From positions 5,627 to 69,626 of the forward strand of contig JAQBTR010000003.1 in assembly GCA_027624915.1 (NCBI GenBank): 64,000 nucleotides of DNA, written 5' to 3'. The notes below the pieces were generated by a model. It was not told where the DNA came from. It did not search any database and saw nothing but the letters and a program-made list of their open reading frames with translations. Position 1 is the stretch's first letter. Each line of letters starts with the position of its first letter. Source of the stretch: a bacterium. GTDB taxonomy: Bacteria > Patescibacteriota > Minisyncoccia > Ryanbacterales > GWA2-47-10b. Positions 1 to 64,000 of this stretch are shown here, in pieces. The position numbers and the translations under genes were made by a program.

Positions 1-107
1 ATGGAAAAGTGAAAGTAACTCGACTTGCACGAGGTATTTCAACCGGAACCGAGATGGAATTTGCAGATCCACAAACTCTCACCAACGCAATCAAGGATCG
101 TAAATAA
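1..107 (+). CDS. recR: Recombination protein RecR, C-terminal fragment. The gene starts upstream of the window, reads in frame 3 and stops at TAA 105-107.
   Basis: Frame-3 translation GKVKVTRLARGISTGTEMEFADPQTLTNAIKDRK* matches the conserved RecR C-terminus (..RLA.GIPVGGELEYAD..TL..A..R). The tool-listed ORF 25..219 is out of frame with it. Confidence 0.5.
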   Translation, partial: GKVKVTRLARGISTGTEMEFADPQTLTNAIKDRK

Positions 108-209
108 ATTACCAGCGCATATTGACATGATAGATTTATTATGCTACCATCTTTTTAAGTTTGGGAGCCTGAGTAGCAAACTAACCGTCAACCATTCAAA
201 GAAAGGAGT

Positions 210-470
210 ATGCACGTGAAGCTGAGCCTTACCTATAGCGCATACAAAGAAATGGAGCGAATACCTGGCCCACCCCTTCGTAAGATTGGCAAGAAAATCC
301 TTGCACTCGCCGAAGATCCAAGACCTCCCTGGAGCGCCGTACTCGAAGGTCAGGGTGGCTGTCTCTTCATTACTGAAAGCGACTGGTACATCCTTTACCA
401 CGTCGATGAGAACAATCGGTCACTCACAATCCTCGGCGTCGTGGATGGTCCAATCCAAACCCTCCACTAA
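210..470 (+). CDS. Type II toxin, RelE/ParE family.
   Basis: 86 aa. ALAEDPRPPWSAVLEGQGGCLFITESDWYILYHVDENNRSLTILGV matches the RelE/StbE pattern (..ENPRP.G..L.G..lyRlRvGdYRiiYeidden..v.vlrIGhR). AAAGGAG RBS sits about 5 nt upstream of the ATG. A TTGACA-17-TACCAT promoter-like site lies at 123-151. Confidence 0.6.
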   Translation: MHVKLSLTYSAYKEMERIPGPPLRKIGKKILALAEDPRPPWSAVLEGQGGCLFITESDWYILYHVDENNRSLTILGVVDGPIQTLH

Positions 471-529
471 CCCCCGCCTAGTACGCCCACAGAGTGGAAC
501 GGCGGGATTTTTTATCAAAAAAGCCCACC

Positions 530-754
530 TTAGTCGGTGAGCTCGGCATGCCATGCGACATGATAGAGTGTTTCCTTTTTTCGAATTTTAACCCGAAGTG
601 TGAGGCCTGTACATGCAACAGCCCCGGCCTCGATAAACTCTAGTACTTCTCTATGTATGCGTTGGAATTCTGCAGTCGAAAGACCTCGTCCGGCCTCTTT
701 TGAGCCGTCATCTGAATGTACACAGGCTTCAAGAGTAAGCTTTTTAAGCTGCAT
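530..754 (-). CDS. Hypothetical 74-aa protein; a possible antitoxin-like partner, unverified.
   Basis: ORF convergent to the toxin gene. No confident motif. Confidence 0.25.
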   Translation of the reverse strand: MQLKKLTLEACVHSDDGSKEAGRGLSTAEFQRIHREVLEFIEAGAVACTGLTLRVKIRKKETLYHVAWHAELTD

Positions 755-844
755 ATTATCCTCTACAAGATACTACGTTGTACACTAGCACAAAGTTTTT
801 ACTAATGATAAGCTGATATCTGACCTGTTCCAACGAGGTGCAAG

Positions 845-1126
845 ATGGCAGATGTAGTATATGAGAAGTTTGCTGAGGACGAATATGATCATCGCGAACT
901 TACCGTAAGTGATAGATGCGCCATCGACACCATACTACACATGCTTGCAACAGATGCAATGCCAGACCCTGATCCAGACACTGGATTCAAAGGTGCACGA
1001 ATAGCAAACCCAGGGGGTTGCTACAGAGTAGAACATGCAGGGTGGGGGGTGTTGTACGACGTAAGTAACGACCAACAGAGTGTGCGAATTCTAAGCTATA
1101 TGCCGGAAGGTACGAGCATTCACTAA
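845..1126 (+). CDS. RelE/ParE-like toxin family protein, second copy.
   Basis: The C-terminus GARIANPGGCYRVEHAGWGVLYDVSNDQQSVRILSY fits the RelE/ParE core (..yR.r.g.yRviY.v.....v.il.i). A terminator hairpin follows. Confidence 0.45.
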   Translation: MADVVYEKFAEDEYDHRELTVSDRCAIDTILHMLATDAMPDPDPDTGFKGARIANPGGCYRVEHAGWGVLYDVSNDQQSVRILSYMPEGTSIH

Positions 1127-1135
1127 AGAAAACCC

Positions 1136-1161
1136 CCTCGGAAGAATTCCGAGGCTTTTTT
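1136..1161. terminator. Rho-independent terminator, bidirectional.
   Basis: CCTCGGAA-gaa-TTCCGAGG hairpin followed by CTTTTTT. An A-run lies on the left flank for the convergent minus-strand gene. Confidence 0.6.
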
Positions 1162-1528
1162 AATCCAAATGACTGTCACCTAGGCGTCTCCCAGTAACTC
1201 GTCCTTTTGGTTTTTCCAAACTGCTTCGTTTGAATTGTATTGTAAACTCGACAGCGACAGACATGTCTTCGACATTGCACTCTACACTCAGCTCTGGATA
1301 ACCCTTGAGTATAATATGTATCGTACGCCGTAGGCTGCTAAGATCTCCCCTACTGAGCGGATTTAAATGATATTCACGGCACTTCACCAGTATCCTTGGT
1401 GGCTTTTTGCGAACTTGAGTGCTAACCTTATAAACCTTTCGCTTCCGTGCGAATGCCTGATCAATTTCACCCGCGACACAAGTTAGAAACTTGTGCTTGT
1501 CATCGGCAGATCTAAGTTTTTTTGTCAT
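1160..1528 (-). CDS. Hypothetical basic protein, 122 aa.
   Basis: ORF only. Lys/Arg-rich. Confidence 0.3.
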   Translation of the reverse strand: MTKKLRSADDKHKFLTCVAGEIDQAFARKRKVYKVSTQVRKKPPRILVKCREYHLNPLSRGDLSSLRRTIHIILKGYPELSVECNVEDMSVAVEFTIQFKRSSLEKPKGRVTGRRLGDSHLD

Positions 1529-1617
1529 ACCTCATCCTCTCTTGATGTCCAAGGCCTATAGTGCCACATATATTTGAGTCTGTACAGACGCGATATATTA
1601 TGTAAACTATAATCAGA

Positions 1618-1941
1618 ATGTGGAGGGGTAGTATGGAAGAGGTGTCACCAACTCTATCGACGGCGGATGCTATCGCTCGGGAAATTGACGAACTTCTCCC
1701 TGATGCGCTTGCTGAAGCATTAGGAGAAGCAGTTGTCGCGCTCGACAACGATCCATATCCAGAAGGATGTTTTAACTTTCTCAACTGCTGTATGGCAGTT
1801 CGTGTATCCGAAGACATCCCCATGGAAGATGAACCAGGGGAGACTAAAGATATAGACTGGCTCGTCCTTTACGAACATACACATGAACATGGAGTAGTGA
1901 TTGTCGGAGTAGTCCCAGACAAACTCTATCTTGTTCAATAA
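1618..1941 (+). CDS. Hypothetical protein with a weak RelE/ParE-like C-terminus.
   Basis: DWLVLYEHTHEHGVVIVGVVPDKLY resembles the RelE/ParE beta-core. A terminator hairpin follows. Confidence 0.3.
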   Translation: MWRGSMEEVSPTLSTADAIAREIDELLPDALAEALGEAVVALDNDPYPEGCFNFLNCCMAVRVSEDIPMEDEPGETKDIDWLVLYEHTHEHGVVIVGVVPDKLYLVQ

Positions 1942-1948
1942 CCAAAAA

Positions 1949-1971
1949 CCGCCCTTAGGCGGCTTTTTTTA
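1949..1971. terminator. Rho-independent terminator, bidirectional; it also serves rplU.
   Basis: CCGCC-ctta-GGCGG followed by CTTTTTTT, with an A-run on the left. Confidence 0.6.
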
Positions 1972-2280
1972 TTTAATGGATTTGATTTCAATCTCTGTGT
2001 ATGGTTGTCGATGTCCCTGTCGGCGTCGGCGTCGTGTCTTTGATTGGTATCGCATGATAGCAATTTTTCGTGCTCGAGCCTGTTTTAAAACGGTAGCCTC
2101 AACCTTGGCTTTTTCCACGTATGGAGCACCAACTTTTGAAGTTTTTTCGTCTGCGATCAAAAGGACCTTATCAAAAATAATAGTATTCCCCTCCTCTAAA
2201 TCGGCAAGTTTTTCAACCCGAAGCTTAGCGCCGGGTTCTGCAATATACTGTTTTCCACCTGTTTCGATTACTGCAAACAT
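1969..2280 (-). CDS. rplU: 50S ribosomal protein L21.
   Basis: MFAVIETGGKQYIAEPG is the classic L21 N-terminus. 103 aa. Confidence 0.9.
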   Translation of the reverse strand: MFAVIETGGKQYIAEPGAKLRVEKLADLEEGNTIIFDKVLLIADEKTSKVGAPYVEKAKVEATVLKQARARKIAIMRYQSKTRRRRRQGHRQPYTEIEIKSIK

Positions 2281-2290
2281 GACCTAGATA

Positions 2291-3334
2291 TTAATCCAAG
2301 ATGTCGGGTTTGTCAAGGATTTCTGGCTCTACGTCCATCCCCTCACCACCGATTCTAACCATATCTTTGTCGATTTTTTTGAACTCCTTATATGCACTGT
2401 TATACATACTTACGCTGGTTCCCAAATTCTTCCCAAGACGTGCCATATAGTCCTCATAACTCATGAGGTGGCGTCTAAGGTCTTCAACTCGACCTCTGAT
2501 TTCCTTGGCTGACTCTTCAATTTGGAGAGCTCGAAGCCCTTGCAAAACGGTCTGCAAATATGCCAAAAATGATGTGGGCGAGACAATCATAACGTGCCGC
2601 TCTTTAAAGGCATACTCAATTAAATCACGCGTATGTACCTTGGCCGCCCCCACTTGGGCCACCAACAAATCATAATATATAGCCTCGTGAGGAATAAACA
2701 TAAAGGCAAAATCTAGAGTTCCCTCATCTGGTTTTATATATTTTGAAGTCTCATCAATACGAAGCTTGAGGTCAGATTTAAATGCCTTCTCTAGGCGCTC
2801 ACGTTCGGCCGAATCTCTCTCATCGACAAGCCTGTTGTAATTCTCAAGTGAAAATTTTGAGTCTATAGGAATAATCTTATCTTTCACGAACACAACAGCA
2901 TCCACGATAGTTCCATCTTTAAATGTATATTGCATCTGGTAGCTTCCTGGTGGCAGGACATTCTTGAGTAATGTCTCAAGATAATATTCACCCAATATTC
3001 CTCGTTGCTTAGGATTCTTTAAAATGTCCTGCAAACTCTTTAACTGATCTGTAAAATTAACAACTTGCCTATTAGTCTCATCGAGTTTTGTTAGTTTTTC
3101 TGTTACATCACTAATGATTTTTATGTGTTCTCCAAACTGCGAGTGAATCATTTTTGACGACTCACCCATTCTGGTGTCCATCATGCGTGCAATCTCATTA
3201 AGCTGATTTTGAAGCATCACAAAATCCTGACCTTGACCAGTATTTTGCCGGCGTGTCATTAATATATAAATAACACCTCCAAAGACACTAAGCCCCAAAA
3301 GTATAAAAATACCTATGATAAACCCTTGTAACAT
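2291..3334 (-). CDS. rmuC: DNA recombination protein RmuC.
   Basis: N-terminal transmembrane helix, then coiled coil, then the C-terminal region FMFIPHEAIYYDLL...VMIVSPTSFLAYLQTV typical of RmuC. Confidence 0.75.
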   Translation of the reverse strand: MLQGFIIGIFILLGLSVFGGVIYILMTRRQNTGQGQDFVMLQNQLNEIARMMDTRMGESSKMIHSQFGEHIKIISDVTEKLTKLDETNRQVVNFTDQLKSLQDILKNPKQRGILGEYYLETLLKNVLPPGSYQMQYTFKDGTIVDAVVFVKDKIIPIDSKFSLENYNRLVDERDSAERERLEKAFKSDLKLRIDETSKYIKPDEGTLDFAFMFIPHEAIYYDLLVAQVGAAKVHTRDLIEYAFKERHVMIVSPTSFLAYLQTVLQGLRALQIEESAKEIRGRVEDLRRHLMSYEDYMARLGKNLGTSVSMYNSAYKEFKKIDKDMVRIGGEGMDVEPEILDKPDILD

Positions 3335-3377
3335 TACTCTACTCTACCATATAAAAAGAGGCTCGAAAGCCCCTTCC

Positions 3378-3860
3378 TCACCCCTCATTGAAGGTGAAAA
3401 TCCCCTGCATAATGGTGTGTATCTCACCGAGTGCCGTCGTCATTTCTATTGCCATCTCGAGTACTTGTGTGGCTTCTCGGAGGGTCAACTCTACTCCACT
3501 CTCGGCAAATATACCAAAGTGTTGAGCAAAGGCAAGTATGCCATCCGAGTTTGTTTTCAACAACTCTGCCATAATCATGAACGAATGAATATCAATAATC
3601 AAAAGATCCGTACCTGGGTGCAAATAGTCCAATTGAGATTCATCGTTAGCATCAACAATAATATTCCCAACTTGAATAAATCGATTAACGGCAACAACAA
3701 AGAGGTTGAGTCCTTGAAATGCTTGCGCAAGGTTAGGGTCTCGTCCCCTACAATCGCGTACCATAACTTTGAGAGGTCCTTCGCAAAGCTCTTGGTAAAC
3801 GCCTGTAGCATGCGCGAGCAAGGACCCCATCTCGAGAAAACGTTCGCGAGAAGCAATCAT
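3378..3860 (-). CDS. Hypothetical protein. Start chosen at the internal ATG 3860; the ORF is open to 4052.
   Basis: The full ORF overlaps the upstream gene by 152 nt. The internal ATG at 3860 is preceded by AAGAGGAGG. Confidence 0.35.
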   Translation of the reverse strand: MIASRERFLEMGSLLAHATGVYQELCEGPLKVMVRDCRGRDPNLAQAFQGLNLFVVAVNRFIQVGNIIVDANDESQLDYLHPGTDLLIIDIHSFMIMAELLKTNSDGILAFAQHFGIFAESGVELTLREATQVLEMAIEMTTALGEIHTIMQGIFTFNEG

Positions 3861-3900
3861 GCACGCCTCCTCTTCTAAATATAAGAGTAACAAAAATGCC

Positions 3901-4392
3901 CTAGCTGTTGCTAGAGCCGTTCGCACTGTCTGGTCTATTGGCCACATAAAGCGCATGGTAGAGCTCTGAAATTGTGCACACACCCTTACTTGTTTCATGT
4001 GCCTGAAGCGCCGTTGCATCAAAGTCGAGCTCTCCTTTTTGAAAGGCAACAAACGCTTGCCCCGTCTTGAGAAGTGCTCTCAATGTTGCTTCTTCTAGTA
4101 AGACAACTTCATCGAATGTCTCACTATCAAAATAGAGGGGTTGGTCTCGTGCGATTAAAAGCAATGCTCCGTCCCCACTCTTACCAAGTTCAACAGTAAG
4201 AAATTTGAGTCCGCCAAGGTAGCGATACACGAGAGCTATTTCGTTTGCAATATGCTCAATTAAGCTTGATTCTTTTGATGTTCCTTTTAGTTTTGGAACG
4301 TGGCTCAACTCATGAATAAGTAATTCTGTATGTTCATTCACCTGTGTAACTAACTTATGCATCAAAAGAAATGTAGTAAGTGAGACCTTCAT
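3901..4392 (-). CDS. Hypothetical protein carrying an HExxH motif (HELSH); possibly a metallopeptidase-like regulator.
   Basis: HELSH resembles ImmA/IrrE-type HExxH sites. This is weak. Confidence 0.3.
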   Translation of the reverse strand: MKVSLTTFLLMHKLVTQVNEHTELLIHELSHVPKLKGTSKESSLIEHIANEIALVYRYLGGLKFLTVELGKSGDGALLLIARDQPLYFDSETFDEVVLLEEATLRALLKTGQAFVAFQKGELDFDATALQAHETSKGVCTISELYHALYVANRPDSANGSSNS

Positions 4393-4451
4393 GCTCCCCT
4401 CCTTTCATCTATACAGATAAATAACACAAAACCCTTGTTGGTACAAGGGTT

Positions 4452-4835
4452 TTATTTTAGGATATTTACAATTTTTACTGTCAGGTCTTTGAGTGATGTA
4501 TTGGATTTTATCAGGTAGTCCTTTGCACCAAGTTTTAATGTTCTGTGTATCTCATCCTGATCTTCACTCAAATTAGTCAAAACGATTACTGGTATGCTCT
4601 TCCACCTATCATCCTTATTTAAAACCTCAAGCATTTCAGTTCCAGTCATCTCATGCATCATTATGTCCAAAATAATAAGATCTATGTCATTGGCTCCCGC
4701 CAACTTCTCAAGACCTTCCTTTCCATTTTCAGCACTAATAACATCGGCTCCCTCTTCGGTAAACCATTCTTTGTAGGTCTTTTGGAGAATCATATCATCC
4801 TCAACAACCAATATCTTTTTTCCTTTTAGACTCAT
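4452..4835 (-). CDS. Response regulator, single receiver domain (CheY-like).
   Basis: KKILVVEDD...LDIMMHEMTG...KLGAKDYLIK. The phospho-acceptor Asp and the conserved Lys are in place. No output domain is present. Confidence 0.8.
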   Translation of the reverse strand: MSLKGKKILVVEDDMILQKTYKEWFTEEGADVISAENGKEGLEKLAGANDIDLIILDIMMHEMTGTEMLEVLNKDDRWKSIPVIVLTNLSEDQDEIHRTLKLGAKDYLIKSNTSLKDLTVKIVNILK

Positions 4836-4885
4836 ATATGTATAGTAGACTCGTTTTTTATCAAAATCAAATATGTATTACTACC

Positions 4886-4915
4886 TAAAAACACGCGCCC
4901 CGGCGCGTGTTTTTG
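4886..4915. terminator. Rho-independent terminator for minus-strand gene 4916..5170.
   Basis: ACACGCGCC/GGCGCGTGT hairpin, with an A-run on the left and a T-run on the right. Confidence 0.55.
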
Positions 4916-5170
4916 TTAAGAATTTATCATATTAGATGGGAGCCAGTCCATAAGCTGTTTTCTATGCTTACTTGTTGACCACAAATCACCTCCATCTTTA
5001 AACAAATTAGGATGTGATGCCTTAAACTTGTTTAATATGATTGTCGATGCTTGAGGAAAACTGTCAGGGATGCTCTGATTGTAGAGTTCCATAAAAATCG
5101 GCAATGTTGTATAAACAAGACTCTCTTCATATTCAACATTTTTGCTGTGTGCCATGCCATAATGTAACAC
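4916..5170 (-). CDS. Hypothetical protein.
   Basis: ORF only. Confidence 0.3.
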   Translation of the reverse strand: MLHYGMAHSKNVEYEESLVYTTLPIFMELYNQSIPDSFPQASTIILNKFKASHPNLFKDGGDLWSTSKHRKQLMDWLPSNMINS

Positions 5171-5199
5171 AAAAAGGGTAAAAAATCAACTAAGAAGAA

Positions 5200-5394
5200 T
5201 TATCTATAATATTTAAAAAGCGCTTCTATGCCAGCTTTATTTTGACTCCACTCAATCGTCTCGTGAGTTTTGAGCTCCACCGTAATCGCTGGAATATTGA
5301 TTGAAGCAAGCCATCCCTCTGCATCCCCCGTTATCTCATATGCATCAAATTGACAAAAAAGGACGCGCTCATGCGTCAAAAAAGCTCGCTTCAA
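5200..5394 (-). CDS. Hypothetical small protein.
   Basis: ORF only. Confidence 0.25.
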   Translation of the reverse strand: MKRAFLTHERVLFCQFDAYEITGDAEGWLASINIPAITVELKTHETIEWSQNKAGIEALFKYYR

Positions 5395-5429
5395 GCAAAA
5401 TCTTCATCTGCTCGAGCTGAGAGAAAGAA

Positions 5430-5680
5430 TTGGGTCGAACCCCTGCGGAAGTGGATTTTGGATTCAAAACGCGCGGGGTTTCTGGCAACCAGTGAAAATC
5501 TCCACGAGATGCGAGATTTTCTGCGTTCCTTCGGAACGAACCCCGCGCTCCAAGACAAAACTATTTCGATCTCATTTTGCCCGCCCTCCGAATTCGCCCG
5601 CGCCCGCAAGACGGATTTCATTCCCTCGCCATACAGCGCGCCTTCGGCGCGCCCAGATTTTGCGCTTACTTCCGACCAAG
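5430..5680 (+). ncRNA. Unidentified structured RNA candidate, about 250 nt and GC-rich. The strand is uncertain.
   Basis: A GC-rich island sits in an AT-rich genome. Closing helix: TTGGGTCG/CGGAAGT at 5430-5452 pairs with ACTTCCGACCAAG at 5668-5680. A perfect 10-bp helix GCGCGGGGTT/AACCCCGCGC encloses three hairpins. Two UUCG tetraloop hairpins read correctly on the plus strand (CGTTCC-TTCG-GAACG and GCGCGCC-TTCG-GCGCGC). The overlapping ORFs are most likely spurious. Confidence 0.4.
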
Positions 5681-5690
5681 TTTCTGAATG

Positions 5691-5762
5691 TGACCCTATG
5701 GGGAATCGAACCCCAGTTTCATCCGTGAGAGGGACGTGTCCTAGCCGCTAGACGATAGGGCC
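5691..5762 (-). tRNA. tRNA-Glu, anticodon CUC.
   Basis: The reverse complement GGCCCTATCGTCTAGCGGCTAGGACACGTCCCTCTCACGGATGAAACTGGGGTTCGATTCCCCATAGGGTCA folds as a cloverleaf. It has a 7-bp acceptor stem, a D-arm, an anticodon loop CTCTCAC and a T-arm GGGG-TTCGATT-CCCC. No CCA is encoded. Confidence 0.85.
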
Positions 5763-5895
5763 AAATTGGCTATTTATCTTTATACAATACAGCTCCCTGT
5801 TTCAACCGAAGTTAAGTCATGTTCATATTGTACGCACTAATATACCACAAAATCATTACCTATGCTAGTATTCTCCCAGACCAAAGGAGCTAACA

Positions 5896-6258
5896 GTGTC
5901 GGGTCAAACTCAAAAAACTCATGGGATAACTGACTATCTTTCCCACAAAGCTGATATCGTTTTGGGGCGTCACAGAGGTATGCGTGGCCCTGAAATAGAC
6001 CGACAAGAAATTGAAACATTTATTGCACAGCGCCTTGGCTCTACACCATTTATGATTAGCGATAAAACGGTTCTCTATATTCATGGCGATATCGTACGAG
6101 AGCCTGTACTCATTATTAGCACCTTCAAACCAGACACCATGGCCGACAGCTCATGGATGAAGATCCTACAGACACTTATCTATGATCTCAAAAAGGAATT
6201 CGAGCAGGAAGAGATCCATCTCGAACGCACCCCCACCCACCGCACCATCTACTTCTAA
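5896..6258 (+). CDS. Hypothetical protein with a GTG start.
   Basis: An AAAGGAG RBS lies 9 nt upstream of GTG. 120 aa. Confidence 0.4.
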   Translation: MSGQTQKTHGITDYLSHKADIVLGRHRGMRGPEIDRQEIETFIAQRLGSTPFMISDKTVLYIHGDIVREPVLIISTFKPDTMADSSWMKILQTLIYDLKKEFEQEEIHLERTPTHRTIYF

Positions 6259-6326
6259 GGTGCGGCTTTTTTAATTTTAAATAACTAACCCTATATTTAC
6301 CGGATACCCCTCCCCCAACCAATCTA

Positions 6327-6365
6327 AACAACACCCCAACAAACTTGAGAATGTTGGGGTGTTGT
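6327..6365. repeat. 39-bp hairpin element, copy 1.
   Basis: AACAACACCCCAACAAACTTGAGAATGTTGGGGTGTTGT forms a 13-bp stem with a 10-nt loop. It is identical to 7241..7279. Confidence 0.7.
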
Positions 6366-6457
6366 GGTTTAAAAGATTATCAAAAAACCGCATACATTAT
6401 CGAACATATGCGGTAGGTTACAGCTGAACTACGAACTTAGTTGCCTTACTTGCTACC

Positions 6458-6706
6458 TCACTTTGAGATTTTCATGAGGCGATTACCATCAGCCCCACAC
6501 TCTATCCAATATAGGGTATCGTTATTGATGATCACTTCTTGATGATCTGATGTTTCAACAAATAGAAATGGTTCATTCCCATTGATTGGCATTCGCATGA
6601 TACCATCGGGCTGATGCCAATACAGATGAGAGTCATTGTGTACAATATGGTTTGGAGTAGCAAGACCCTCCACGACCTTACTGACAACACCACCGATTGT
6701 AGGCAA
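6458..6706 (-). CDS. Hypothetical small protein, 82 aa.
   Basis: Plausible beta-rich composition. The overlapping 182-aa ORF at 6532..7080 is antisense to a better gene and was rejected. Confidence 0.3.
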   Translation of the reverse strand: MPTIGGVVSKVVEGLATPNHIVHNDSHLYWHQPDGIMRMPINGNEPFLFVETSDHQEVIINNDTLYWIECGADGNRLMKISK

Positions 6707-6859
6707 AGAATAGTACAGTCATTGCAATCGGCATTAAGTTGGAACTCAACAGCTGCCTCAGGCACATCAATTAACCTACCCACCGCTCTGCACGCTATAT
6801 ACCTATGCGTATTTGTGCTGTAGGCATATACTTGAGTATATAAGCTAAAAATCAAAGTT

Positions 6860-7135
6860 ATGGAAAATAAAAAAGCAATTGCACTTTTGGTCGTAGCAGC
6901 GGGATTCTTAGTATACCCACTTAGCATACTCCTGCCGTACGGGCATGGATTTGCACCATCGTCTCTACCAAATTCTGTACGAGTAATCGCATTATATCTC
7001 CCAGAAATCCTATCTATAGCAGCAATTATCCTATCTGGAATGGTTGTCATGAAGTCCCAAAACAAAGTCTTGAGAGTCATTGGTGTACTCCTCGCTCTAT
7101 TGGCTATCTGGCCAATCTACTCGCTCAATTTCTAA
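6860..7135 (+). CDS. Small membrane protein with 3 predicted transmembrane helices.
   Basis: Hydrophobic helices. A terminator follows. Confidence 0.4.
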   Translation: MENKKAIALLVVAAGFLVYPLSILLPYGHGFAPSSLPNSVRVIALYLPEILSIAAIILSGMVVMKSQNKVLRVIGVLLALLAIWPIYSLNF

Positions 7136-7193
7136 GCTCCGTTTTCAACGAAGTCTAGAATAGAATAAGCATAAAAATCTACAAAAGTCAATC

Positions 7194-7221
7194 AAAAAAA
7201 CCGCGCATCGCGCGGGTTTTT
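7194..7221. terminator. Rho-independent terminator.
   Basis: AAAAAAACCGCGC-atcg-CGCGGG followed by TTTTT. Confidence 0.6.
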
Positions 7222-7240
7222 CAATCAATACTTTTTACCC

Positions 7241-7279
7241 AACAACACCCCAACAAACTTGAGAATGTTGGGGTGTTGT
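7241..7279. repeat. 39-bp hairpin element, copy 2.
   Basis: Exact copy of 6327..6365. Confidence 0.7.
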
Positions 7280-7380
7280 TATCTTTTCTGAAATGATTCA
7301 AGAAATCTAACAAAAGTTTTACCGTATGGCGTTTAAAAATAAAAAACCATAGCGCCTACTTCTAGGTAGGTGGTTTTTTA

Positions 7381-7710
7381 TTACAATCTTAGAAAAGCTC
7401 CGAAGAGAGCAACTTTGATAACAAGAGTAATTATTGGGGAAACAAGAGCGATGTTAATTATGTAAAGAGGTAGAAGAGAGCTATTGCTTACCAGCGCATG
7501 AGTGTTCTTCTTCCTAGCTATCACAAGTAGAGTGTATAGATAAAAAGCAATGGCAACCGAACTCCACAAAATAGATAATGATGGTTCTTTTATATCGTCT
7601 ATTATTTCAAGATAACTACTCGTTAATGTAAAGTCCCACTGCCCAAAACTATACAAGTTAATAAACAAAAGAATCGCCAGGATTATTAGGTGAAATTTTT
7701 TACCTTCCAT
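7381..7710 (-). CDS. Membrane protein with 3-4 transmembrane helices.
   Basis: Hydrophobic ORF. A weak terminator hairpin lies at 7355-7379. Confidence 0.4.
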   Translation of the reverse strand: MEGKKFHLIILAILLFINLYSFGQWDFTLTSSYLEIIDDIKEPSLSILWSSVAIAFYLYTLLVIARKKNTHALVSNSSLLPLYIINIALVSPIITLVIKVALFGAFLRL

Positions 7711-7729
7711 GACTTAAATATGCTGAGGA

Positions 7730-7987
7730 CTATACCCCCAAAGATTTGAGGACTTCGTAGACGAGAAAGGCTGGCCATACAAGAGCTTTCAGAAAGCCGA
7801 CGGCACCTGCTGCTAATCCAGTCGTAGTAGTTATGTAATAATATGCAGCCCCAAAAAAACCGAATGCATAAAGACCGCCACCTCCACCACAGCCACCGTG
7901 CTTCCATTTTTTTGACCCGCACTTACATCCCATACCACACGTCTTTTTTTCACTTGTTTCGTTTTCCATGACTTTAGTATACGACAT
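7730..7987 (-). CDS. Small Cys/Gly-rich membrane protein. Start chosen at the internal Met; the ORF is open to 8161.
   Basis: MSYTKV...CGMGCKCGSKKWKHGGCGGGGGLYAFGFFGAAYYYI with a C-terminal transmembrane helix. A longer start would overlap the upstream gene. Confidence 0.35.
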   Translation of the reverse strand: MSYTKVMENETSEKKTCGMGCKCGSKKWKHGGCGGGGGLYAFGFFGAAYYYITTTTGLAAGAVGFLKALVWPAFLVYEVLKSLGV

Positions 7988-8102
7988 TGTTGTCCTACGA
8001 ACGATAGTGAGCAGCTGACAACAAGGAGTGCCCTTGTGGTGTGACCTAATTTTTAATGACCTGGGGTCATATAAAAATGGAAATACTCCTGTGGTGCAAA
8101 AA

Positions 8103-8642
8103 TTAACCGAGAGCGCTTCGGACGGCATCTGCAAATTCTTGAGCATCCTTTGGTTTCTCATAAAACCTCTTCCGAAGAAGACGGCTCATCTCTATCTGCA
8201 CTCCGCGACCAGATTTACCCTTATTACAAATATTCTCTTTTAATGTACCTGCCAAATGCTCGTCTGGCTCTTTTTGTAAAATCCCCAAGCCTGACAATTT
8301 ATGAGAAATAGCCTTGATAAGCTCCTCATTGAGACCTCCCAACATAACGTACTCATCATCAGTATCCTTTTCTCCATGTATAGAAACTATCGTGTCCAGA
8401 GAATCTGCTAAATTTAATGCCTGTTGTTCGTCAAACATCGTGCTCGTAACCTTATCTTCCGACGACTCACCATCATAAACATAAAAAGAATAATCATCGC
8501 CAGAAATCAACCGGGCCATAGTTCCAGTTCCGAGGTCTATCTTTCCACCGTGTATAGCAAATACACCTACAGAAGATCCTCGGTCTTTCAGACTTATGAG
8601 ATTTAAATCATAACGATCGCCGTCATTCATGATATGAGTCAC
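8103..8642 (-). CDS. Poly-gamma-glutamate hydrolase family (YjqB-like) protein.
   Basis: FAIHGGKIDLGTG ... GVQIE are motifs reminiscent of this family. This is a recollection, not a search result. Confidence 0.45.
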   Translation of the reverse strand: MTHIMNDGDRYDLNLISLKDRGSSVGVFAIHGGKIDLGTGTMARLISGDDYSFYVYDGESSEDKVTSTMFDEQQALNLADSLDTIVSIHGEKDTDDEYVMLGGLNEELIKAISHKLSGLGILQKEPDEHLAGTLKENICNKGKSGRGVQIEMSRLLRKRFYEKPKDAQEFADAVRSALG

Positions 8643-8643
8643 C

Positions 8644-10560
8644 CTACACCTTCAAAAGCAAATCAATCTGTCGCTTGCCGACATCCACTCTTTTTACTCT
8701 CACCGAGACCGGATCTCCAAGTTGATATGCTTTCTTTGATTTTTCACCTACAAGCTTCATTTCTTTTTCATTATAGGTAAAGTATTCGTCTCCAAGGTCG
8801 CGTATATGCAAAAGCCCTTGGGCACCAGTCGCTAAGTCTTCAACAAACATACCAAAGTTATTTATTCCAGCCACTCGCCCATTCCATACAGTATGAGCGT
8901 GCATACTTATATATTCAGCTTGCTTATACTTGATAGATTCACGTTCAGCTTCTTCGGCTACTCGTTCGCGTTGTGACGCATACAGTGATTGCTCTTTATA
9001 CCACTCTTTGTCATACGACAGCCTTTCATCTTTTGACAAATATCCAGAAAGTAGTCTGTGGATCATCAAATCGGCGTACCTACGTATTGGGGAGGTAAAG
9101 TGCGTGTACGATTTGAAAGAAAGACCAAAGTGGCCAATATTCTCTACATTGTACTCGGCTCGCTGCATTGATTTGAGAAATGCCTTTCCAACAAGACTTT
9201 CGATTGGTGTGCCGTGCGTCTTTTCCAAAATCGAATTAATTTCTTGGTTTGTAAGCATGTGAGCTTCGTTTGGAAGATTGATATGAAAGTTTCTAAAAAG
9301 TTCTCTTAAATTTTCTAGTTTTTCTGGTTCTGGTCGTTTGTGAATTCGATAGATAAACGGTAAGTCCTTATTGTCTTTAGTTTTATCTTCTACAAAATGG
9401 GCTACTCGCCTGTTCGCAAGAAGCATAAATTGCTCGATGAGCTTGTGCGTATCAAGTGGCTCTCTTTTTACAAAACTAACTGGCGTGCCATTTTCATCTA
9501 TCTTGCAGACAAACTCCTGCTCCTCGAAGTTAATCGAGCCTGCCTTGGCGTTTTCATCTTTTAGTTTTTTTGAAATAGCATCCAACACCAAAAGCTCATC
9601 TGACAGAATGCCAGTCTTGGCGTCAATGGTGTCCTGTGCTTCTTTGTATGAAAAGCGCTTGTCCGAATGTATGATTGTTCGTCCAAACCATTCGGCTTGT
9701 ACCTGTGCATCTTTATCAATCTCAAATATTGCAGAGTATGAAAGACGGTCCTCGTTAGGGTTAAGACTACAAAGGTCATTTGAAATTTTTTCAGGAAGCA
9801 TCGGTATCACTCGATCAACAAGATAAATACTCGTTGAGCGTTTTCGTGCTTCATCATCAAGGACTGTGCCCGGTCTTACAAAGTGACTCACATCCGCTAT
9901 ATGTATTCCTATCTCATAATTACCGTTAGGCAGAGTCTTGAGTGATAACGCATCATCAAAGTCCTTGGCGGTTTCAGGATCTATCGTAAAAGTTGTTATG
10001 CCACGCATGTCTCGTCGTCTAGCCACTTCATCTTCAGAGATATTTTTGGATAGCTTCTCTGCTTCTTTGAGTACATTGTCCGGAAACGCCTCCTCCAACT
10101 CACGCTCAATCAAAATGGCATCCATCTCAACCGCATGCTTGCCGGGTGCGCCCAAAACACGTTCAACAGAAGCAATTGGCTCGAGCACTGGGTCGGTCCA
10201 CTTTTGAAGTGAGACCTGTACCTTCTCTCCTTCTTTTGCACCATTGAGAGATTCTTTCGGTACAAAAAAGTCGCAATATACCTTGAGGTCATCTGGAATT
10301 ACAAAATATCCGTCAGCATCCTTTTCCAAGAGACCGACGAACTTCATTTTCTTTCTTTTGATAATCTTAGTAATACGAGGAAGCCTTGATATGTCAGCCA
10401 TAACAAGGTCACCGTTGAGAGCCGTGTTCAATTCTTTTCGTTCTAATTTGATACCCTCTTCTTTGCCAGGAGGCGTTACAAAACCAAACCCCTTTCTGGT
10501 GGTTCTTATAACAACTTCAAATTTCTTATCGTTTGTCTTCTCTTCAGATTTTCTTTCCAT
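8644..10560 (-). CDS. rnr: Ribonuclease R (RNB-family 3'-5' exoribonuclease).
   Basis: RRDLRGITTFTIDPETAKDFDDALS is the RNB catalytic motif. A cold-shock/OB region sits at the N-terminus and an S1-like domain at the C-terminus. 638 aa. Confidence 0.9.
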   Translation of the reverse strand: MERKSEEKTNDKKFEVVIRTTRKGFGFVTPPGKEEGIKLERKELNTALNGDLVMADISRLPRITKIIKRKKMKFVGLLEKDADGYFVIPDDLKVYCDFFVPKESLNGAKEGEKVQVSLQKWTDPVLEPIASVERVLGAPGKHAVEMDAILIERELEEAFPDNVLKEAEKLSKNISEDEVARRRDMRGITTFTIDPETAKDFDDALSLKTLPNGNYEIGIHIADVSHFVRPGTVLDDEARKRSTSIYLVDRVIPMLPEKISNDLCSLNPNEDRLSYSAIFEIDKDAQVQAEWFGRTIIHSDKRFSYKEAQDTIDAKTGILSDELLVLDAISKKLKDENAKAGSINFEEQEFVCKIDENGTPVSFVKREPLDTHKLIEQFMLLANRRVAHFVEDKTKDNKDLPFIYRIHKRPEPEKLENLRELFRNFHINLPNEAHMLTNQEINSILEKTHGTPIESLVGKAFLKSMQRAEYNVENIGHFGLSFKSYTHFTSPIRRYADLMIHRLLSGYLSKDERLSYDKEWYKEQSLYASQRERVAEEAERESIKYKQAEYISMHAHTVWNGRVAGINNFGMFVEDLATGAQGLLHIRDLGDEYFTYNEKEMKLVGEKSKKAYQLGDPVSVRVKRVDVGKRQIDLLLKV

Positions 10561-10606
10561 ATATACAGAATATCACGAAAACCCTTATTTTACAACGTTT
10601 TTCAAC

Positions 10607-10692
10607 GGGGAGGTGAATTTTCTGAAAGAAAAGAGAGGCTGCCCTGGGGTGGGAGGTGAATTTTCTGAAAGAAAAGAGAGGCTGCCCTGGGG
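10607..10692. repeat. Tandem direct repeat, two units of about 43 bp.
   Basis: GGGGAGGTGAATTTTCTGAAAGAAAAGAGAGGCTGCCCTGGGG is repeated twice, head to tail, in the rnr leader. Confidence 0.8.
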
Positions 10693-10695
10693 CAC

Positions 10696-11244
10696 TCATT
10701 TTAAATAGAACTCTTGCCTACGGAGTGTCTTTTTAATATCCCTATAATTAGGAACTGTCTTTTCTACCAACGACCAAAACTCTGGTGAATGGTTAAACTC
10801 GCTCAAATGACAAATTTCATGGACTATTATGTAGTCTCTCTCCGCTTGTGGCAAAAAAAGTATCTTGTAGTTAAAACTCAAATTCCCCTTCTTTGAACAA
10901 CTCCCCCAACGAGTCTTTTGGTTTCTTATACTTATCTTATTAAAAGAATGTCTGTATACAGCATTAAAATGAGCAACTCTATCCTTGGCAAGTCCAAGCG
11001 CCTCTTCTTTGTGCTTTACATAATCACCCTTCAAAAAAACACGGACAACATCCTTGTCGATACTTTTGAAAAATTTGATCTTGCTCAAAATCCATTGCCT
11101 CTTGCTCTCGATCAACCGCTCAATGACTGACCAATCAACACCAAAAGGAATCGTCACAGTAAGAACGCCATCATGACCAACAGCCAAGCGCATATACTTA
11201 GACCGTCTGCTTCTTTTTAACGTATATGATATCTCCCTTCTCAT
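10696..11244 (-). CDS. YgjP-like (DUF45) metal-dependent hydrolase.
   Basis: IIVHEICHLSEFNHSPEFW carries the HExxH...H motif characteristic of DUF45/WLM-like hydrolases. Confidence 0.6.
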   Translation of the reverse strand: MRREISYTLKRSRRSKYMRLAVGHDGVLTVTIPFGVDWSVIERLIESKRQWILSKIKFFKSIDKDVVRVFLKGDYVKHKEEALGLAKDRVAHFNAVYRHSFNKISIRNQKTRWGSCSKKGNLSFNYKILFLPQAERDYIIVHEICHLSEFNHSPEFWSLVEKTVPNYRDIKKTLRRQEFYLK

Positions 11245-11275
11245 TTAAAGATTTAAGTATGTAGTAGTAACAGCT

Positions 11276-11998
11276 CTACTTAATGATACTGAGTGTAGTT
11301 AGAAAGTCCTTGAGTTCCTTGCCTTCGATTATGCGGTACTCTCCCTCTTTGAGAGAACCGAGTTTTATATTTAAAATACGAGTTCGTCGGAGGTCGGTGA
11401 CCGTATTGTGGAGTGCCATGACCATACGACGAATTTGATGACGCTTACCCTCACCAAGCACAACCTTAAATGAGTTGTCACTCGTGCGTTTCACCGTGCA
11501 GGGTTTTGTTTTTGAGTCCTCTCCAATCTCAACGCCACCTGCCATGTGACTTTCGAAGCTATCACGCAAACGATCTTGTGTTTGTACCTCATACTCTTTT
11601 TCGTGTTCGAACTTGGGATTTAAAAGTCGATCAGTAATCCTACCGTCATTAGTTAAAATGATGAGGCCTCGCGATTCTTTATCAAGTCGTCCTAATGGAA
11701 AAACGTCTGTTGGCACGCTGGTCGCTTGAAGTAAGCTTTTAATATCTTGCTCTTCTCCCTGAGGCAAACTTGTCACAATACCCCTTGGTTTATTGTAGGC
11801 AATATATACATATTCTTTTTGCTTGCTCTTGTCACGTACCTCAATCTCGTCAGTCTCCTCTACCTGATCACCAAGAACTGCTTTTTTGCCATTAATAAAA
11901 ACAACTCCCTTTTCAATGAGTTTGTCGGCTCCGCGCCTGGTAGAGTAGTTTTTGTCAGCTAGATATTTATTGATTCGCATGTTTAGTTGTGTTTCCAA
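11276..11998 (-). CDS. rluB: Pseudouridine synthase, RsuA/RluB family.
   Basis: N-terminal S4 domain (MRINKYLADKNYSTRRGADKLIEKGVVFING), then a catalytic core containing RGLIILTNDG. Confidence 0.8.
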   Translation of the reverse strand: METQLNMRINKYLADKNYSTRRGADKLIEKGVVFINGKKAVLGDQVEETDEIEVRDKSKQKEYVYIAYNKPRGIVTSLPQGEEQDIKSLLQATSVPTDVFPLGRLDKESRGLIILTNDGRITDRLLNPKFEHEKEYEVQTQDRLRDSFESHMAGGVEIGEDSKTKPCTVKRTSDNSFKVVLGEGKRHQIRRMVMALHNTVTDLRRTRILNIKLGSLKEGEYRIIEGKELKDFLTTLSIIK

Positions 11999-13242
11999 TA
12001 GGATTCTTGACGCACCAACAAATCTTTCGCATCGCGTGGATTACGCATGATAGCCTCAACAACCTTTTCGCATCTGACGCCTTGCGAGCCTTTGACGAGA
12101 ACGACGTCCCCCTCACGAATGATGCTTGCTGTGTATTTAGCAGCTTCAGTTGAGTTTACAAACCAGTGATACGCTTTTATGTCGTTTGTCTCAATATATT
12201 TGGCACGCATACCAATAGCAATGACTATGTCCGCAGCTTTGGCAGCCATGATACCAACTTTTCGATGTTCGTCAGCCGTGTACTTGCCGAGCTCTAACAT
12301 ATCTCCAAGGACCGCAATTTTACGAGGTGCCTTTATCTCAAACAACATCTTGAGCGCGGCAGACACCGCTAAGGGAGATGCATTATAACTATCATCAATG
12401 ATGAGTGACTTATTTGCACCTGGTATCAAGCTCAAGCGTCCCGGTGGTCCTTTGTAACGTGAGAGTCCCTCCCCTATTTCAATCAAATTTAAATTGTGCG
12501 AAACACCGACGGCCGCTGCTGCCAAAAGACTATACATATTTTGCTCACCAATCGTACCCTCGACTTTGACGGGCATTGTCTTGCCATCATGATCAAGCTT
12601 AAAGGTCATGCCATATGGATTACCAGCACGTACGAGCATGCGATAGCCAGAACCACGTACCATGGCACCATCTCGCATGCCATAGGTGATAACCTTGGCA
12701 CTCGTACGACCTGCTAGCTTCATCACGCGTTCGTCATCAGCATTTAGAATGGCCGTCCCCGATGACTTGAGAGCTGCTACCAACTTGCCCTTTTCGCGCG
12801 CGACACCTTCGGGGCCTTGGAAAAACTCAACATGCACTGGTACATCTCCAATTGCTGTTACTACAGCTGTATCTGGCTTGATCCAGGAAAGCGTCTTATC
12901 AAAATCTCCAGGTCGGTCTACACCCATCTCTAGAACAAGAAGCTCCGGGTACTTACCACGCGAGATGATTAACCATGCCCCTTGTATTATATTCATGAGC
13001 CAGCCTACTGGCGAATGCCATTTGTTTTTTAGTCCAAGAACCGTTAGTGGCAAACCCAACTCACTATTAAAACTCTTAGGACTTTGGCGTGCATCATAAA
13101 ACTGTCCCAAAAGCATACTAACTGCATCCTTGGTTGAGGTTTTACCAACACTACCTGTAATACCAATAACCTTCGGTCTGTGCCGTTTTAGTACCATTTG
13201 TGCCTCTGTCATGAGGATTTTTATTATGAATTTTTTAATCAT
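11983..13242 (-). CDS. murF: UDP-N-acetylmuramoyl-tripeptide--D-alanyl-D-alanine ligase.
   Basis: GITGSVGKTSTKD P-loop and the Mur ligase central and C-terminal domains. Confidence 0.85.
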   Translation of the reverse strand: MIKKFIIKILMTEAQMVLKRHRPKVIGITGSVGKTSTKDAVSMLLGQFYDARQSPKSFNSELGLPLTVLGLKNKWHSPVGWLMNIIQGAWLIISRGKYPELLVLEMGVDRPGDFDKTLSWIKPDTAVVTAIGDVPVHVEFFQGPEGVAREKGKLVAALKSSGTAILNADDERVMKLAGRTSAKVITYGMRDGAMVRGSGYRMLVRAGNPYGMTFKLDHDGKTMPVKVEGTIGEQNMYSLLAAAAVGVSHNLNLIEIGEGLSRYKGPPGRLSLIPGANKSLIIDDSYNASPLAVSAALKMLFEIKAPRKIAVLGDMLELGKYTADEHRKVGIMAAKAADIVIAIGMRAKYIETNDIKAYHWFVNSTEAAKYTASIIREGDVVLVKGSQGVRCEKVVEAIMRNPRDAKDLLVRQESYWKHN

Positions 13243-14986
13243 TGTTGCTTACTCTTAGCTCATGTGGTCTATCTGGGAGTATTTCAAAATATGAAAATAG
13301 GTGCTTCATCATATCTCGGAATGGTTCGGTGAGAGTTTCTGAAGCGTAACGTACTCCTCTTGGCTTTTCAAGAAAGAAGACTACGAGAAACTCTGGGTCA
13401 TATGCGGGGCCATACCCGAAAAACGTATGCATGAACTCATCGGTATACCCACCACGCCCCGCAATCTGCGCTGTTCCTGTTTTAGCGGCCACCGAGTAAC
13501 CTGGTATGTTGCCTTTGCCTGGTCCTCCACCTAGTTTAGTATCAACAACTTCAACGAGCATTCGAGTCACAGTTTTGGAAGTTTCTTCTTTGAGGACACG
13601 TCGTGGGATTGAAATCTTGCGGGGTAACGAACCGCCCTGACTATATTGAAGCTCTTCTACAATGTACGGTTCAATGAGCTTGCCACCATTAGCGACAGCG
13701 GAGAGTGCACGTGCTAACTCAATCGGCGTCATGCTTATTCCTTGCCCGAAGGATGCTGTTGCGTATTCGATGTCTCTGGTACTCTCAAGATTGTCTAAGT
13801 TGCCAACTGCCTCATTTGGTAAGTCAATACCGGTTACTTCGGCAAGAGCATAATTTTTAAAATACTTTCTAAATGTTTCTTTGCCCATTTGCTCCATGAT
13901 GAAGACAGTTCCTGTATTCAGTGACTGAGACAAAATCTCCTGCATATCGACTCTGCCTCTTGCCTTACCGTCATAGTTTTCGATTACGGCATTATTAAGT
14001 TCGAGTCGTCCACGATCAACATATGTTGTCTCCGGTGTTATAGCTCCCGAGTCGAGACCCGCTGCCATCGTAAGTGGTTTTATAACCGAACCCATCTCAT
14101 AGAGATTCTCAATAAGTGGATTTTTGAAAATAGCTAGGTTATCGATATCTCCATAACTGTTTGGGTTGTACGAAGGGGTGGCAGCGAGCGCCAAGATACG
14201 TCCCGTCTTTGGATTGATAATAATACCTCCAGCGCTTGTGGCCGAATACGTATTCTCTACTCGCTCAAGCACACCCTCGAGGTATGACTGAACACCTGCA
14301 TCAATAGTCAAAACAATATTAGTTCCGTCTTCTTCGGCTGATATAAAACCAGAACCAAGTCTAAGTATCTCACCACCAAGTGTCTTCTCTCCGACAAACT
14401 CACCGTCTCGCCCAAGAAGCTCACCATTATAGTAATGCTCAAGTCCGTACTGCCCCTTGCCGCTCGCACCAACAAAACCGATAGAGTGCGAGGCAAAGTC
14501 CCCCGCTGGATAAAACCGCCAGTTTTCTTCAAAGAAAAGTACCCCAGCCTCATCCCACTCCTCAATTGCTCGTTTTATATTGTGAGGTACACGATGTTGG
14601 ATGATTTCGTATGGGTCGTCTGCCTTAGTTGCCTTTGTGATGAATGCATCCTTATCTATTTCTAAAAACTCTAAAGCATCTAGTTTTTTATAAAGCCCCT
14701 CCGCGTCCTCTATATATCTAGGATCTACTACAAATAACCAACCTCTTTTAGTCGTTGCAATGGGCACAAGACCATCTTTTTCGTGTACTATCACCTCTCC
14801 ACGGTCTGCCTCTATGATAGACGTCACTTCTTGCTGGTCACCTGCACGGTCCTCATACCATGAACCATGTACTACTTGTAGCCAAAAAATTCGGGAAGCG
14901 ATCCCTACAAATACAAATATAATGGCAAACGTTAGCCATACTATGCGTTTTTTAGCGATATTCATCCCATTAGAGGCAGGTCGCAA
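13235..14986 (-). CDS. ftsI: Penicillin-binding protein, transpeptidase (FtsI-like).
   Basis: N-terminal transmembrane helix. SVIK (SxxK), SLN (SxN) and KTGTA motifs are present. Confidence 0.85.
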   Translation of the reverse strand: MRPASNGMNIAKKRIVWLTFAIIFVFVGIASRIFWLQVVHGSWYEDRAGDQQEVTSIIEADRGEVIVHEKDGLVPIATTKRGWLFVVDPRYIEDAEGLYKKLDALEFLEIDKDAFITKATKADDPYEIIQHRVPHNIKRAIEEWDEAGVLFFEENWRFYPAGDFASHSIGFVGASGKGQYGLEHYYNGELLGRDGEFVGEKTLGGEILRLGSGFISAEEDGTNIVLTIDAGVQSYLEGVLERVENTYSATSAGGIIINPKTGRILALAATPSYNPNSYGDIDNLAIFKNPLIENLYEMGSVIKPLTMAAGLDSGAITPETTYVDRGRLELNNAVIENYDGKARGRVDMQEILSQSLNTGTVFIMEQMGKETFRKYFKNYALAEVTGIDLPNEAVGNLDNLESTRDIEYATASFGQGISMTPIELARALSAVANGGKLIEPYIVEELQYSQGGSLPRKISIPRRVLKEETSKTVTRMLVEVVDTKLGGGPGKGNIPGYSVAAKTGTAQIAGRGGYTDEFMHTFFGYGPAYDPEFLVVFFLEKPRGVRYASETLTEPFRDMMKHLFSYFEILPDRPHELRVSNND

Positions 14987-15109
14987 TCATAACAACCAAA
15001 CCTACCCATGTTTTTAGACTTTTTTATTATGTTCTTATTCATAGAGGTATGTAATCTCATGACTGATGAAGGGCGACGCTTTTTATCTAACGAAATATTT
15101 CTCTTGTAA

Positions 15110-15400
15110 TTATTCTGCAAGGTACCCCAGCGCGATGTCAGGATCAATATATGAAGGAGCATCTACTGCAACAAATCCATCAGCTCTTGCTTTTGGTTCA
15201 AGGTTTTCCAAAACAAGTTTTAGATATTCTGATTTTAATTCTTCATACTCGTCATCCAATTCATAAAGTTCTTGACGTTGTGGCTCGAGCATAAAACCCG
15301 CCATTACTGTGCGAGTAGAAACGGTTACCGAAAATATTCCGGCAGCCACACTTACTATTACAAAAAATACAACAAGTCTATTCATTATGATTTTTTCCAT
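15110..15400 (-). CDS. ftsL: FtsL-like cell division protein.
   Basis: 96 aa with one transmembrane helix plus coiled coil. It sits between rsmH and ftsI. Confidence 0.4.
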   Translation of the reverse strand: MEKIIMNRLVVFFVIVSVAAGIFSVTVSTRTVMAGFMLEPQRQELYELDDEYEELKSEYLKLVLENLEPKARADGFVAVDAPSYIDPDIALGYLAE

Positions 15401-16245
15401 GCGCGTAGTTTTGAAGAACGCGACCTAGGGTTATCTGCTAATTCACCGGCACTCGGTGTTACTATTTTTTTGGTTAATACCTCACCTCTTGCACGGAATG
15501 CATTTTTGACGATTCGGTCTTCTAAAGAATGAAACGATATCGCAACGACCACTCCCCCAGGACGCACAAGCTCCATTGCCGCCTCAATCCCAAGTCGTAC
15601 ACTTTCGAGCTCTTCGTTGACCGCAATACGTAATGCTTGAAACACTCTGGTTGCGGGATGGATGCGTGTTCGCCATGTCTTTCGACTGGAACGCTCTATA
15701 ACTTCGGCAAGCTGTCCTGTGGTAACTATTCTTTTCTCTTTTCGTGCCTTAACAATTGCTCGGGCATACTTACGACTTTCTCTCTCCTCTCCATACTTGT
15801 GAAAAATATCTGCAAGCTCCACCTCCGGCAGCGAGTTAACTAGTTCAGCCGCCGTTTGTCCTTTTTCTTTTGGTGAGAATCGCATGTCAAGTGGTTCGTT
15901 GTCTCGGAATGTAAAACCCCTTCCTGATTCGTCTAGGTGCCATGATGAAAGTCCGAGATCAAACAATATTCCATCAATCTTTTCTAGCTTGTGTCTCCGA
16001 ACAAACTCCGCCATATTGGTGTAATTTCCTTCTTCGACAACAAGACCTGGTATGTCTTTCTTTTTAATTATCTTTACAATTTCTGGATCTCGTTCAATTC
16101 CAAGAATTGTTCCTTTGCCCTTCATCAATCTAGACATCTCACTCGTATGACCACCACCATTAAGCGTTGCGTCAATGAATGTCTTACCTGGTTTTGGATC
16201 AAGAAATTGCATAACCTCTACCATGAGCACTGACTTATGCTCCAT
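15385..16245 (-). CDS. rsmH: 16S rRNA (cytosine1402-N4)-methyltransferase RsmH (MraW).
   Basis: FIDATLNGGGHT...GILFDLGLSSWHLDE are canonical RsmH motifs. Confidence 0.9.
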   Translation of the reverse strand: MEHKSVLMVEVMQFLDPKPGKTFIDATLNGGGHTSEMSRLMKGKGTILGIERDPEIVKIIKKKDIPGLVVEEGNYTNMAEFVRRHKLEKIDGILFDLGLSSWHLDESGRGFTFRDNEPLDMRFSPKEKGQTAAELVNSLPEVELADIFHKYGEERESRKYARAIVKARKEKRIVTTGQLAEVIERSSRKTWRTRIHPATRVFQALRIAVNEELESVRLGIEAAMELVRPGGVVVAISFHSLEDRIVKNAFRARGEVLTKKIVTPSAGELADNPRSRSSKLRAWKKS

Positions 16246-16679
16246 TAGTACACTCCTAGCTCACCCAAACGTTCTGCTAATTTGTCAGCGTTTGCTTCCG
16301 TCTTCTTTCGAACTTCACTCCAGTTATCAGGTGACCAAATCTCAACTCGATCAAACACACCGACCACAACTGCTTTGTTACTTAGTCCTGCATACTCTTT
16401 GAGATTGTCTGGAATAAGTATTCGCCCAAGTGAGTCCATTTCGCTCTCTGCCGCACCCGCCAATGTGAACCTGACGAAATTTCGTGTGTCTGCTTGTCCT
16501 TGTGGTAGGGCTGCTAACTTTTTTGCGATCTCCTGCCATACGGACTCTGGATAAAGGAAGAGGCAGTGATCGGGACCGCGTGTGAGCACAAGGGGGCTAC
16601 CAAGTTCTTTACGGAGTCGAGTTGGAATCGACATCCGCTTTTTTGGATCTATTGAGTGTGTGTACTCGCCTACAAACAT
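16245..16679 (-). CDS. mraZ: Transcriptional regulator MraZ.
   Basis: MFVGEYTHSIDPKKRMSIP. A tandem MraZ fold is present. It is the first gene of the dcw operon. Confidence 0.9.
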   Translation of the reverse strand: MFVGEYTHSIDPKKRMSIPTRLRKELGSPLVLTRGPDHCLFLYPESVWQEIAKKLAALPQGQADTRNFVRFTLAGAAESEMDSLGRILIPDNLKEYAGLSNKAVVVGVFDRVEIWSPDNWSEVRKKTEANADKLAERLGELGVY

Positions 16680-16702
16680 ATAAATTTGTTACTTATTAAC
16701 CT

Positions 16703-16842
16703 TATCCACAGGATTATCCACAAGTCCCCACTTACTTCTACAATACATCCATTTTATCCCACCAAAGTCCCACCGACAACCACTCCGTGAAAATGTCTGG
16801 GGAATACTTATTACAGAAGGAAAACTCCCACCGAGGTGGGAG
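16703..16842 (-). promoter_or_regulatory. Putative MraZ operator: phased CCCAC/GTGGG repeats plus a palindrome.
   Basis: CCCACC at 16748 and 16759, and CCACTC at 16770, are spaced 11 bp apart. ATCCACA appears twice more at 16704 and 16716. The palindrome CTCCCACCGAGGTGGGAG is at 16825-16842. Read on the minus strand, the repeats are GTGGG. Confidence 0.45.
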
Positions 16843-16880
16843 TTATGCACAAGTTATTAACCGTGAAAAGTTAAACCGAT

Positions 16881-18449
16881 CTAAATTGATTCTTTGAGGC
16901 GTGAAATCAAGAAGTCTCTATCAAGCGTTGAGAGAAACCAACCGGCTTGAGGACCAGAATCTCTGCCCAAAAATGCGACGTACAGTGCGGTAAAAAGATC
17001 CTTGGGAGCTATCCCCTCTGCCTCTTTGATACGATGAAGTTCTTCGTGGAATTTGGCGCCATCAAGAGATTTGTTTTCTTCAACAAATTGTAAAACACGT
17101 GCGAGTGCTTTTTTTTGACTGTCACTAAAACCTTTAACACCTTCTGGGATAGTATCTTTAGCTAGCACGAAACGATATTTTTCGGGAGCATAATTATCAA
17201 GCCAAAGCTTAGTAAATTCTACGCGCTCATTTAGTTCGGTCACCTCTTCTTTGGTGAGGACACTTTCTTTTAGTTCGGCGAATTGCTTTTCAGTATCTAC
17301 ATGCTCCATCTGAGCCACAAAAGCAATCGTTTGAAACCTAGGATGATACATTTCTTTTGGTGGCTTTGAATGATACAAAATCTCAAAAAGACGAGCATCG
17401 TCGTCGCCAACGCCATCCCAATACTTCTTGGCAATTTTATCGTGCCAGTCATACAAAAGCGGTAACAATTCACCTTGTGGGTCGATTGATGTTTGAACGG
17501 TAGGCTCCTTGCCGATGAGCGCTAAGCGCAATATAGCTGGTGGGAAGTTACTTGCGATCTCTCTTGAAGATACACCCCTGCCTCCTGACGAAGACATTTT
17601 TTTGCCATTTTTGTCCAAGAAGAACTCATATGGAATATCATATGGGGATTCAATATTAAATACTTTTTTGGCGATATTTGAGGCAACCTCACGCGCACCC
17701 CCCTTTGTTGAATGATCTTTACCGCCACCCTCAACATCAACTCCAACCACCTTCCATTTGGCAGCCCACTCAACCTTCCATGGAAGCTTAGCGCGGCCAT
17801 CCCATGGCTCTACACTACCTTCATTCTTACATCCAACAGCGCCCCCTGGGCCATCTAGACAACTATAACTAACCTTCTCTCCGTCCCATGCATGTGCCTG
17901 TGTTGTTCCAATCTTGCCACACTCCTCACACACAACTGACACAGGAAGCCAGTCGGACTTCTTTTCTGAACGGGAAACTTTTTTATATATATCACGGATG
18001 GTATCTGCGCTATCAAGAGCCTCACGAATAACATCGTTCATCTTGCCCTCTAAATAAAGCTCACTTGCATTGTAATACTCTGGAGTGAACCCAGATTCAG
18101 CAATCACGTCTTTAAACTCACTTGCATAATACTCAGCAAAATTCTTGGCCTTGCCGTCTGGAGAAGGTATATCTTTTAGTGGTTTACCTAGGTGTTCGCG
18201 CCATTCATCCTCATCCAATTCGGCAGGAATACCATCCATTGGATCGAAGTTATTTATTTCGTAAAGAAACTTGGCCTTTATTCCGTCCTCATGTAATACA
18301 TCTCTGATTGTTCCATGTATCGCCACGCCACGCATTGAACCAATGTGGACTCGGCCTGAAGCTGTCTTTTCATCACGTATAACAAGAGTGCCGTCGTTAC
18401 TTAAAAAACGCTTTTTTATTTCTTCTTTGTGTCTATCTGCCCAAAACAT
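16881..18449 (-). CDS. lysK: Lysine--tRNA ligase, class I.
   Basis: The N-terminus MFWADRHKEE...TASGRVHIGSMRG matches class-I LysRS (HWAD...TPSGYVHVGNFRE), as does the C-terminus FTALYVAFLGRDSGPQAGWFLSTLDRDFLISRL. KMSSS stands in for the KMSKS motif. A Zn-ribbon is also present. Confidence 0.8.
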   Translation of the reverse strand: MFWADRHKEEIKKRFLSNDGTLVIRDEKTASGRVHIGSMRGVAIHGTIRDVLHEDGIKAKFLYEINNFDPMDGIPAELDEDEWREHLGKPLKDIPSPDGKAKNFAEYYASEFKDVIAESGFTPEYYNASELYLEGKMNDVIREALDSADTIRDIYKKVSRSEKKSDWLPVSVVCEECGKIGTTQAHAWDGEKVSYSCLDGPGGAVGCKNEGSVEPWDGRAKLPWKVEWAAKWKVVGVDVEGGGKDHSTKGGAREVASNIAKKVFNIESPYDIPYEFFLDKNGKKMSSSGGRGVSSREIASNFPPAILRLALIGKEPTVQTSIDPQGELLPLLYDWHDKIAKKYWDGVGDDDARLFEILYHSKPPKEMYHPRFQTIAFVAQMEHVDTEKQFAELKESVLTKEEVTELNERVEFTKLWLDNYAPEKYRFVLAKDTIPEGVKGFSDSQKKALARVLQFVEENKSLDGAKFHEELHRIKEAEGIAPKDLFTALYVAFLGRDSGPQAGWFLSTLDRDFLISRLKESI

Positions 18450-18514
18450 TTTTTAAAACTAAAAGACGAGCCTTATAAGCCCGTCTAATAATTCGTTCTG
18501 ATTGAACACGGGTG

Positions 18515-19042
18515 TTAGGCGATGTCTATTATTAGATATTCTACCTTACCCTTTGGAGTTGATACAAGGACAGTTTCATTTTTCTTTGAACCGAGAAATG
18601 CTTGACCAATAGGAGATTTATTTGAGATTTTACCACTCGATGGATTAGCCTCTTCTCTGCCAACGAGAGTAAATGTAACAATTCCGTCACCCTTTTTCTG
18701 GCACTCAACAACAGAACCAATTGTGACGGTATCTCCCTTTTTGTGTTTTACTACTTTGGCGCGCGCCAAAAGACCCTCAAGCTTAATAATCTCGGCTTCG
18801 TTAATCATCTGCTCTTCTTTTGCTTCTGAATATTCGGCGTTCTCAGACAAGTCGCCCAGGCTCTTTGCATACTCAAGACGTTCAGCAATTTCGAGTCGAC
18901 GGGTAGATTTAAAGACCTCAAGACGTTTTCCGAGCTCCTTATATCCCTCTGGGGAAAGAAAGTCCTGTCCCTCTTCTATTTGTGTATCGTTTGTATCCAT
19001 ATAAGTCCTAATAAGGCTATATACTAAGGCTTTTTTGGTCAA
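18515..19042 (-). CDS. greA: Transcription elongation factor GreA.
   Basis: Coiled-coil N-domain and a GreA C-domain (ISNKSPIGQAFLGKKKGE-like). Confidence 0.85.
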   Translation of the reverse strand: MTKKALVYSLIRTYMDTNDTQIEEGQDFLSPEGYKELGKRLEVFKSTRRLEIAERLEYAKSLGDLSENAEYSEAKEEQMINEAEIIKLEGLLARAKVVKHKKGDTVTIGSVVECQKKGDGIVTFTLVGREEANPSSGKISNKSPIGQAFLGSKKNETVLVSTPKGKVEYLIIDIA

Positions 19043-19045
19043 ATG

Positions 19046-20755
19046 TCAATCCACAAGTGCCTCTATCCCACCATGCTCTATAATCCATGTGAATAACTCC
19101 GAAGCGACGGATGTAGCCCCTACAAGGTTTTTTCGGGGGGCAGATTCCATGAAAATAACTATGCCTATTTCAGGGTCCTCAACTGGTGTAAATGACATAA
19201 ACCAAGAGTGGACCTTATCCTTTTGTCCAAATTCTGCGGTTCCCGTCTTGGCGGCAATATTGTACGGAACCCACGAAATACCACTGGCGGTTCCCTCTGA
19301 ACCAGCCGAGCCCTTCATACCATCAATAACAACTTTTAAGTTTTCTGGATTAAGAGCTACAGTTTCGGTAATTCTTTTCTCACCACCCTCTAAAAGATGT
19401 GGTGTTATGAGTTCGCCTCCTCTAGCAATTGCTGCCAAACCTCGTGCAATTTCGATTGGTGTCGTTACAATAAATCCCTGCCCAATGCTTGCATTATATG
19501 TATCTCCAAGACGCCATGTTGGGTTTTGAGGATAGTTGTTCTCCTTCCAATCTGGATCTGGCAAGAATCCACTAGCTTCTCCACCAAGATCTATATCTGT
19601 TGGAGAGTTAAGTCCAAAACGAGAAAGCCAATCTTTCATTCGACGTATACCAAGTCCCGCTATGTCCTCATGGCCACCACCAATCGTAAAGAAGTACACA
19701 TTAGATGAGACGGCGATTGCGCGACGCATGTCTACATACCCGTGCGCCTTCCAGTCTAGAAAAGTAGAAAAGAGCTCTGGATCGTATGGATTTGGAATCG
19801 TAATCTCACCAGAACTATAAATGTTTTGATTTGGATCGATAATATTTTCCTCGAGAGCCGCAAGCGCCAAGAATGGCTTTATGATAGAACCAGGAGCATA
19901 TGCACCGGAAACCGCTCTATTAAATAGAGGGGCATTTCTGTCAGTAAAAATACGTTCAGCATCTTCGCTCGTTAGCCCACGCGTAAAAAGATTTATATCG
20001 TAACTTGGGACACTCACAAGAGATAGTATAGAACCATCTTTAATGTTAAATACGATGCCAGCGCCACCACGAAATCCTCGCTCTCTCATCGTTGACTCAA
20101 TATAACCCCAAAGTGCTTCTTGCATGTTTGCATCCAACGTCGTCTTGATGTCTTCTCCCTCGAGTGCTTGGATAACAAGCCCCTTTGCAATAACATCCCC
20201 TTTTGCATCCTGTTCTTGGTCTACTCGTCCTGGGACACCACGCAATAATTTGTCGTATTGATACTCAAGTCCACTCTTGCCCGTTTCTTCTATACCAGGA
20301 ATATCAGCACCACGTGCTATATCTTCTTCGGAAATGTCCCCCGTAAATCCAACGACATGGCTATATGCGTATGCGTGGCGTACCTCACGTTGATACTCAA
20401 TATCACCGTTTTCGTTTGTGACAGCAGTATTAAAGACTATTGGAACCCTATTTCTGTCGTATATAATTCCTCGAGGAGGGTTAATATAATTACGTTCAAT
20501 AAAATTATTCTCTGCACGCTTGGTTAACTCCTCTCCACGAACAATTTGTAACCACATAGCGCGTCCAATCATAAAAACACCAAACAACAATAAAAGAATA
20601 GCAAAAGAGTAAAATGCACTCTTGGCTAGTGGTTTTTCAAGAATCCCCTCAAAACGCTCCTTGGAGTATCCTGGTATATTTGTAGAATCCAAAAATACCT
20701 CATCGGGCGTAAGTAAGGATGATTTTTTAAATAATCTTTTCTTCCACCACCGCAT
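19046..20755 (-). CDS. mrdA: Penicillin-binding protein 2 (elongasome transpeptidase).
   Basis: SIIK (SxxK), SSN and KTGTA motifs. It lies directly downstream of mreBCD. Confidence 0.85.
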   Translation of the reverse strand: MRWWKKRLFKKSSLLTPDEVFLDSTNIPGYSKERFEGILEKPLAKSAFYSFAILLLLFGVFMIGRAMWLQIVRGEELTKRAENNFIERNYINPPRGIIYDRNRVPIVFNTAVTNENGDIEYQREVRHAYAYSHVVGFTGDISEEDIARGADIPGIEETGKSGLEYQYDKLLRGVPGRVDQEQDAKGDVIAKGLVIQALEGEDIKTTLDANMQEALWGYIESTMRERGFRGGAGIVFNIKDGSILSLVSVPSYDINLFTRGLTSEDAERIFTDRNAPLFNRAVSGAYAPGSIIKPFLALAALEENIIDPNQNIYSSGEITIPNPYDPELFSTFLDWKAHGYVDMRRAIAVSSNVYFFTIGGGHEDIAGLGIRRMKDWLSRFGLNSPTDIDLGGEASGFLPDPDWKENNYPQNPTWRLGDTYNASIGQGFIVTTPIEIARGLAAIARGGELITPHLLEGGEKRITETVALNPENLKVVIDGMKGSAGSEGTASGISWVPYNIAAKTGTAEFGQKDKVHSWFMSFTPVEDPEIGIVIFMESAPRKNLVGATSVASELFTWIIEHGGIEALVD

Positions 20756-21158
20756 ATCTCAAATAATAAAAAGAGTTTTTAAATAAAACAAATGTTACAA
20801 GTACTCCCATAGCAAGTACTATTTCTCGCAAGAGAAATGAGCTAAATCGCAAAAGTGTTGAAAAATCAAAAATACTAAAGACTGTAAGGTAAGTCACAAA
20901 GAATAAAACCGAATGCATACCAAGCCCCACTCCAAATGCGATAAACCAACCGACCCAAGAAGAATGATCAATCCTAAATAATAAAATACGAGCACCTAGA
21001 AGTGACGCAACAAATGACAACGAGAGAACACCGAACGAGAACTGACTAAAAAACTCTGTCACCAAGATCCCACCCACAATAGAACCTGCTAATACCGAAT
21101 TACGTCGGGAGGCAATGCCTAGGAGAAGAAGGGTGACTGTTATAAAGTCTATGGTCAT
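20727..21158 (-). CDS. mreD: Rod shape-determining protein MreD.
   Basis: 143-aa polytopic membrane protein positioned between mreC and mrdA. Confidence 0.5.
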   Translation of the reverse strand: MTIDFITVTLLLLGIASRRNSVLAGSIVGGILVTEFFSQFSFGVLSLSFVASLLGARILLFRIDHSSWVGWFIAFGVGLGMHSVLFFVTYLTVFSIFDFSTLLRFSSFLLREIVLAMGVLVTFVLFKNSFYYLRYAVVEEKII

Positions 21159-21168
21159 ATATAGTCAT

Positions 21169-21837
21169 CTAGAGCCCTACATGAGTGAGCGTGGTCACAT
21201 TTATGGGGTGAGTAATAATAAGTGTAATAAAGGGATTAGAGGCAACATCTTCTACGCGTGCCACAGAACCAATAGACAGTTGTCGCTCTTCGTCATAATA
21301 AATTGTATCACCACGTATAATGTCACTTCCTCTAGGTACGCGAGTCTCCAAGATGCCAGCGCCACGACCTTCAAGTCTAGCTGGTATACCAGAACGCTCA
21401 AAGACTCCATCAACCCCATATGATGGACTTGATACAATCTGCATACGACTTGATGAATTACCCTCGAATATAATAAATCCAATAAGAATATCTCCCTCTA
21501 CAATAGGAGTGCCCACCGGTATTGCCCTATTTAGAATCAAAATATCTCTAAATTCATCAGAACGTTTTGCAACTACTCTAATACTGTCATTATTTTGTAT
21601 TTCGGGCAGGTGTGATGTTAGTGAATCTGTACCAATGAGTAGTGATGCTGCCCCATCAAGCAAAAAACGCTCAAGCGGTGCAAGGACACGTGTCGTTACA
21701 ATAAGGGCTGAAAACAATAAAAAAACCCCTAATAAAATATATTTTGTGTTAATTGAGTGTCTCCTCATGTTCTGATTCGACAAGAACCTCACGAAGGCGA
21801 TCAAGATCTTCTGCAATGATACCAGCACCACGCACAA
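21169..21837 (-). CDS. mreC: Rod shape-determining protein MreC.
   Basis: N-terminal transmembrane helix plus beta-rich periplasmic domains. Position follows mreB. Confidence 0.6.
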   Translation of the reverse strand: MCVVLVSLQKILIAFVRFLSNQNMRRHSINTKYILLGVFLLFSALIVTTRVLAPLERFLLDGAASLLIGTDSLTSHLPEIQNNDSIRVVAKRSDEFRDILILNRAIPVGTPIVEGDILIGFIIFEGNSSSRMQIVSSPSYGVDGVFERSGIPARLEGRGAGILETRVPRGSDIIRGDTIYYDEERQLSIGSVARVEDVASNPFITLIITHPINVTTLTHVGL

Positions 21838-22798
21838 CAGCTGTAAGTGGATCTTCGGCCACCCTAACCGGAATTCGAGTTTCTCGTTCTATTAATACAT
21901 CAATACCTCGAAGTAGTGACCCTCCACCTATAAGAACGATACCGCGATGAATAATGTCAGCGACGAGTTCTGGTGGAGTCATTTCAATGGTCTCACGAAT
22001 AGCTTTTATAAATGTAGAAATTGAAGCGCGCATGGCTTCTCTAATATCAGCATCTGTTACCAACACTTCACGTGGAAGACCCGTTACCAAGTCTCTTCCT
22101 CGCATCGTTGCCTCCAGTGGTTCTTCTTGCTGGAGTACCGAACCAATAGCGATTTTGAGGTCTTCGGCAGTTCGCTCACCAAGTAAAAGCTTAAACTCAT
22201 CTCGCGCATATTGGATTATATCATTGTTAAGTCGATCACCTGCTACGTGTAGGTTCTTGGAAGCGACTATACCTCCAAGAGACACTACAGCGATGTCTGA
22301 TGTTCCACCACCAATATCTACAATCATGTTGCCCATTGGATCCTGCACCTCGAGTCGTACACCGATGGCTCCAGCCATTGGCTCTTCTACCAAGTAAGCC
22401 TCTGAAGCGCCAGCAGACAATGCTGCATCACGAACGGCACGTCGCTCTACTTCGGTGATGCCAGATGGTATGCCGATAACAATACGTGGTCGCACCCAAA
22501 GACTTCCACTCTCACCCAAGGCGCGTTTTATAAAATATCGGAGCATCTCCTCTGTAATTTCGAAGTCTGAAATAACACCGTCCACAAGCGGCCTAATTGC
22601 CACAATGTGACTTGGCGTTCGACCAACCATTCGTTTTGCCTCTGTACCTACCGCAACTACAGTTCCTGTTTTTTGGTTAAGCGCAATAACCGACGGTTCG
22701 TCGACTACAATGCCTCGTCCACTTACGTACACGAGAGTATTCGCGGTACCGAGGTCTATCCCGATATCGCTTTTTCTGAACTGGAACAGTCCTTTCAT
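21749..22798 (-). CDS. mreB: Rod shape-determining protein MreB (actin-like).
   Basis: DIGIDLGTANTLVYV...DIGGGTSDIAV are actin-fold phosphate motifs. Confidence 0.9.
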   Translation of the reverse strand: MKGLFQFRKSDIGIDLGTANTLVYVSGRGIVVDEPSVIALNQKTGTVVAVGTEAKRMVGRTPSHIVAIRPLVDGVISDFEITEEMLRYFIKRALGESGSLWVRPRIVIGIPSGITEVERRAVRDAALSAGASEAYLVEEPMAGAIGVRLEVQDPMGNMIVDIGGGTSDIAVVSLGGIVASKNLHVAGDRLNNDIIQYARDEFKLLLGERTAEDLKIAIGSVLQQEEPLEATMRGRDLVTGLPREVLVTDADIREAMRASISTFIKAIRETIEMTPPELVADIIHRGIVLIGGGSLLRGIDVLIERETRIPVRVAEDPLTAVVRGAGIIAEDLDRLREVLVESEHEETLN

Positions 22799-22844
22799 AT
22801 ATGATATGAGTTTTGTATTTTGTTAATTTAATTTTCCGCCCAAG

Positions 22845-22960
22845 AATTTCAGAATTTTGAGCGAGACGCAGTCAAAAATTTTGAAGGAATATCACAGATA
22901 TTTCGAAAGATTTTTGGCAAGTCGCAGCCTAAATTCGGAAATTATGGGACGGAAAATTAC
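22845..22960. promoter_or_regulatory. Tandem roughly 47-bp imperfect repeat carrying TTCnGAA-type palindromes, upstream of mreB.
   Basis: Unit 1: AATTTCAGAATTTTGAGCGAGACGCAGTCAAAAATTTTGAAGGAAT. Unit 2: TATTTCGAAAGATTTTTGGCAAGTCGCAGCCTAAATTCGGAAATTAT. Both share the pattern ATTTCnGAA..TTTTG.GC.AG.CGCAG.C.AAAATT..GAA. Confidence 0.5.
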
Positions 22961-22961
22961 T

Positions 22962-24203
22962 TTAATAAAGTACTAGTTTCAAAAATTCTTTTTGTGTAAT
23001 GAGGTTAGCATCTTTCTCTGTACGATGCTTAACCTCTATTTTGTCATCCGCCAACGTTTTGTCGCTTATGACAACTCTCCATGGAATACCAATTAAGTCG
23101 GCATCTCCAAACTTTTGACCGGCACTGAGATCTTCTCGATCATCGAGCAATACCTCAAGACCTTTCTCTACAAGCTCGTCGTAAAGTTTTTGGGCTTCAC
23201 CATTTGATTTTTCTGACAATGGTATTATGTGTACTCGGAACGGCGCTACTTCATCTGGCCACATAATTCCTTTGTCATCTGACTGTACTTCTGCAACGGC
23301 TCCCATCAAGCGAGACAATCCAATGCCATAGCATCCCATAATTACAGGACGAGGCTTGCCCTCCTTGTCTTTGTAGGTGAGCTGAAAGGCATCGGAATAC
23401 TTAGATTTGAGCGGAAATATGTTTCCTACTTCAATTGCCCTTGTCGCTTCAGTTGGAAGTTTCTCCTTACATTTGGGACAAGTACCCTCCAAATCCCCCA
23501 TAACCTCCTTATTTACAGCGATATTACACGCCTTGCAGATATAGATATCATCTTCTCCTGCATCCGTTATTGTCTGGTACTCATGCGAATATTTTGAAAA
23601 TGTGCCACCTGAGGCAAATGTCATAAGAGTACTTTTGCCAAGACCAACACGTTCGAATACTTTAGTGTATGCTTCTTTTGCCTTTTCATAATATACTTCG
23701 AAATCTTTTTCGTCAGCATGAAAAGAATATAAATCCTTCATTAAAAACTCGCGTCCTCGAAAAATACCGGACTTTGGACGAAGTTCGTTTCTAAACTTGG
23801 TTTGGATTTGATACACAGAAACTGGCAAGTCACGATATGACTCGACATATTTTTTTACGAGTGGGACAACAACTTCTTCGTGACTTTGACCGAGCACCAT
23901 ATTTTGTCCGGTATTGGTCTCAAGATGAAAAAGAACGTCTATGTCTTCACGTCCAGTTGTTTTATAGTTTTCGATTGGATGAAGAGCTGGCATGCGAACT
24001 TCTTGGCCGCCAATAGCGTTCATTTCTTCTCGTATTATCCTTTCGATATTTGAGAGTACGCGAAGTCCAAGTGGCAAAAAGGAATATACTCCTGCCATCA
24101 ACTTGTCAACATAGCCTCCTCGAACCAAAAACTGAGCATTTCTGGCTTGCTCATCTTTTGGAGCTTCTCGAAGGGTTTTGGTGAACAAACTAGACTGCAA
24201 CAT
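22962..24203 (-). CDS. proS: Proline--tRNA ligase, short form without the INS editing domain.
   Basis: The N-terminus aligns with bacterial ProRS (AGVYSFLPLGLRVL..IIREEM..IGGQEV). Class II motif 2 is FRGREF. An anticodon-binding C-terminus is present. At 413 aa the editing insertion is absent. Confidence 0.85.
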   Translation of the reverse strand: MLQSSLFTKTLREAPKDEQARNAQFLVRGGYVDKLMAGVYSFLPLGLRVLSNIERIIREEMNAIGGQEVRMPALHPIENYKTTGREDIDVLFHLETNTGQNMVLGQSHEEVVVPLVKKYVESYRDLPVSVYQIQTKFRNELRPKSGIFRGREFLMKDLYSFHADEKDFEVYYEKAKEAYTKVFERVGLGKSTLMTFASGGTFSKYSHEYQTITDAGEDDIYICKACNIAVNKEVMGDLEGTCPKCKEKLPTEATRAIEVGNIFPLKSKYSDAFQLTYKDKEGKPRPVIMGCYGIGLSRLMGAVAEVQSDDKGIMWPDEVAPFRVHIIPLSEKSNGEAQKLYDELVEKGLEVLLDDREDLSAGQKFGDADLIGIPWRVVISDKTLADDKIEVKHRTEKDANLITQKEFLKLVLY

Positions 24204-24244
24204 GCCAACATACTAGCATTCTAGGGTGTATTTGAAAATGGGTA

Positions 24245-25291
24245 TTATGAAACCAAAAGTAGGATATCTTTGTATGTAATCCAGAGTAAAAGCACAATCA
24301 AGAGAACAAAGAAAACTGAGTGGATGACGCCTGCGGTCTTGCCTGATATTTTGCGCCCACTCACCTTTTCAATAACAAAGAATAGAAGCCGTCCTCCGTC
24401 AAGTGCTGGAATTGGCAATATATTGATTATTGCGAGATTGAGAGACAGGAAGGCAATGAGTGTCAAAAAATGGATGATGCTCACTGAAAAGATCTCCTGC
24501 GCGACAACGGCAATACCGACTGGTCCTATAACATCTCCAGGAGAGCTACCGGTTGTCAGCAGTTTACCAAAGAAAAAGACAATACCCTCTACAAGATTAC
24601 TAAGCTCTGTTAGAGTACGCTTGAGTCCGGTCCATGGAGCTTTATACCATGCGACTCGCTCAAAACCTTTTTGTGCAATACCAATACGAACACCAAGTGA
24701 GCCTTCTCCCTCTGGAGAGTTAACTCGTGGGACGGCAGCAAACTCATAGAGCTCCCCCTCACGCTCAATCAAAAATGTTGCTTTCATACCTTTTTTAGAA
24801 TCTATGAAAGACATTACATCTTCGAGCCCAGGGTTGGTAATGCCGTCATTAAAGCCAATAATGAAGTCTCCATTTTCAATTCCAGAGGTCTCGGCCGGAG
24901 AGTTTGGTGCAATCTCACTCACTTCTACAGCAAACTGTGGTGTACCAAACCATGCCAAAAAAGTAAATATTAAATACCCGACAATAACGTTTGCGATTAC
25001 ACCTGCGGCAACCACAAGCGAACGCCTCCAAAATGACTGCGCTGAAAATGACCTAGGGTTATCTTCGTCACCATCCTCACCAAAAAGCCTTACAAAGCCA
25101 CCAAACGGCAGCCAATTGATGGAATACAGTGTCTCCCCCATCTGCTTGCCCCAGGCTTTTGGTGGTATACCAATACCAAATTCATCTACACGAATCCCAA
25201 ACCACTTGGCTACCAAAAAATGTCCCAATTCGTGGGATACGACTAAAAACAATATGATGACTAAAAATATTAGAATTGTCTCAAAAATCAT
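24245..25291 (-). CDS. rseP: Site-2 protease RseP (zinc metalloprotease).
   Basis: HELGHFLVAK HExxH motif in the first transmembrane helix, a PDZ region and an LDG motif. Confidence 0.8.
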   Translation of the reverse strand: MIFETILIFLVIILFLVVSHELGHFLVAKWFGIRVDEFGIGIPPKAWGKQMGETLYSINWLPFGGFVRLFGEDGDEDNPRSFSAQSFWRRSLVVAAGVIANVIVGYLIFTFLAWFGTPQFAVEVSEIAPNSPAETSGIENGDFIIGFNDGITNPGLEDVMSFIDSKKGMKATFLIEREGELYEFAAVPRVNSPEGEGSLGVRIGIAQKGFERVAWYKAPWTGLKRTLTELSNLVEGIVFFFGKLLTTGSSPGDVIGPVGIAVVAQEIFSVSIIHFLTLIAFLSLNLAIINILPIPALDGGRLLFFVIEKVSGRKISGKTAGVIHSVFFVLLIVLLLWITYKDILLLVS

Positions 25292-25842
25292 GAAGTTTCA
25301 ATCTCTTTTGCCTTGTGCTCCTCTATGCCTGCAATCTTTTTATTGCACTCGTTTATTATCTTTTGTACCGCGTCTTTTTCTCTAGATTTTACGTCTTCGC
25401 TTATCTCCTTACTCTTTTCGGCATCCTCAATAGATTTAACAACCTTATCACGAATACGACGCACAGCAATTCGAGACTCTTCTACTTTTTTGCCAAGAAC
25501 CTTAATTGTCTCGCGTCGTCTCTCTTCGGAAAGCTGAGGCATGGTCAGCCGAATAAACTTTTCGTCTACTGACATGCCCATGCCAAGTTTAGAAAGCTCA
25601 ATGGCTGTCTGTAGAGGGCCAAGCATTGTTGGGTCCCAAGGTTGCACGACGATTGTGCGTGCATCTGGTGTCGCAAGAGATGCCACCTCCTTTATTGGAA
25701 GCTTAGAGCCATATGCATCAACCTGTATATTTTCAACGAGTGCCGGCGTCGCACGTGACGAATGAAGTACCGAAATCTCTTGATTCAAGTGATCAAGAAT
25801 AGGTTCTAGGTCTTTTTTTGTATTATTTTGAAAGTCCGACAT
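25288..25842 (-). CDS. frr: Ribosome recycling factor.
   Basis: Typical RRF length of 184 aa, with the sequence pattern ...VDAYGSKLPIKEVASL... Confidence 0.85.
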   Translation of the reverse strand: MSDFQNNTKKDLEPILDHLNQEISVLHSSRATPALVENIQVDAYGSKLPIKEVASLATPDARTIVVQPWDPTMLGPLQTAIELSKLGMGMSVDEKFIRLTMPQLSEERRRETIKVLGKKVEESRIAVRRIRDKVVKSIEDAEKSKEISEDVKSREKDAVQKIINECNKKIAGIEEHKAKEIETS

Positions 25843-26911
25843 AAATGATATCTGGATTGGTTGGGTTTAATTCTATAAATGATACTGACTCCTGCAGTGG
25901 CAGACGGATCTCCTCCCATGTCACGCCACCTGTACTTGTTTTCCATATACGTTTTTCGGCAGCCATCCAAAAGATATTTCCTGACCTTGGATGAATACCA
26001 ATTGCTGTAATTGGGATTGTACCAGGAGTAATAGGAGTTTTAAAGGCCTCCCACGTCTTTCCGTTGTCATATGTCTCTATTAATCCATAGTCGGTTGCTG
26101 CCAACAATGATCCACGAGATGAATGATGCTTTATTACATTAACACTTTTGATACGTGTGCGGTCTATTGTTATTGGTAATCGCTTCGTCCACTCTCGTCC
26201 GCCGTTAGTAGTAGAATAAAACGCCCCCTTATTCCCAACAGCCCATAAAACACCCGTTTGTTCTTTGTGAGCCTCCAAAAGAGCTATACCCTCACCTGTT
26301 CTAGAAATAACCGCCCATGATTCGCCACTATTAGTACTTTCAAAAACACTACCATCTCCAGTGGTCATTGTTATGTGGGATGCATCGTTTAAATCAACTA
26401 TCACACCAAAAATACCAAGCTTTGGTTGAGACATTGTGAATACTTCTAGTATTCCGTTCTCTGTTATTTCGAGAAGTCGTCCAAAATTGTCTTGGAACAA
26501 GGCTACATACAACTTAGTGCCACTAGCATTTTGTGCGATGGCTGTAATATCTGAATTATTTTTTAGTACATCTTTTGAATCATTAACACGCAAAAGTTCC
26601 TGACTACCTGACTCTCTCACCCATAAACCATCATTATCAGTCCCAACATAGATTTGGTCTGTGTTGTTTGTACGAAATACAAAGATTCTAGGCTTTAAAT
26701 CCTGTGAACGCGGTACATCATGCCATGTAACACCCTTGTTATTCGAGACAATAATACTCGCCTCTCCAGAAAGATCGTGCTCGACCTCCTCAACCGTATC
26801 TTCTTTTTTGTCGTCTCCAGAAGAAGAAACCCGCCATACAACCAACGTTATAGTAGTAATAATTATTACTAAGGCAAAAAAGACTAGGAGTGTTTTTGTA
26901 AAATTATTCAT
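25823..26911 (-). CDS. BNR/Asp-box repeat (Ycf48-like beta-propeller) protein with an N-terminal transmembrane anchor.
   Basis: Repeated S-x-D/N-x-G-x-T/S-W motifs (STNSGESW, TTNGGREW, YDNGKTWE, STGGVTWE). Confidence 0.55.
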   Translation of the reverse strand: MNNFTKTLLVFFALVIIITTITLVVWRVSSSGDDKKEDTVEEVEHDLSGEASIIVSNNKGVTWHDVPRSQDLKPRIFVFRTNNTDQIYVGTDNDGLWVRESGSQELLRVNDSKDVLKNNSDITAIAQNASGTKLYVALFQDNFGRLLEITENGILEVFTMSQPKLGIFGVIVDLNDASHITMTTGDGSVFESTNSGESWAVISRTGEGIALLEAHKEQTGVLWAVGNKGAFYSTTNGGREWTKRLPITIDRTRIKSVNVIKHHSSRGSLLAATDYGLIETYDNGKTWEAFKTPITPGTIPITAIGIHPRSGNIFWMAAEKRIWKTSTGGVTWEEIRLPLQESVSFIELNPTNPDIIYVGLSK

Positions 26912-27483
26912 GATGTAGATATATATAAATCAATCAAGTATTTTGGTGATACACGGGCCGTGTAAGACAAATTCATAAGCCGTATGCATTTGTGTAATTT
27001 GTGTAGTATGTTCTTTTGTACTTTACCGTCTTGTGCGGATTTTTCTAAATCCAATTTTAACTTCTCTATTGTATCAGTAAAAAACGAAACGACCTCATCT
27101 ACGCCCTCGAGCGACTGCTCTCCATAAAATGGAATCTTTATAACACGCGAAAGAATTGTGTCTGGAAATTCGGCAGAGTCAGAACATAAAAAGAAATGAG
27201 TTCCTTGTGGAGGTTCTTCAAGCAACTTTAAAAAAGCCTCATGTGCCTCGGGGGTCATTTGATCAGCACGCCACACAACAAATGCTTGAGCACCAGAGCC
27301 GCCAACATCGAGGGAGGCCTGACGTTTTATCTCTCGAACATCATCTATGCCAAGAGGCTTTTCTTCTCCAAGAATCTTGATTAAGTTTGTATCGAGTTCT
27401 TTTAGTACACCCTCAAGATACACACGCTTACGCGCAGTATCGGTACCGAAGAGTAAAGATGAGCTCATATGACCTATTCCCAA
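26908..27483 (-). CDS. holB: DNA polymerase III delta-prime (HolB)-like, C-terminal two-thirds.
   Basis: AHEAFLKLLEEPPQGTHFFLCSDSAEFPDTILSRVIKIPF matches the clamp-loader box VII / sensor motif (ANALLKTLEEPP...LPTI.SRC). The listed Met is actually a TTG, so the frame is open upstream. Confidence 0.6.
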   Translation of the reverse strand: MGIGHMSSSLLFGTDTARKRVYLEGVLKELDTNLIKILGEEKPLGIDDVREIKRQASLDVGGSGAQAFVVWRADQMTPEAHEAFLKLLEEPPQGTHFFLCSDSAEFPDTILSRVIKIPFYGEQSLEGVDEVVSFFTDTIEKLKLDLEKSAQDGKVQKNILHKLHKCIRLMNLSYTARVSPKYLIDLYISTS

Positions 27484-27683
27484 ATATTAATCTGCGCCTT
27501 TTTCAAAAAATTACGGCTACGGCTCGATTCGTCCCCACTCCCAAATACACCGTATTTAATCGGTCTCCTCACCATCGCCTCGTGACTTCGCTTCCCTGCG
27601 AGTGGAGCGAACAGATGGAAGCGAGAAATACTCTTTGTGGTGCTCAAAATTTTATAAAACATACTTTGAAGATTATTCGACAA
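27474..27683 (-). pseudogene. holB: Probable N-terminal part of holB in a different reading frame, suggesting a frameshift.
   Basis: RFHLFAPLAGKRS resembles a degenerate HAYLF.GP.G.GK Walker-A region. Its stop overlaps the downstream piece by 10 nt, and a T6/A5 homopolymer sits at the junction. Confidence 0.35.
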
Positions 27684-27688
27684 CAGGC

Positions 27689-28702
27689 CTACCGTTTTGT
27701 AGCAATGCTTCTTTTATATGTATCAAGATGTTCGAGTGCCTTACCTGTACCTCGTGCAACACAGAGATGTGCGTCTTCGGCTACATGTGCTGGTACACCA
27801 GTTGAACGGTATACAAGCTCATCAATATTGCGAAGGAGTGAACCTCCACCGGTCATAGTAATGCCATTGGTGCTGATGTCTGCTGCCAATTCTGGCGGCG
27901 TATCTTGTAACACAATCTTAATAGCTTTAATTATACCACCAAGTGGCTCCTTTATGGCCTCTACCACTTCATTTGTTTTAATCTCGGCGGTTCGTGGTAA
28001 ACCAGTCAAATAGTCCCTACCTTTAACCTCAAAGGACATTTCCTCCTTTAGAGACACCGCTGAACCAATACCAATTTTGATATCTTCGGCTGTTCTATCT
28101 CCGATTGCTAGATTGAGCCTTTCTTTTATATAGTCTACGATTGCTTGGTTTATCTTATCACCTGCAACCTTTTCAGAAGTAGAAGCGACAATTCCACCCA
28201 ATGCGATAACTGCCGCATCGGTTGTACCACCACCAATATCTACAACCATATGACCTCGAGCCTCATGGATAGGAATACCAGCACCGATTGCTGCCAAAAT
28301 TGGTTCTTTTACAACATATGCTGAGCGAGCCCCCGCTTTGAGTGCGGCCTCAATGACTGCACGCTTTTGTGTTGAGTTAACACCTGCTGGCGCACTTATC
28401 ATTACTTCTGGCTTTAGAATTCTGGGACCAGGCAATGCCTTATTTATAAAATATCGAAGCATGGCCTCTGTAACACGATAATCAGCAATTACGCCGTCGC
28501 GCAGTGGACGATATGCAATAATACTATCTGGTGTCCGCCCAATCATCTCTTTTGCTTCGTCCCCCACAGCTAAAACCTCTTTATTAATAACGGAAACTGC
28601 AACTACAGAAGGCTCGTTTAAAATGACCCCACGCTTAGGGACAAAAACAAGGGTATTTGCGGTACCAAGATCAATACCAATTTTTTTCGAAAACCAGCTC
28701 AT
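27689..28702 (-). CDS. MreB/Mbl-like actin homolog, second paralog.
   Basis: KIGIDLGTANTLVFV...VVDIGGGTTDAAV. Confidence 0.85.
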   Translation of the reverse strand: MSWFSKKIGIDLGTANTLVFVPKRGVILNEPSVVAVSVINKEVLAVGDEAKEMIGRTPDSIIAYRPLRDGVIADYRVTEAMLRYFINKALPGPRILKPEVMISAPAGVNSTQKRAVIEAALKAGARSAYVVKEPILAAIGAGIPIHEARGHMVVDIGGGTTDAAVIALGGIVASTSEKVAGDKINQAIVDYIKERLNLAIGDRTAEDIKIGIGSAVSLKEEMSFEVKGRDYLTGLPRTAEIKTNEVVEAIKEPLGGIIKAIKIVLQDTPPELAADISTNGITMTGGGSLLRNIDELVYRSTGVPAHVAEDAHLCVARGTGKALEHLDTYKRSIATKR

Positions 28703-28733
28703 TACGATATTAGATTACGATTTTTAAGTACTC

Positions 28734-28817
28734 GGGTCAAACCCCCTAACTAATTGACACATAGCACTTCGTGCTATGCTTGGCATCCTTGCATCAATTA
28801 GTTAGGGGGGGTCAAAC
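28734..28817. mobile_element. MITE-like palindromic element.
   Basis: A perfect 16-bp inverted repeat, CCCCCTAACTAATTGA / TCAATTAGTTAGGGGG, flanks a 36-nt core. The core contains the hairpin CATAGCAC-TTCG-GTGCTATG. The whole is bounded by direct repeats GGGTCAAAC and GGTCAAAC, which look like a target-site duplication. Confidence 0.4.
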
Positions 28818-30101
28818 TCGCTCAATCCTTGCACCCAACTTTTTAAGCCGAACGTCAAGTCTCTCATAACCTCGGTCCAAATGTTCAACGCCCGAAATAC
28901 GAGATACTCCGTTTGCTGCAAGGGCCGCTACCAAATGAGCAAGACCGGCCCTAATGTCAGGCATAATCATAACTGCACCCTTAAGCCGAGCAGGACCTTT
29001 TATCTCTATACTGTGTGGATATCCCTTGCCAGAAAATCTACACTTACTACCAACACATTTAGTGAGTACCTTAATCTTCGCCCCAAGGTTAATAAAATCT
29101 CTTACATAACCAAAACGGTCCTCATACACCGTATCGTGAACATATGATGTCCCACGAGCCAACATTAAAAGAACGGTAAAGGGTTGCTGCCAATCTGTCA
29201 TAAATCCAGGATGTGGAGCCGTTTCTATGTCGTATGCCTTGAGTGGGCCACTGCGGAAAAAACGTATACCATTTTTTTCTACTTTATACTCCCCTCCAAT
29301 TCTTCGAACAGCGTTTAAAAATGTTATTAAATTCTTTTGTTCTGCCTCCTCTACAAAGATGTTCCCATTTGTGGCCAGCGCCAAAACAGCAAAGGCTGCT
29401 GCCTCGAGTCTGTCTGGTATAACCCTATGTTCTGCGCCGTGGAGTTTTGAAACACCCTCTATCTTTATAACGCGGTTAACACCTAATTCGATTAGAGCGC
29501 CCATTTTTTGAAGACATGAGATTAAATCGATAATTTCTGGTTCTTCTGCTGCGTTCTTTATAGTCGTCTTTCCTTTTGCAAGAACCGCTGCCAAAATAGC
29601 TGTCTCTGTCGCACCAACACTTGGATACGGAAGTGTAATGATCGCACCCTTCAGCTTCTTAGCACTCGCGCAATATGTTTTTTCGCCATGCCAGACCTCA
29701 GCCCCCATCTTTCGTAATAGTGAAAAATGAAAGCTCACGGGACGTGCACCAAGCTTGTCACCACCAACAAATGGGACCTCCGCCTTGCCCATCCTGTGTA
29801 AAAGTGGCGCAATTGCTAATATTGGAATTCGATTTTTTCGAGAAAGCTTGTTGACGCGAAAACTAGTAAGTTTTTTTGCATGTACTGTTACTGTGTCACC
29901 CCTAACAGAAACGCGCGCACCGATTTTTTGAAGAAGCTCTCGTGTTAACTCAAGCTCGAGTGTTTGTGGGACATTGGTGAGAATGACCTTTTCTTCGGTA
30001 AGAAGAGCGGCCACCATAAGCTTGGTAAATGCATTTTTGGCACCCTTCACTCGGACAGACCCCTTGAGTGGTCGTCCGCCTGTAACTACAAGTCGTTCCA
30101 T
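28812..30101 (-). CDS. murA: UDP-N-acetylglucosamine 1-carboxyvinyltransferase.
   Basis: EPSP-synthase fold. The sequence has the canonical MurA N-terminus MERLVVTGGRPLKGSVRVKGAKNA. Confidence 0.9.
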   Translation of the reverse strand: MERLVVTGGRPLKGSVRVKGAKNAFTKLMVAALLTEEKVILTNVPQTLELELTRELLQKIGARVSVRGDTVTVHAKKLTSFRVNKLSRKNRIPILAIAPLLHRMGKAEVPFVGGDKLGARPVSFHFSLLRKMGAEVWHGEKTYCASAKKLKGAIITLPYPSVGATETAILAAVLAKGKTTIKNAAEEPEIIDLISCLQKMGALIELGVNRVIKIEGVSKLHGAEHRVIPDRLEAAAFAVLALATNGNIFVEEAEQKNLITFLNAVRRIGGEYKVEKNGIRFFRSGPLKAYDIETAPHPGFMTDWQQPFTVLLMLARGTSYVHDTVYEDRFGYVRDFINLGAKIKVLTKCVGSKCRFSGKGYPHSIEIKGPARLKGAVMIMPDIRAGLAHLVAALAANGVSRISGVEHLDRGYERLDVRLKKLGARIERV

Positions 30102-30157
30102 GATTTCCTAGTGTACCCTCTCTTCTGCGTACACGCAAGAAATGTTACACTCAAAAA

Positions 30158-31075
30158 ATGACCAGATTTCAACGAAAACTCCTATTTTGGGCATCAGTCG
30201 TAATCTTCATATTTGGTGTTTTGCCACTTATTTTATTTTCGCTTGGGTACCGTTTTTCATTTGAAGAATTCAAATGGCTTCCAGCTGGAGGACTCTCTAT
30301 ATCATCTATACCATCAACTGGTTCAAGGATTTATGTTGATGGTGAATTGGTTCAAGAAACCAACCTTTTTTCTCGTCGAGCATTTTTGCAAGGACTCACA
30401 CCAGGACAATATGATGTCAAGATTGAACGTGATGGGTATTTCTCCTGGAGTAAAAATCTTACGGTTTTACCTGAAAAAGTAACAGATGTTAGGGCAGTTC
30501 TTGTACGAGATAACCAGGCCCAAAGTGAAATGCTTACTCGAGGAGACTTTGTTAATCTCCATTATGTGCACACCGATAACGAAGTATTTGGACTGGAAAG
30601 TAAAGCTGGCACAACAACCTTTTTCTCGGTAAATGACCGTGAACTCCTTCCTTTTGATAGTGTGGTTGCAACATCATCAGTAGCAATTCCTAGCGCTGTT
30701 AGTGCATTTATTGAAGGACGTAAAGATATTTTTGAATATGACTATGACCCCCAGGGAGAACGTCTTTTGTGGTGGGGAGGTGGCAAACTCTGGGTACGGT
30801 GGTTTGCTGGCGAAGAGTACCTTCCTCTCTATACCGAGGAAGAAGAAATTCTTGTTCTGGATGAAGAACATTTAATTAGAAGGGGTTCCTTCTATCCCGA
30901 ACAAGAGGCTATTATTGCAGCATACGCAAATACTGTCGTTGTCGCAGAACTTGATGGAAGAAACCGCCGTAATGTGTTTGCTCCGTACAAAGGAAAGTCT
31001 CCTAACTTTCTCGTAATAGAAGACCAGCTCTTTGTTCTTGATAACGGAAATCTTATTGTTGTTCCGCTGGAGTAG
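30158..31075 (+). CDS. PEGA-domain membrane-anchored protein.
   Basis: N-terminal transmembrane helix. SRIYVDGELVQETNLFSRRAFLQGLTPGQYDVKIERDGYFSW matches the PEGA beta-sandwich pattern. Confidence 0.45.
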   Translation: MTRFQRKLLFWASVVIFIFGVLPLILFSLGYRFSFEEFKWLPAGGLSISSIPSTGSRIYVDGELVQETNLFSRRAFLQGLTPGQYDVKIERDGYFSWSKNLTVLPEKVTDVRAVLVRDNQAQSEMLTRGDFVNLHYVHTDNEVFGLESKAGTTTFFSVNDRELLPFDSVVATSSVAIPSAVSAFIEGRKDIFEYDYDPQGERLLWWGGGKLWVRWFAGEEYLPLYTEEEEILVLDEEHLIRRGSFYPEQEAIIAAYANTVVVAELDGRNRRNVFAPYKGKSPNFLVIEDQLFVLDNGNLIVVPLE

Positions 31076-32339
31076 AGGTAGCTCCCGACAAATTCTCAAC
31101 CACACGCCACACATCCCCCGCACCGAGAGCTATCACAACATCGTCACCTTGAATAAGTGACGATGTTTTTTTTATTGCATCCTTTGTATTCTCTGCGTAC
31201 AGAGCCTGTGGATTTGATTTTTTTACAGCCTCCCATAACTCGCGCCCGCTTGTTGTTTTTTCTTGTTCACGCGCTGACGAATAAATTTCAGCGATAACTA
31301 CATTATCAGCATCTTTAAACGAACTAGCAAACTCTTTAAAGAATGTTTTGGTTCGCGAGTACGTATGTGGCTGAAACACAGCAATGATGTGTCGATCTCT
31401 GTATTGCTCCCTTATAGCCTTAAGAGTTGCACGAATTTCTGTTGGATGATGAGCATAGTCATCAATCATTACTGTTCGTGCATCAGCATCGGTGTAGAGC
31501 TCCATTCGTCGTTTGGTGCCACGAAATTCACCTAGAGTAAAATCAATCATGTCTTTTTTTATTCCTAGTTCTCGAGCAAGCACACGAGCTCCTGTCGCAT
31601 TTTGTCTATTGTGCTCACCCCAAACACCAAGAGGAAATTCATCTTTGTCATAAAAAATTACCCGTGCCCTGGCCTCACCCTCAATAATACTTTTTGTACT
31701 CTCGTGTGCCACAATCAAACCGTCTTCTGGAATATATGAGACAAGTTTTATAAAGACATCTCGGTAAGAATCCTCGGTAGGATAATAGTCCGGATGATCA
31801 TACTCAATATTCGTTAGTAAAAGATACTTTGGGTTAAGTGACAAAATCTTTTCTTGATACTCATCCCCCTCAGCTAAAACCCAATCTGACTTACCACCAC
31901 GTGCGGTCCGCCCCCAACGAGTTAAAGACCCACCAACAAGCACCGTTGGATCCAAGGCTGCATCCTCAAGAATGCACCCAAGCATGGCACTCGTTGTTGT
32001 CTTGCCGTGCGTACCTGTGACAAGGATGGAATTCTTATGGCTATTGAACACCTCTGCCAAAATGTCTCTATATGAAGTTATGGGTATCCCGAGTTCTTCG
32101 GCTCTCTTAAGTTGAGGATGGTCTACGGAGTACGCACTACTATATATAACCCTATCAATATCATCACCAATATGATTTTGGTCAAAAGAATATATTGGAA
32201 TCGACATACCCTTCAAAATCTCGTCAGTAAAGAACTCTTCATCAGTGTCAGACCCCTCAACCAAAAACCCCCACATTTTGTAGAGAGTAGCGATTCCGGT
32301 CATCCCAACCCCTTTAATACCTACAAAAAATACTTTCAT
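31053..32339 (-). CDS. murC: UDP-N-acetylmuramate--L-alanine ligase.
   Basis: MKVFFVGIKGVGMTGIA plus the GTHGKTTT P-loop. Confidence 0.85.
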   Translation of the reverse strand: MKVFFVGIKGVGMTGIATLYKMWGFLVEGSDTDEEFFTDEILKGMSIPIYSFDQNHIGDDIDRVIYSSAYSVDHPQLKRAEELGIPITSYRDILAEVFNSHKNSILVTGTHGKTTTSAMLGCILEDAALDPTVLVGGSLTRWGRTARGGKSDWVLAEGDEYQEKILSLNPKYLLLTNIEYDHPDYYPTEDSYRDVFIKLVSYIPEDGLIVAHESTKSIIEGEARARVIFYDKDEFPLGVWGEHNRQNATGARVLARELGIKKDMIDFTLGEFRGTKRRMELYTDADARTVMIDDYAHHPTEIRATLKAIREQYRDRHIIAVFQPHTYSRTKTFFKEFASSFKDADNVVIAEIYSSAREQEKTTSGRELWEAVKKSNPQALYAENTKDAIKKTSSLIQGDDVVIALGAGDVWRVVENLSGATSTPAEQQ

Positions 32340-32458
32340 CCCGTTAGAGATAGGTTGTCAAAGACAACCGTACCAATTTCAATAACTCGACCTCGTGGAT
32401 TATATTGTTTGTTTATTTTTGACATGAAAGAATATTTGATTAATAAATCTCTAACGGG
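32338..32458. repeat. Long-range 11-bp inverted repeat enclosing a hairpin.
   Basis: CCGTTAGAGAT at 32340 pairs with ATCTCTAACGG at 32445. Inside is the hairpin GGTTGTC-aaa-GACAACC. A TTGACA-like box sits at 32420. Confidence 0.35.
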
Positions 32459-32460
32459 AT

Positions 32461-32679
32461 TCATTCCTTCTTTGATGCAGTAACTACTATATAGTCAACT
32501 TTAATATGTTTGTACAAAAAATTCATGATGCTTTTTATAATAGGTGAAAAAAATGGTCCTGACAGCATTGTTTTATCAAAATTCTGTATAAAGCCCTTAA
32601 GTGCCTCTTTTTTTATAGAAACAACATCTATGCGGTCATAGAGTAGGTCAGAGCGTGTGTTTTGATTATTATCAGACAT
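32461..32679 (-). CDS. Hypothetical small protein, last gene of the operon.
   Basis: ORF only. Confidence 0.3.
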   Translation of the reverse strand: MSDNNQNTRSDLLYDRIDVVSIKKEALKGFIQNFDKTMLSGPFFSPIIKSIMNFLYKHIKVDYIVVTASKKE

Positions 32680-32690
32680 ATAAAATGTAT

Positions 32691-33677
32691 CTATTCCTCT
32701 GTAAGAATAAGGTTTTTTATTACTCGTCGCCTTAGTGATACGGAATGTCTCAAAAGAATACTATATATCGGAGCTAATGCTTTCCAAGCTATATTTGGAC
32801 GCATATAAAACTTAAGGGTGCGCACATGATCACGAAATGTATTTCGTGCTCGTTTTTCGATCTTTCCAAAAACTACACGAAGTGGTACACCCTTCTTAGT
32901 GAGCCTTGCTAAATGTACCGCCTCTCGTGCCCAAAAACTTACATTTTGTCCTGACAGTGGGTGAAGTAATAATGCCTCACCTCCCCAAAATAATTCTTTA
33001 TCCGTAAACATTTGTTTACGTAATTTTATATTTGGAAACGAGAACGATCGCCCGATACGTTTGCCCCTTTCCTCTTCTATATACTCGTTAATTACACTTG
33101 GTCGATTTTCTAATAACAACTTCATATCAACGTCTTTTGTTCTTGGTATAACAATAAATGTGAAAAATGAAGGGCGTGACTGATATACACCGATTACGGC
33201 ATTGGGCATATCAAAACTTAAGATGTCATGTCTGTATGACTCTTTGAGATCTCCATTATATTCCTGCATATACACATCTGGGGAATCTTCCCTCTCCCAC
33301 TCTCCTTCTGTTGTAGCAGTATTTTTACATTCGACAGGCTCGCTCGACAAAAGCTCTCTTAACTTACTACTCCACACCCACCGAGCTCTCTCTTGAGTAA
33401 CGATTCCTAGGTCATACGTAACAATCGTTTTACCAGTCTTGTCTAAAAATCGAATAGTCTGAACATAAAAAAGTCCATCACTCAAATCACTAGTATTGAT
33501 ACCCATGCGGTCTAAGGCCTCTATACCTCCAGGCTGTAACAGAATGATCTCTGGACCAGGATGTGACTCGAAAGGATAGTGAATATGAAATGGAACCTGA
33601 ACCCCAACACGCCTAAAAGCATACTCCAGTAGCTGACCGGGTATATGACTTGTAAACAAACATTTAGATTGCGGCAT
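32691..33677 (-). CDS. Hypothetical protein with a weak resemblance to FAD-dependent oxidoreductases.
   Basis: GGEALLLHPLSGQNVSFWAREAVHLA resembles the GDAAH.PLTG.G.N.A..DA flavoprotein motif. No N-terminal GxGxxG is present. Confidence 0.3.
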   Translation of the reverse strand: MPQSKCLFTSHIPGQLLEYAFRRVGVQVPFHIHYPFESHPGPEIILLQPGGIEALDRMGINTSDLSDGLFYVQTIRFLDKTGKTIVTYDLGIVTQERARWVWSSKLRELLSSEPVECKNTATTEGEWEREDSPDVYMQEYNGDLKESYRHDILSFDMPNAVIGVYQSRPSFFTFIVIPRTKDVDMKLLLENRPSVINEYIEEERGKRIGRSFSFPNIKLRKQMFTDKELFWGGEALLLHPLSGQNVSFWAREAVHLARLTKKGVPLRVVFGKIEKRARNTFRDHVRTLKFYMRPNIAWKALAPIYSILLRHSVSLRRRVIKNLILTEE

Positions 33678-34308
33678 ATACTGAGAGCAAACTAGCCATA
33701 ATACGAAACTTAATAGTTGGGATACGCAAAGACAGTTCTGGGATAATCTTTCGTAACCACTCCTTACGTACTTTTCGTACTATATCATGATACTCGTTTC
33801 TTAGTTTTGAAACGTCTCGTGATTCTTTATATCCATCTATTACTTTATATGACATGCAAAGATGACGCTCTTCATCATCCACCAACTCATCAATGCCGCT
33901 AGCAATAAACGCAAAGCGATCCTTGCCATGTAAAACTTTTTTATACGAAAGAATAAAGTCCTTAAAGTTTTCTTCCATAATTGTAGATATGAGAGCGGCT
34001 TCTAAATCTTGAGGTATGTCGCTTAAGATATTTTGATGCTTTTTTAGCATTGGCTTTATATAAGCAAGAATACTGATACTTCCTGGTCTTTTTATGTTCC
34101 AAAGACCAGTCTCCTCCATCCAAGAACGTACAAGTTTTGCGTGCTTCTCTTCTTCTTGCATATGCCCTTTTGCCTCTGCATCCTTTTGAGGCAATAGAAT
34201 CTCAGCACCAAAACACTCGTCCTCATATAACATTCCGAGCACTAGTGCATGGGCATCATCAAATCGCACGACCTCACACCAAAAAGAGTTTAAAAAGAAA
34301 AACTTCAT
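33664..34308 (-). CDS. Ferritin-like, possibly di-iron carboxylate, protein.
   Basis: Two E...ExxH-type motifs are present: EDECFGAE..EEEKH and EENFKDF..DDEERH. Confidence 0.35.
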   Translation of the reverse strand: MKFFFLNSFWCEVVRFDDAHALVLGMLYEDECFGAEILLPQKDAEAKGHMQEEEKHAKLVRSWMEETGLWNIKRPGSISILAYIKPMLKKHQNILSDIPQDLEAALISTIMEENFKDFILSYKKVLHGKDRFAFIASGIDELVDDEERHLCMSYKVIDGYKESRDVSKLRNEYHDIVRKVRKEWLRKIIPELSLRIPTIKFRIMASLLSVYAAI

Positions 34309-35285
34309 TTTTTACTGTAGATAGGTGACAATAATTTAGAAATAAGCTGCTTCGGCCACCACTGTCTCGCGATAATTCCAAAATATATATTACCCTCAAC
34401 ATTGTGTTGGCCACGAACACCTTGAGCTTTTCCTGACCCATTCCATATCCAGAGAGATGTCAAACGCCTATGTGCTACCTCCTGACCTGGAAATGATACA
34501 TCAGCATGTATATCAAGTTTTAATTTCTCTGAACGAAAGTGCCACGTTGTTGGATAGGGCTCTCCTGTTTTAGGACTTATCCACGTGCCAGTACCTGGCT
34601 GCAAACTATACTCTCCTTCACGCACGACCTGAAACATTCCTTGTGCATCTATAAAAATCCCGTGTATACCAGGACGAAATTCCCAAGGAGCAATATACAT
34701 AATTAGTTCGGACTTGTCATTGAGCTGCACATGAATCCATCTACACCCAAGGTCATTACAATTCATTGGAACTACGCGTGACCAACCATACTCACAAATC
34801 GCCGTACCATCTATACAGCTTTCACCATTTAGCGTGCCAGAAACTGCCAACCTTGGATATACAAACCCCATACTATTTGGATCGTGGTCTGGTGAACCGA
34901 ATAGTGGAACTTTATCTTTTTCGGGTTTTAATGTTAGACGTAGGTCTCCAACGGGTAAATCGGCAATCAAAACAAGCTCATCATCATCTTTTCTCAAAGA
35001 AAGTTTGGGCGAAAAAAACGATGGTCCAGTTCTACGGGTATCCCCTTTAAAATCTTTTGGAGCTATCAACATCTCAAAAGACTTATGCTTTTTATTTTCA
35101 ATATCTATAAAAACTGGAAGTGCGTATACTCGATTTGTTCCTGCAAGCGTACCACCAAAACGACCAAGGTCACTCTCGGGACGCCTCACTACAAAAAGCA
35201 TTAACTTGTGCGGAGCACCCTTAATATTGAGGTGACTATCGACACCCCACCACATCTGCTCAATATGTCGCCATTCTTTTTTCAT
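34305..35285 (-). CDS. CrtC/AttH-like (lipocalin-type) putative hydratase. Start chosen at the ATGA-overlap Met; the ORF is open to 35333.
   Basis: RWIHVQLNDKSELIMY resembles the W.W..LQLddG..L motif of carotenoid 1,2-hydratase (CrtC) / AttH domains. It is translationally coupled to the UbiA gene. Confidence 0.35.
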   Translation of the reverse strand: MKKEWRHIEQMWWGVDSHLNIKGAPHKLMLFVVRRPESDLGRFGGTLAGTNRVYALPVFIDIENKKHKSFEMLIAPKDFKGDTRRTGPSFFSPKLSLRKDDDELVLIADLPVGDLRLTLKPEKDKVPLFGSPDHDPNSMGFVYPRLAVSGTLNGESCIDGTAICEYGWSRVVPMNCNDLGCRWIHVQLNDKSELIMYIAPWEFRPGIHGIFIDAQGMFQVVREGEYSLQPGTGTWISPKTGEPYPTTWHFRSEKLKLDIHADVSFPGQEVAHRRLTSLWIWNGSGKAQGVRGQHNVEGNIYFGIIARQWWPKQLISKLLSPIYSKK

Positions 35286-36112
35286 ATAAAGATCAGAAAC
35301 AGCGCGTACACAACAAATTCTTCGAGTCGCCACAAAGGATGAAAGACACTCCTACGAGCTGCTAGTATCTCACAAGCATGCATGTTACTCAATGTATATG
35401 CACGAAGCAACCATGCGATAAGAGTTATTAAAAATAATACTGAATAATATGAAAATATCGCACCAGTGACTATTCCTAATGTAACCACAATCCGCAAAGC
35501 CTGCATACCTGTTTGTCCGGTAATCTTGTGTACCTCATTGGGTTCCTCTGCATCATCGACGAGGTGAAGGAACTCCAAAAACCAAGCAAACAAAAAAACA
35601 ATAGACGCCACCATCAACTGTGTCTTATTTGGATACCCAAGCAAAATGAGACCTTCAAAAAACAAAAAGAAAATTCCTATGGGTGGCGCAAGAATACCTA
35701 TAATGGGTCGTTCTTTAAACCGTAACTTTGGAATGCTATACGCCACACTCAAAAACAAATTAACTAAAATAAGTATAAAAGCTCCTTTTGTAATAGACAC
35801 CCACCAAAGAGATGCTATCAGCATGCTCAAAACTATAAACGGAAGTAAAAATAAGACCAGTAGATTCCTCTCTGAAAGACGTCCTTCTTGAACAGCGCTT
35901 CCTACATCGTTTATCTCGCCACCTAATTTCCAGTCATAATAATCGTTTAGGATAGATGCGCCCATTATTCCGACACCAACAATAAGTGTATTTATAGCTA
36001 ATGGAATAGTGTCAAAGACTCCACCTATGGCGTATCCAAAGAATGTATAACCAAGCAACCGAAATCCACTAATTTTTTTACCGTGAATAATTCGATAAAT
36101 CCTTAGTATCAT
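35282..36112 (-). CDS. UbiA-family prenyltransferase.
   Basis: 8-9 transmembrane helices. NDYYDWKLGGE is the first Asp-rich motif and VDDAEE the second. Confidence 0.55.
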   Translation of the reverse strand: MILRIYRIIHGKKISGFRLLGYTFFGYAIGGVFDTIPLAINTLIVGVGIMGASILNDYYDWKLGGEINDVGSAVQEGRLSERNLLVLFLLPFIVLSMLIASLWWVSITKGAFILILVNLFLSVAYSIPKLRFKERPIIGILAPPIGIFFLFFEGLILLGYPNKTQLMVASIVFLFAWFLEFLHLVDDAEEPNEVHKITGQTGMQALRIVVTLGIVTGAIFSYYSVLFLITLIAWLLRAYTLSNMHACEILAARRSVFHPLWRLEEFVVYALFLIFI

Positions 36113-37146
36113 GAGGCTCGTCTAATTATATATTCGGACAACCCGCAAAGGTCTTTCTTTATTTTTGATGAAAGATTACTACGGTCTAACACACGCCCTG
36201 CTTGAAGGACTAACTCATCTGCATAGTTTGAGACAACATCATATGCTCCACTTTCTTTATATATACTTTTTATGCATGATAGAGCTTTTGAATCTATTTC
36301 TTTACCGTGCACTGACAAAAGATATTTTTTATCAATGACTGAGGCACGATTTACAGCCTCAAAGAAAAGTAATGTGGGCTTACCCTCCGAGATATCCCGC
36401 CCCAAGGACTTACCTGTTTTCTTAGGTGAACCAAAAACATCAAGCATATCGTCCTGTATCTGAAATGCAATACCTGTATACATGCCGTAGACTGCGAGAG
36501 ATCGTTGGTTTTTTATAGAAGCTCCTGCAAGTATTGCACCTGCAACAAGTGGTGCAGTTACTGTATAACCCGCTGTTTTGTGCTCATACAATTCAAGAAT
36601 ATTTTTACGCTTGATATTGCGCACGTCGGTGAGCGCAATATCAATAGCTTGACCTAGACCAACCAAATAAAATGCGTCCATAAGATACTTAATCGCATCG
36701 TGTTTTTGTTTTGGAGAAGATGTTACCTCATTTAACAACTCGTGCATCAAAACAAGAGCATAGTCACCCGCAACAATTGCCAACTCTCTACCGCGTCCTT
36801 TTACTATCTTATTGGCTCGCACATGGTATGAGGGTTGGCCACGACGCTTAGATGAGTTATCTATTAAATCGTCATGTATGAGAAGTGACGTATGAGCAAC
36901 CTCAATACCCATTCCTACCTGTAAAACATCTCGATTTGAAACCTTTTTTGGTCCTGACCTAGAACCAATATCAACAAGAAATGGCCGTAAGCGTTTACCA
37001 CCATTAAGAGATACTTTAAGCTGTCTCAAAGTCTCTGTTGTTATGCTTGAAAGCTTTGAGGATGATTTAATTTTCTTGTCTATATATAACCCAAGCTCTT
37101 TATTGAATCTATTTTGAAACTTTTTTATTTTTTGTTCTATGTTCAT
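36109..37146 (-). CDS. Polyprenyl diphosphate synthase (trans-isoprenyl diphosphate synthase).
   Basis: FARM motif LIHDDLIDNSSKRRG and SARM motif FQIQDDMLD. Confidence 0.85.
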   Translation of the reverse strand: MNIEQKIKKFQNRFNKELGLYIDKKIKSSSKLSSITTETLRQLKVSLNGGKRLRPFLVDIGSRSGPKKVSNRDVLQVGMGIEVAHTSLLIHDDLIDNSSKRRGQPSYHVRANKIVKGRGRELAIVAGDYALVLMHELLNEVTSSPKQKHDAIKYLMDAFYLVGLGQAIDIALTDVRNIKRKNILELYEHKTAGYTVTAPLVAGAILAGASIKNQRSLAVYGMYTGIAFQIQDDMLDVFGSPKKTGKSLGRDISEGKPTLLFFEAVNRASVIDKKYLLSVHGKEIDSKALSCIKSIYKESGAYDVVSNYADELVLQAGRVLDRSNLSSKIKKDLCGLSEYIIRRAS

Positions 37147-37147
37147 A

Positions 37148-38395
37148 TCATTCTATTCCGACAAACACCCCGCTAAAACTTACTATATCGCCTGGAGACG
37201 TTTCGATTATTATCCTGATATCATTTCCTTTTTCCTGAAACTGACTGATGTCTTCTTGCTCTTCCCACGATGTCTCCCTGTTCTCTTCTCCAGATAAATC
37301 ACTCCACCAATCCCCTATAATAGAGTAGCTATCAGTAGGTGCTATCTCACACCGAGCACGCGGAAATCCATCATTTGGAGTTGCATCTATTGTTTCTGAC
37401 AAAAAGTGAACGTTGCAATCGAATTTAGATATAGGATCAAGTTGTGGATCAAAAGGGAATTCTATTGAGTCCAAGTATACAAACTCCCCCACTCGCCCAT
37501 CATCCATGGACGAATCAACATATCCAGCATCTGATGCATATTCTGGATATAAAGGATCTTGACCAAGAATAAACGGTAACGTAAATGCAATAAAAAGACC
37601 CGTTGGTACAATTACATTGATGACTGTATCACGTAGTGGGTACTTCAAGGCTACCAACCGCCAAAGTATGTATGCTGGAATTGCTATATATTGTCCTAGT
37701 GTAAGACTCACGGCATCATAATATTTGCCACCTATAAGTCCCAAGGAAAAAACAAATTCTTCTGCCAAGAACACTAGGTCTTCGAATACGAACTTAGCAA
37801 CAGGCAAGGCAATGAGCGCAAACAAAACAGCAAAACGGCTACCACGACTAGGAAATACCGCTCGTAACAAAAAATACATTTGAATTGGTATCACCACACC
37901 TGCAAAGATATGTGAAAAATGTAAGGTATGATAACCAAGAACTGGTAATACTACCGGGATCTGACTAAACCAAAGATGAGGAATATCCAATAGTGGCAAC
38001 GATACCCATGTCATGGTGAGTGCAAAAGCACCCTTCTCGACTTGAGCCAGCGAAAGTTTTTTTACACCCTCAAATACTGGTTGCAATGACCACAGAAAAA
38101 TCGCAAGAAAAAGCCAATTGACTATTGCTATAGTTCCAAAAGTCAAAGAGTATAAAACAAAATTAGAAAAAGAACTCCAAATTGGTTTTGTAAAGAGAAG
38201 ATACCCGTGTAAATTAATCCATACCGCACCAACTATAAATAAGAATGTAAGTACGGATGGGTACCTAATTGCCAAAGGATCGATATTACGAAAAACCTTA
38301 TGTGGCCGTAGTAACGCATGCCATGCATAACTTAGAAGCTCTTTTATTCCCCAGGATACCTGCATATATTTCGAATATATCATGCGAATAATCAC
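37148..38395 (-). CDS. Polytopic membrane protein with a C-terminal extracytoplasmic domain.
   Basis: About 8 transmembrane helices. It lies immediately downstream of the giant gene. Confidence 0.4.
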   Translation of the reverse strand: MIIRMIYSKYMQVSWGIKELLSYAWHALLRPHKVFRNIDPLAIRYPSVLTFLFIVGAVWINLHGYLLFTKPIWSSFSNFVLYSLTFGTIAIVNWLFLAIFLWSLQPVFEGVKKLSLAQVEKGAFALTMTWVSLPLLDIPHLWFSQIPVVLPVLGYHTLHFSHIFAGVVIPIQMYFLLRAVFPSRGSRFAVLFALIALPVAKFVFEDLVFLAEEFVFSLGLIGGKYYDAVSLTLGQYIAIPAYILWRLVALKYPLRDTVINVIVPTGLFIAFTLPFILGQDPLYPEYASDAGYVDSSMDDGRVGEFVYLDSIEFPFDPQLDPISKFDCNVHFLSETIDATPNDGFPRARCEIAPTDSYSIIGDWWSDLSGEENRETSWEEQEDISQFQEKGNDIRIIIETSPGDIVSFSGVFVGIE

Positions 38396-38412
38396 TTGTA
38401 GAAATTAGAATT

Positions 38413-47685
<9,273 letters not shown>

Positions 47686-47702
47686 TTAGTTTAGAATTAA
47701 AC

Positions 47703-47737
47703 AAAAAAATGACCTACAACTTTGTAGGTCATTTTTA
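47703..47737. terminator. Rho-independent terminator for lepB, bidirectional.
   Basis: AAAAAAATGACCTACA-actt-TGTAGGTCAT followed by TTTTT. Confidence 0.6.
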
Positions 47738-47860
47738 AGGATTCTTGTGGACAAGAATCTTTATTTTTGTTACTCTGTATTACTTTTTTAAACTTTTATT
47801 TTCTATAAAACTCTCACATCTCTTACTTTAAATACATAAACCTTAATAGGTATAGCTTAT

Positions 47861-48373
47861 TCAATCAGTATAAACCTTAATATTTTTTGGTGGCCAAACT
47901 GTTATTATTGGCACACCAATGATGAATCTCTCATCAATCATTCCAGATGGAGATTCTAGTGTTGTATTGCTTACTACAAAGTATTCGTGAGCATCTAATG
48001 CTCCAATATCCTCTAGCCCAGCAATTACAGTACCAAACGCTGGGAGCTCTTTTATCTTGTAATCATCATTATTTCGAATAGAAAGAATGCCATCATTAAT
48101 AACAACACGCTCCATGGGAAGTCCTATTATTCTTCTCATATATCTATCCGTTCTGTCAGCTTGATCCCTAAATACTATGACTTCTTCTCTTCGAAATTTG
48201 CGGCTAAAATATGCTAGTCTATTCACAAGCACAAGGTCTCCAGACTCAAATTTTGGACTCATAGAACTGTCTGGAACGTAGAATGGCGTAAGTAAAAAGT
48301 ACCTAACCGGAATTGTAAGAATATAAGCAAATGAAATAGTCCAAAGTATACTTTTTGCTGTTTGCCAACTCAT
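47861..48373 (-). CDS. lepB: Signal peptidase I.
   Basis: N-terminal transmembrane helix. SMSPKF Ser box and a catalytic Lys region. 170 aa. Confidence 0.75.
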   Translation of the reverse strand: MSWQTAKSILWTISFAYILTIPVRYFLLTPFYVPDSSMSPKFESGDLVLVNRLAYFSRKFRREEVIVFRDQADRTDRYMRRIIGLPMERVVINDGILSIRNNDDYKIKELPAFGTVIAGLEDIGALDAHEYFVVSNTTLESPSGMIDERFIIGVPIITVWPPKNIKVYTD

Positions 48374-48416
48374 ACTCTAATCGTATATCTCCCCACCTAT
48401 TTAGCAAGTAATCTCT

Positions 48417-50276
48417 ATGTACATCGCTCATGTATATCCACTTACTACTGCACTACCTCAAAAATATTTAGAGGCTATTTCGTATTTTACGAAAGATAAT
48501 GTTCCAGTTGGATCATTGGTTGAAATCACCTTCAACAAGAAAAAAATTCCTGCCTTGGTTATCCAAACCGAATCAATAGGTGCACAGAAGGCATCCATTA
48601 AAAAAAGTTCATTTACATTAAAAAAGATTCATAAGATTTTGGTTAAACAAAGCCTATTCCCAGAGTCTCTCTTATTAGTATTAGATGAAATGAGTCAACT
48701 CTATCTTGAACCTCCAGGAAGCATTTTAAAGGCTCTCACACCAATAAGTCTCTTTGAGGGGAACTCAATAACCTTCTCCCCGCCCAAATCACTTCGTGAC
48801 CCATTTCAAGATCAACGACGAGATATAACCGTAGGCTCACTTAAAGATCGTGTTGAATATTATGAAGCTGTCATACGTGAAGTCTTAGCAAAGAAAAAAA
48901 TTATAGTAATTTTTGCGCCAACAGTTGCAACAGTTAATTTTCTTGGATCAGTATATGATCACCTACCAAGGAAGCCAATTATCATTCATAGCAAAATTAC
49001 CAAGAAGGCCTTTCGTGAAGCTCTTGAGCGCATTCACTCCTCCGATGGTCCCCAACTTGTAATCGGAACACCCATGCTTCTTGGATGTATGCGCGGAATT
49101 GAACATACTATAATCATTGAAGATTCTGATTCGCCACACTATACACGCACTGAGAGACCCAGAATACGAGCGGTCGCTGCAATAAGAATTTTTGCACACA
49201 ACATTCAAGCACGACTCATCGAAGGTAAACATTTACTTTCACTGAGAGACATAAAACATGAAAGTAAAGCATTCCCTGCGTCCTCACAACCAAAACAGCA
49301 TGAAACCCCAAAAATAATTTCTCTTGTGCCTGGAATCTGGAGCGTTGTCAGTACTGTCACACTAGACACCCTACGCAAGCATAATGAACGATTTATTATG
49401 CTTGTCACGCGTAAGGGCTTTTACTCATTTGTCTTATGTCTTGATTGTGGAGCTGTTGCAAACTGTGATAACTGCGGTAACCCTCTCGCATTCCATACAA
49501 AATTTGCTCGACGCTATTCCTGTCACAATTGTGGTAAAACATATAATCCACATCGGTCTTGTGCAAAGTGTAATGGCTGGAACTTAAAAGGATACGGAGT
49601 TGGGACTGAAAGTATAAAAGAGGCCTTAGAACTTTCCTTTCCTCAGAGAAAGTTTTGGACCTTGGACGCAGATAGCGCAAAAACAAAAAAGACACACGAT
49701 AAAATAGTCCAAGAATTTATAGAATCAGATAACGGGGTTCTTGTTGGGACTGAAATGATACTTGAAGACCCTAGAATTGAAGCCGAACATGTACTCGTAG
49801 CACACATAGACAATCTATTTTCTATTCCTGACATAGGTATTCATGAAAAGATTTTGAGTATTCTTATTCGTGCCCAAGAGAAGAGCTTTAATCACTCTTT
49901 GTTTATACAGACACGGTTTCCTGACCACCCCCTCTTTCAGGCATTAAAGAAAAATGATTTAAGAGAATTTTTAAAAGAAGAACTGAAGGAACGCAAAGAT
50001 CTTAACTTTCCGCCATATACGTTGCTTATAAAATGTACTGTTCAGCAAAAAGATGCCGTGGGTAGAACAGAAAAGGTAAAAATGGCTGAAAACATACTCA
50101 CCCCATTTGTATTTTCAATTGCTTCTTATCCGTCTTATACAAACAAAAACGAGCACATCATTTTACTAACAACAACACCTGAAAAATGGATTCGTGAAGG
50201 CGGTGAACTTAGAAATGCACTGCTGGAGCTTGCGGGTTCGTGGACTATTGTCGTAGACCCCACGAGTATTCTATAG
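48417..50276 (+). CDS. priA: Primosomal protein N' (PriA) homolog with degenerate helicase motifs.
   Basis: The Cys-rich Zn region CLDCGAVANCDNCGNPLAFH...CHNCG...CAKCNG is PriA-specific. The positions aligning to Walker A (GSLKDR versus GSGKTE) and Walker B (IIEDSDS versus VIDEEHD) are degenerate. Confidence 0.75.
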   Translation: MYIAHVYPLTTALPQKYLEAISYFTKDNVPVGSLVEITFNKKKIPALVIQTESIGAQKASIKKSSFTLKKIHKILVKQSLFPESLLLVLDEMSQLYLEPPGSILKALTPISLFEGNSITFSPPKSLRDPFQDQRRDITVGSLKDRVEYYEAVIREVLAKKKIIVIFAPTVATVNFLGSVYDHLPRKPIIIHSKITKKAFREALERIHSSDGPQLVIGTPMLLGCMRGIEHTIIIEDSDSPHYTRTERPRIRAVAAIRIFAHNIQARLIEGKHLLSLRDIKHESKAFPASSQPKQHETPKIISLVPGIWSVVSTVTLDTLRKHNERFIMLVTRKGFYSFVLCLDCGAVANCDNCGNPLAFHTKFARRYSCHNCGKTYNPHRSCAKCNGWNLKGYGVGTESIKEALELSFPQRKFWTLDADSAKTKKTHDKIVQEFIESDNGVLVGTEMILEDPRIEAEHVLVAHIDNLFSIPDIGIHEKILSILIRAQEKSFNHSLFIQTRFPDHPLFQALKKNDLREFLKEELKERKDLNFPPYTLLIKCTVQQKDAVGRTEKVKMAENILTPFVFSIASYPSYTNKNEHIILLTTTPEKWIREGGELRNALLELAGSWTIVVDPTSIL

Positions 50277-50283
50277 TATACGC

Positions 50284-50832
50284 ATGCAGAAACGAATCAC
50301 AGTCGAGCCCGAGCCAGTTCTCCGCCGGCATGCAACTGCTGTTAACGAGAGTGAATTTGGTACAGATGAACTAAAAGCAACTGTACAAAATCTATCTGAC
50401 ACTCTAAAAACTACGGATGATGGTATCGGTATTGCAGCACCACAAATAGGAATTTCGAAACGAATCTTTATAGCCTCGGAGGAGGCTCTTGATATTGATA
50501 AACGGGTGGGATCAGAAGATAAGCCAGAAAAAGAAAAAAGTACTTGGGAGCACTATATATTTATAAATCCAAAAGTTTTAAAAATCTCTAGCAAAAAAGA
50601 TTTTGGACCTGAAGGATGTCTCTCTATTCCAGGAACATATGGCGAAGTTAAACGAGCAGAAAAAATTAAAGTTCGCGCCTATGATACCAATGGAAAGCCA
50701 TTTGAAAGGGGTGCTACTGGTCTTTTTGCTCGACTACTCCAGCACGAAATTGACCACCTAGAGGGTGTTCTATTTATAGATAAGGCAAATAAAGTAGTGA
50801 CTAATGTTACTAGAGACGATGACAAAGCCTAG
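50284..50832 (+). CDS. def: Peptide deformylase.
   Basis: GIGIAAPQIG, EGCLSIPG and HEIDHLEG motifs. Confidence 0.9.
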   Translation: MQKRITVEPEPVLRRHATAVNESEFGTDELKATVQNLSDTLKTTDDGIGIAAPQIGISKRIFIASEEALDIDKRVGSEDKPEKEKSTWEHYIFINPKVLKISSKKDFGPEGCLSIPGTYGEVKRAEKIKVRAYDTNGKPFERGATGLFARLLQHEIDHLEGVLFIDKANKVVTNVTRDDDKA

Positions 50833-51691
50833 TATACTATTTTTAGGGAGCGGTGAATTTGCTGTTCCAGTGTTACAATCCCTTATTGACGAGGGATTTC
50901 CTATTGTTTCCGTTATTACTCAGCCAGACGAAAGTCCAATTCATGAGTACTGTGTGCCAAATGATATTTCATTAAGAAATTCAACGGAAGATGTGCCAGG
51001 GGCCGATATCTTTGTTATCGCGTCGTACGGTAAAATCCTTCCTGAAAAATTTCTATCTCTTCCAGAACATGGAACACTCAATGTGCACCCATCGCTACTA
51101 CCAAAATATCGTGGCCCATCCCCTATTCAGGGAGCGTTGCTTGCGGGAGAGACAGAGACTGGCGTCACAATAATGCTGACCGATGACAAAATGGACCACG
51201 GTCCAATTCTTGCACAAGAGAAATATACCATCAACTCAAGTGAAAACTACCCAATACTACGTGATAGCCTCGCTGAGCTTGGTGCAAAATTACTTATCTC
51301 AGTGCTTGAACGACTCATAAACGGTAATGTTCGTAAAACAGAGCAGGATCATGAACAGGCTACGTTTACAAAACTTATCAAAAAAGTAGATGGACGTATT
51401 GATTGGAATGCTGACGCTGATACAATCGTTAACCTTATACGTGCCTACAATCCGTGGCCAGCCGGACTTACAACATTTGCTGGTAAAAATATAAAACTCT
51501 TGAGTGCACGAATATCATCAACGACCCTACCCGCTGGAGAATTAAAACTCGATGGGGAAGAACTTATTGTCGGGTGTGGAAGTAACTCAATTGTTGTTGA
51601 AGAAATACAACCAGAAAGCAAACGTCCTATGTCGGGTGAAGCGTTCGCTCGTGGCTATCTTAAAGACTCACCACCCTATACATTTGAATAG
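50804..51691 (+). CDS. fmt: Methionyl-tRNA formyltransferase.
   Basis: NVHPSLLPKYRGPSPIQ formyltransferase motif, with the C-terminal domain. Confidence 0.9.
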   Translation: MLLETMTKPSILFLGSGEFAVPVLQSLIDEGFPIVSVITQPDESPIHEYCVPNDISLRNSTEDVPGADIFVIASYGKILPEKFLSLPEHGTLNVHPSLLPKYRGPSPIQGALLAGETETGVTIMLTDDKMDHGPILAQEKYTINSSENYPILRDSLAELGAKLLISVLERLINGNVRKTEQDHEQATFTKLIKKVDGRIDWNADADTIVNLIRAYNPWPAGLTTFAGKNIKLLSARISSTTLPAGELKLDGEELIVGCGSNSIVVEEIQPESKRPMSGEAFARGYLKDSPPYTFE

Positions 51692-51695
51692 CTCT

Positions 51696-53483
51696 CTACT
51701 GTAGAAAGTACTCTACCAAAAGAAGTGGTGCGAAAATAATATTTGCTATGATTTGAACGGCACGAGAGTGTTGTTCTTCTGGTGGTGGCTCACCTTCATA
51801 CGTTGGTTCCGGCGGGAAGTCTCCCCCATCATTCTCGCGACGTTCTTCGTATTCCTGTCGATACTCATCGTACTGTTCAGGTTGGAAGTTGTCGCCAACT
51901 GGTGGCAGCTGACCATCAAAATGAGGTTCATTAGAACGAAACCCTCCTCTCAAATCTTCAAACTGTTTTAAACCATCCAGTCTCTTTAAGTCTTCTGGTC
52001 TAAATCCCCGCTCCTCCAGCTTACGCAGTTCATCGGGTGTTGCTCTTCTTGGGTCCGGGAACTGACCCCCATCGAATAGCTCCCTATCGTTGTGATTAAA
52101 GTCTGATGGTGGAAAATCTCCTTTACCGGGAAAGTCACCAGATACTCCAGGAAAATCAAATCCACCATCAAATGGTACTCGGTCATCCTCTCCAGGAATA
52201 TGATCATCAAAATTTGGAATGTTACACTCTTGAGAATTTTGACGACAGTAGTCAAAACACTCTTGTGGACTCGTACAGCCACCAGGGCCGCTAAATCGTC
52301 CATCTTCACGATGGCCCTCTCCAGCATCATCTCCCCTAAATCTTCGTTCTAAGTCTTGAAGTTCATGGAGTTTATCGAGTCTGCGTTCAAAATCACCATC
52401 TCCACCCATATCTGACCCAGGTCTACGGAACCTATCTCTTTCACTAAACTCACGTAACATTCGCTCGGCATTCTCTTGCGTTAAACCACCATGGGTAGAT
52501 GCAAAAGCTACACACTCTTCAAAATGATCTCGATTTTCGCAGTATTTTTTACACTCTCTTTCTTCTCGACATCCACCGGGGCCACCCTCGCTTTTCATTT
52601 TACGCTCAAGTTTTAACCCAATCTCATGGTCTCTCCTTTCCTCATTAGATAATAATCCATTTCCTTGTGCAAATTCAAAACACTCTTCTCGATGTTCTGG
52701 ATCGTCACAATAACGATGGCACTCAACCCCACGACACCCACCAGGACCACCCCTACGTGACGCATCCATAAACCGACGTGCTTGCTCCACCTCTTCTCGA
52801 GGAATTAAGTTATGCTCTTCTGCAAATGTTAGACACCCATCTTCATGCCCTGATTGTTCACAATACTCACGACACTCTTTTCCTATACAACCACCTGGTC
52901 CTTTTTGAGCTCTTAACCCATTAAACTTCCGTGCCTCTACAATCTCTTCACGTGTCATAAAACCCTCTCGCTCTGCAAAAGTAATACACTCATCAAAATG
53001 TGCCTGATCTTCACAGTATGCCCGACACTCATCCTCTCCGTGACATCCACCGGGCCCCACAAAGTCTTCTCTTGATTGATGACCTCTTCGTACTCTATTA
53101 CGAATATGATCTACTTCTTCTTTTGTTATAAAACCCTGCTCAAGACCGTGATTAATACACTCATCAACATGAGATGGCCTTTCACAATATGCCTTACACT
53201 CACTTTCACTGGAACATCCACCCGGACCATTTAATCTTCGTGTGCGTTCTTCTATATGTCCTCGGACACGCTTGGCATCTTCACTATTAAGAAGTCCATT
53301 AGCTTCGGCAAAATCAATACAAATAAGTCTATTATCAGGATTGTCACAGTAGCGCTTACAGTCTTCTCTAGATTCACAGCTACCAAGTTCTGCAACCGGG
53401 AATGAAATATCTTGTGCATTAGCCACAGCTCCAAACGAAAATAAGCCTACGCTAGCAAATATATACAGTAGAAACGTACGCAT
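51696..53483 (-). CDS. Secreted cysteine-rich tandem-repeat protein of unknown function.
   Basis: Signal peptide MRTFLLYIFASVGLFSFGAVANA. About 10 tandem ~45-aa modules carry GPGGC-x3-5-EC-x2-YC-x5-6-H-x2-EC (4 Cys and 1 His per module). The protein is highly Glu/Arg-rich. The C-terminal third is acidic, low-complexity and DFP/GDF-rich, and it ends in a hydrophobic tail. Confidence 0.5.
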   Translation of the reverse strand: MRTFLLYIFASVGLFSFGAVANAQDISFPVAELGSCESREDCKRYCDNPDNRLICIDFAEANGLLNSEDAKRVRGHIEERTRRLNGPGGCSSESECKAYCERPSHVDECINHGLEQGFITKEEVDHIRNRVRRGHQSREDFVGPGGCHGEDECRAYCEDQAHFDECITFAEREGFMTREEIVEARKFNGLRAQKGPGGCIGKECREYCEQSGHEDGCLTFAEEHNLIPREEVEQARRFMDASRRGGPGGCRGVECHRYCDDPEHREECFEFAQGNGLLSNEERRDHEIGLKLERKMKSEGGPGGCREERECKKYCENRDHFEECVAFASTHGGLTQENAERMLREFSERDRFRRPGSDMGGDGDFERRLDKLHELQDLERRFRGDDAGEGHREDGRFSGPGGCTSPQECFDYCRQNSQECNIPNFDDHIPGEDDRVPFDGGFDFPGVSGDFPGKGDFPPSDFNHNDRELFDGGQFPDPRRATPDELRKLEERGFRPEDLKRLDGLKQFEDLRGGFRSNEPHFDGQLPPVGDNFQPEQYDEYRQEYEERRENDGGDFPPEPTYEGEPPPEEQHSRAVQIIANIIFAPLLLVEYFLQ

Positions 53484-53485
53484 AA

Positions 53486-53749
53486 TTATTCGAATGGATT
53501 AGTCTTGACGTCCCCATCAAATGGGTTTTGGTATCCATCCTCAAGTACGTTGTCTCCTGCGAATGGATTAACGGCATCAACCGCTGCTTCTTGTGCGGCA
53601 GCTGTCGCCTCCATGGCTGCTTTTTCCGTGCCCTGCTTTATACCCGCTTCTAGTCCCACGCCATTACCGTAGTAATATCCGCCAGTAGCACCGATTGCCA
53701 ATGCAACGATTGCAACCAAAAATGTTTTCATTCCGCCCCCTTGTTCCAT
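53486..53749 (-). CDS. Small secreted Gly/Ala-rich protein with NPF motifs.
   Basis: Signal-peptide-like MKTFLVAIVALAIGATG. Three NPF repeats. It lies 2 nt upstream of the Cys-repeat gene. Confidence 0.4.
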   Translation of the reverse strand: MEQGGGMKTFLVAIVALAIGATGGYYYGNGVGLEAGIKQGTEKAAMEATAAAQEAAVDAVNPFAGDNVLEDGYQNPFDGDVKTNPFE

Positions 53750-53902
53750 AATATATTTTTATAGATTAATAATTGCGAATGCTTACCCTTAGTATAGATA
53801 AATACTTATCTAGATTCACTGTTGATAAACAATATCCGGGGTCTGTTCACGAGCTCATGTCGAGGTAAAATTTTAGTATTTTAGCTGACAAGCCTAAATA
53901 TC

Positions 53903-54913
53903 TCACTTTTGCGGTGAGCTTGTGAATAGGCCCCTAGCTATTTCCCAATTCTCTGGCCTATCGTGCTTTGTCTTTAACCAATACCAGTACTCAACACCCC
54001 ATAGATAGAACTCATCAAATCCTGTTTTTGAGGCGTATTCTATAATCCCCTCAAACTTTTCTGGGCTAAAGGACATCTCTTGTTCACTTTGCGTCATCTG
54101 TGGGATTGGCTTGGGGCCCCAACTCTCTCCTTGAAGCTCTATCACAACCATTGGTCGCTCACCCGCAACCCACTGTGTAAGTTTATGCTTTGCCCTAAAA
54201 AAGCCTGGTGGAAGTGGGTATGTCACGTGTCCGAACGGTTCTTTGTAGATGATTCGGTACATGGTTGTACCGAAAACATCGCTACGCCTTGCTGCCCTAA
54301 ACCAAAGTGACAATTCTCCAGAATCTGTAACCAAAACCGGATGACTTGAATCAAGGATCTTTACCAAGGCGATTTCCTCCTCCAGAAACTCAACGTTAAG
54401 TGGCGGACATATACCGAAAGGTAAGAATGGCTCATTCTCTACCTGCCAATACAGAAGATTTGGTGAATCCTTATATCTCTCAACGGTGGCTGTAATATAT
54501 TTTTTAATAAGATCTTCTTGTTCGCTACGTGGTAATGATTTTGCCCACTCTGGTTCGTGACACTCTGGCCAACGAGGAACCTTTCTGCCAACTGCTAATA
54601 TCACCTCTGCACCCTCTTCTTCTGCGCGCTCAACCTGGTAGTCAAGATCACGAAAGTCATATGTGCCACGCCGAGCCTCAACCAGGCGCCAGTATACCGG
54701 CAGACGAATCTGTTTTACCCCGAGATCTGTGAGCATAGCTTCATACCCCTCCTTCCACGGAATACCAAAATCCTCCATTGAACTTTGAGAATACGTAACC
54801 CCCCACACTCTTGGCTCTAAGATTGGCGTGAGCCCTGCCATATATACCAAAACTAGGATTGATAAAAAAATCAAAAGTACAAAAAATCTAACAATTTGAA
54901 ATCGTTTTTTCAT
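53903..54913 (-). CDS. TIM-barrel glycoside hydrolase-like protein (GH5/GH42-type NEP motif) with an N-terminal transmembrane helix.
   Basis: LLYWQVENEP matches a catalytic acid/base box. Family assignment is uncertain. Confidence 0.45.
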   Translation of the reverse strand: MKKRFQIVRFFVLLIFLSILVLVYMAGLTPILEPRVWGVTYSQSSMEDFGIPWKEGYEAMLTDLGVKQIRLPVYWRLVEARRGTYDFRDLDYQVERAEEEGAEVILAVGRKVPRWPECHEPEWAKSLPRSEQEDLIKKYITATVERYKDSPNLLYWQVENEPFLPFGICPPLNVEFLEEEIALVKILDSSHPVLVTDSGELSLWFRAARRSDVFGTTMYRIIYKEPFGHVTYPLPPGFFRAKHKLTQWVAGERPMVVIELQGESWGPKPIPQMTQSEQEMSFSPEKFEGIIEYASKTGFDEFYLWGVEYWYWLKTKHDRPENWEIARGLFTSSPQK

Positions 54914-55806
54914 GAAAGAAACAATAAGTAGAGAGCAAAACTCATTGATAATGCACCCAAAACTTTTACACTAAGCGCATGCACAGAGAAATCTTCTTTT
55001 AGGACGCGTGGTGCAAAAAATGCCAAGAAAATAGAAATGATAAATACGAAGAAATATTCAAATGCAGCTAATGCATGAACAACCGAGACCACCCCACGTG
55101 ATAATGCAAAACTCACAAGAAACGCCCCTATAGCACCAATTGCCTTATTTACTAATAGTAGTGCGCTACCATGTGCCGATGGCAGGTTGGAAGACCTTAT
55201 TGTATGCCGACAACTCGGTATCAAGAATATTAATAGAGCCCCAAGAAACGACCCCATGCGCGACCAGAACAATCCATCAATAAACCCAGCGTTTAAAAAG
55301 ACATACTTTAACAAAACCAAACTTATACTTAGTAGCGTTGCCGCTGCCAGAACAATCCAAACTAGGGAATGATAAAAAACGTTTTGATGCTGTCTCTCCC
55401 ACACCAAGAAGAACCCTCCAAGAATTAGAAAAAATACTGCCTGCAAGCCAAATCTTCCTATATCCTCTCCGAGAGTATATAGAGCCAAAATAAGGGTAAA
55501 AAATGGTGCGATACTAACAAATAGTGGCACTACACGGGATGAGTCATAGTGACGAAGTCCGAGATACAAAAAATAAAGATGGCCCAAAAAGAAAATACCA
55601 GATATAAGTCCTACAAGTATTATTCGTGGCTCTACATCGAAGCTCAAAAAGGGCAAAAATAACAGAACAAGACCTGATAGTAAACCACCGTAGAATGTGT
55701 ACATAATGGGCTGTTTTATTGGGCCCGCTAGTATAACCTTATCAATTATCTTTGCACTTCCTGCAAAAAAGTAAGCAACAAGAGCAGCAACTATCCAAGT
55801 TTCCAT
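54910..55806 (-). CDS. EamA/DMT-family transporter (10 transmembrane helices).
   Basis: Duplicated 5-helix hydrophobic topology. 298 aa. Confidence 0.5.
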   Translation of the reverse strand: METWIVAALVAYFFAGSAKIIDKVILAGPIKQPIMYTFYGGLLSGLVLLFLPFLSFDVEPRIILVGLISGIFFLGHLYFLYLGLRHYDSSRVVPLFVSIAPFFTLILALYTLGEDIGRFGLQAVFFLILGGFFLVWERQHQNVFYHSLVWIVLAAATLLSISLVLLKYVFLNAGFIDGLFWSRMGSFLGALLIFLIPSCRHTIRSSNLPSAHGSALLLVNKAIGAIGAFLVSFALSRGVVSVVHALAAFEYFFVFIISIFLAFFAPRVLKEDFSVHALSVKVLGALSMSFALYLLFLS

Positions 55807-55929
55807 GTATTTAATTTTAACAGCTTATGCACACTATATGCAGGGATAATTAACATGACTTGACTTTTATATATTATATGATATACTATTCTCAAGTTGA
55901 ACCTTGGATGATAGGAATAGGAGGAAAGT

Positions 55930-56127
55930 GTGGAAGAATGCATTGATTGTCAGGCGTGGGCCCTGCCTTGTCCTCATAATGATGTATGCGAAGACTGCTG
56001 TCTCATATGCCGCAAAGTAGATGACAAGGGCTGTAATCGCGAACGCGACACCTTCTTTCGAGACGATCCCTTTGCGGAACTAGAGGCGTACATAGATGCA
56101 TCCCAAACCTGTAGTGAGAGAAGGTGA
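55930..56127 (+). CDS. Small Cys-rich protein.
   Basis: CIDCQAWALPCPHNDVCEDCCLICRK has 8 Cys within 30 aa. Confidence 0.3.
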   Translation: MEECIDCQAWALPCPHNDVCEDCCLICRKVDDKGCNRERDTFFRDDPFAELEAYIDASQTCSERR

Positions 56128-56347
56128 TCCAATGCCAAACCTAACAGAAGTACTCAAGGTGGATCGAGAACGCGGCCTCGTCGAGCTCTCGATCCCCGGC
56201 ACAGGAATTTTTGCTCTCACCCTACGACGTGGTCGTCCCTTCATCATACGTGAGCAGTACTACACATCAGACGCTCGTCTCTCCAGTGAAGAGCGCCGAG
56301 CAATGTACGCACGTGCCGGCGCAATACTCCGGCCAAAAAAGAAATAA
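56096..56347 (+). CDS. Hypothetical protein.
   Basis: ORF followed by a strong terminator. Confidence 0.3.
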   Translation: MHPKPVVREGDPMPNLTEVLKVDRERGLVELSIPGTGIFALTLRRGRPFIIREQYYTSDARLSSEERRAMYARAGAILRPKKK

Positions 56348-56357
56348 AAAGCAAAAA

Positions 56358-56390
56358 GGGGCCTCCTAGGAGGCCCCTGTAGTATTTTTT
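56358..56390 (+). terminator. Rho-independent terminator.
   Basis: GGGGCCTCC-ta-GGAGGCCCC followed by a T-run. Confidence 0.7.
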
Positions 56391-56672
56391 AACGGCTCAC
56401 CAACGGCTCATAATATGAGCCGTTAAATATTTTGACCAAAATTGGGCTGGCTTAAAGGATGGTTTCCCATCCTCGGCGCAAGATTAAACCAACCCAATTT
56501 TGATAAAAATAAGAGAGTTCTAATAACATCAATTCGCCTGTATCCTTATTAGCATTTTTAAAAACTAAGTCAACACCTTCCAAAACTTTTTATCCACAAT
56601 TAATATTAGAAAATAAAAACAGCATTAGGGCAACCATAATGATATTTTTATTCCATTTTTAAAACCAAGATT

Positions 56673-57875
56673 TTAAAAAAGAGATTCTCGAATCATGGTG
56701 AGCGCTCTTTCAACCCAAAACTTCCCCGCTTGAGGACCACCTCCACATGTCCCATCTGATTCACCTGGTGGCTTTATCCATAAAAAGGCATCAATACCTA
56801 CAGCTCCTGTCTCTCTTGTTGGGAGCGCACCAATTGCTACACCAGGAGTGTTGCACCATTCGGTATCTTCTATCGCCCGGCCATTTCTACTTGTATCAAT
56901 AATGAAGTGCTTACCCCCCAAGAGGCCTGAAACTGTCTGTCCGTAAGAAATCTCATCATTTAGTTGCTGATAGTTTGCAACATTGGTAAAAAAGCCGTCA
57001 GCTCTGTCTATTCCGCTTCTTTTTAAAGCTGAAGCCATAATAGCTGGTGAGCGCCAATTACCATGACCGCCATCCAAATAGACTCGAGCATTCTTGTTGT
57101 GATCTTTTATATACTCAACTGCTGATTTAAGTTCGCTTGCTCGAACCGCCTGATCCTCGGAAGAAAGGTTTGGAAATAAGCCAATGGCGTCCGGTTCAAG
57201 TACAATCCAAACAGAATTATCGCCAATTCCTTCAGAGATACGCTGTATCCAATCTGAGTACTTTACTGTTTTACCAACACCACTCCACCACGTTAGTGTA
57301 GTGTGGTCTGGTATATTATAAAGAACCAATATGGGGATTTTTTTTGCATCAGCCGCTTGAGTGACCATAGTCTTCGCACGTTCTGAAACAAAATTAAGAT
57401 CATCTCCAATAATCCACACCCCTTGAGGAATACAAGCTATACGTTCAAGGAGTTTTGCATCAGCATCATTACCCTCTTGTTTGAGACGGTCAAGTTCACG
57501 TGCTGCCTGAGATTTTGGATCACGAAAAAAACTTGACGACTCTAAAAAGCTAGCACAATCAAATGCTATTTTTTTAGGTGGAGGTAGTGAAGGCGGGACA
57601 ATCACTGAAGGTGGTAATACTGTTACCGGAGGGAGTGTGTCTATAATAATTTCATCCCCATTATCAGTTATTACTTCATTGAGCTCGTTATTTTCTTTTT
57701 CTGATAAATCATCGCCCGGTAAGATATGAATTTCAACGTCAGGACCGTGGAGGTCGACACTAACCTTTTCAAAACTCAAAACCAAAAACAAGCCTAAGAG
57801 CACAGAAAAAAATAGACCCGTCCAAAGGATGACGGTGCTTAACAAAACAGATTTTTTTGTCTTTTTTTGCGCCAT
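56673..57875 (-). CDS. Glycoside hydrolase family 6-like protein, membrane-anchored.
   Basis: N-terminal transmembrane helix and a Pro-rich linker. FLWIKPPGESDGTCGGGPQAGKFW resembles the GH6 C-terminal signature (WVKPGGE.DGTSD...PQAG.WF). Confidence 0.55.
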   Translation of the reverse strand: MAQKKTKKSVLLSTVILWTGLFFSVLLGLFLVLSFEKVSVDLHGPDVEIHILPGDDLSEKENNELNEVITDNGDEIIIDTLPPVTVLPPSVIVPPSLPPPKKIAFDCASFLESSSFFRDPKSQAARELDRLKQEGNDADAKLLERIACIPQGVWIIGDDLNFVSERAKTMVTQAADAKKIPILVLYNIPDHTTLTWWSGVGKTVKYSDWIQRISEGIGDNSVWIVLEPDAIGLFPNLSSEDQAVRASELKSAVEYIKDHNKNARVYLDGGHGNWRSPAIMASALKRSGIDRADGFFTNVANYQQLNDEISYGQTVSGLLGGKHFIIDTSRNGRAIEDTEWCNTPGVAIGALPTRETGAVGIDAFLWIKPPGESDGTCGGGPQAGKFWVERALTMIRESLF

Positions 57876-57884
57876 TATCTAAGT

Positions 57885-58883
57885 CTACTCAATCTCTCTA
57901 ATTAAATAGTTATCAAATTCGACATCCATAAAATCTGTACGGATGCCAGCATGTCCCTCTTTTAGGAATGGAGCACCTGCTTGGGAACCATCGTCTATGG
58001 CTTCTGCCACAAGCTTCCAATCACCCTTGTTATATTCATCTAAGTATAACTGAATGAGAACCGTATTATCTTCTTGGGTCTGGACAACACTTTTAAGCCC
58101 AAGCCACTGTTTATGGGGCAAAAGATTTGGGTGCGTATCTCTATTATATTCACCCTCAAAATATGGTTGATAATCTAATGTATAATATTCCCCTCCTATC
58201 TTCTTTTTAATGACCGCTGCTCCATCCACACGAATTCCAGCATAGTAGAGATTGTCCCCATCTTGGTATCTATTAAACGAAAGAATTCCATTAGACTCTG
58301 CTCGATTAGTACTTTGAGATAGGTTGTCTTTTGTAATCGAAAAATCAAAAGACTGAATAAAGGTCTTCCAGGTATCATGGGTTACAAGTCTAAATAAATT
58401 TTGCGGGTAACGACCTTCATCGGTATCATCTGGATCATTACTTAGATATAACTTACGCCAAGATGAATTGTCTTCAAGGGGGCCCTGAATGGTTCTAAAG
58501 ACTCCCCGTTCAATGACTAAAAAAGCACCTGAGTTCAACCACCAATAAGGACTTGAACTGTTTTTAGGCAAACCTGCCTCCTGTAAAACACCGTCCACAT
58601 TAGCCGAAAAAGAGAAAAATCCAGACACTTCTTTTTGAAAGACTTCTTGAGAAGATGTACTAGCTACTAGATTATTTACTGGAGTAGGAAGAACGACCTT
58701 AGAATGATTTCTGTTCATCTTAGAGAAAACTCTTTCCGCAATACTTTGTTCTTCTTTCTCATTTAAACTTAAAATAGAATTGGGTTGGCTCTTAAAAAAT
58801 ATGTATTTCCAGGAAACAAAACCGTTCCACACCAGAAGTAGGGGCAAGAGAAAAACGAATATAATTTGTACGTTTTTTTTCAC
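57885..58883 (-). CDS. Membrane-anchored hypothetical protein, possibly a ConA-like/LamG beta-sandwich.
   Basis: N-terminal transmembrane helix. The C-terminal GIRTDFMDVEFDNY pattern is a weak pointer. Confidence 0.3.
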   Translation of the reverse strand: MKKNVQIIFVFLLPLLLVWNGFVSWKYIFFKSQPNSILSLNEKEEQSIAERVFSKMNRNHSKVVLPTPVNNLVASTSSQEVFQKEVSGFFSFSANVDGVLQEAGLPKNSSSPYWWLNSGAFLVIERGVFRTIQGPLEDNSSWRKLYLSNDPDDTDEGRYPQNLFRLVTHDTWKTFIQSFDFSITKDNLSQSTNRAESNGILSFNRYQDGDNLYYAGIRVDGAAVIKKKIGGEYYTLDYQPYFEGEYNRDTHPNLLPHKQWLGLKSVVQTQEDNTVLIQLYLDEYNKGDWKLVAEAIDDGSQAGAPFLKEGHAGIRTDFMDVEFDNYLIREIE

Positions 58884-58905
58884 CTTTAGAAAGATATATT
58901 AATAA

Positions 58906-60528
58906 TTAATTTTGAGAACCCACAGCTATTATAGACAAGTCTTTTATAATAACCTCGCTCTTGCCAGGAACAGGGTCCCAGACCTTGAACCCAATACCTC
59001 CTCGACTCAATTTTGGATGCACATACTCAGTTGACACCAACATTTTCCCATCAATAAAACACTGAGTTTTATCGCCCGTTGTTATCATTTCAAAAACTGC
59101 AGCGTCCCAAGAGAACACATCTTTAAGCTTAAGATCAACGATCTCATATTTATGACCGTCAACATATTCATCCAAATGAATATACTCCCCCGTGACACTA
59201 CATGACAGATAGTTATTACTATCTGTATATCGTCCCGCTAAAGAAAAGGATGTCCCCCTGATCCAGTCAACAGTTACAGTAAGATGATAGTCACTTAAAT
59301 TTCTTGCGCCATCAAGAAATACTGCGGCCCCTGTTTTATCTTCATCTGCGCTTAAGGTCAACTCAGAGTCCTTTATGCTAAAAGTGCTCCACGCCCTAAC
59401 CCAATCTTCTTCCGAAAGAAGATCATCCATATAAATTGGTAACTGATGAGATTGGCCAGAGTTTAATATGTTTAATAAATCATTATCGTTCCAATTAGGG
59501 TCAACCCCTATACGTTTGATCAAAAAAGTATTATCGCCAAAGAAGTTCTGTGTAAATCCAGCACTTGGGAACGTCTGAAAGAATGCCATAGAGTAATTAT
59601 CACCAACAGAAGAAAGTAAAACCCGTCGAGCATCTACATAGTTTGTATAACCTTGAGCAAAATCTCCATAAGGAAACGCGAAGACGTCAGAATTAATACC
59701 CAAAACACGATTTAATTGTTCTTTTGTTTTTGCAAGGTCCTTAGCTATACGTTCTTTATATTCCTCATTGGTTTCAACTCGTCCCAAAGATTCTATCCAA
59801 AGCTTATTAGAATAATAATGACCTTCTTCCTTATCCTTAGAAGTCGGAATAAAAATATGTCCATCATAAGCATGAGCTTCTACTTCCCATCGACCGCTAT
59901 GGATCATTAAGCGTAATTCGTCTGAATTCAAATAGTAACCATTGATATTGTTCTCGGCCAATGACCGTCCTGCAATAATAAAAGTGACGGCCTGATAATC
60001 AAGAGCTCGAAGTATGGGATCCACAGGATAATAACTAGATTTTGCCCCATCATCAAACGTCAACAAAAAGGATTTTTTTGGGAGTTTTTGATCACCCCTC
60101 ATGAAAGCAGTGAAATCCTCTAAATTAATAGTTTTCCACCCCTCCTTCTTTAGACGGAACATTTGTGATTCAAACATATCCCTTGTCACATTTTTTCCAT
60201 CTGGCTCATCAAGAATTCCGTGATACAAAAGAACTGGTATAGATTCGGCAAACCCCGAGGCAGAGGCAGACACAACCTCTGAATTCTTCTGAAAAATAGT
60301 ACCAATACTACCAAGAAGGCCTCTTTCACTGTAGCCACGCTTTGTCAGATAAAAATAATAAGAAACATCGCCCTTAAAGCTCAATAGCTCTCTCTTGACC
60401 ATCTGTTCTGGATATCCTCCCAAAAGAGAGAAGTAAGACACACCTAAGAAGAGAGCCATAAAAACAAAACTCATTTTTAGAACTTTGGTTTTTGAAAAAT
60501 CGAGATAAGTCATTATCTTGTCCCCCAT
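58906..60528 (-). CDS. Polysaccharide deacetylase (NodB homology) with an N-terminal transmembrane helix and a C-terminal beta-sandwich.
   Basis: LLTFDDGAKSSYYPVDPIL (TFDDG motif) and the downstream His motif region. Confidence 0.65.
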   Translation of the reverse strand: MGDKIMTYLDFSKTKVLKMSFVFMALFLGVSYFSLLGGYPEQMVKRELLSFKGDVSYYFYLTKRGYSERGLLGSIGTIFQKNSEVVSASASGFAESIPVLLYHGILDEPDGKNVTRDMFESQMFRLKKEGWKTINLEDFTAFMRGDQKLPKKSFLLTFDDGAKSSYYPVDPILRALDYQAVTFIIAGRSLAENNINGYYLNSDELRLMIHSGRWEVEAHAYDGHIFIPTSKDKEEGHYYSNKLWIESLGRVETNEEYKERIAKDLAKTKEQLNRVLGINSDVFAFPYGDFAQGYTNYVDARRVLLSSVGDNYSMAFFQTFPSAGFTQNFFGDNTFLIKRIGVDPNWNDNDLLNILNSGQSHQLPIYMDDLLSEEDWVRAWSTFSIKDSELTLSADEDKTGAAVFLDGARNLSDYHLTVTVDWIRGTSFSLAGRYTDSNNYLSCSVTGEYIHLDEYVDGHKYEIVDLKLKDVFSWDAAVFEMITTGDKTQCFIDGKMLVSTEYVHPKLSRGGIGFKVWDPVPGKSEVIIKDLSIIAVGSQN

Positions 60529-61835
60529 CTAGAGTCTCTAATAGTAAACATCGCCCAGGGCAACTGCCACATCAACATAACCGTATAAAACCAAAAAGTC
60601 AGGACAGACAAAAGCCACGCGCGCGGTCCAACTTGCGTGCGATAATAGATACCATGAAGTAACAACATGAGAAACAACCCGGTTAAATAAGCAAGTGGGA
60701 AAATACCTGTCAAATAGGGGTGCCATAACATAGCCCTTATAAAAACAATTGGTGACGTTATAGCTAGAAAGACATAAGCATAGTAAGAAATAGCAGCAAA
60801 AATATTTTTACGCCACATAAAAGCACTAGCTATGATAGTCTCTCTAACCCAGGACTTTTTCCATCTTTGCTGCTGTTTAATATATTTACCTATCGTGTGC
60901 GGCACAACGGTGTACGCCTTAGCTTCAGGTGAATAAACAGCTTCATATTTTTGAATAATAAAATTAGTCAAACTCCGATCATCACCAAAAGTACATTTAC
61001 TCCCCAAGAATGTTTGATTCAACCAAGGATCAAGAAACTCAAGCAGATATGACCGACGATATGCAGAACAACACCCAGGACAACAAGTAACATTCCCAAA
61101 AACAGATTCTGCCGCCTTATATATACTAAAAGCAATATAATACCGTGTGGCCTGCATTTGCGTCAAAAGATTCGTCTCTCTATTAAATACATCTGTATGA
61201 CCCGAAACTGCTCCAATTCTTGGATTTGAGAAGTACTTGACCAAATGCTTAACACAATCTGGTTCAATAAAGCTGTCTGAATCGATAAATATAACAATAT
61301 CATGCTTTGCTCTTTTTACGCCCTCAGCCATCCCATCTCTCTTCCCTCGATTTATCTTCCAATTTACTACTGTCATGGGAATGGTGCCCTTTACCTCTTT
61401 TTGAATTTTTAACATTTCTCCATGTGTGTTATCGGTAGATCCATCATTTATGGCAATAATTTCGATTCTGTCTTTCGGATAATTTACATGTACAAAGCGT
61501 CTTACCGTCTCAGCAATATTGTCTTCTTCATTTTTTGCCGGTACAACAAAAGTGATCGATGGCTGATATGACTCATCGTGCTCAATAGATCTATGGAAAT
61601 GAGAAAGAAAAAATCTAGAAAGAATATAGATAAAAATAACCAAACTGTAGATCGTAAAAAACATTGTTCCGCCACGAAAATTGGTCGTCGAAACTTTAAA
61701 TAAAAAAATTACATAGAGAACCAAAAAAAAGACAAGCCAAAAAGCAACGTCCCTGAATAGGATGCCTTTGTTTTTGACTCTATTGATAAAAGAAAAATAA
61801 CTTTCTTTTATCTCTTGATAAGATTTATTTTTCAC
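60513..61835 (-). CDS. Family-2 processive beta-glycosyltransferase (cellulose/chitin/PNAG synthase-like).
   Basis: GT-A motifs INDGSTDNT and DSDS (DxD), Q(Q)QRW (QxxRW), and transmembrane helices at both ends. Confidence 0.75.
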   Translation of the reverse strand: MKNKSYQEIKESYFSFINRVKNKGILFRDVAFWLVFFLVLYVIFLFKVSTTNFRGGTMFFTIYSLVIFIYILSRFFLSHFHRSIEHDESYQPSITFVVPAKNEEDNIAETVRRFVHVNYPKDRIEIIAINDGSTDNTHGEMLKIQKEVKGTIPMTVVNWKINRGKRDGMAEGVKRAKHDIVIFIDSDSFIEPDCVKHLVKYFSNPRIGAVSGHTDVFNRETNLLTQMQATRYYIAFSIYKAAESVFGNVTCCPGCCSAYRRSYLLEFLDPWLNQTFLGSKCTFGDDRSLTNFIIQKYEAVYSPEAKAYTVVPHTIGKYIKQQQRWKKSWVRETIIASAFMWRKNIFAAISYYAYVFLAITSPIVFIRAMLWHPYLTGIFPLAYLTGLFLMLLLHGIYYRTQVGPRAWLLSVLTFWFYTVMLMWQLPWAMFTIRDSRWGTR

Positions 61836-61882
61836 TTTTTTAGTTACGAATTCTAATCTAGCACTCCAGTATTCTTCATCAC

Positions 61883-64000
61883 CTAGAGTGTCACATCAAA
61901 TGTGGTTGCGTCGTTAACCCACTCATAGAGTCCTGTCCAGTTGAGTCGAATTAAACCAACCGCAACACGATATGTTCCTGGGCCTGGAGCCACCCACTCA
62001 AAATCAAAGGTTCTTTCTTCTCCTATCTGAAACGTATCGCCGTTTCGTATGAGCTGAGCAACGAGAACATCAGAAAAATCGTAAACCTCCATATTGATTA
62101 CAACATGCCCTGGCTCATCACCTAGGTTGTGAACAGTCATTGAAATCATGTGTGAACCATCACCTTGTAACTCTGACGTCGTAACAACGTGTGTTGGTGC
62201 GAATAAATCAGTTAAAACCAAAGGACCACCGTTTGACCATGATGGGTCCTGATCGTCGCCACCATCCGTTGAGCCGAATTTTCCGTGGTGACCACTATTA
62301 CTCTTATCTAAGATGTCTTGACCGAATCCCTCAATAAATTGCCAGTATTTTATGAGCCCAATACGGTCGTCATCTGCTAAGACAGATCCAATATTACCCG
62401 CGATCTGAACATCAGTCCTTACAACATTCCAGACGCGCACATCATCTAGAGTTCCGTCAAATGCTTTTATAGCAAGAATTGCGGGCTCTGCGCCGATCCA
62501 CACAGGATCAAGGTTTCGATCGATAACACCTATTTTAGCTACCGAGTCAACAAGAATACCATCTTGGTAAAGATTCATGAATGAACCGTCATACGACACC
62601 GCCGCATGTGTTTGTGCGCCTGGCACAACTGTTCCACCCACAAGTAATGAAGGTACTCCATCTGTACTTAATATAAACTCAAGAGATCCTGCTGCTGTGA
62701 CACCCAATGACCACGATGTACCTGTAAGATGCTTAGAGATAAGTTTTTGATCTACACCTATGGCATCAGCAGTAAAGAGCGCCTCAATAGTAAATGAGTC
62801 TTCTTCAATATCCCATACGCCAACATCTACATAATCATCAACCCCATCAAAAATAATAGATTGACTTGAGTATACAATTGGCTCCCCCTCACAAACACCC
62901 TGACCGAGTACTGGATAAGTAAATGTTGAGGTGTGATCTCCCCATGAATTTTTAGTCCATCCAGAAGGACCCGAATTTTCGAATGAAGAATTGGCAATCA
63001 AATTAATTGAAGACTCTAATGATGACAAAGATGCACGATCAATCACCAATGAACCATCCTCCTCGATGAGATGGTATACCGTTGCTTCTAGTGCGTTTGG
63101 TGGCATTTCAAACTCAAATGAACTGAGCTGCCAATCTGCTGATGACGGCAAAGATCCAATGAGCATGTACACCGTTCCAGAATCAGTAATTACTTCGGCA
63201 ACAATCTTACTTGAAATATCAGAGATATAATAATCCTGGTAGGTATACATTGCGGAACCAACAACCGATACTGGACTGTGTCGCCACTTTGCATCTCCAC
63301 CTACATAGCTTGAAATCTCAACGTGAGCACCACGAATCGTACATGCTTCAATTTTTTCATATCCAAACTGAACTAGAGCCGCATATCCATTTTCATAATA
63401 TTCAACTCTGATTTCATGAACACCTGGTGATAGAACAATCTCGGCACTGTATGTTGTTGCTGCCTGATCATGCCACTCATTAATAATCGCAACATCGTCA
63501 ACAAACACGCGCACTCCATCATCTGCGGTAATCGTAAATCGATATGTTCCGTCTTCAAATTCATCTTGTCTAATCCACTGTGCTGAGAAGTTATCTGGCT
63601 GAATGAGTGGGTCTGGAGAGCCACCGTCACCCCAATCAAAATCAATAGATGCATCATCTCTAACTAAAATTGGTGCACCAGCTAAATCCTTATTAGTAAA
63701 GTACCTTGAACAGAAGGTCTCTCTACCAAGCACACCTGGAACTGGATGTGTAAATACAGATGTATTTGAACCCCATGAGTTTTGTATCCATCCAGAAGGA
63801 CCGGGTGTTTCAAATGAAGCGTTTAGTATCAAGTTGGTATTAGTACCAGTCTCGACAAAACGATATCCATCTACAGTTAATTCTCCAACACTGTTTACCA
63901 AGTGAAATACTGTGGCTGCAGTAACATCGGCTGGAATAACAAATAATGCTTCGTTCTTAGTCCAATCAATAGCCGCTGGTCGAGTGCCAAGCCACATATA
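61883..64000 (-). CDS. Large secreted PA14 + LamG/ConA-like domain protein. Partial: the N-terminus lies beyond the window end.
   Basis: The PA14-like segment FTNKDLAGAPI...GTYRFTITADDGVRVFVDDVAIINEW. The LamG-like segment DGVDDYVDVG...LDDVRVWN. The ORF is open to the window edge. Confidence 0.55.
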   Translation of the reverse strand, partial: YMWLGTRPAAIDWTKNEALFVIPADVTAATVFHLVNSVGELTVDGYRFVETGTNTNLILNASFETPGPSGWIQNSWGSNTSVFTHPVPGVLGRETFCSRYFTNKDLAGAPILVRDDASIDFDWGDGGSPDPLIQPDNFSAQWIRQDEFEDGTYRFTITADDGVRVFVDDVAIINEWHDQAATTYSAEIVLSPGVHEIRVEYYENGYAALVQFGYEKIEACTIRGAHVEISSYVGGDAKWRHSPVSVVGSAMYTYQDYYISDISSKIVAEVITDSGTVYMLIGSLPSSADWQLSSFEFEMPPNALEATVYHLIEEDGSLVIDRASLSSLESSINLIANSSFENSGPSGWTKNSWGDHTSTFTYPVLGQGVCEGEPIVYSSQSIIFDGVDDYVDVGVWDIEEDSFTIEALFTADAIGVDQKLISKHLTGTSWSLGVTAAGSLEFILSTDGVPSLLVGGTVVPGAQTHAAVSYDGSFMNLYQDGILVDSVAKIGVIDRNLDPVWIGAEPAILAIKAFDGTLDDVRVWNVVRTDVQIAGNIGSVLADDDRIGLIKYWQFIEGFGQDILDKSNSGHHGKFGSTDGGDDQDPSWSNGGPLVLTDLFAPTHVVTTSELQGDGSHMISMTVHNLGDEPGHVVINMEVYDFSDVLVAQLIRNGDTFQIGEERTFDFEWVAPGPGTYRVAVGLIRLNWTGLYEWVNDATTFDVTL

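What the first reader, a model, noticed from the sequence alone, without database searches (positions are those of the whole stretch)
51696..53749. Secreted protein built from about ten tandem C4H modules (GPGGC..EC..YC..H..EC), paired with a small NPF-motif secreted protein
The 595-aa protein has a signal peptide followed by a near-regular array of roughly 45-aa modules. Each module carries four Cys and one His at fixed spacing and has extreme Glu/Arg content. It ends in an acidic DFP/GDF-rich low-complexity tail. The module resembles no domain I can name; it could be a metal-binding or disulfide-knot repeat. A co-oriented small secreted protein with three NPF motifs sits 2 nt upstream. Together they look like a dedicated extracellular two-gene unit of unknown function.
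Basis: seen in the sequence. Interest (0 to 1): 0.75.

Follow-up and report, generated by a model that had tools for sequence, protein, structure and literature searches.

The report
Exported cysteine-stapled helical repeat protein pair
Two adjacent genes in a Patescibacteria (CPR) genome encode an exported protein made of seven four-cysteine helical modules that match no known domain or fold, plus a tiny membrane protein with an NPF-motif tail; the two genes sit next to each other in many related species, so they probably form an undescribed cell-surface complex.

Summary
The genes are real. ORF A (51696-53483, minus strand, 595 aa) and ORF B (53486-53749, most likely starting at 53731, 81 aa) lie 2 nt apart. 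Some details in the finding are off. ORF A has 7 modules, not about 10. The period is 51-57 aa, not 45. The "His" is present in 5 of 7 modules here and is H 60% / N 34% across the family.

The family has 1,815 representative clusters, all seen in Patescibacteria (Parcubacteria-type lineages). All four Cys are kept in 1958 of 1960 modules.

The partner has a TM helix followed by typically four NPF motifs at 8-residue spacing, ending in NPF plus one residue. It sits directly upstream in at least 70 of 76 evaluable loci. No other neighbour is conserved.

Best reading: an exported helical repeat array with probably two disulfides per module, held at the cell surface with its small partner. Its function is inferred to be structural or adhesive. 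A metal-binding role is not excluded.

It is a real, uncharacterised, lineage-specific two-gene unit of moderate-to-high interest.

The parts
53750..53779 (-). Promoter-like site (TTCGCA-18 nt-TATATT) immediately upstream of the small gene
   Evidence: consensus scan. This is weak evidence: 7 sites were found against 4.9 expected in the region.
53486..53749 (-). Partner gene. The ORF is 87 aa from the first ATG. The likely real start is the ATG at 53731 (81 aa), preceded by the Shine-Dalgarno sequence AAGGGGG. The protein has a short N-tail, a TM/signal-anchor helix, a Gly-rich and charged linker, and an NPF-motif tail that ends in NPFE at the C-terminus.
   Evidence: The public gene call P0121 is 81 aa. 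Family alignment A4. The family profile finds 268 proteins of 69-105 aa.
53675..53725 (-). Hydrophobic TM/signal-anchor segment of the partner (TFLVAIVALAIGATGGY)
   Evidence: Family median Kyte-Doolittle hydropathy is 2.4 over 17 aa. L11, G14, G18 and G22 are at least 90% conserved.
53492..53569 (-). NPF-motif tail of the partner. NPF motifs lie at 53561-53569, 53519-53527 and 53492-53500. The second of the four family motif slots is degenerate here (DNVLE).
   Evidence: In the family there are four motifs in 44 of 63 proteins, and the spacing is 8 aa in 127 of 163 cases.
51696..53483 (-). Repeat-protein gene, 595 aa plus stop codon
   Evidence: It is identical to the NCBI MAG protein O2794_01555.
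53415..53483 (-). Signal peptide, aa 1-23 (MRTFLLYIFASVGLFSFGAVANA|QD)
   Evidence: Read directly from the sequence (n, h and AxA c-regions). 216 of 243 family members have an N-terminal hydrophobic region. No SignalP-type tool was available.
52224..53414 (-). Array of seven four-Cys helical modules (aa 24-420). It includes the conserved mature N-terminal motif DISFPVAELGSC. A long helix (aa 362-383) sits between modules 6 and 7. Cys cores lie at 53319-53378, 53157-53216, 52986-53045, 52833-52889, 52680-52736, 52512-52571 and 52224-52277.
   Evidence: In the AF2 model most 10-residue blocks across aa 31-420 have mean pLDDT 84-96 (about 91 overall), with dips at aa 131-140 (66), 351-360 (63) and 381-400 (74-77). 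The di-module model has pLDDT 92.9.
51774..52223 (-). Low-complexity acidic tail rich in Pro, Gly and Phe (aa 421-570), mostly predicted disordered
   Evidence: pLDDT is below 50 for aa 426-474 and 506-533. Family tails have a median length of 209 aa, with P 14% and G 12%.
51699..51773 (-). C-terminal hydrophobic/amphipathic helix (aa 571-595, ...AVQIIANIIFAPLLLVEYFLQ)
   Evidence: AF2 predicts a helix at aa 571-594. The element is conserved family-wide, even when extra domains are inserted before it.

Best explanation
This is a lineage-specific two-gene operon of Parcubacteria-type Patescibacteria. It most likely encodes a cell-envelope complex.

Gene A is exported by the Sec pathway (shown only as a signal-peptide-like N-terminus). 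It folds into a continuous all-alpha array of about 52-aa three-helix modules. Each module is probably locked by two disulfides among its four invariant Cys (inferred). After the array comes a long disordered Pro/Gly/acidic spacer. The protein ends in a short amphipathic helix that probably lies on the membrane or on a partner protein (inferred).

Gene B is translationally coupled to A. It is a small bitopic membrane protein. Its tail carries up to four NPF turns at 8-residue spacing and ends in a conserved NPF-x C-terminus.

I propose that this tail faces outwards and docks onto the helical array, in the way alpha-solenoids bind short linear motifs. This would tether the array at the cell surface. 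There it would act as a protease-resistant structural or adhesive scaffold. In some species the scaffold also displays binding or inhibitor domains (Kazal, LamG).

Shown here: the architecture, its conservation, the gene pairing, and the lack of any known homolog or fold. Inferred: the disulfides, the partner's topology, the NPF-array contact, and the scaffold/adhesion role.
For: Architecture:
- gene layout and module structure.
- confident all-alpha three-helix modules, with high pLDDT across the linker in the di-module model (pTM 0.68).

Constraint on the Cys:
- 1562 of 1579 and 1958 of 1960 modules keep all four Cys.
- The H/N position is not a fixed ligand.
- Glu precedes C2 and C4 in the consensus. 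By inference this is unfavourable for an anionic Zn(Cys)4 site.

Extracellular, oxidising context:
- Homologs carry Kazal, LamG and other Cys-rich domains between the array and the C-terminal helix.
- CPR genomes are enriched in an MdbA-like oxidoreductase plus VKOR (PMC6744442).

Gene pairing:
- The partner cluster is found in 63 of 79 loci by BLAST clustering, with a median gap of -8 nt and the same strand.
- It is present in at least 70 of 76 evaluable loci by rule plus inspection.
- priA, def, fmt and the glycoside hydrolase are conserved in 3 loci or fewer.
- The reverse look-up held in 3 of 3 cases.

Partner regularity:
- NP[FLY] motifs are spaced 8 aa apart in 127 of 163 cases, and the protein ends in NPF plus one residue in 50 of 63.
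- Motif number correlates with module number (Spearman rho 0.52, p=3e-5).
- NPF is not enriched in the repeat proteins themselves.

Other:
- The last four canonical modules are positionally orthologous between species. This fits a defined structure rather than interchangeable beads.
- The weak Foldseek resemblance is only to peptide-binding alpha-solenoids such as importin-beta and TPR proteins. It is not significant.
Against: - No direct evidence exists for any contact between A and B. A complex prediction could not be run.
- The partner's topology is ambiguous. Flanking K/R counts are 1.6 on the N side against 1.8 on the C side, so the NPF tail could be cytoplasmic. Alternatively the hydrophobic segment could be a cleaved signal peptide.
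- Apart from Cys, Gly and core hydrophobic residues, few residues are conserved in the modules. No conserved NPF-binding pocket is evident.
- The motif-module correlation is not corrected for phylogeny.
- The C-terminal helix is too short and too polar to be a TM anchor in most members, so the mode of surface retention is uncertain.
- No disulfide-forming gene lies in this window.
Confidence: 0.42

Rival explanations
1. The array is an extracellular metal-binding or metal-buffering protein. Each module's four Cys (with or without the His) would coordinate a metal ion such as Zn, Cu(I), Fe or Ni, giving about seven sites per protein. The partner would anchor or regulate it.
For: - The four Cys have rigid spacing and are essentially invariant.
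- A His sits one helical turn before C4 in 60% of modules.
- C2-x3-C3 lies on one helix face, as in the Cys-lined helical copper storage proteins (own knowledge).
- Many source habitats are anoxic groundwater, where thiols could stay reduced (record titles).
Against: - The His alternates with Asn, which is not a metal ligand, in 34% of modules.
- Glu directly precedes C2 and C4.
- There are no zinc-knuckle or ribbon beta-hairpins; the modules are all-alpha.
- No hit to any metal-binding Pfam family was found.
- Kazal domains, which need disulfides, occur in the same polypeptides.
- CPR bacteria encode extracytoplasmic disulfide-forming enzymes.
Confidence: 0.17
2. A and B are functionally linked but do not bind through the NPF motifs. 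The NPF tail would be cytoplasmic (N-out/C-in), or the partner would be a cleaved, secreted peptide. B would then act as a dedicated membrane receptor, insertion factor or signalling element, contacting A only through its TM/juxtamembrane glycine-zipper region or A's C-terminal amphipathic helix.
For: - The charge balance around the TM segment is ambiguous.
- The TM segment and the GxxxG-rich juxtamembrane segment are conserved.
- A has a conserved C-terminal amphipathic helix with no assigned partner.
- No conserved surface pocket is evident in the modules.
Against: - The most conserved feature of B is the NPF tail and its free C-terminus.
- Motif number tracks module number.
- Tight translational coupling with an exported protein fits a stoichiometric complex on the same side of the membrane.
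Confidence: 0.22
3. The protein is a polyprotein precursor. The array would be cut at the GPGG linkers into several disulfide-rich helical peptides of about 50 aa, with defensin-, toxin- or signal-like roles.
For: - The modules are regular and linked by GPGG, often preceded by basic residues.
- Sub-threshold Pfam hits to defensin-like and late-nodulin families were seen.
- A trypsin-like peptidase lies downstream in 10 loci.
Against: - AF2 models the linker with high confidence as part of a continuous structure. In the di-module model, 10-residue block pLDDT means are 88-96 throughout.
- The C-terminal modules are positionally orthologous between species.
- The specific N-terminal motif, the tail and the C-terminal helix are conserved.
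- The Pfam hits are far below their cut-offs.
- The peptidase neighbour is present in only a minority of loci (10 of 79), all among the best-scoring matches (L001-L041), and this window has no GDSGG motif.
Confidence: 0.06
4. The feature is an artefact or non-functional ORF: the periodicity would come from misassembly, or the genes would not be real.
For: - The sequence comes from a metagenome-assembled genome.
- One related ENA contig (L083) carries a frameshifted copy.
Against: - The DNA copies are only 60-78% identical and TRF finds nothing.
- There are 1,815 representative clusters from independent assemblies.
- 79 species-level loci show the same architecture.
- The fold prediction is confident.
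Confidence: 0.01

Closest known systems
Helicobacter cysteine-rich proteins (Hcp family; Sel1-like repeat solenoids)
   Same: Both are secreted bacterial all-alpha tandem-repeat proteins whose repeats are stapled by disulfides. Both have a solenoid-like overall shape suited to binding ligands or peptides. This comparison rests on my own knowledge of the family.
CHCH-domain proteins (twin CX9C, e.g. NDUFB7) and alpha-hairpinins (twin CX3C)
   Same: Both have short helices cross-linked by two disulfides. NDUFB7 is the best, though non-significant, PDB profile hit (E=0.6).
   Different: The Cys pattern differs: C-x5-C-x3-C-x8-C here, against twin CX9C or twin CX3C. The known proteins are single domains in the mitochondrial intermembrane space or plant seed peptides, not tandem arrays. 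The hit is statistically insignificant.
Peptide-binding alpha-solenoids (importin-beta with FxFG repeats, TPR with EEVD C-termini) and the EH-domain/NPF system of eukaryotic endocytosis
   Same: In each case a helical repeat or helical-pair domain recognises short repeated linear motifs, or a free C-terminus, on a disordered tail. The top (non-significant) Foldseek hits are importin-beta and TPR proteins. The partner's motif is literally NPF.
Kazal-type serine protease inhibitor domain (PF00050/PF07648)
   Same: It is a Cys-rich extracellular domain. True Kazal domains occur in the C-terminal tails of some family members.
   Different: The window protein has no Kazal domain. The C4 module is all-alpha with 4 Cys. 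Kazal is a six-Cys alpha/beta domain with a different Cys pattern.
Cys-lined helical copper storage proteins (Csp1/Csp3)
   Same: Both have helical proteins with CX3C-type Cys on helix faces, and Csp1 is exported. This comparison rests on my own knowledge.
   Different: Csp proteins are single four-helix bundles with 13-18 Cys lining the core, not tandem 4-Cys modules. No sequence or fold match was obtained.

Membership tests
Zinc ribbon / zinc-knuckle domains | Two CxxC-type knuckles on beta-hairpins that coordinate Zn | tested here: not met
   The Cys spacing is C-x5-C-x3-C-x8-C, with no CxxC. AF2 predicts all-alpha modules with no strands.
Kazal-type inhibitor (PF00050/PF07648) | Six-Cys Kazal signature detected by the Pfam HMM at or above the gathering score | tested here: not met
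   The window protein gives no Kazal hit even at E<=10. Kazal domains occur only as extra tail domains in some homologs.
Sel1-like / TPR repeat solenoids (including Helicobacter Hcp) | Two-helix repeats of 34-36 aa matching the Sel1 or TPR profile HMMs | tested here: not met
   No Sel1 or TPR Pfam hit was found in the window protein or in 37 members. The repeat here is about 52 aa with three helices. Foldseek hits to TPR proteins have E>2.
CHCH domain (twin CX9C) | Two CX9C motifs on antiparallel helices forming two disulfides | tested here: not met
   The spacings are x5/x3/x8. The NDUFB7 profile hit has E=0.6 and aligns only 2 of the 4 Cys.
Any curated protein family (Pfam-A, NCBIfam, PHROGs, PADLOC) | Score at or above the curated cut-off | tested here: not met
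   The best hit was Nodulin_late at 17.6 bits against a cut-off of 30.4.
[not shown]
   AFDB50 could not be searched because the library was unavailable.
Sec-exported protein with cleavable signal peptide | An n-region with a positive charge, a hydrophobic h-region, and an AxA cleavage site | tested here: met
   MR + TFLLYIFASVGLFSFGAV + ANA|QD. 216 of 243 members have an N-terminal h-region followed by the conserved mature motif FDIxFPIxELGxC. No dedicated predictor was available.
New family defined here: GPGGC four-Cys helical repeat protein with NPF-tail partner | (i) At least three C-x4/5-C-x3-C-x8-C modules. (ii) A terminal x6 module, then a Pro-rich tail and an amphipathic C-terminus. 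(iii) An upstream co-oriented protein of 69-105 aa with a TM segment and NPF motifs. | tested here: met
   The window protein scores E=2e-107 against the di-module profile. The partner scores E=2e-18 against the partner profile.

The most novel reading that the evidence does not exclude
The pair would be a previously unknown extracellular recognition system based on short linear motifs. A new disulfide-stapled three-helix solenoid fold would act as the receptor for an octad-spaced NPF-repeat tail on a tiny membrane anchor. Together they would build a defining surface structure of Parcubacteria-type CPR cells, mediating envelope organisation or attachment to hosts. It would be a bacterial, extracytoplasmic counterpart of eukaryotic NPF/EH or FG/importin-type interactions, evolved independently.
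Probability: 0.2. Interest if true: 0.8.

Novelty: new variant of a known kind. Interest (0 to 1): 0.6.

Why it matters
Parcubacteria-type Patescibacteria are abundant, mostly uncultured, ultra-small bacteria thought to live attached to other cells. Their surface biology is largely unknown, and most of their lineage-specific proteins are unannotated.

This two-gene unit stands out for three reasons:
- The family is sizeable, with 1,815 representative clusters.
- Both of its parts are under very strong constraint.
- It lacks any sequence or structural relative.

It therefore defines a new domain family and a testable protein-protein pairing. If the NPF tail does dock on the array, it would give a handle on how these cells build or decorate their envelope. 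It would also provide a compact, disulfide-stabilised helical repeat scaffold of possible use in protein engineering.

If the modules bind metal instead, the protein would be a new type of extracellular multi-site metal buffer.

Tried and rejected
Profile libraries
- Pfam, NCBIfam, PHROGs and PADLOC scans gave nothing above cut-off for either protein, for 37 members or for 9 long members.

Structure searches
- PDB sequence searches with the single protein and with the profile found only non-significant hits: a hydrogenase at E=1.9 and NDUFB7 at E=0.6.
- AFDB50 was unavailable.

Literature
- Searches for 'GPGGC', for Patescibacteria with cysteine-rich/secreted/repeat, and for Kazal with CPR found no description of this family.

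Retrieving related loci and partners
- The search for related loci failed with the full-length alignment because it was too variable. It worked with the module 5-6 sub-alignment.
- A single-sequence search with the partner found only the partner itself. A profile was needed.

Ideas tested and not supported
- Inferring disulfide connectivity from paired Cys loss: there were too few exceptions. One module lost C1 and C2 together and one lost C3.
- Rosetta-stone fusions of the NPF tail to the repeat protein: none found.
- A link between Kazal-bearing members and the neighbouring trypsin-like peptidase: none, 0 of 6.
- A third conserved operon gene: none. SecDF occurs in 17 loci and a PD-(D/E)XK protein in 17, out of 79 loci.
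- Thioredoxin-fold CxxC genes in the window: none in real frames.
- Assembly artefact: rejected.
Full report
**1. The observation**

The window holds a 595-aa ORF at 51696-53483 (-). Two nucleotides upstream (TAA-TT-ATG) lies a co-oriented 87-aa ORF at 53486-53749 (-).

The large protein begins with a signal-peptide-like segment: MR, then an 18-residue hydrophobic stretch, then ANA|QD. It contains 28 Cys arranged as seven modules with spacing C-x5/4-C-x3-C-x8-C; the last module has x6. Six modules are introduced by an exact GPGGC, and the first by ELGSC. The spacings from one C1 to the next are 54, 57, 52, 51, 55 and 98 aa.

So the finding's "about ten modules of about 45 aa" is wrong in number and period. 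The regular four-Cys module itself is real. The His four residues before C4 is present in five of the seven modules. Composition (E 13.4%, R 10.6%, G 11.1%, D 8.2%) and the acidic DFP/GDF tail are as described.

Two things were missed:
- A C-terminal hydrophobic helix (aa 571-595).
- The start of the small ORF. It is probably the second ATG (53731), because AAGGGGG sits just upstream of it. This gives 81 aa, which matches the public gene call.

The periodicity is not an assembly artefact. Tandem Repeats Finder reports nothing, and the DNA copies are only 60-78% identical.

**2. What the large protein is**

No curated family matches it. This holds for Pfam-A, NCBIfam, PHROGs and PADLOC. Scanning 37 homologs and nine unusually long homologs gave the same result, apart from accessory domains. 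PDB sequence searches with the protein and with a di-module profile gave only non-significant hits; the best was the CHCH protein NDUFB7 at E=0.6.

AlphaFold2 with a 37-sequence alignment gave a confident model. Most 10-residue blocks across aa 31-420 have mean pLDDT 84-96 (about 91 overall). Dips occur at aa 131-140, 351-360 and 381-400. The model shows:
- Every module has a tight turn at GPGG followed by three helices.
- H1 carries C2 and C3. H2 carries the H/N position and C4. H3 is the charged "EEAxxARKF" helix.
- The tail is disordered.
- The last 24 residues form a helix.

A di-module modelled with 65 sequences reached pLDDT 92.9 and pTM 0.68, with high confidence across the linker.

Neither model has a significant structural neighbour:
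- Foldseek against PDB gave a best E of 0.39. The hits were generic alpha-solenoids such as importin-beta and TPR proteins, with TM-scores of about 0.1.
- BFVD gave nothing.
- AFDB50 was not available.

**3. The family**

The indexed search found at least 838 homologs. Essentially all are unnamed proteins from Patescibacteria/Parcubacteria MAGs. The exhaustive profile search over 1.84 billion representatives found 1,815 clusters at E<=1e-3 and 1,010 at E<=1e-30.

I retrieved 79 loci from species-representative genomes. They come from Sung-, Kaiser-, Azam-, Wildermuth-, Colwell-, Ryan-, Campbell-, Yanofsky-, Jorgensen-, Portnoy- and Uhrbacteria, among others. Many loci (about 42 of 79) are labelled "Saccharibacteria" and two "Gammaproteobacteria". 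These labels sit on third-party bulk MAG records and may be generic; I could not verify them.

Members have 2-11 modules, most often 7-9.

Across 1,572 modules the Cys spacing is rigid: x5/x3/x8 in 69%, x4/x3/x8 in 22%, and the terminal x5/x3/x6 type in 8%. The residue at the "His" position is H in 60%, N in 34% and R in 4%. All four Cys are present in 1562 of 1579 modules, and in 1958 of 1960 in an enlarged set. The few exceptions are mostly truncated alignments.

The architecture is conserved end to end:
- a signal peptide;
- a nearly invariant mature N-terminal motif, (S)PFDIxFPIxELGxC;
- the module array;
- a long helix;
- a terminal short module;
- a Pro/Gly/Glu/Gln-rich tail, median 209 aa;
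- a short amphipathic helix, often ending in Arg.

That last helix is too short and too polar to be a transmembrane segment in most members. The longest stretch free of D, E, K, R, N, Q, H and P in the last 30 residues has a median length of 7 aa.

Paralogous modules within this protein are 38% identical on average. The last four canonical modules find their best matches (52-58% identity) at the same positions, counted from the end, in other species. The array is therefore positionally specialised and is not a string of interchangeable beads.

Some members insert extracellular-type domains between the array and the C-terminal helix. These include Kazal inhibitor domains, a LamG lectin domain and other Cys-rich repeats.

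**4. The partner and the operon**

I clustered all ORFs of the 79 loci. The only conserved neighbour is a small protein immediately upstream on the same strand. It is found in 63 of 79 loci, with a median gap of -8 nt. By a rule-based search plus inspection of the failures, which were mostly start-codon artefacts, it is present in at least 70 of 76 evaluable loci.

The neighbours in this window are conserved in three loci or fewer. These are priA, def, fmt, a GH5/42-like hydrolase and an EamA transporter. SecDF follows in 17 loci and a trypsin-like peptidase in 10 loci, all of the latter among the best-scoring matches. The peptidase does not co-occur with Kazal-bearing members (0 of 6).

The partner family has these features:
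- a short N-tail;
- a conserved hydrophobic helix, ALxxGLGGGYYYG;
- a Gly-rich and then charged helical linker;
- a tail of NP[F/L/Y] motifs.

There are four motifs in 44 of 63 proteins. The spacing is exactly 8 residues in 127 of 163 cases. The protein ends in NPF plus one residue in 50 of 63. In this window the second motif slot is degenerate.

A profile of the partner finds 268 proteins. All are 69-105 aa, from Patescibacteria, and unannotated or mislabelled "FliL". Starting from three such proteins, the gene directly downstream was each time a 4-8-module family member. NPF is not enriched in the repeat proteins, and no fusions exist. Motif number rises with module number (Spearman rho 0.52, p=3e-5, n=59). 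This is not corrected for phylogeny.

**5. Mechanism**

What is shown: an exported-looking, all-alpha, four-Cys tandem-module protein and a small hydrophobic-helix/NPF-tail protein form a strictly conserved, translationally coupled pair confined to one bacterial lineage.

What I infer:

(a) The Cys form two disulfides per module rather than a metal site.
- The H position freely alternates with Asn.
- Glu precedes two of the Cys.
- The modules are helical, without zinc knuckles.
- Disulfide-dependent Kazal domains share the polypeptide.
- CPR genomes are enriched in an MdbA-like oxidoreductase and VKOR (PMC6744442).

(b) The partner is a signal-anchored membrane protein, because its hydrophobic segment is conserved in sequence. 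The NPF tail probably faces outwards, but the charge balance around the helix is ambiguous.

(c) The NPF turns and the free C-terminus are ligands for the helical array. This would tether the array near the membrane. The Pro-rich tail and amphipathic helix would provide a second attachment.

(d) The role is structural, protective or adhesive at the cell surface. In some species it also presents lectin or protease-inhibitor domains.

I give the whole chain about 0.4. The purely descriptive part, a new exported Cys-stapled helical-repeat family with an obligate NPF-tail partner, I hold at above 0.9.

Rivals:
- a multi-site metal-binding protein (0.17);
- a functional link without NPF-array contact, either because the tail is cytoplasmic or because the partner is a cleaved peptide (0.22);
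- a polyprotein precursor of small Cys-rich peptides (0.06);
- an artefact (0.01).

**6. Comparison with known systems**

In how it would work, it is closest to two things:
- disulfide-stapled secreted alpha-repeat proteins such as the Helicobacter Hcp/Sel1-like family;
- peptide-binding solenoids and the NPF/EH system.

In membership, every family I tested failed on a defining feature. This covers zinc ribbon, Kazal, Sel1/TPR and CHCH, and more broadly any Pfam/NCBIfam family and any PDB fold.

I therefore file it as a new domain family and a new gene pairing within the broad known kind "secreted disulfide-rich tandem-repeat surface proteins". No paper in the searchable library describes it.

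**7. Verdict**

It is not explained by any known family. Its function remains inferred. Interest is 0.6. The decisive next steps are cheap: complex prediction, Cys geometry in the existing models, topology prediction, and disulfide/metal and peptide-binding assays.

Noticed in passing
window 38413-47646 (-): A giant 3,077-aa ORF with no Pfam hit at E<=1e-4 lies about 4 kb from the finding. Signal peptidase I (47861-48373) sits just upstream of it on the same strand. It may be another large orphan surface protein.
   Followed up: partly
window 53903-63997 (-): Directly upstream of the two-gene unit, on the same strand, is a glycan/envelope gene cluster. It contains a GH5/42-like hydrolase, an EamA transporter, GH6, a polysaccharide deacetylase, a GT2 (chitin/cellulose-synthase-like) and a PA14+LamG lectin protein. 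This neighbourhood is not conserved in other species.
   Followed up: partly
window 55930-56127 (+): A small Cys-rich ORF (65 aa, MEECIDCQAWALPCPHNDVCEDCCLICRKVDDKGC...) lies on the opposite strand in the gap between the EamA and GH6 genes. An overlapping 83-aa ORF follows at 56096-56347. It is unclear whether either is a real gene.
   Followed up: no
window 51691-51696: The stop codons of fmt (+, ends 51691) and the repeat gene (-, ends 51696) are only 4 nt apart. No intrinsic-terminator-like site was found for the repeat gene.
   Followed up: partly
window 52001-54000: This bin has the most extreme GC skew in the window (-0.281). The likely cause is the G-rich coding strand (Glu, Gly and Arg codons) of the repeat gene on the minus strand.
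   Followed up: no
L001, L004, L007, L010, L012, L013, L015-L017, L041 (downstream of the repeat gene): In these ten loci a trypsin-like peptidase (Pfam Trypsin_2) with an N-terminal hydrophobic segment lies downstream of the repeat gene, 61 to about 1,150 nt away (within about 140 nt in five of the ten). SecDF follows 2-3 kb downstream in seven of these ten loci (17 of 79 loci overall). None of these ten repeat proteins carries a Kazal domain.
   Followed up: yes
L083 4286-6207 versus L082 4286-6175: The same partner protein occurs on two ENA contigs. The downstream repeat gene is intact on one contig and broken by many frameshifts and stops on the other. This could be an assembly or consensus error in a repeat-rich gene, or a pseudogene.
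   Followed up: partly
P0122, P0230, P0231 (partner family); P0030 (repeat family): Automatic JGI names appear to be misannotations caused by composition. Partner proteins are called 'flagellar basal body-associated protein FliL'. One repeat protein is called 'YutE (UPF0331/DUF86)'.
   Followed up: no
P0245 (1431 aa), residues about 700-1400: This long family member carries a second, different Cys-rich repeat (CPSGQYWNGTSCVSS / CPSGQYWYVPPSGGAGYCQ units) after a Kazal domain, and still ends with the family's C-terminal helix. The repeat has no Pfam match.
   Followed up: partly

What the first reader, a model, noticed from the sequence alone, without database searches (positions are those of the whole stretch)
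56673..64000. Membrane-anchored polysaccharide synthesis and remodelling module: GT2 synthase, NodB deacetylase, ConA-like protein, GH6 hydrolase and a PA14/LamG protein
A processive QxxRW glycosyltransferase is followed, with a 16-nt overlap, by a polysaccharide deacetylase. That pairing is the core logic of PNAG, chitin-oligomer or chitosan-type polymer synthesis. Downstream, co-directional, are a lectin-like protein and a GH6-like hydrolase; GH6 is a cellulase family rarely seen in episymbiotic CPR. A GH5-like gene and a DMT transporter lie nearby, and a large PA14 + LamG adhesin-like gene runs off the window edge. Together these could build and trim a surface glycan used for host attachment.
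Basis: partly seen in the sequence, partly recalled or inferred. Interest (0 to 1): 0.55.

Follow-up and report, generated by a model that had tools for sequence, protein, structure and literature searches.

The report
HAS-like surface-glycan operon in a CPR bacterium
A tiny, uncultured groundwater bacterium carries an operon that most likely makes, exports, partly de-acetylates and trims an N-acetylglucosamine-based surface sugar polymer, using a synthase that most resembles hyaluronan synthases; its three-gene core recurs across this bacterial class, and no paper in the searchable library describes it.

Summary
Its reading holds only in part.

- **GT2 (60513-61835, minus strand):** a processive synthase with all catalytic motifs. 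Its nearest characterised relatives are class I hyaluronan synthases, then NodC. PgaC is distant.
- **CE4 (58906-60528):** a membrane-anchored ecto-enzyme like the PgaB N-terminal domain, not NodB. It carries a CBM66-like beta-sandwich at its C-terminus.
- **332-aa protein (57885-58883):** an anchored ConA-like jelly-roll. It belongs to a family with no Pfam model and no name from any source.
- **GH6 (56673-57875):** genuine GH6, but from a small subclade that has lost the canonical "RDC" aspartate.

In 52 related CPR loci the conserved core is GT2, then CE4, then the ConA-like protein (45/46 and 40/42 informative loci). A UDP-N-acetylhexosamine-type dehydrogenase usually sits directly upstream (37/44), and a two-component system is often nearby. 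The window has neither. GH6 occurs in only 1 of 37 informative loci, the closest relative. The GH5-like and DMT genes form a separate transcription unit.

Most likely this is a synthase-dependent, GlcNAc-based surface polymer system, and the window carries a dehydrogenase-less, GH6-bearing variant. The product is unproven. It could be chitin/chitosan-like or an acidic, hyaluronan-like polymer. No paper describing the cassette was found. I rate it a new variant of a known kind.

The parts
61883..64000 (-). C-terminal 704 aa of a 1584-aa surface protein (GSDH beta-propeller, PKD, PA14, LamG). Its stop is 47 nt upstream of the GT2 start.
   Evidence: Pfam PA14 1.8e-14 and Laminin_G_3 5.5e-21. Full gene and domains on the ENA contig. 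An ortholog sits upstream of the cassette in the closest relative L002, and fragments of similar proteins lie near the cassette in about 8 other loci.
60513..61835 (-). Processive GT2 synthase of 440 aa. Two N-terminal TM helices, a cytosolic GT-A domain and a C-terminal membrane region; the protein ends exactly at RWGTR.
   Evidence: Pfam and NCBIfam hits. Best PDB match is Chlorella virus hyaluronan synthase, 1.6e-38. Family-invariant motifs. Motif comparison with HasA, CvHAS, NodC and PgaC. TM scan.
58906..60528 (-). Membrane-anchored ecto de-N-acetylase of 540 aa. TM 13-36, long helix 41-79, PgaB-like CE4 domain 95-360, CBM66-like beta-sandwich 365-537.
   Evidence: Pfam PF01522. NCBIfam best hit is the PgaB N-terminal region. 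Profile against PDB: PgaB 7.5e-27. AF2 pLDDT 88. Foldseek: PgaB E 6e-20, TM 0.80; CBM66 TM 0.78. H103, D159, D160, H219 and H224 conserved.
57885..58883 (-). Membrane-anchored ConA-like jelly-roll protein of 332 aa (TM helix, disordered linker, beta-sandwich 88-330). Member of a family with no Pfam model and no name from any source.
   Evidence: No Pfam, NCBIfam or PDB sequence hit. 1386 homologs, all named hypothetical. AF2 pLDDT 85. Foldseek matches CBM66, YesU, DUF1080, GH16 and PL7/14. Lies downstream of CE4 in 40/42 loci. A natural CE4 fusion exists, P0213.
56673..57875 (-). Membrane-anchored GH6 of 400 aa (TM 15-33, Pro-rich linker, catalytic domain about 105-400). Divergent subclade lacking the RDC aspartate. 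Starts 9 nt after the previous gene.
   Evidence: Pfam GH6 3e-50. Best PDB match M. tuberculosis CelA1, 2.8e-52. Motif table over 150 representatives. Junction sequence.
56357..56378 (.). Strong bidirectional intrinsic-terminator-like hairpin (9-bp stem, 7 GC pairs, T-runs on both strands). Likely 3' end of the operon.
   Evidence: Terminator scan.
53903..55806 (-). Separate two-gene unit, probably not part of the operon: a 10-TM DMT/EamA transporter (54910-55806) overlapping by 4 nt a membrane-anchored clan GH-A TIM-barrel hydrolase (53903-54913).
   Evidence: Pfam EamA 3.3e-07; GH42, GH5 and GH10 hits are weak. PDB GH5 endoglucanases at about 1e-7. The pair recurs in L034 and L061 at different distances and orientations from the cassette.

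Best explanation
The minus-strand run from the PA14/LamG giant protein through GT2, CE4 and the ConA-like protein to GH6 is one operon. It encodes a synthase-dependent, N-acetylglucosamine-based cell-surface or extracellular polysaccharide system.

**Shown**
- The GT2 is an intact processive synthase of the class I HAS / NodC / chitin-synthase clade. It has a cytosolic GT-A domain between membrane segments.
- The CE4 carries the full PgaB-type catalytic set.
- CE4, the ConA-like protein and GH6 are each predicted to be type-II anchored, with their domains outside the membrane.
- The GT2, CE4, ConA-like order is conserved across Paceibacteria.

**Inferred**
- The synthase polymerises UDP-GlcNAc and extrudes the chain through its own membrane domain, possibly with a second donor.
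- The anchored CE4 binds the emerging chain through its CBM66-like module and removes some N-acetyl groups. In PNAG/PIA systems this step makes the polymer cationic and keeps it on the cell.
- The ConA-like protein binds or processes the polymer.
- The GH6 cuts beta-1,4 bonds to release or size the polymer, as BcsZ, PslG, the PgaB C-terminal domain or AlgL do in other synthase-dependent systems.

**Product**
This organism's locus lacks the dehydrogenase that precedes the synthase in most relatives, and it has a beta-1,4-type hydrolase. The product here is therefore most simply a chitin-like polymer converted to a chitosan-like one. In dehydrogenase-bearing relatives it is probably an acidic, hyaluronan-like heteropolymer containing an N-acetylhexosaminuronic acid.
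For: **Catalytic motifs and family assignments:**

**Topology:** a single N-terminal hydrophobic segment follows a K/R-rich tail in CE4, the ConA-like protein and GH6. AF2 models show the N-terminal helices.

**Operon structure:** gaps of 47, -16 (or -1), 22 and 9 nt, with a strong terminator after GH6.

**Synteny over 52 CPR loci:**

| Feature | Informative loci |
|---|---|
| CE4 directly after GT2 | 45/46 |
| ConA-like protein downstream, same strand | 40/42 |
| ConA-like protein present in 2 or more copies | 10 |

GT2 identity to the window protein is 60-81%. A natural CE4 + ConA-like fusion exists (P0213).

**GlcNAc-type substrate:**
- Similarity ranks Paenibacillus GT2 (275 bits), then HasA (159), NodC (about 127) and PgaC (87).
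- Shared motifs are GDDR, QQxRW-KS-RE and WGTR.
- The 39%-identical Paenibacillus homolog sits in a PilZ-GT2, colinear CE4 + beta-sandwich, GH18 (chitinase family) cluster.

**Acidic variant in relatives:** a nucleotide-sugar dehydrogenase lies directly upstream of the GT2 in 37/44 loci. Its nearest HMMs are UDP-ManNAc and UDP-GlcNAc 6-dehydrogenases. The window and its 10-kb upstream flank have no homolog.

**GH6 adjacency** recurs in the closest lineage (L002/L061) and in L062.
Against: - No biochemical data exist for any member of the family.
- The linkage type (beta-1,4, alternating 1,3/1,4, or 1,6) cannot be read from sequence.
- The CE4 is closest to deacetylases of beta-1,6 PNAG.
- The synthase's motif set is HAS-like rather than NodC-like. 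The dehydrogenase could sit elsewhere in this genome, so a chitin-only product here is not secure.
- GH6 is present in only 1 of 37 informative related loci, so trimming by GH6 is not part of the conserved mechanism.
- The GH6 lacks the aspartate equivalent to T. reesei Cel6A D175 (my recollection of its role). It may be weakly active or have a different substrate.
- The ConA-like protein's role is unknown.
- The PA14/LamG protein's link to the cassette is loose outside this lineage.
Confidence: 0.6

Rival explanations
1. The synthase makes an acidic, hyaluronan-like heteropolymer in this organism too, with GlcNAc alternating with GlcA or an N-acetylhexosaminuronic acid. The dehydrogenase and the sugar-1-P nucleotidyltransferase would simply be encoded elsewhere in the genome.
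For: - The GT2 shares the HAS-type motifs FGDDRxLTN, QQxRW(K/S)KS(W/F)xRE and a terminal WGTR. It is 33% identical to B. anthracis HasA and CvHAS, against 28.5% to NodC.
- The residues that contact the GlcA carboxylate and priming loop in CvHAS are K177, R341, R348 and Y299 (PMC12987647). They correspond to K165, R324, R331 and F283 here.
- The closest relative L002 (81% identical GT2) has DH, GT2, CE4, ConA-like, NTP-transferase and GH6 in one operon. This parallels hasB, hasA and hasC.
- The dehydrogenase is adjacent in 37/44 loci.
Against: - No dehydrogenase or NTP-transferase homolog lies in the 64-kb window or the 10 kb upstream of it.
- The dehydrogenase scores far better against UDP-ManNAc and UDP-GlcNAc dehydrogenase models (230-330 bits) than against UDP-glucose dehydrogenase models (47-196 bits). 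Classical hyaluronan is therefore unlikely.
- K165 and R324 are conserved in all QxxRW synthases, so they do not discriminate.
- GH6 and the Paenibacillus GH18 point to beta-1,4 GlcNAc or Glc-type bonds.
Confidence: 0.3
2. The pair is a PNAG (poly-beta-1,6-GlcNAc) system like PgaC/PgaB or IcaA/IcaB.
For: - By sequence and fold, the CE4's closest relatives are the PNAG deacetylases PgaB, BpsB and IcaB.
- The PgaC_IcaA HMM hits the GT domain at 4e-41.
Against: - The PgaC model score is 141 against a cutoff of 422, and it covers only residues 64-347.
- Identity to E. coli PgaC is 23%. The GDDR and WGTR motifs are absent from PgaC, which has TEDIDIS and QRLRWAQGG instead.
- No small PgaD/IcaD-like gene lies between or after the genes, and there is no GH153 domain.
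- The accessory hydrolase is of a beta-1,4 type (GH6).
Confidence: 0.07
3. The GH6, and perhaps the PA14/LamG protein, are not dedicated to the cell's own polymer. They would attack host or environmental beta-glucans for nutrition or host-envelope breaching, and merely share an operon with the glycan genes.
For: - GH6 is absent from 36 of 37 informative related cassettes.
- In L064 a subclade GH6 follows a PA14/LamG gene with no cassette gene visible on that 3-kb contig, and in L063 none is seen in the sequence held.
- The best-matching structures are true cellulases.
Against: - The GH6 starts 9 nt after the ConA-like gene, with no terminator between them.
- The same adjacency occurs in L002/L061 and L062.
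- The enzyme is membrane-anchored rather than secreted.
- It lacks the canonical RDC aspartate found in the canonical cellulase-type GH6 representatives examined.
Confidence: 0.25
4. The GT2 is a NodC-like oligosaccharide synthase that makes short chito-oligosaccharide signals, with the CE4 acting as NodB does.
For: - The NodC HMM is the best NCBIfam hit. It aligns end to end, 58-440 against 16-394 of 395 positions.
- The protein has NodC-like length and architecture.
Against: - The NodC score of 181 is far below the 550 cutoff.
- NodC's GEDR and WLSR motifs differ from the GDDR and WGTR found here.
- The CE4 is anchored outside the membrane and is PgaB-like, unlike cytoplasmic NodB. NodB gave no tblastn hit to any cassette CE4.
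- There is no NodA-like acyltransferase.
- Extracellular CBM-like partners make better sense for a polymer.
Confidence: 0.05

Closest known systems
Class I hyaluronan synthases (streptococcal and Bacillus HasA with hasB/hasC; Chlorella virus CvHAS)
   Same: - A single membrane-embedded GT2 that both polymerises and exports.
- Shared motifs: K in GKR, DSD, FGDDRxLTN, QQxRW-KS-x-RE, and WGTR at or near the C-terminus.
- CvHAS is the best PDB match at 1.6e-38.
- In most relatives a nucleotide-sugar dehydrogenase directly precedes the synthase. In L002 an NTP-transferase follows, as in hasB and hasC.
   Different: - Only about 33% identical.
- The window has no dehydrogenase.
- The relatives' dehydrogenase resembles UDP-HexNAc dehydrogenases, not UDP-glucose dehydrogenase.
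- has operons (from my own knowledge, and the pXO1 hasA-galU-ugd locus) have no extracellular CE4, ConA-like protein or GH6.
- The product is unknown.
PNAG/PIA systems (PgaABCD, IcaADBC)
   Same: A GT2 synthase works with an extracytoplasmic CE4 that partially de-N-acetylates the exported GlcNAc polymer. The CE4 here is closest to the PgaB N-terminal domain, BpsB and IcaB, and has the H-x4-H metal motif.
   Different: - The synthase is only 23% identical to PgaC and lacks its features.
- There is no PgaD/IcaD, PgaA porin or GH153 domain.
- The CE4 carries a CBM66-like module instead.
- The hydrolase is a GH6.
Paenibacillus cellulositrophicus megaplasmid cluster (PilZ-GT2, CE4 + beta-sandwich, GH18); uncharacterised
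   Same: - It holds the closest non-CPR homolog of the GT2 (39% identity, 275 bits).
- A colinear CE4 + beta-sandwich protein follows it (E 4e-18 over 485 aa).
- A dedicated glycoside hydrolase comes next.
   Different: - The GT2 has an N-terminal PilZ (c-di-GMP) domain.
- The CE4 has SFEDG in place of TFDDG.
- The hydrolase is GH18, not GH6.
- No ConA-like stand-alone protein is annotated there.
- The cluster is itself uncharacterised.
Rhizobial NodC/NodB
   Same: The GT2 and CE4 genes are adjacent. NodC is the best NCBIfam model and aligns full-length.
   Different: - The score is far below the equivalog cutoff.
- NodC has GEDR and WLSR where this protein has GDDR and WGTR.
- NodB is cytoplasmic and small, and the nod gene order is nodB then nodC.
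- There is no NodA.
GH6 endoglucanases (M. tuberculosis CelA1, T. fusca Cel6A)
   Same: Same fold and family. The catalytic acid EPD229, D268-x-GH and PGESD374G are conserved.
   Different: - The Y-x-x-P-x-RDC loop is replaced by YNIPDHTT..WWS.
- The RDC aspartate and cysteine are missing from the whole subclade, about 25 clusters at 50% identity.
- The enzyme is membrane-anchored and sits in a biosynthetic operon.

Membership tests
Processive GT2 synthases (D, DxD, D, QxxRW) | UDP-binding Asp, DxD, the catalytic Asp of the (G/E)DD/ED motif, and QxxRW | tested here: met
   D131/D135, D185-S-D187, G284-D-D-R and Q321-Q-Q-R-W325 are all invariant in a 12-sequence family alignment. Pfam Glycos_transf_2 1.3e-31.
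Class I hyaluronan synthase | HAS-type sequence signature (FGDDRxLTN, QQxRW-KSxxRE, WGTR gating segment) | tested here: met
   Motif alignment with B. anthracis HasA and CvHAS. CvHAS is the best PDB hit at 1.6e-38.
Class I hyaluronan synthase | Supply of UDP-GlcA by a co-encoded UDP-glucose 6-dehydrogenase (hasB) | tested here: not met
   No dehydrogenase homolog in the window or in L001. The relatives' adjacent dehydrogenase matches UDP-ManNAc and UDP-GlcNAc dehydrogenase models better than UDP-glucose dehydrogenase models.
Class I hyaluronan synthase | Product is alternating GlcA-beta1,3-GlcNAc-beta1,4 | not testable with these tools
   Requires biochemistry.
NodC chitooligosaccharide synthase (TIGR04242) | Score at or above the equivalog cutoff | tested here: not met
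   181.4 bits against a cutoff of 550. The GEDR and WLSR motifs are not shared.
PgaC/IcaA PNAG synthase (TIGR03937) | Score at or above the equivalog cutoff, with a PgaD/IcaD partner | tested here: not met
   141.2 bits against a cutoff of 422.3, covering the GT domain only. Identity to E. coli PgaC is 23%. No small membrane-protein gene lies in the operon.
CE4 polysaccharide deacetylase (PF01522) | Pfam gathering score and the Asp-Asp / His-His metal and catalytic set | tested here: met
   60 bits against a cutoff of 23.1. T157-F-D-D160, H219-x4-H224 and H103 are conserved in 34 homologs. Foldseek to PgaB and AaPgaB gives TM 0.80.
PgaB (TIGR03938) | Equivalog score and a C-terminal GH153 domain | tested here: not met
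   104.9 bits against a cutoff of 321.9, over the N-terminal domain only. The C-terminal domain is a CBM66-like beta-sandwich, not a TIM barrel.
GH6 | Pfam gathering score and the catalytic acid Asp in the EPD motif | tested here: met
   172.2 bits against a cutoff of 27. EPD229, D268xGH and PGESD374G are conserved.
GH6 | Second conserved Asp of the RDC motif (T. reesei Cel6A D175, T. fusca D79; roles recalled from memory) | tested here: not met
   The motif is replaced by PDHTT in the window protein. It is absent from all of roughly 25 nearest representatives and present in canonical GH6.
ConA-like lectin/glucanase fold, CBM66 | Beta-jelly-roll fold; sequence membership in CBM66 or DUF1080 | tested here: inconclusive
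   The fold is met: Foldseek to CBM66 gives E 1e-8 and TMt 0.66. There is no sequence-level membership. Pfam gave no hit, with only 1 of 40 members touching 3keto-disac_hyd at E 0.06. The profile against PDB found nothing.
PA14 and LamG (Laminin_G_3) domains | Pfam gathering scores | tested here: met
   54.2 bits against 24, and 75.7 bits against 27.6.
GH5 | Clear family-level assignment for the 336-aa protein | tested here: inconclusive
   Hits are weak and overlapping: GH42 38 bits, GH5 30 bits and GH10 23 bits. PDB GH5 endoglucanases match at about 3e-7. The protein belongs to clan GH-A, but the family is unresolved.

The most novel reading that the evidence does not exclude
Paceibacteria (CPR) use a hyaluronan-synthase-like enzyme fed by a UDP-N-acetylhexosamine 6-dehydrogenase to make a previously unknown glycosaminoglycan-like polymer. 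It would consist of GlcNAc alternating with an N-acetylhexosaminuronic acid and be partly de-N-acetylated outside the cell. This polymer would form the extracellular material seen where these cells attach to their hosts. The Pfam-less ConA-like family would be a new class of polysaccharide-active protein specific for the polymer, either a jelly-roll lyase/hydrolase or a retention lectin. The RDC-less GH6 subclade would be a GH6 re-tooled for a non-cellulose substrate.
Probability: 0.2. Interest if true: 0.8.

Novelty: new variant of a known kind. Interest (0 to 1): 0.6.

Why it matters
How CPR/Patescibacteria build their surface and hold on to host cells is largely unknown. Their genomes are small, so a cassette kept at 60-81% synthase identity across many families is likely to matter to them.

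A HAS-like synthase with an extracellular deacetylase and an uncharacterised lectin-like partner gives a concrete candidate for a major surface or matrix polymer. It can be tested by heterologous expression. Extracellular material at Paceibacteria attachment sites has been seen by electron microscopy (PMC10936435), but any link to this cassette is untested.

The work also flags two unexplored protein groups. One is the ConA-like family, with 1386 database hits at E 0.001 or better and no annotation. The other is a GH6 subclade without the RDC aspartate.

It suggests that bacterial chitin/hyaluronan-type synthase systems reach beyond the few known cases, including a PilZ-regulated Paenibacillus version paired with GH18.

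Tried and rejected
- **Homology between the CE4 C-terminal domain and the 332-aa protein.** hhalign gave only 9% probability. They share a fold, but common ancestry is not shown.
- **The ~780-aa CE4 variants as CE4 + ConA-like fusions.** BLASTP shows they carry a duplicated CBM66-like domain instead. A genuine fusion does exist in P0213.
- **Inter-domain transfer to \"Woesearchaeota\".** One of those contigs (L052) carries a bacterial sigma-70 gene and L013 a ribosomal L1p gene, so mis-binning is the likelier explanation.
- **Sequence-level family for the ConA-like protein.** Pfam, NCBIfam and a PDB profile search gave nothing.
- **Metagenome scan for GH6 context.** The patterns chosen were pan-GH6, so 76 of 80 loci were canonical RDC-type GH6 and uninformative.
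- **Taxonomy of the GH6 subclade.** Only one named member was found, from Candidatus Ryanbacteria.
- **Literature searches.** No paper combined CPR, Parcubacteria or Patescibacteria with chitin synthase, hyaluronan synthase or polysaccharide deacetylase in a relevant way. The bacterial chitin-synthase paper PMC5122149 concerns proteobacterial division-1 CHS acquired from eukaryotes, a different family.
- **Tandem DNA repeats in the Cys-rich gene.** None were found.
- **GC composition.** It shows no island signature around the locus.

Full report
**Observation.** The minus strand of 56673-64000 carries five tightly packed ORFs.

| Coordinates | Product | Key evidence |
|---|---|---|
| 61883 to window end | C-terminal 704 aa of a 1584-aa GSDH/PKD/PA14/LamG protein | PA14 1.8e-14; Laminin_G_3 5.5e-21; full gene on the ENA contig |
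| 60513-61835 | 440-aa GT2 | Glycos_transf_2 1.3e-31; Chitin_synth_2 5.6e-24 |
| 58906-60528 | 540-aa CE4 | Polysacc_deac_1 2.8e-16 |
| 57885-58883 | 332-aa ORF | no Pfam or NCBIfam hit |
| 56673-57875 | 400-aa GH6 | Glyco_hydro_6 3e-50 |

The gaps between successive genes are 47, -16, 22 and 9 nt. The GT2 stop and CE4 start read ...AGATGGGGGACAAGATAATGACT. The second gives a TAATG overlap. A strong bidirectional terminator at 56357-56378 follows GH6. Beyond it lie two small plus-strand ORFs. Then comes a separate minus-strand pair, a DMT/EamA transporter (54910-55806) overlapping a clan GH-A hydrolase (53903-54913) by 4 nt.

**Origin.** The exact GT2 protein occurs on a groundwater metagenome scaffold (ENA ERZ23495043). 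Its closest relatives are labelled Patescibacteria, Paceibacterota, Kaiserbacteria, Adlerbacteria, Harrisonbacteria and Minisyncoccia. The rest of the window holds ordinary bacterial genes: MurA, a Mur ligase, PriA, def and fmt. GC composition shows no island signature.

**The synthase.**
- All processive-GT2 motifs are invariant across the family: NDGSTD, DSD, GDDR and QQQRW. The unusual CCPGCC stretch is also invariant, and every member ends exactly at RWGTR.
- The best solved structure is Chlorella virus hyaluronan synthase (1.6e-38), followed by Xenopus HAS1. No chitin synthase, cellulose synthase or PgaC chain reached E 0.001.
- NCBIfam ranks NodC first (181 bits, full length, cutoff 550) and PgaC/IcaA second (141 bits, GT domain only, cutoff 422). 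Neither equivalog is met.
- Against annotated plasmids the order is a Paenibacillus GT2 (39% identity, 275 bits), B. anthracis pXO1 HasA (31%, 159 bits), NodC (about 29%, about 127 bits), then PgaC/HmsR (27%, 87 bits).
- A motif alignment groups the CPR enzyme with the HASs:

| Enzyme | Catalytic-Asp motif | After QxxRW | C-terminal motif |
|---|---|---|---|
| CPR (window) | FGDDRSLTN | QQQRWKKSWVRE | RWGTR |
| B. anthracis HasA | FGDDRCLTN | QQLRWNKSFFRE | GWGTR |
| CvHAS | YGDDRRLTN | QQTRWSKSWCRE | AWGTR |
| NodC | FGEDRHLT | QQLRWARSTFRD | DWLSR |
| PgaC | TEDIDIS | QRLRWAQGG | none |

- In CvHAS, K177 and R341 contact the GlcA carboxylate, and R348 and Y299 act on the priming loop (PMC12987647). 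Their equivalents here are K165, R324, R331 and F283. The first two are common to all QxxRW synthases and do not discriminate.
- The enzyme is therefore a member of the HAS/NodC/chitin-synthase clade, and HAS is its nearest characterised neighbour. The product cannot be read from sequence.

**The deacetylase.**
- The AF2 model (pLDDT 88) shows a TM helix at 13-36, a long helix, a CE4 domain at 95-360 and a beta-sandwich at 365-537.
- Sequence profile and fold both place the CE4 domain with the PNAG deacetylases: E. coli and Aggregatibacter PgaB N-terminal domains, BpsB and IcaB (7.5e-27; Foldseek 6e-20, TM 0.80).
- TFDD (157-160), H219-x4-H224 and H103 are conserved in 34 homologs.
- The C-terminal domain matches CBM66 (TM 0.78). 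There is no GH153 domain.
- It is a PgaB-like ecto-enzyme with a lectin module, not a NodB.

**The 332-aa protein.**
- It has 1386 homologs at E 0.001 or better, all unnamed, and none has a Pfam domain.
- Profile searches of Pfam and PDB find nothing.
- AF2 (pLDDT 85) gives a TM helix, a disordered linker and a beta-jelly roll at 88-330.
- Foldseek's best matches are CBM66 (1e-8), YesU, DUF1080 proteins (3-keto-glycoside eliminases), GH16 glucanases and PL7/PL14/PL28 lyases, all with modest TM scores. The ConA-like call is right at fold level.
- The domain is better conserved than the CE4, with median identity 48% against 34%.
- Its invariant residues are rich in Arg, Lys, Tyr, Trp and Asp: R165, R205, Y213, Y214, R218, D220, K226-228, Y233, R315, D317 and D320. 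This fits a specific polymer-binding or catalytic site, but I cannot tell which.
- Tandem two-domain versions exist.
- One natural fusion to a CE4 exists, P0213.

**The GH6.** Family membership is secure (172 bits; M. tuberculosis CelA1 2.8e-52). I aligned the 150 best of 3178 representatives. The roughly 25 nearest (35-52% identity) form a subclade that keeps the catalytic acid EPD, DxGH and PGESDG. It replaces the canonical Y-x-x-P-x-RDC-G-x-x-S-x-GG loop with YNIPDHTT..WWS-like sequences that have an invariant Trp and no conserved Asp. From memory, that Asp (T. reesei Cel6A D175) tunes the catalytic acid, and mutating it lowers activity strongly. Losing it across a whole clade suggests altered chemistry or substrate. 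One subclade member is from Candidatus Ryanbacteria.

**Comparative genomics changes the picture.** A GTDB scan returned 52 CPR loci. The tblastn mapping gives:

| Feature | Loci |
|---|---|
| CE4 directly after GT2 | 45/46 informative (44 with the C-terminal sandwich) |
| ConA-like gene downstream, same strand | 40/42 (10 with two or more copies) |
| Nucleotide-sugar dehydrogenase directly upstream of GT2, same strand | 37/44 (ORF gaps of 3-19 nt in the three loci read) |
| Orthologous OmpR-type regulator + histidine kinase flanking the cassette | about 27/52 |
| GH6 | 1/37 (the closest relative) |

- The dehydrogenase fits TIGR03026 at about 400 bits. Its nearest equivalog models are archaeal UDP-ManNAc dehydrogenase (320-330 bits), TviB UDP-GlcNAc 6-dehydrogenase (234-254 bits) and WecC. 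UDP-glucose dehydrogenase models score only 47-196 bits.
- The closest relative, L002, has giant PA14 protein, DH, GT2, CE4, ConA-like protein, a 242-aa sugar-1-P nucleotidyltransferase and GH6 in one row. This parallels hasB, hasA and hasC, with extracellular modifiers added.
- The window and its 10-kb upstream flank have no homolog of the dehydrogenase, the nucleotidyltransferase or the two-component system. The window therefore carries a reduced variant.
- GH6 adjacency to the ConA-like gene recurs only in L002/L061 and L062. In L064 a subclade GH6 follows a PA14/LamG gene.
- The GH-A + DMT pair lies within 10 kb of the cassette in only L034 and L061, at different positions.

**An outside analogue.** The best non-CPR homolog lies on a Paenibacillus cellulositrophicus megaplasmid. 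There a GT2 with an N-terminal PilZ domain is followed by a colinear CE4 + beta-sandwich protein (E 4e-18 over 485 residues, but SFEDG in place of TFDDG). A GH18 comes next. GH18 is the chitinase family, which supports a GlcNAc beta-1,4 polymer for that dehydrogenase-less system. It also shows the same synthase, deacetylase and hydrolase logic with a different hydrolase.

**Mechanism.**
- Shown:
  - The catalytic sets are intact.
  - CE4, the ConA-like protein, GH6 and the GH-A protein each have one N-terminal hydrophobic segment after a K/R-rich tail, which predicts ectodomains.
  - The genes are tightly coupled, and their order is conserved.
- Inferred:
  - The synthase polymerises and exports a GlcNAc-containing chain.
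  - The anchored CE4 partly de-N-acetylates it.
  - The ConA-like protein binds or processes it.
  - In this lineage the GH6 trims beta-1,4 bonds.
- Product:
  - With no local dehydrogenase and a beta-1,4-type hydrolase, the simplest product here is chitin-like, converted to chitosan-like.
  - In most relatives the dehydrogenase suggests an acidic, hyaluronan-like heteropolymer containing an N-acetylhexosaminuronic acid.
  - I give about 0.6 to the general model. The main rival, that this organism also makes the acidic polymer with the dehydrogenase encoded elsewhere, gets about 0.3.
  - PNAG and Nod-like oligosaccharides are unlikely.
- A role in host attachment is plausible but untested. Extracellular material has been seen at the attachment sites of Paceibacteria on methanogens (PMC10936435).

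**Novelty.** Automated pipelines already label these GT2s "hyaluronan synthase" or "chitin synthase". Full-text searches found no paper describing such a synthase or this cassette in CPR. The one paper on bacterial chitin synthases concerns proteobacterial genes acquired from eukaryotes. The system follows the known logic of synthase-dependent exopolysaccharides. Its combination is new:
- a HAS-like synthase;
- a PgaB-like CE4 with a CBM66-like module;
- a ConA-like family with no annotation;
- optionally a UDP-HexNAc-type dehydrogenase, a two-component system and an RDC-less GH6.

I rate it a new variant of a known kind, with interest 0.6.

Noticed in passing
L002:8685-9983, and the equivalent position in 37 of 44 related loci; absent from the window: A nucleotide-sugar dehydrogenase sits immediately upstream of the GT2 in most relatives. 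Its nearest models are UDP-ManNAc and UDP-GlcNAc 6-dehydrogenases. The window and L001 lack it, and also lack the 242-aa sugar-1-P nucleotidyltransferase found between the ConA-like gene and GH6 in L002 and L062.
   Followed up: yes
L018:8104-9844; L004:8062-9796; L037:4448-5122, and about 24 other loci: An orthologous OmpR-type response regulator (55-71% identity) and a histidine kinase flank the cassette in about 27 of 52 loci. This suggests dedicated regulation. No such pair lies next to the window's cassette.
   Followed up: partly
L141 (Paenibacillus cellulositrophicus plasmid NZ_CP045296.1, 264669-269475): A Firmicute cluster holds a PilZ-domain GT2 (39% identical to the window GT2), then a colinear CE4 + beta-sandwich protein, then a GH18. 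It looks like a c-di-GMP-controlled chitin-like EPS system, and I did not look for any literature on it.
   Followed up: partly
window 38413-47646 (-): A 3077-aa ORF with no Pfam hit at E 1e-4 or better. It may be a giant surface protein of the kind common in CPR genomes.
   Followed up: no
window 51696-53483 (-): A 595-aa protein with a signal-like N-terminus and a C-terminal hydrophobic anchor. It contains about 8 degenerate repeats of a four-Cys unit (GPGGC..EC..YC....H..EC..FA). The only Pfam hit is sub-threshold (Nodulin_late, E 0.005), and the DNA shows no tandem repeat. An 87-aa ORF follows it.
   Followed up: partly
window 55930-56347 (+): Two small overlapping plus-strand ORFs (65 aa, Cys-rich; 83 aa) lie between the GH6 operon and the DMT gene. 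A strong bidirectional terminator at 56357-56378 closes them. Both are called as genes on the ENA contig.
   Followed up: no
window 60513-61835 and 57885-58883: The NCBI protein records for the GT2 (383 aa) and the ConA-like protein (277 aa) are shorter than the ORFs (440 and 332 aa). For the GT2, homologs conserve residues 29-57, including TM1 (F36, Y41 and K47 invariant), so that deposited start looks too far downstream. For the ConA-like protein, the N-terminal hydrophobic anchor seen in homologs and in the AF2 model would be lost with the shorter start.
   Followed up: partly
L013, L046, L052 (records labelled Candidatus Woesearchaeota archaeon): Three cassette-bearing contigs (GT2 about 71% identical to the window's) are deposited as DPANN archaea. 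L052 encodes a bacterial sigma-70 factor and L013 a ribosomal L1p protein. Mis-binning is more likely than inter-domain transfer.
   Followed up: partly
L145:5529-12768 (GCA_030646265.1): Another cassette variant reads GtrA-like protein, a 679-aa double-GT2 fusion (a second GT2 domain fused to the HAS-like one), a 767-aa CE4 with a duplicated CBM66-like domain, a PMT_2 GT-C enzyme, then the ConA-like protein. In the window's own lineage a GT2 (515 aa) and a PMT_2 gene lie just beyond the window edge (L001:2006-5160).
   Followed up: no
CE4 family (alignment A3): 14 of 34 CE4 homologs give a weak Pfam S_100 / EF-hand match (best E 2.4e-5). The window protein does not. This could be a calcium-binding loop or a spurious hit.
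   Followed up: no
window 34305-37146 (-): Three adjacent genes encode a polyprenyl synthetase, a UbiA-family prenyltransferase and a lipocalin-like-domain protein. A 415-aa ORF without Pfam hits lies next to them. The group could be a lipid-carrier or isoprenoid module.
   Followed up: no
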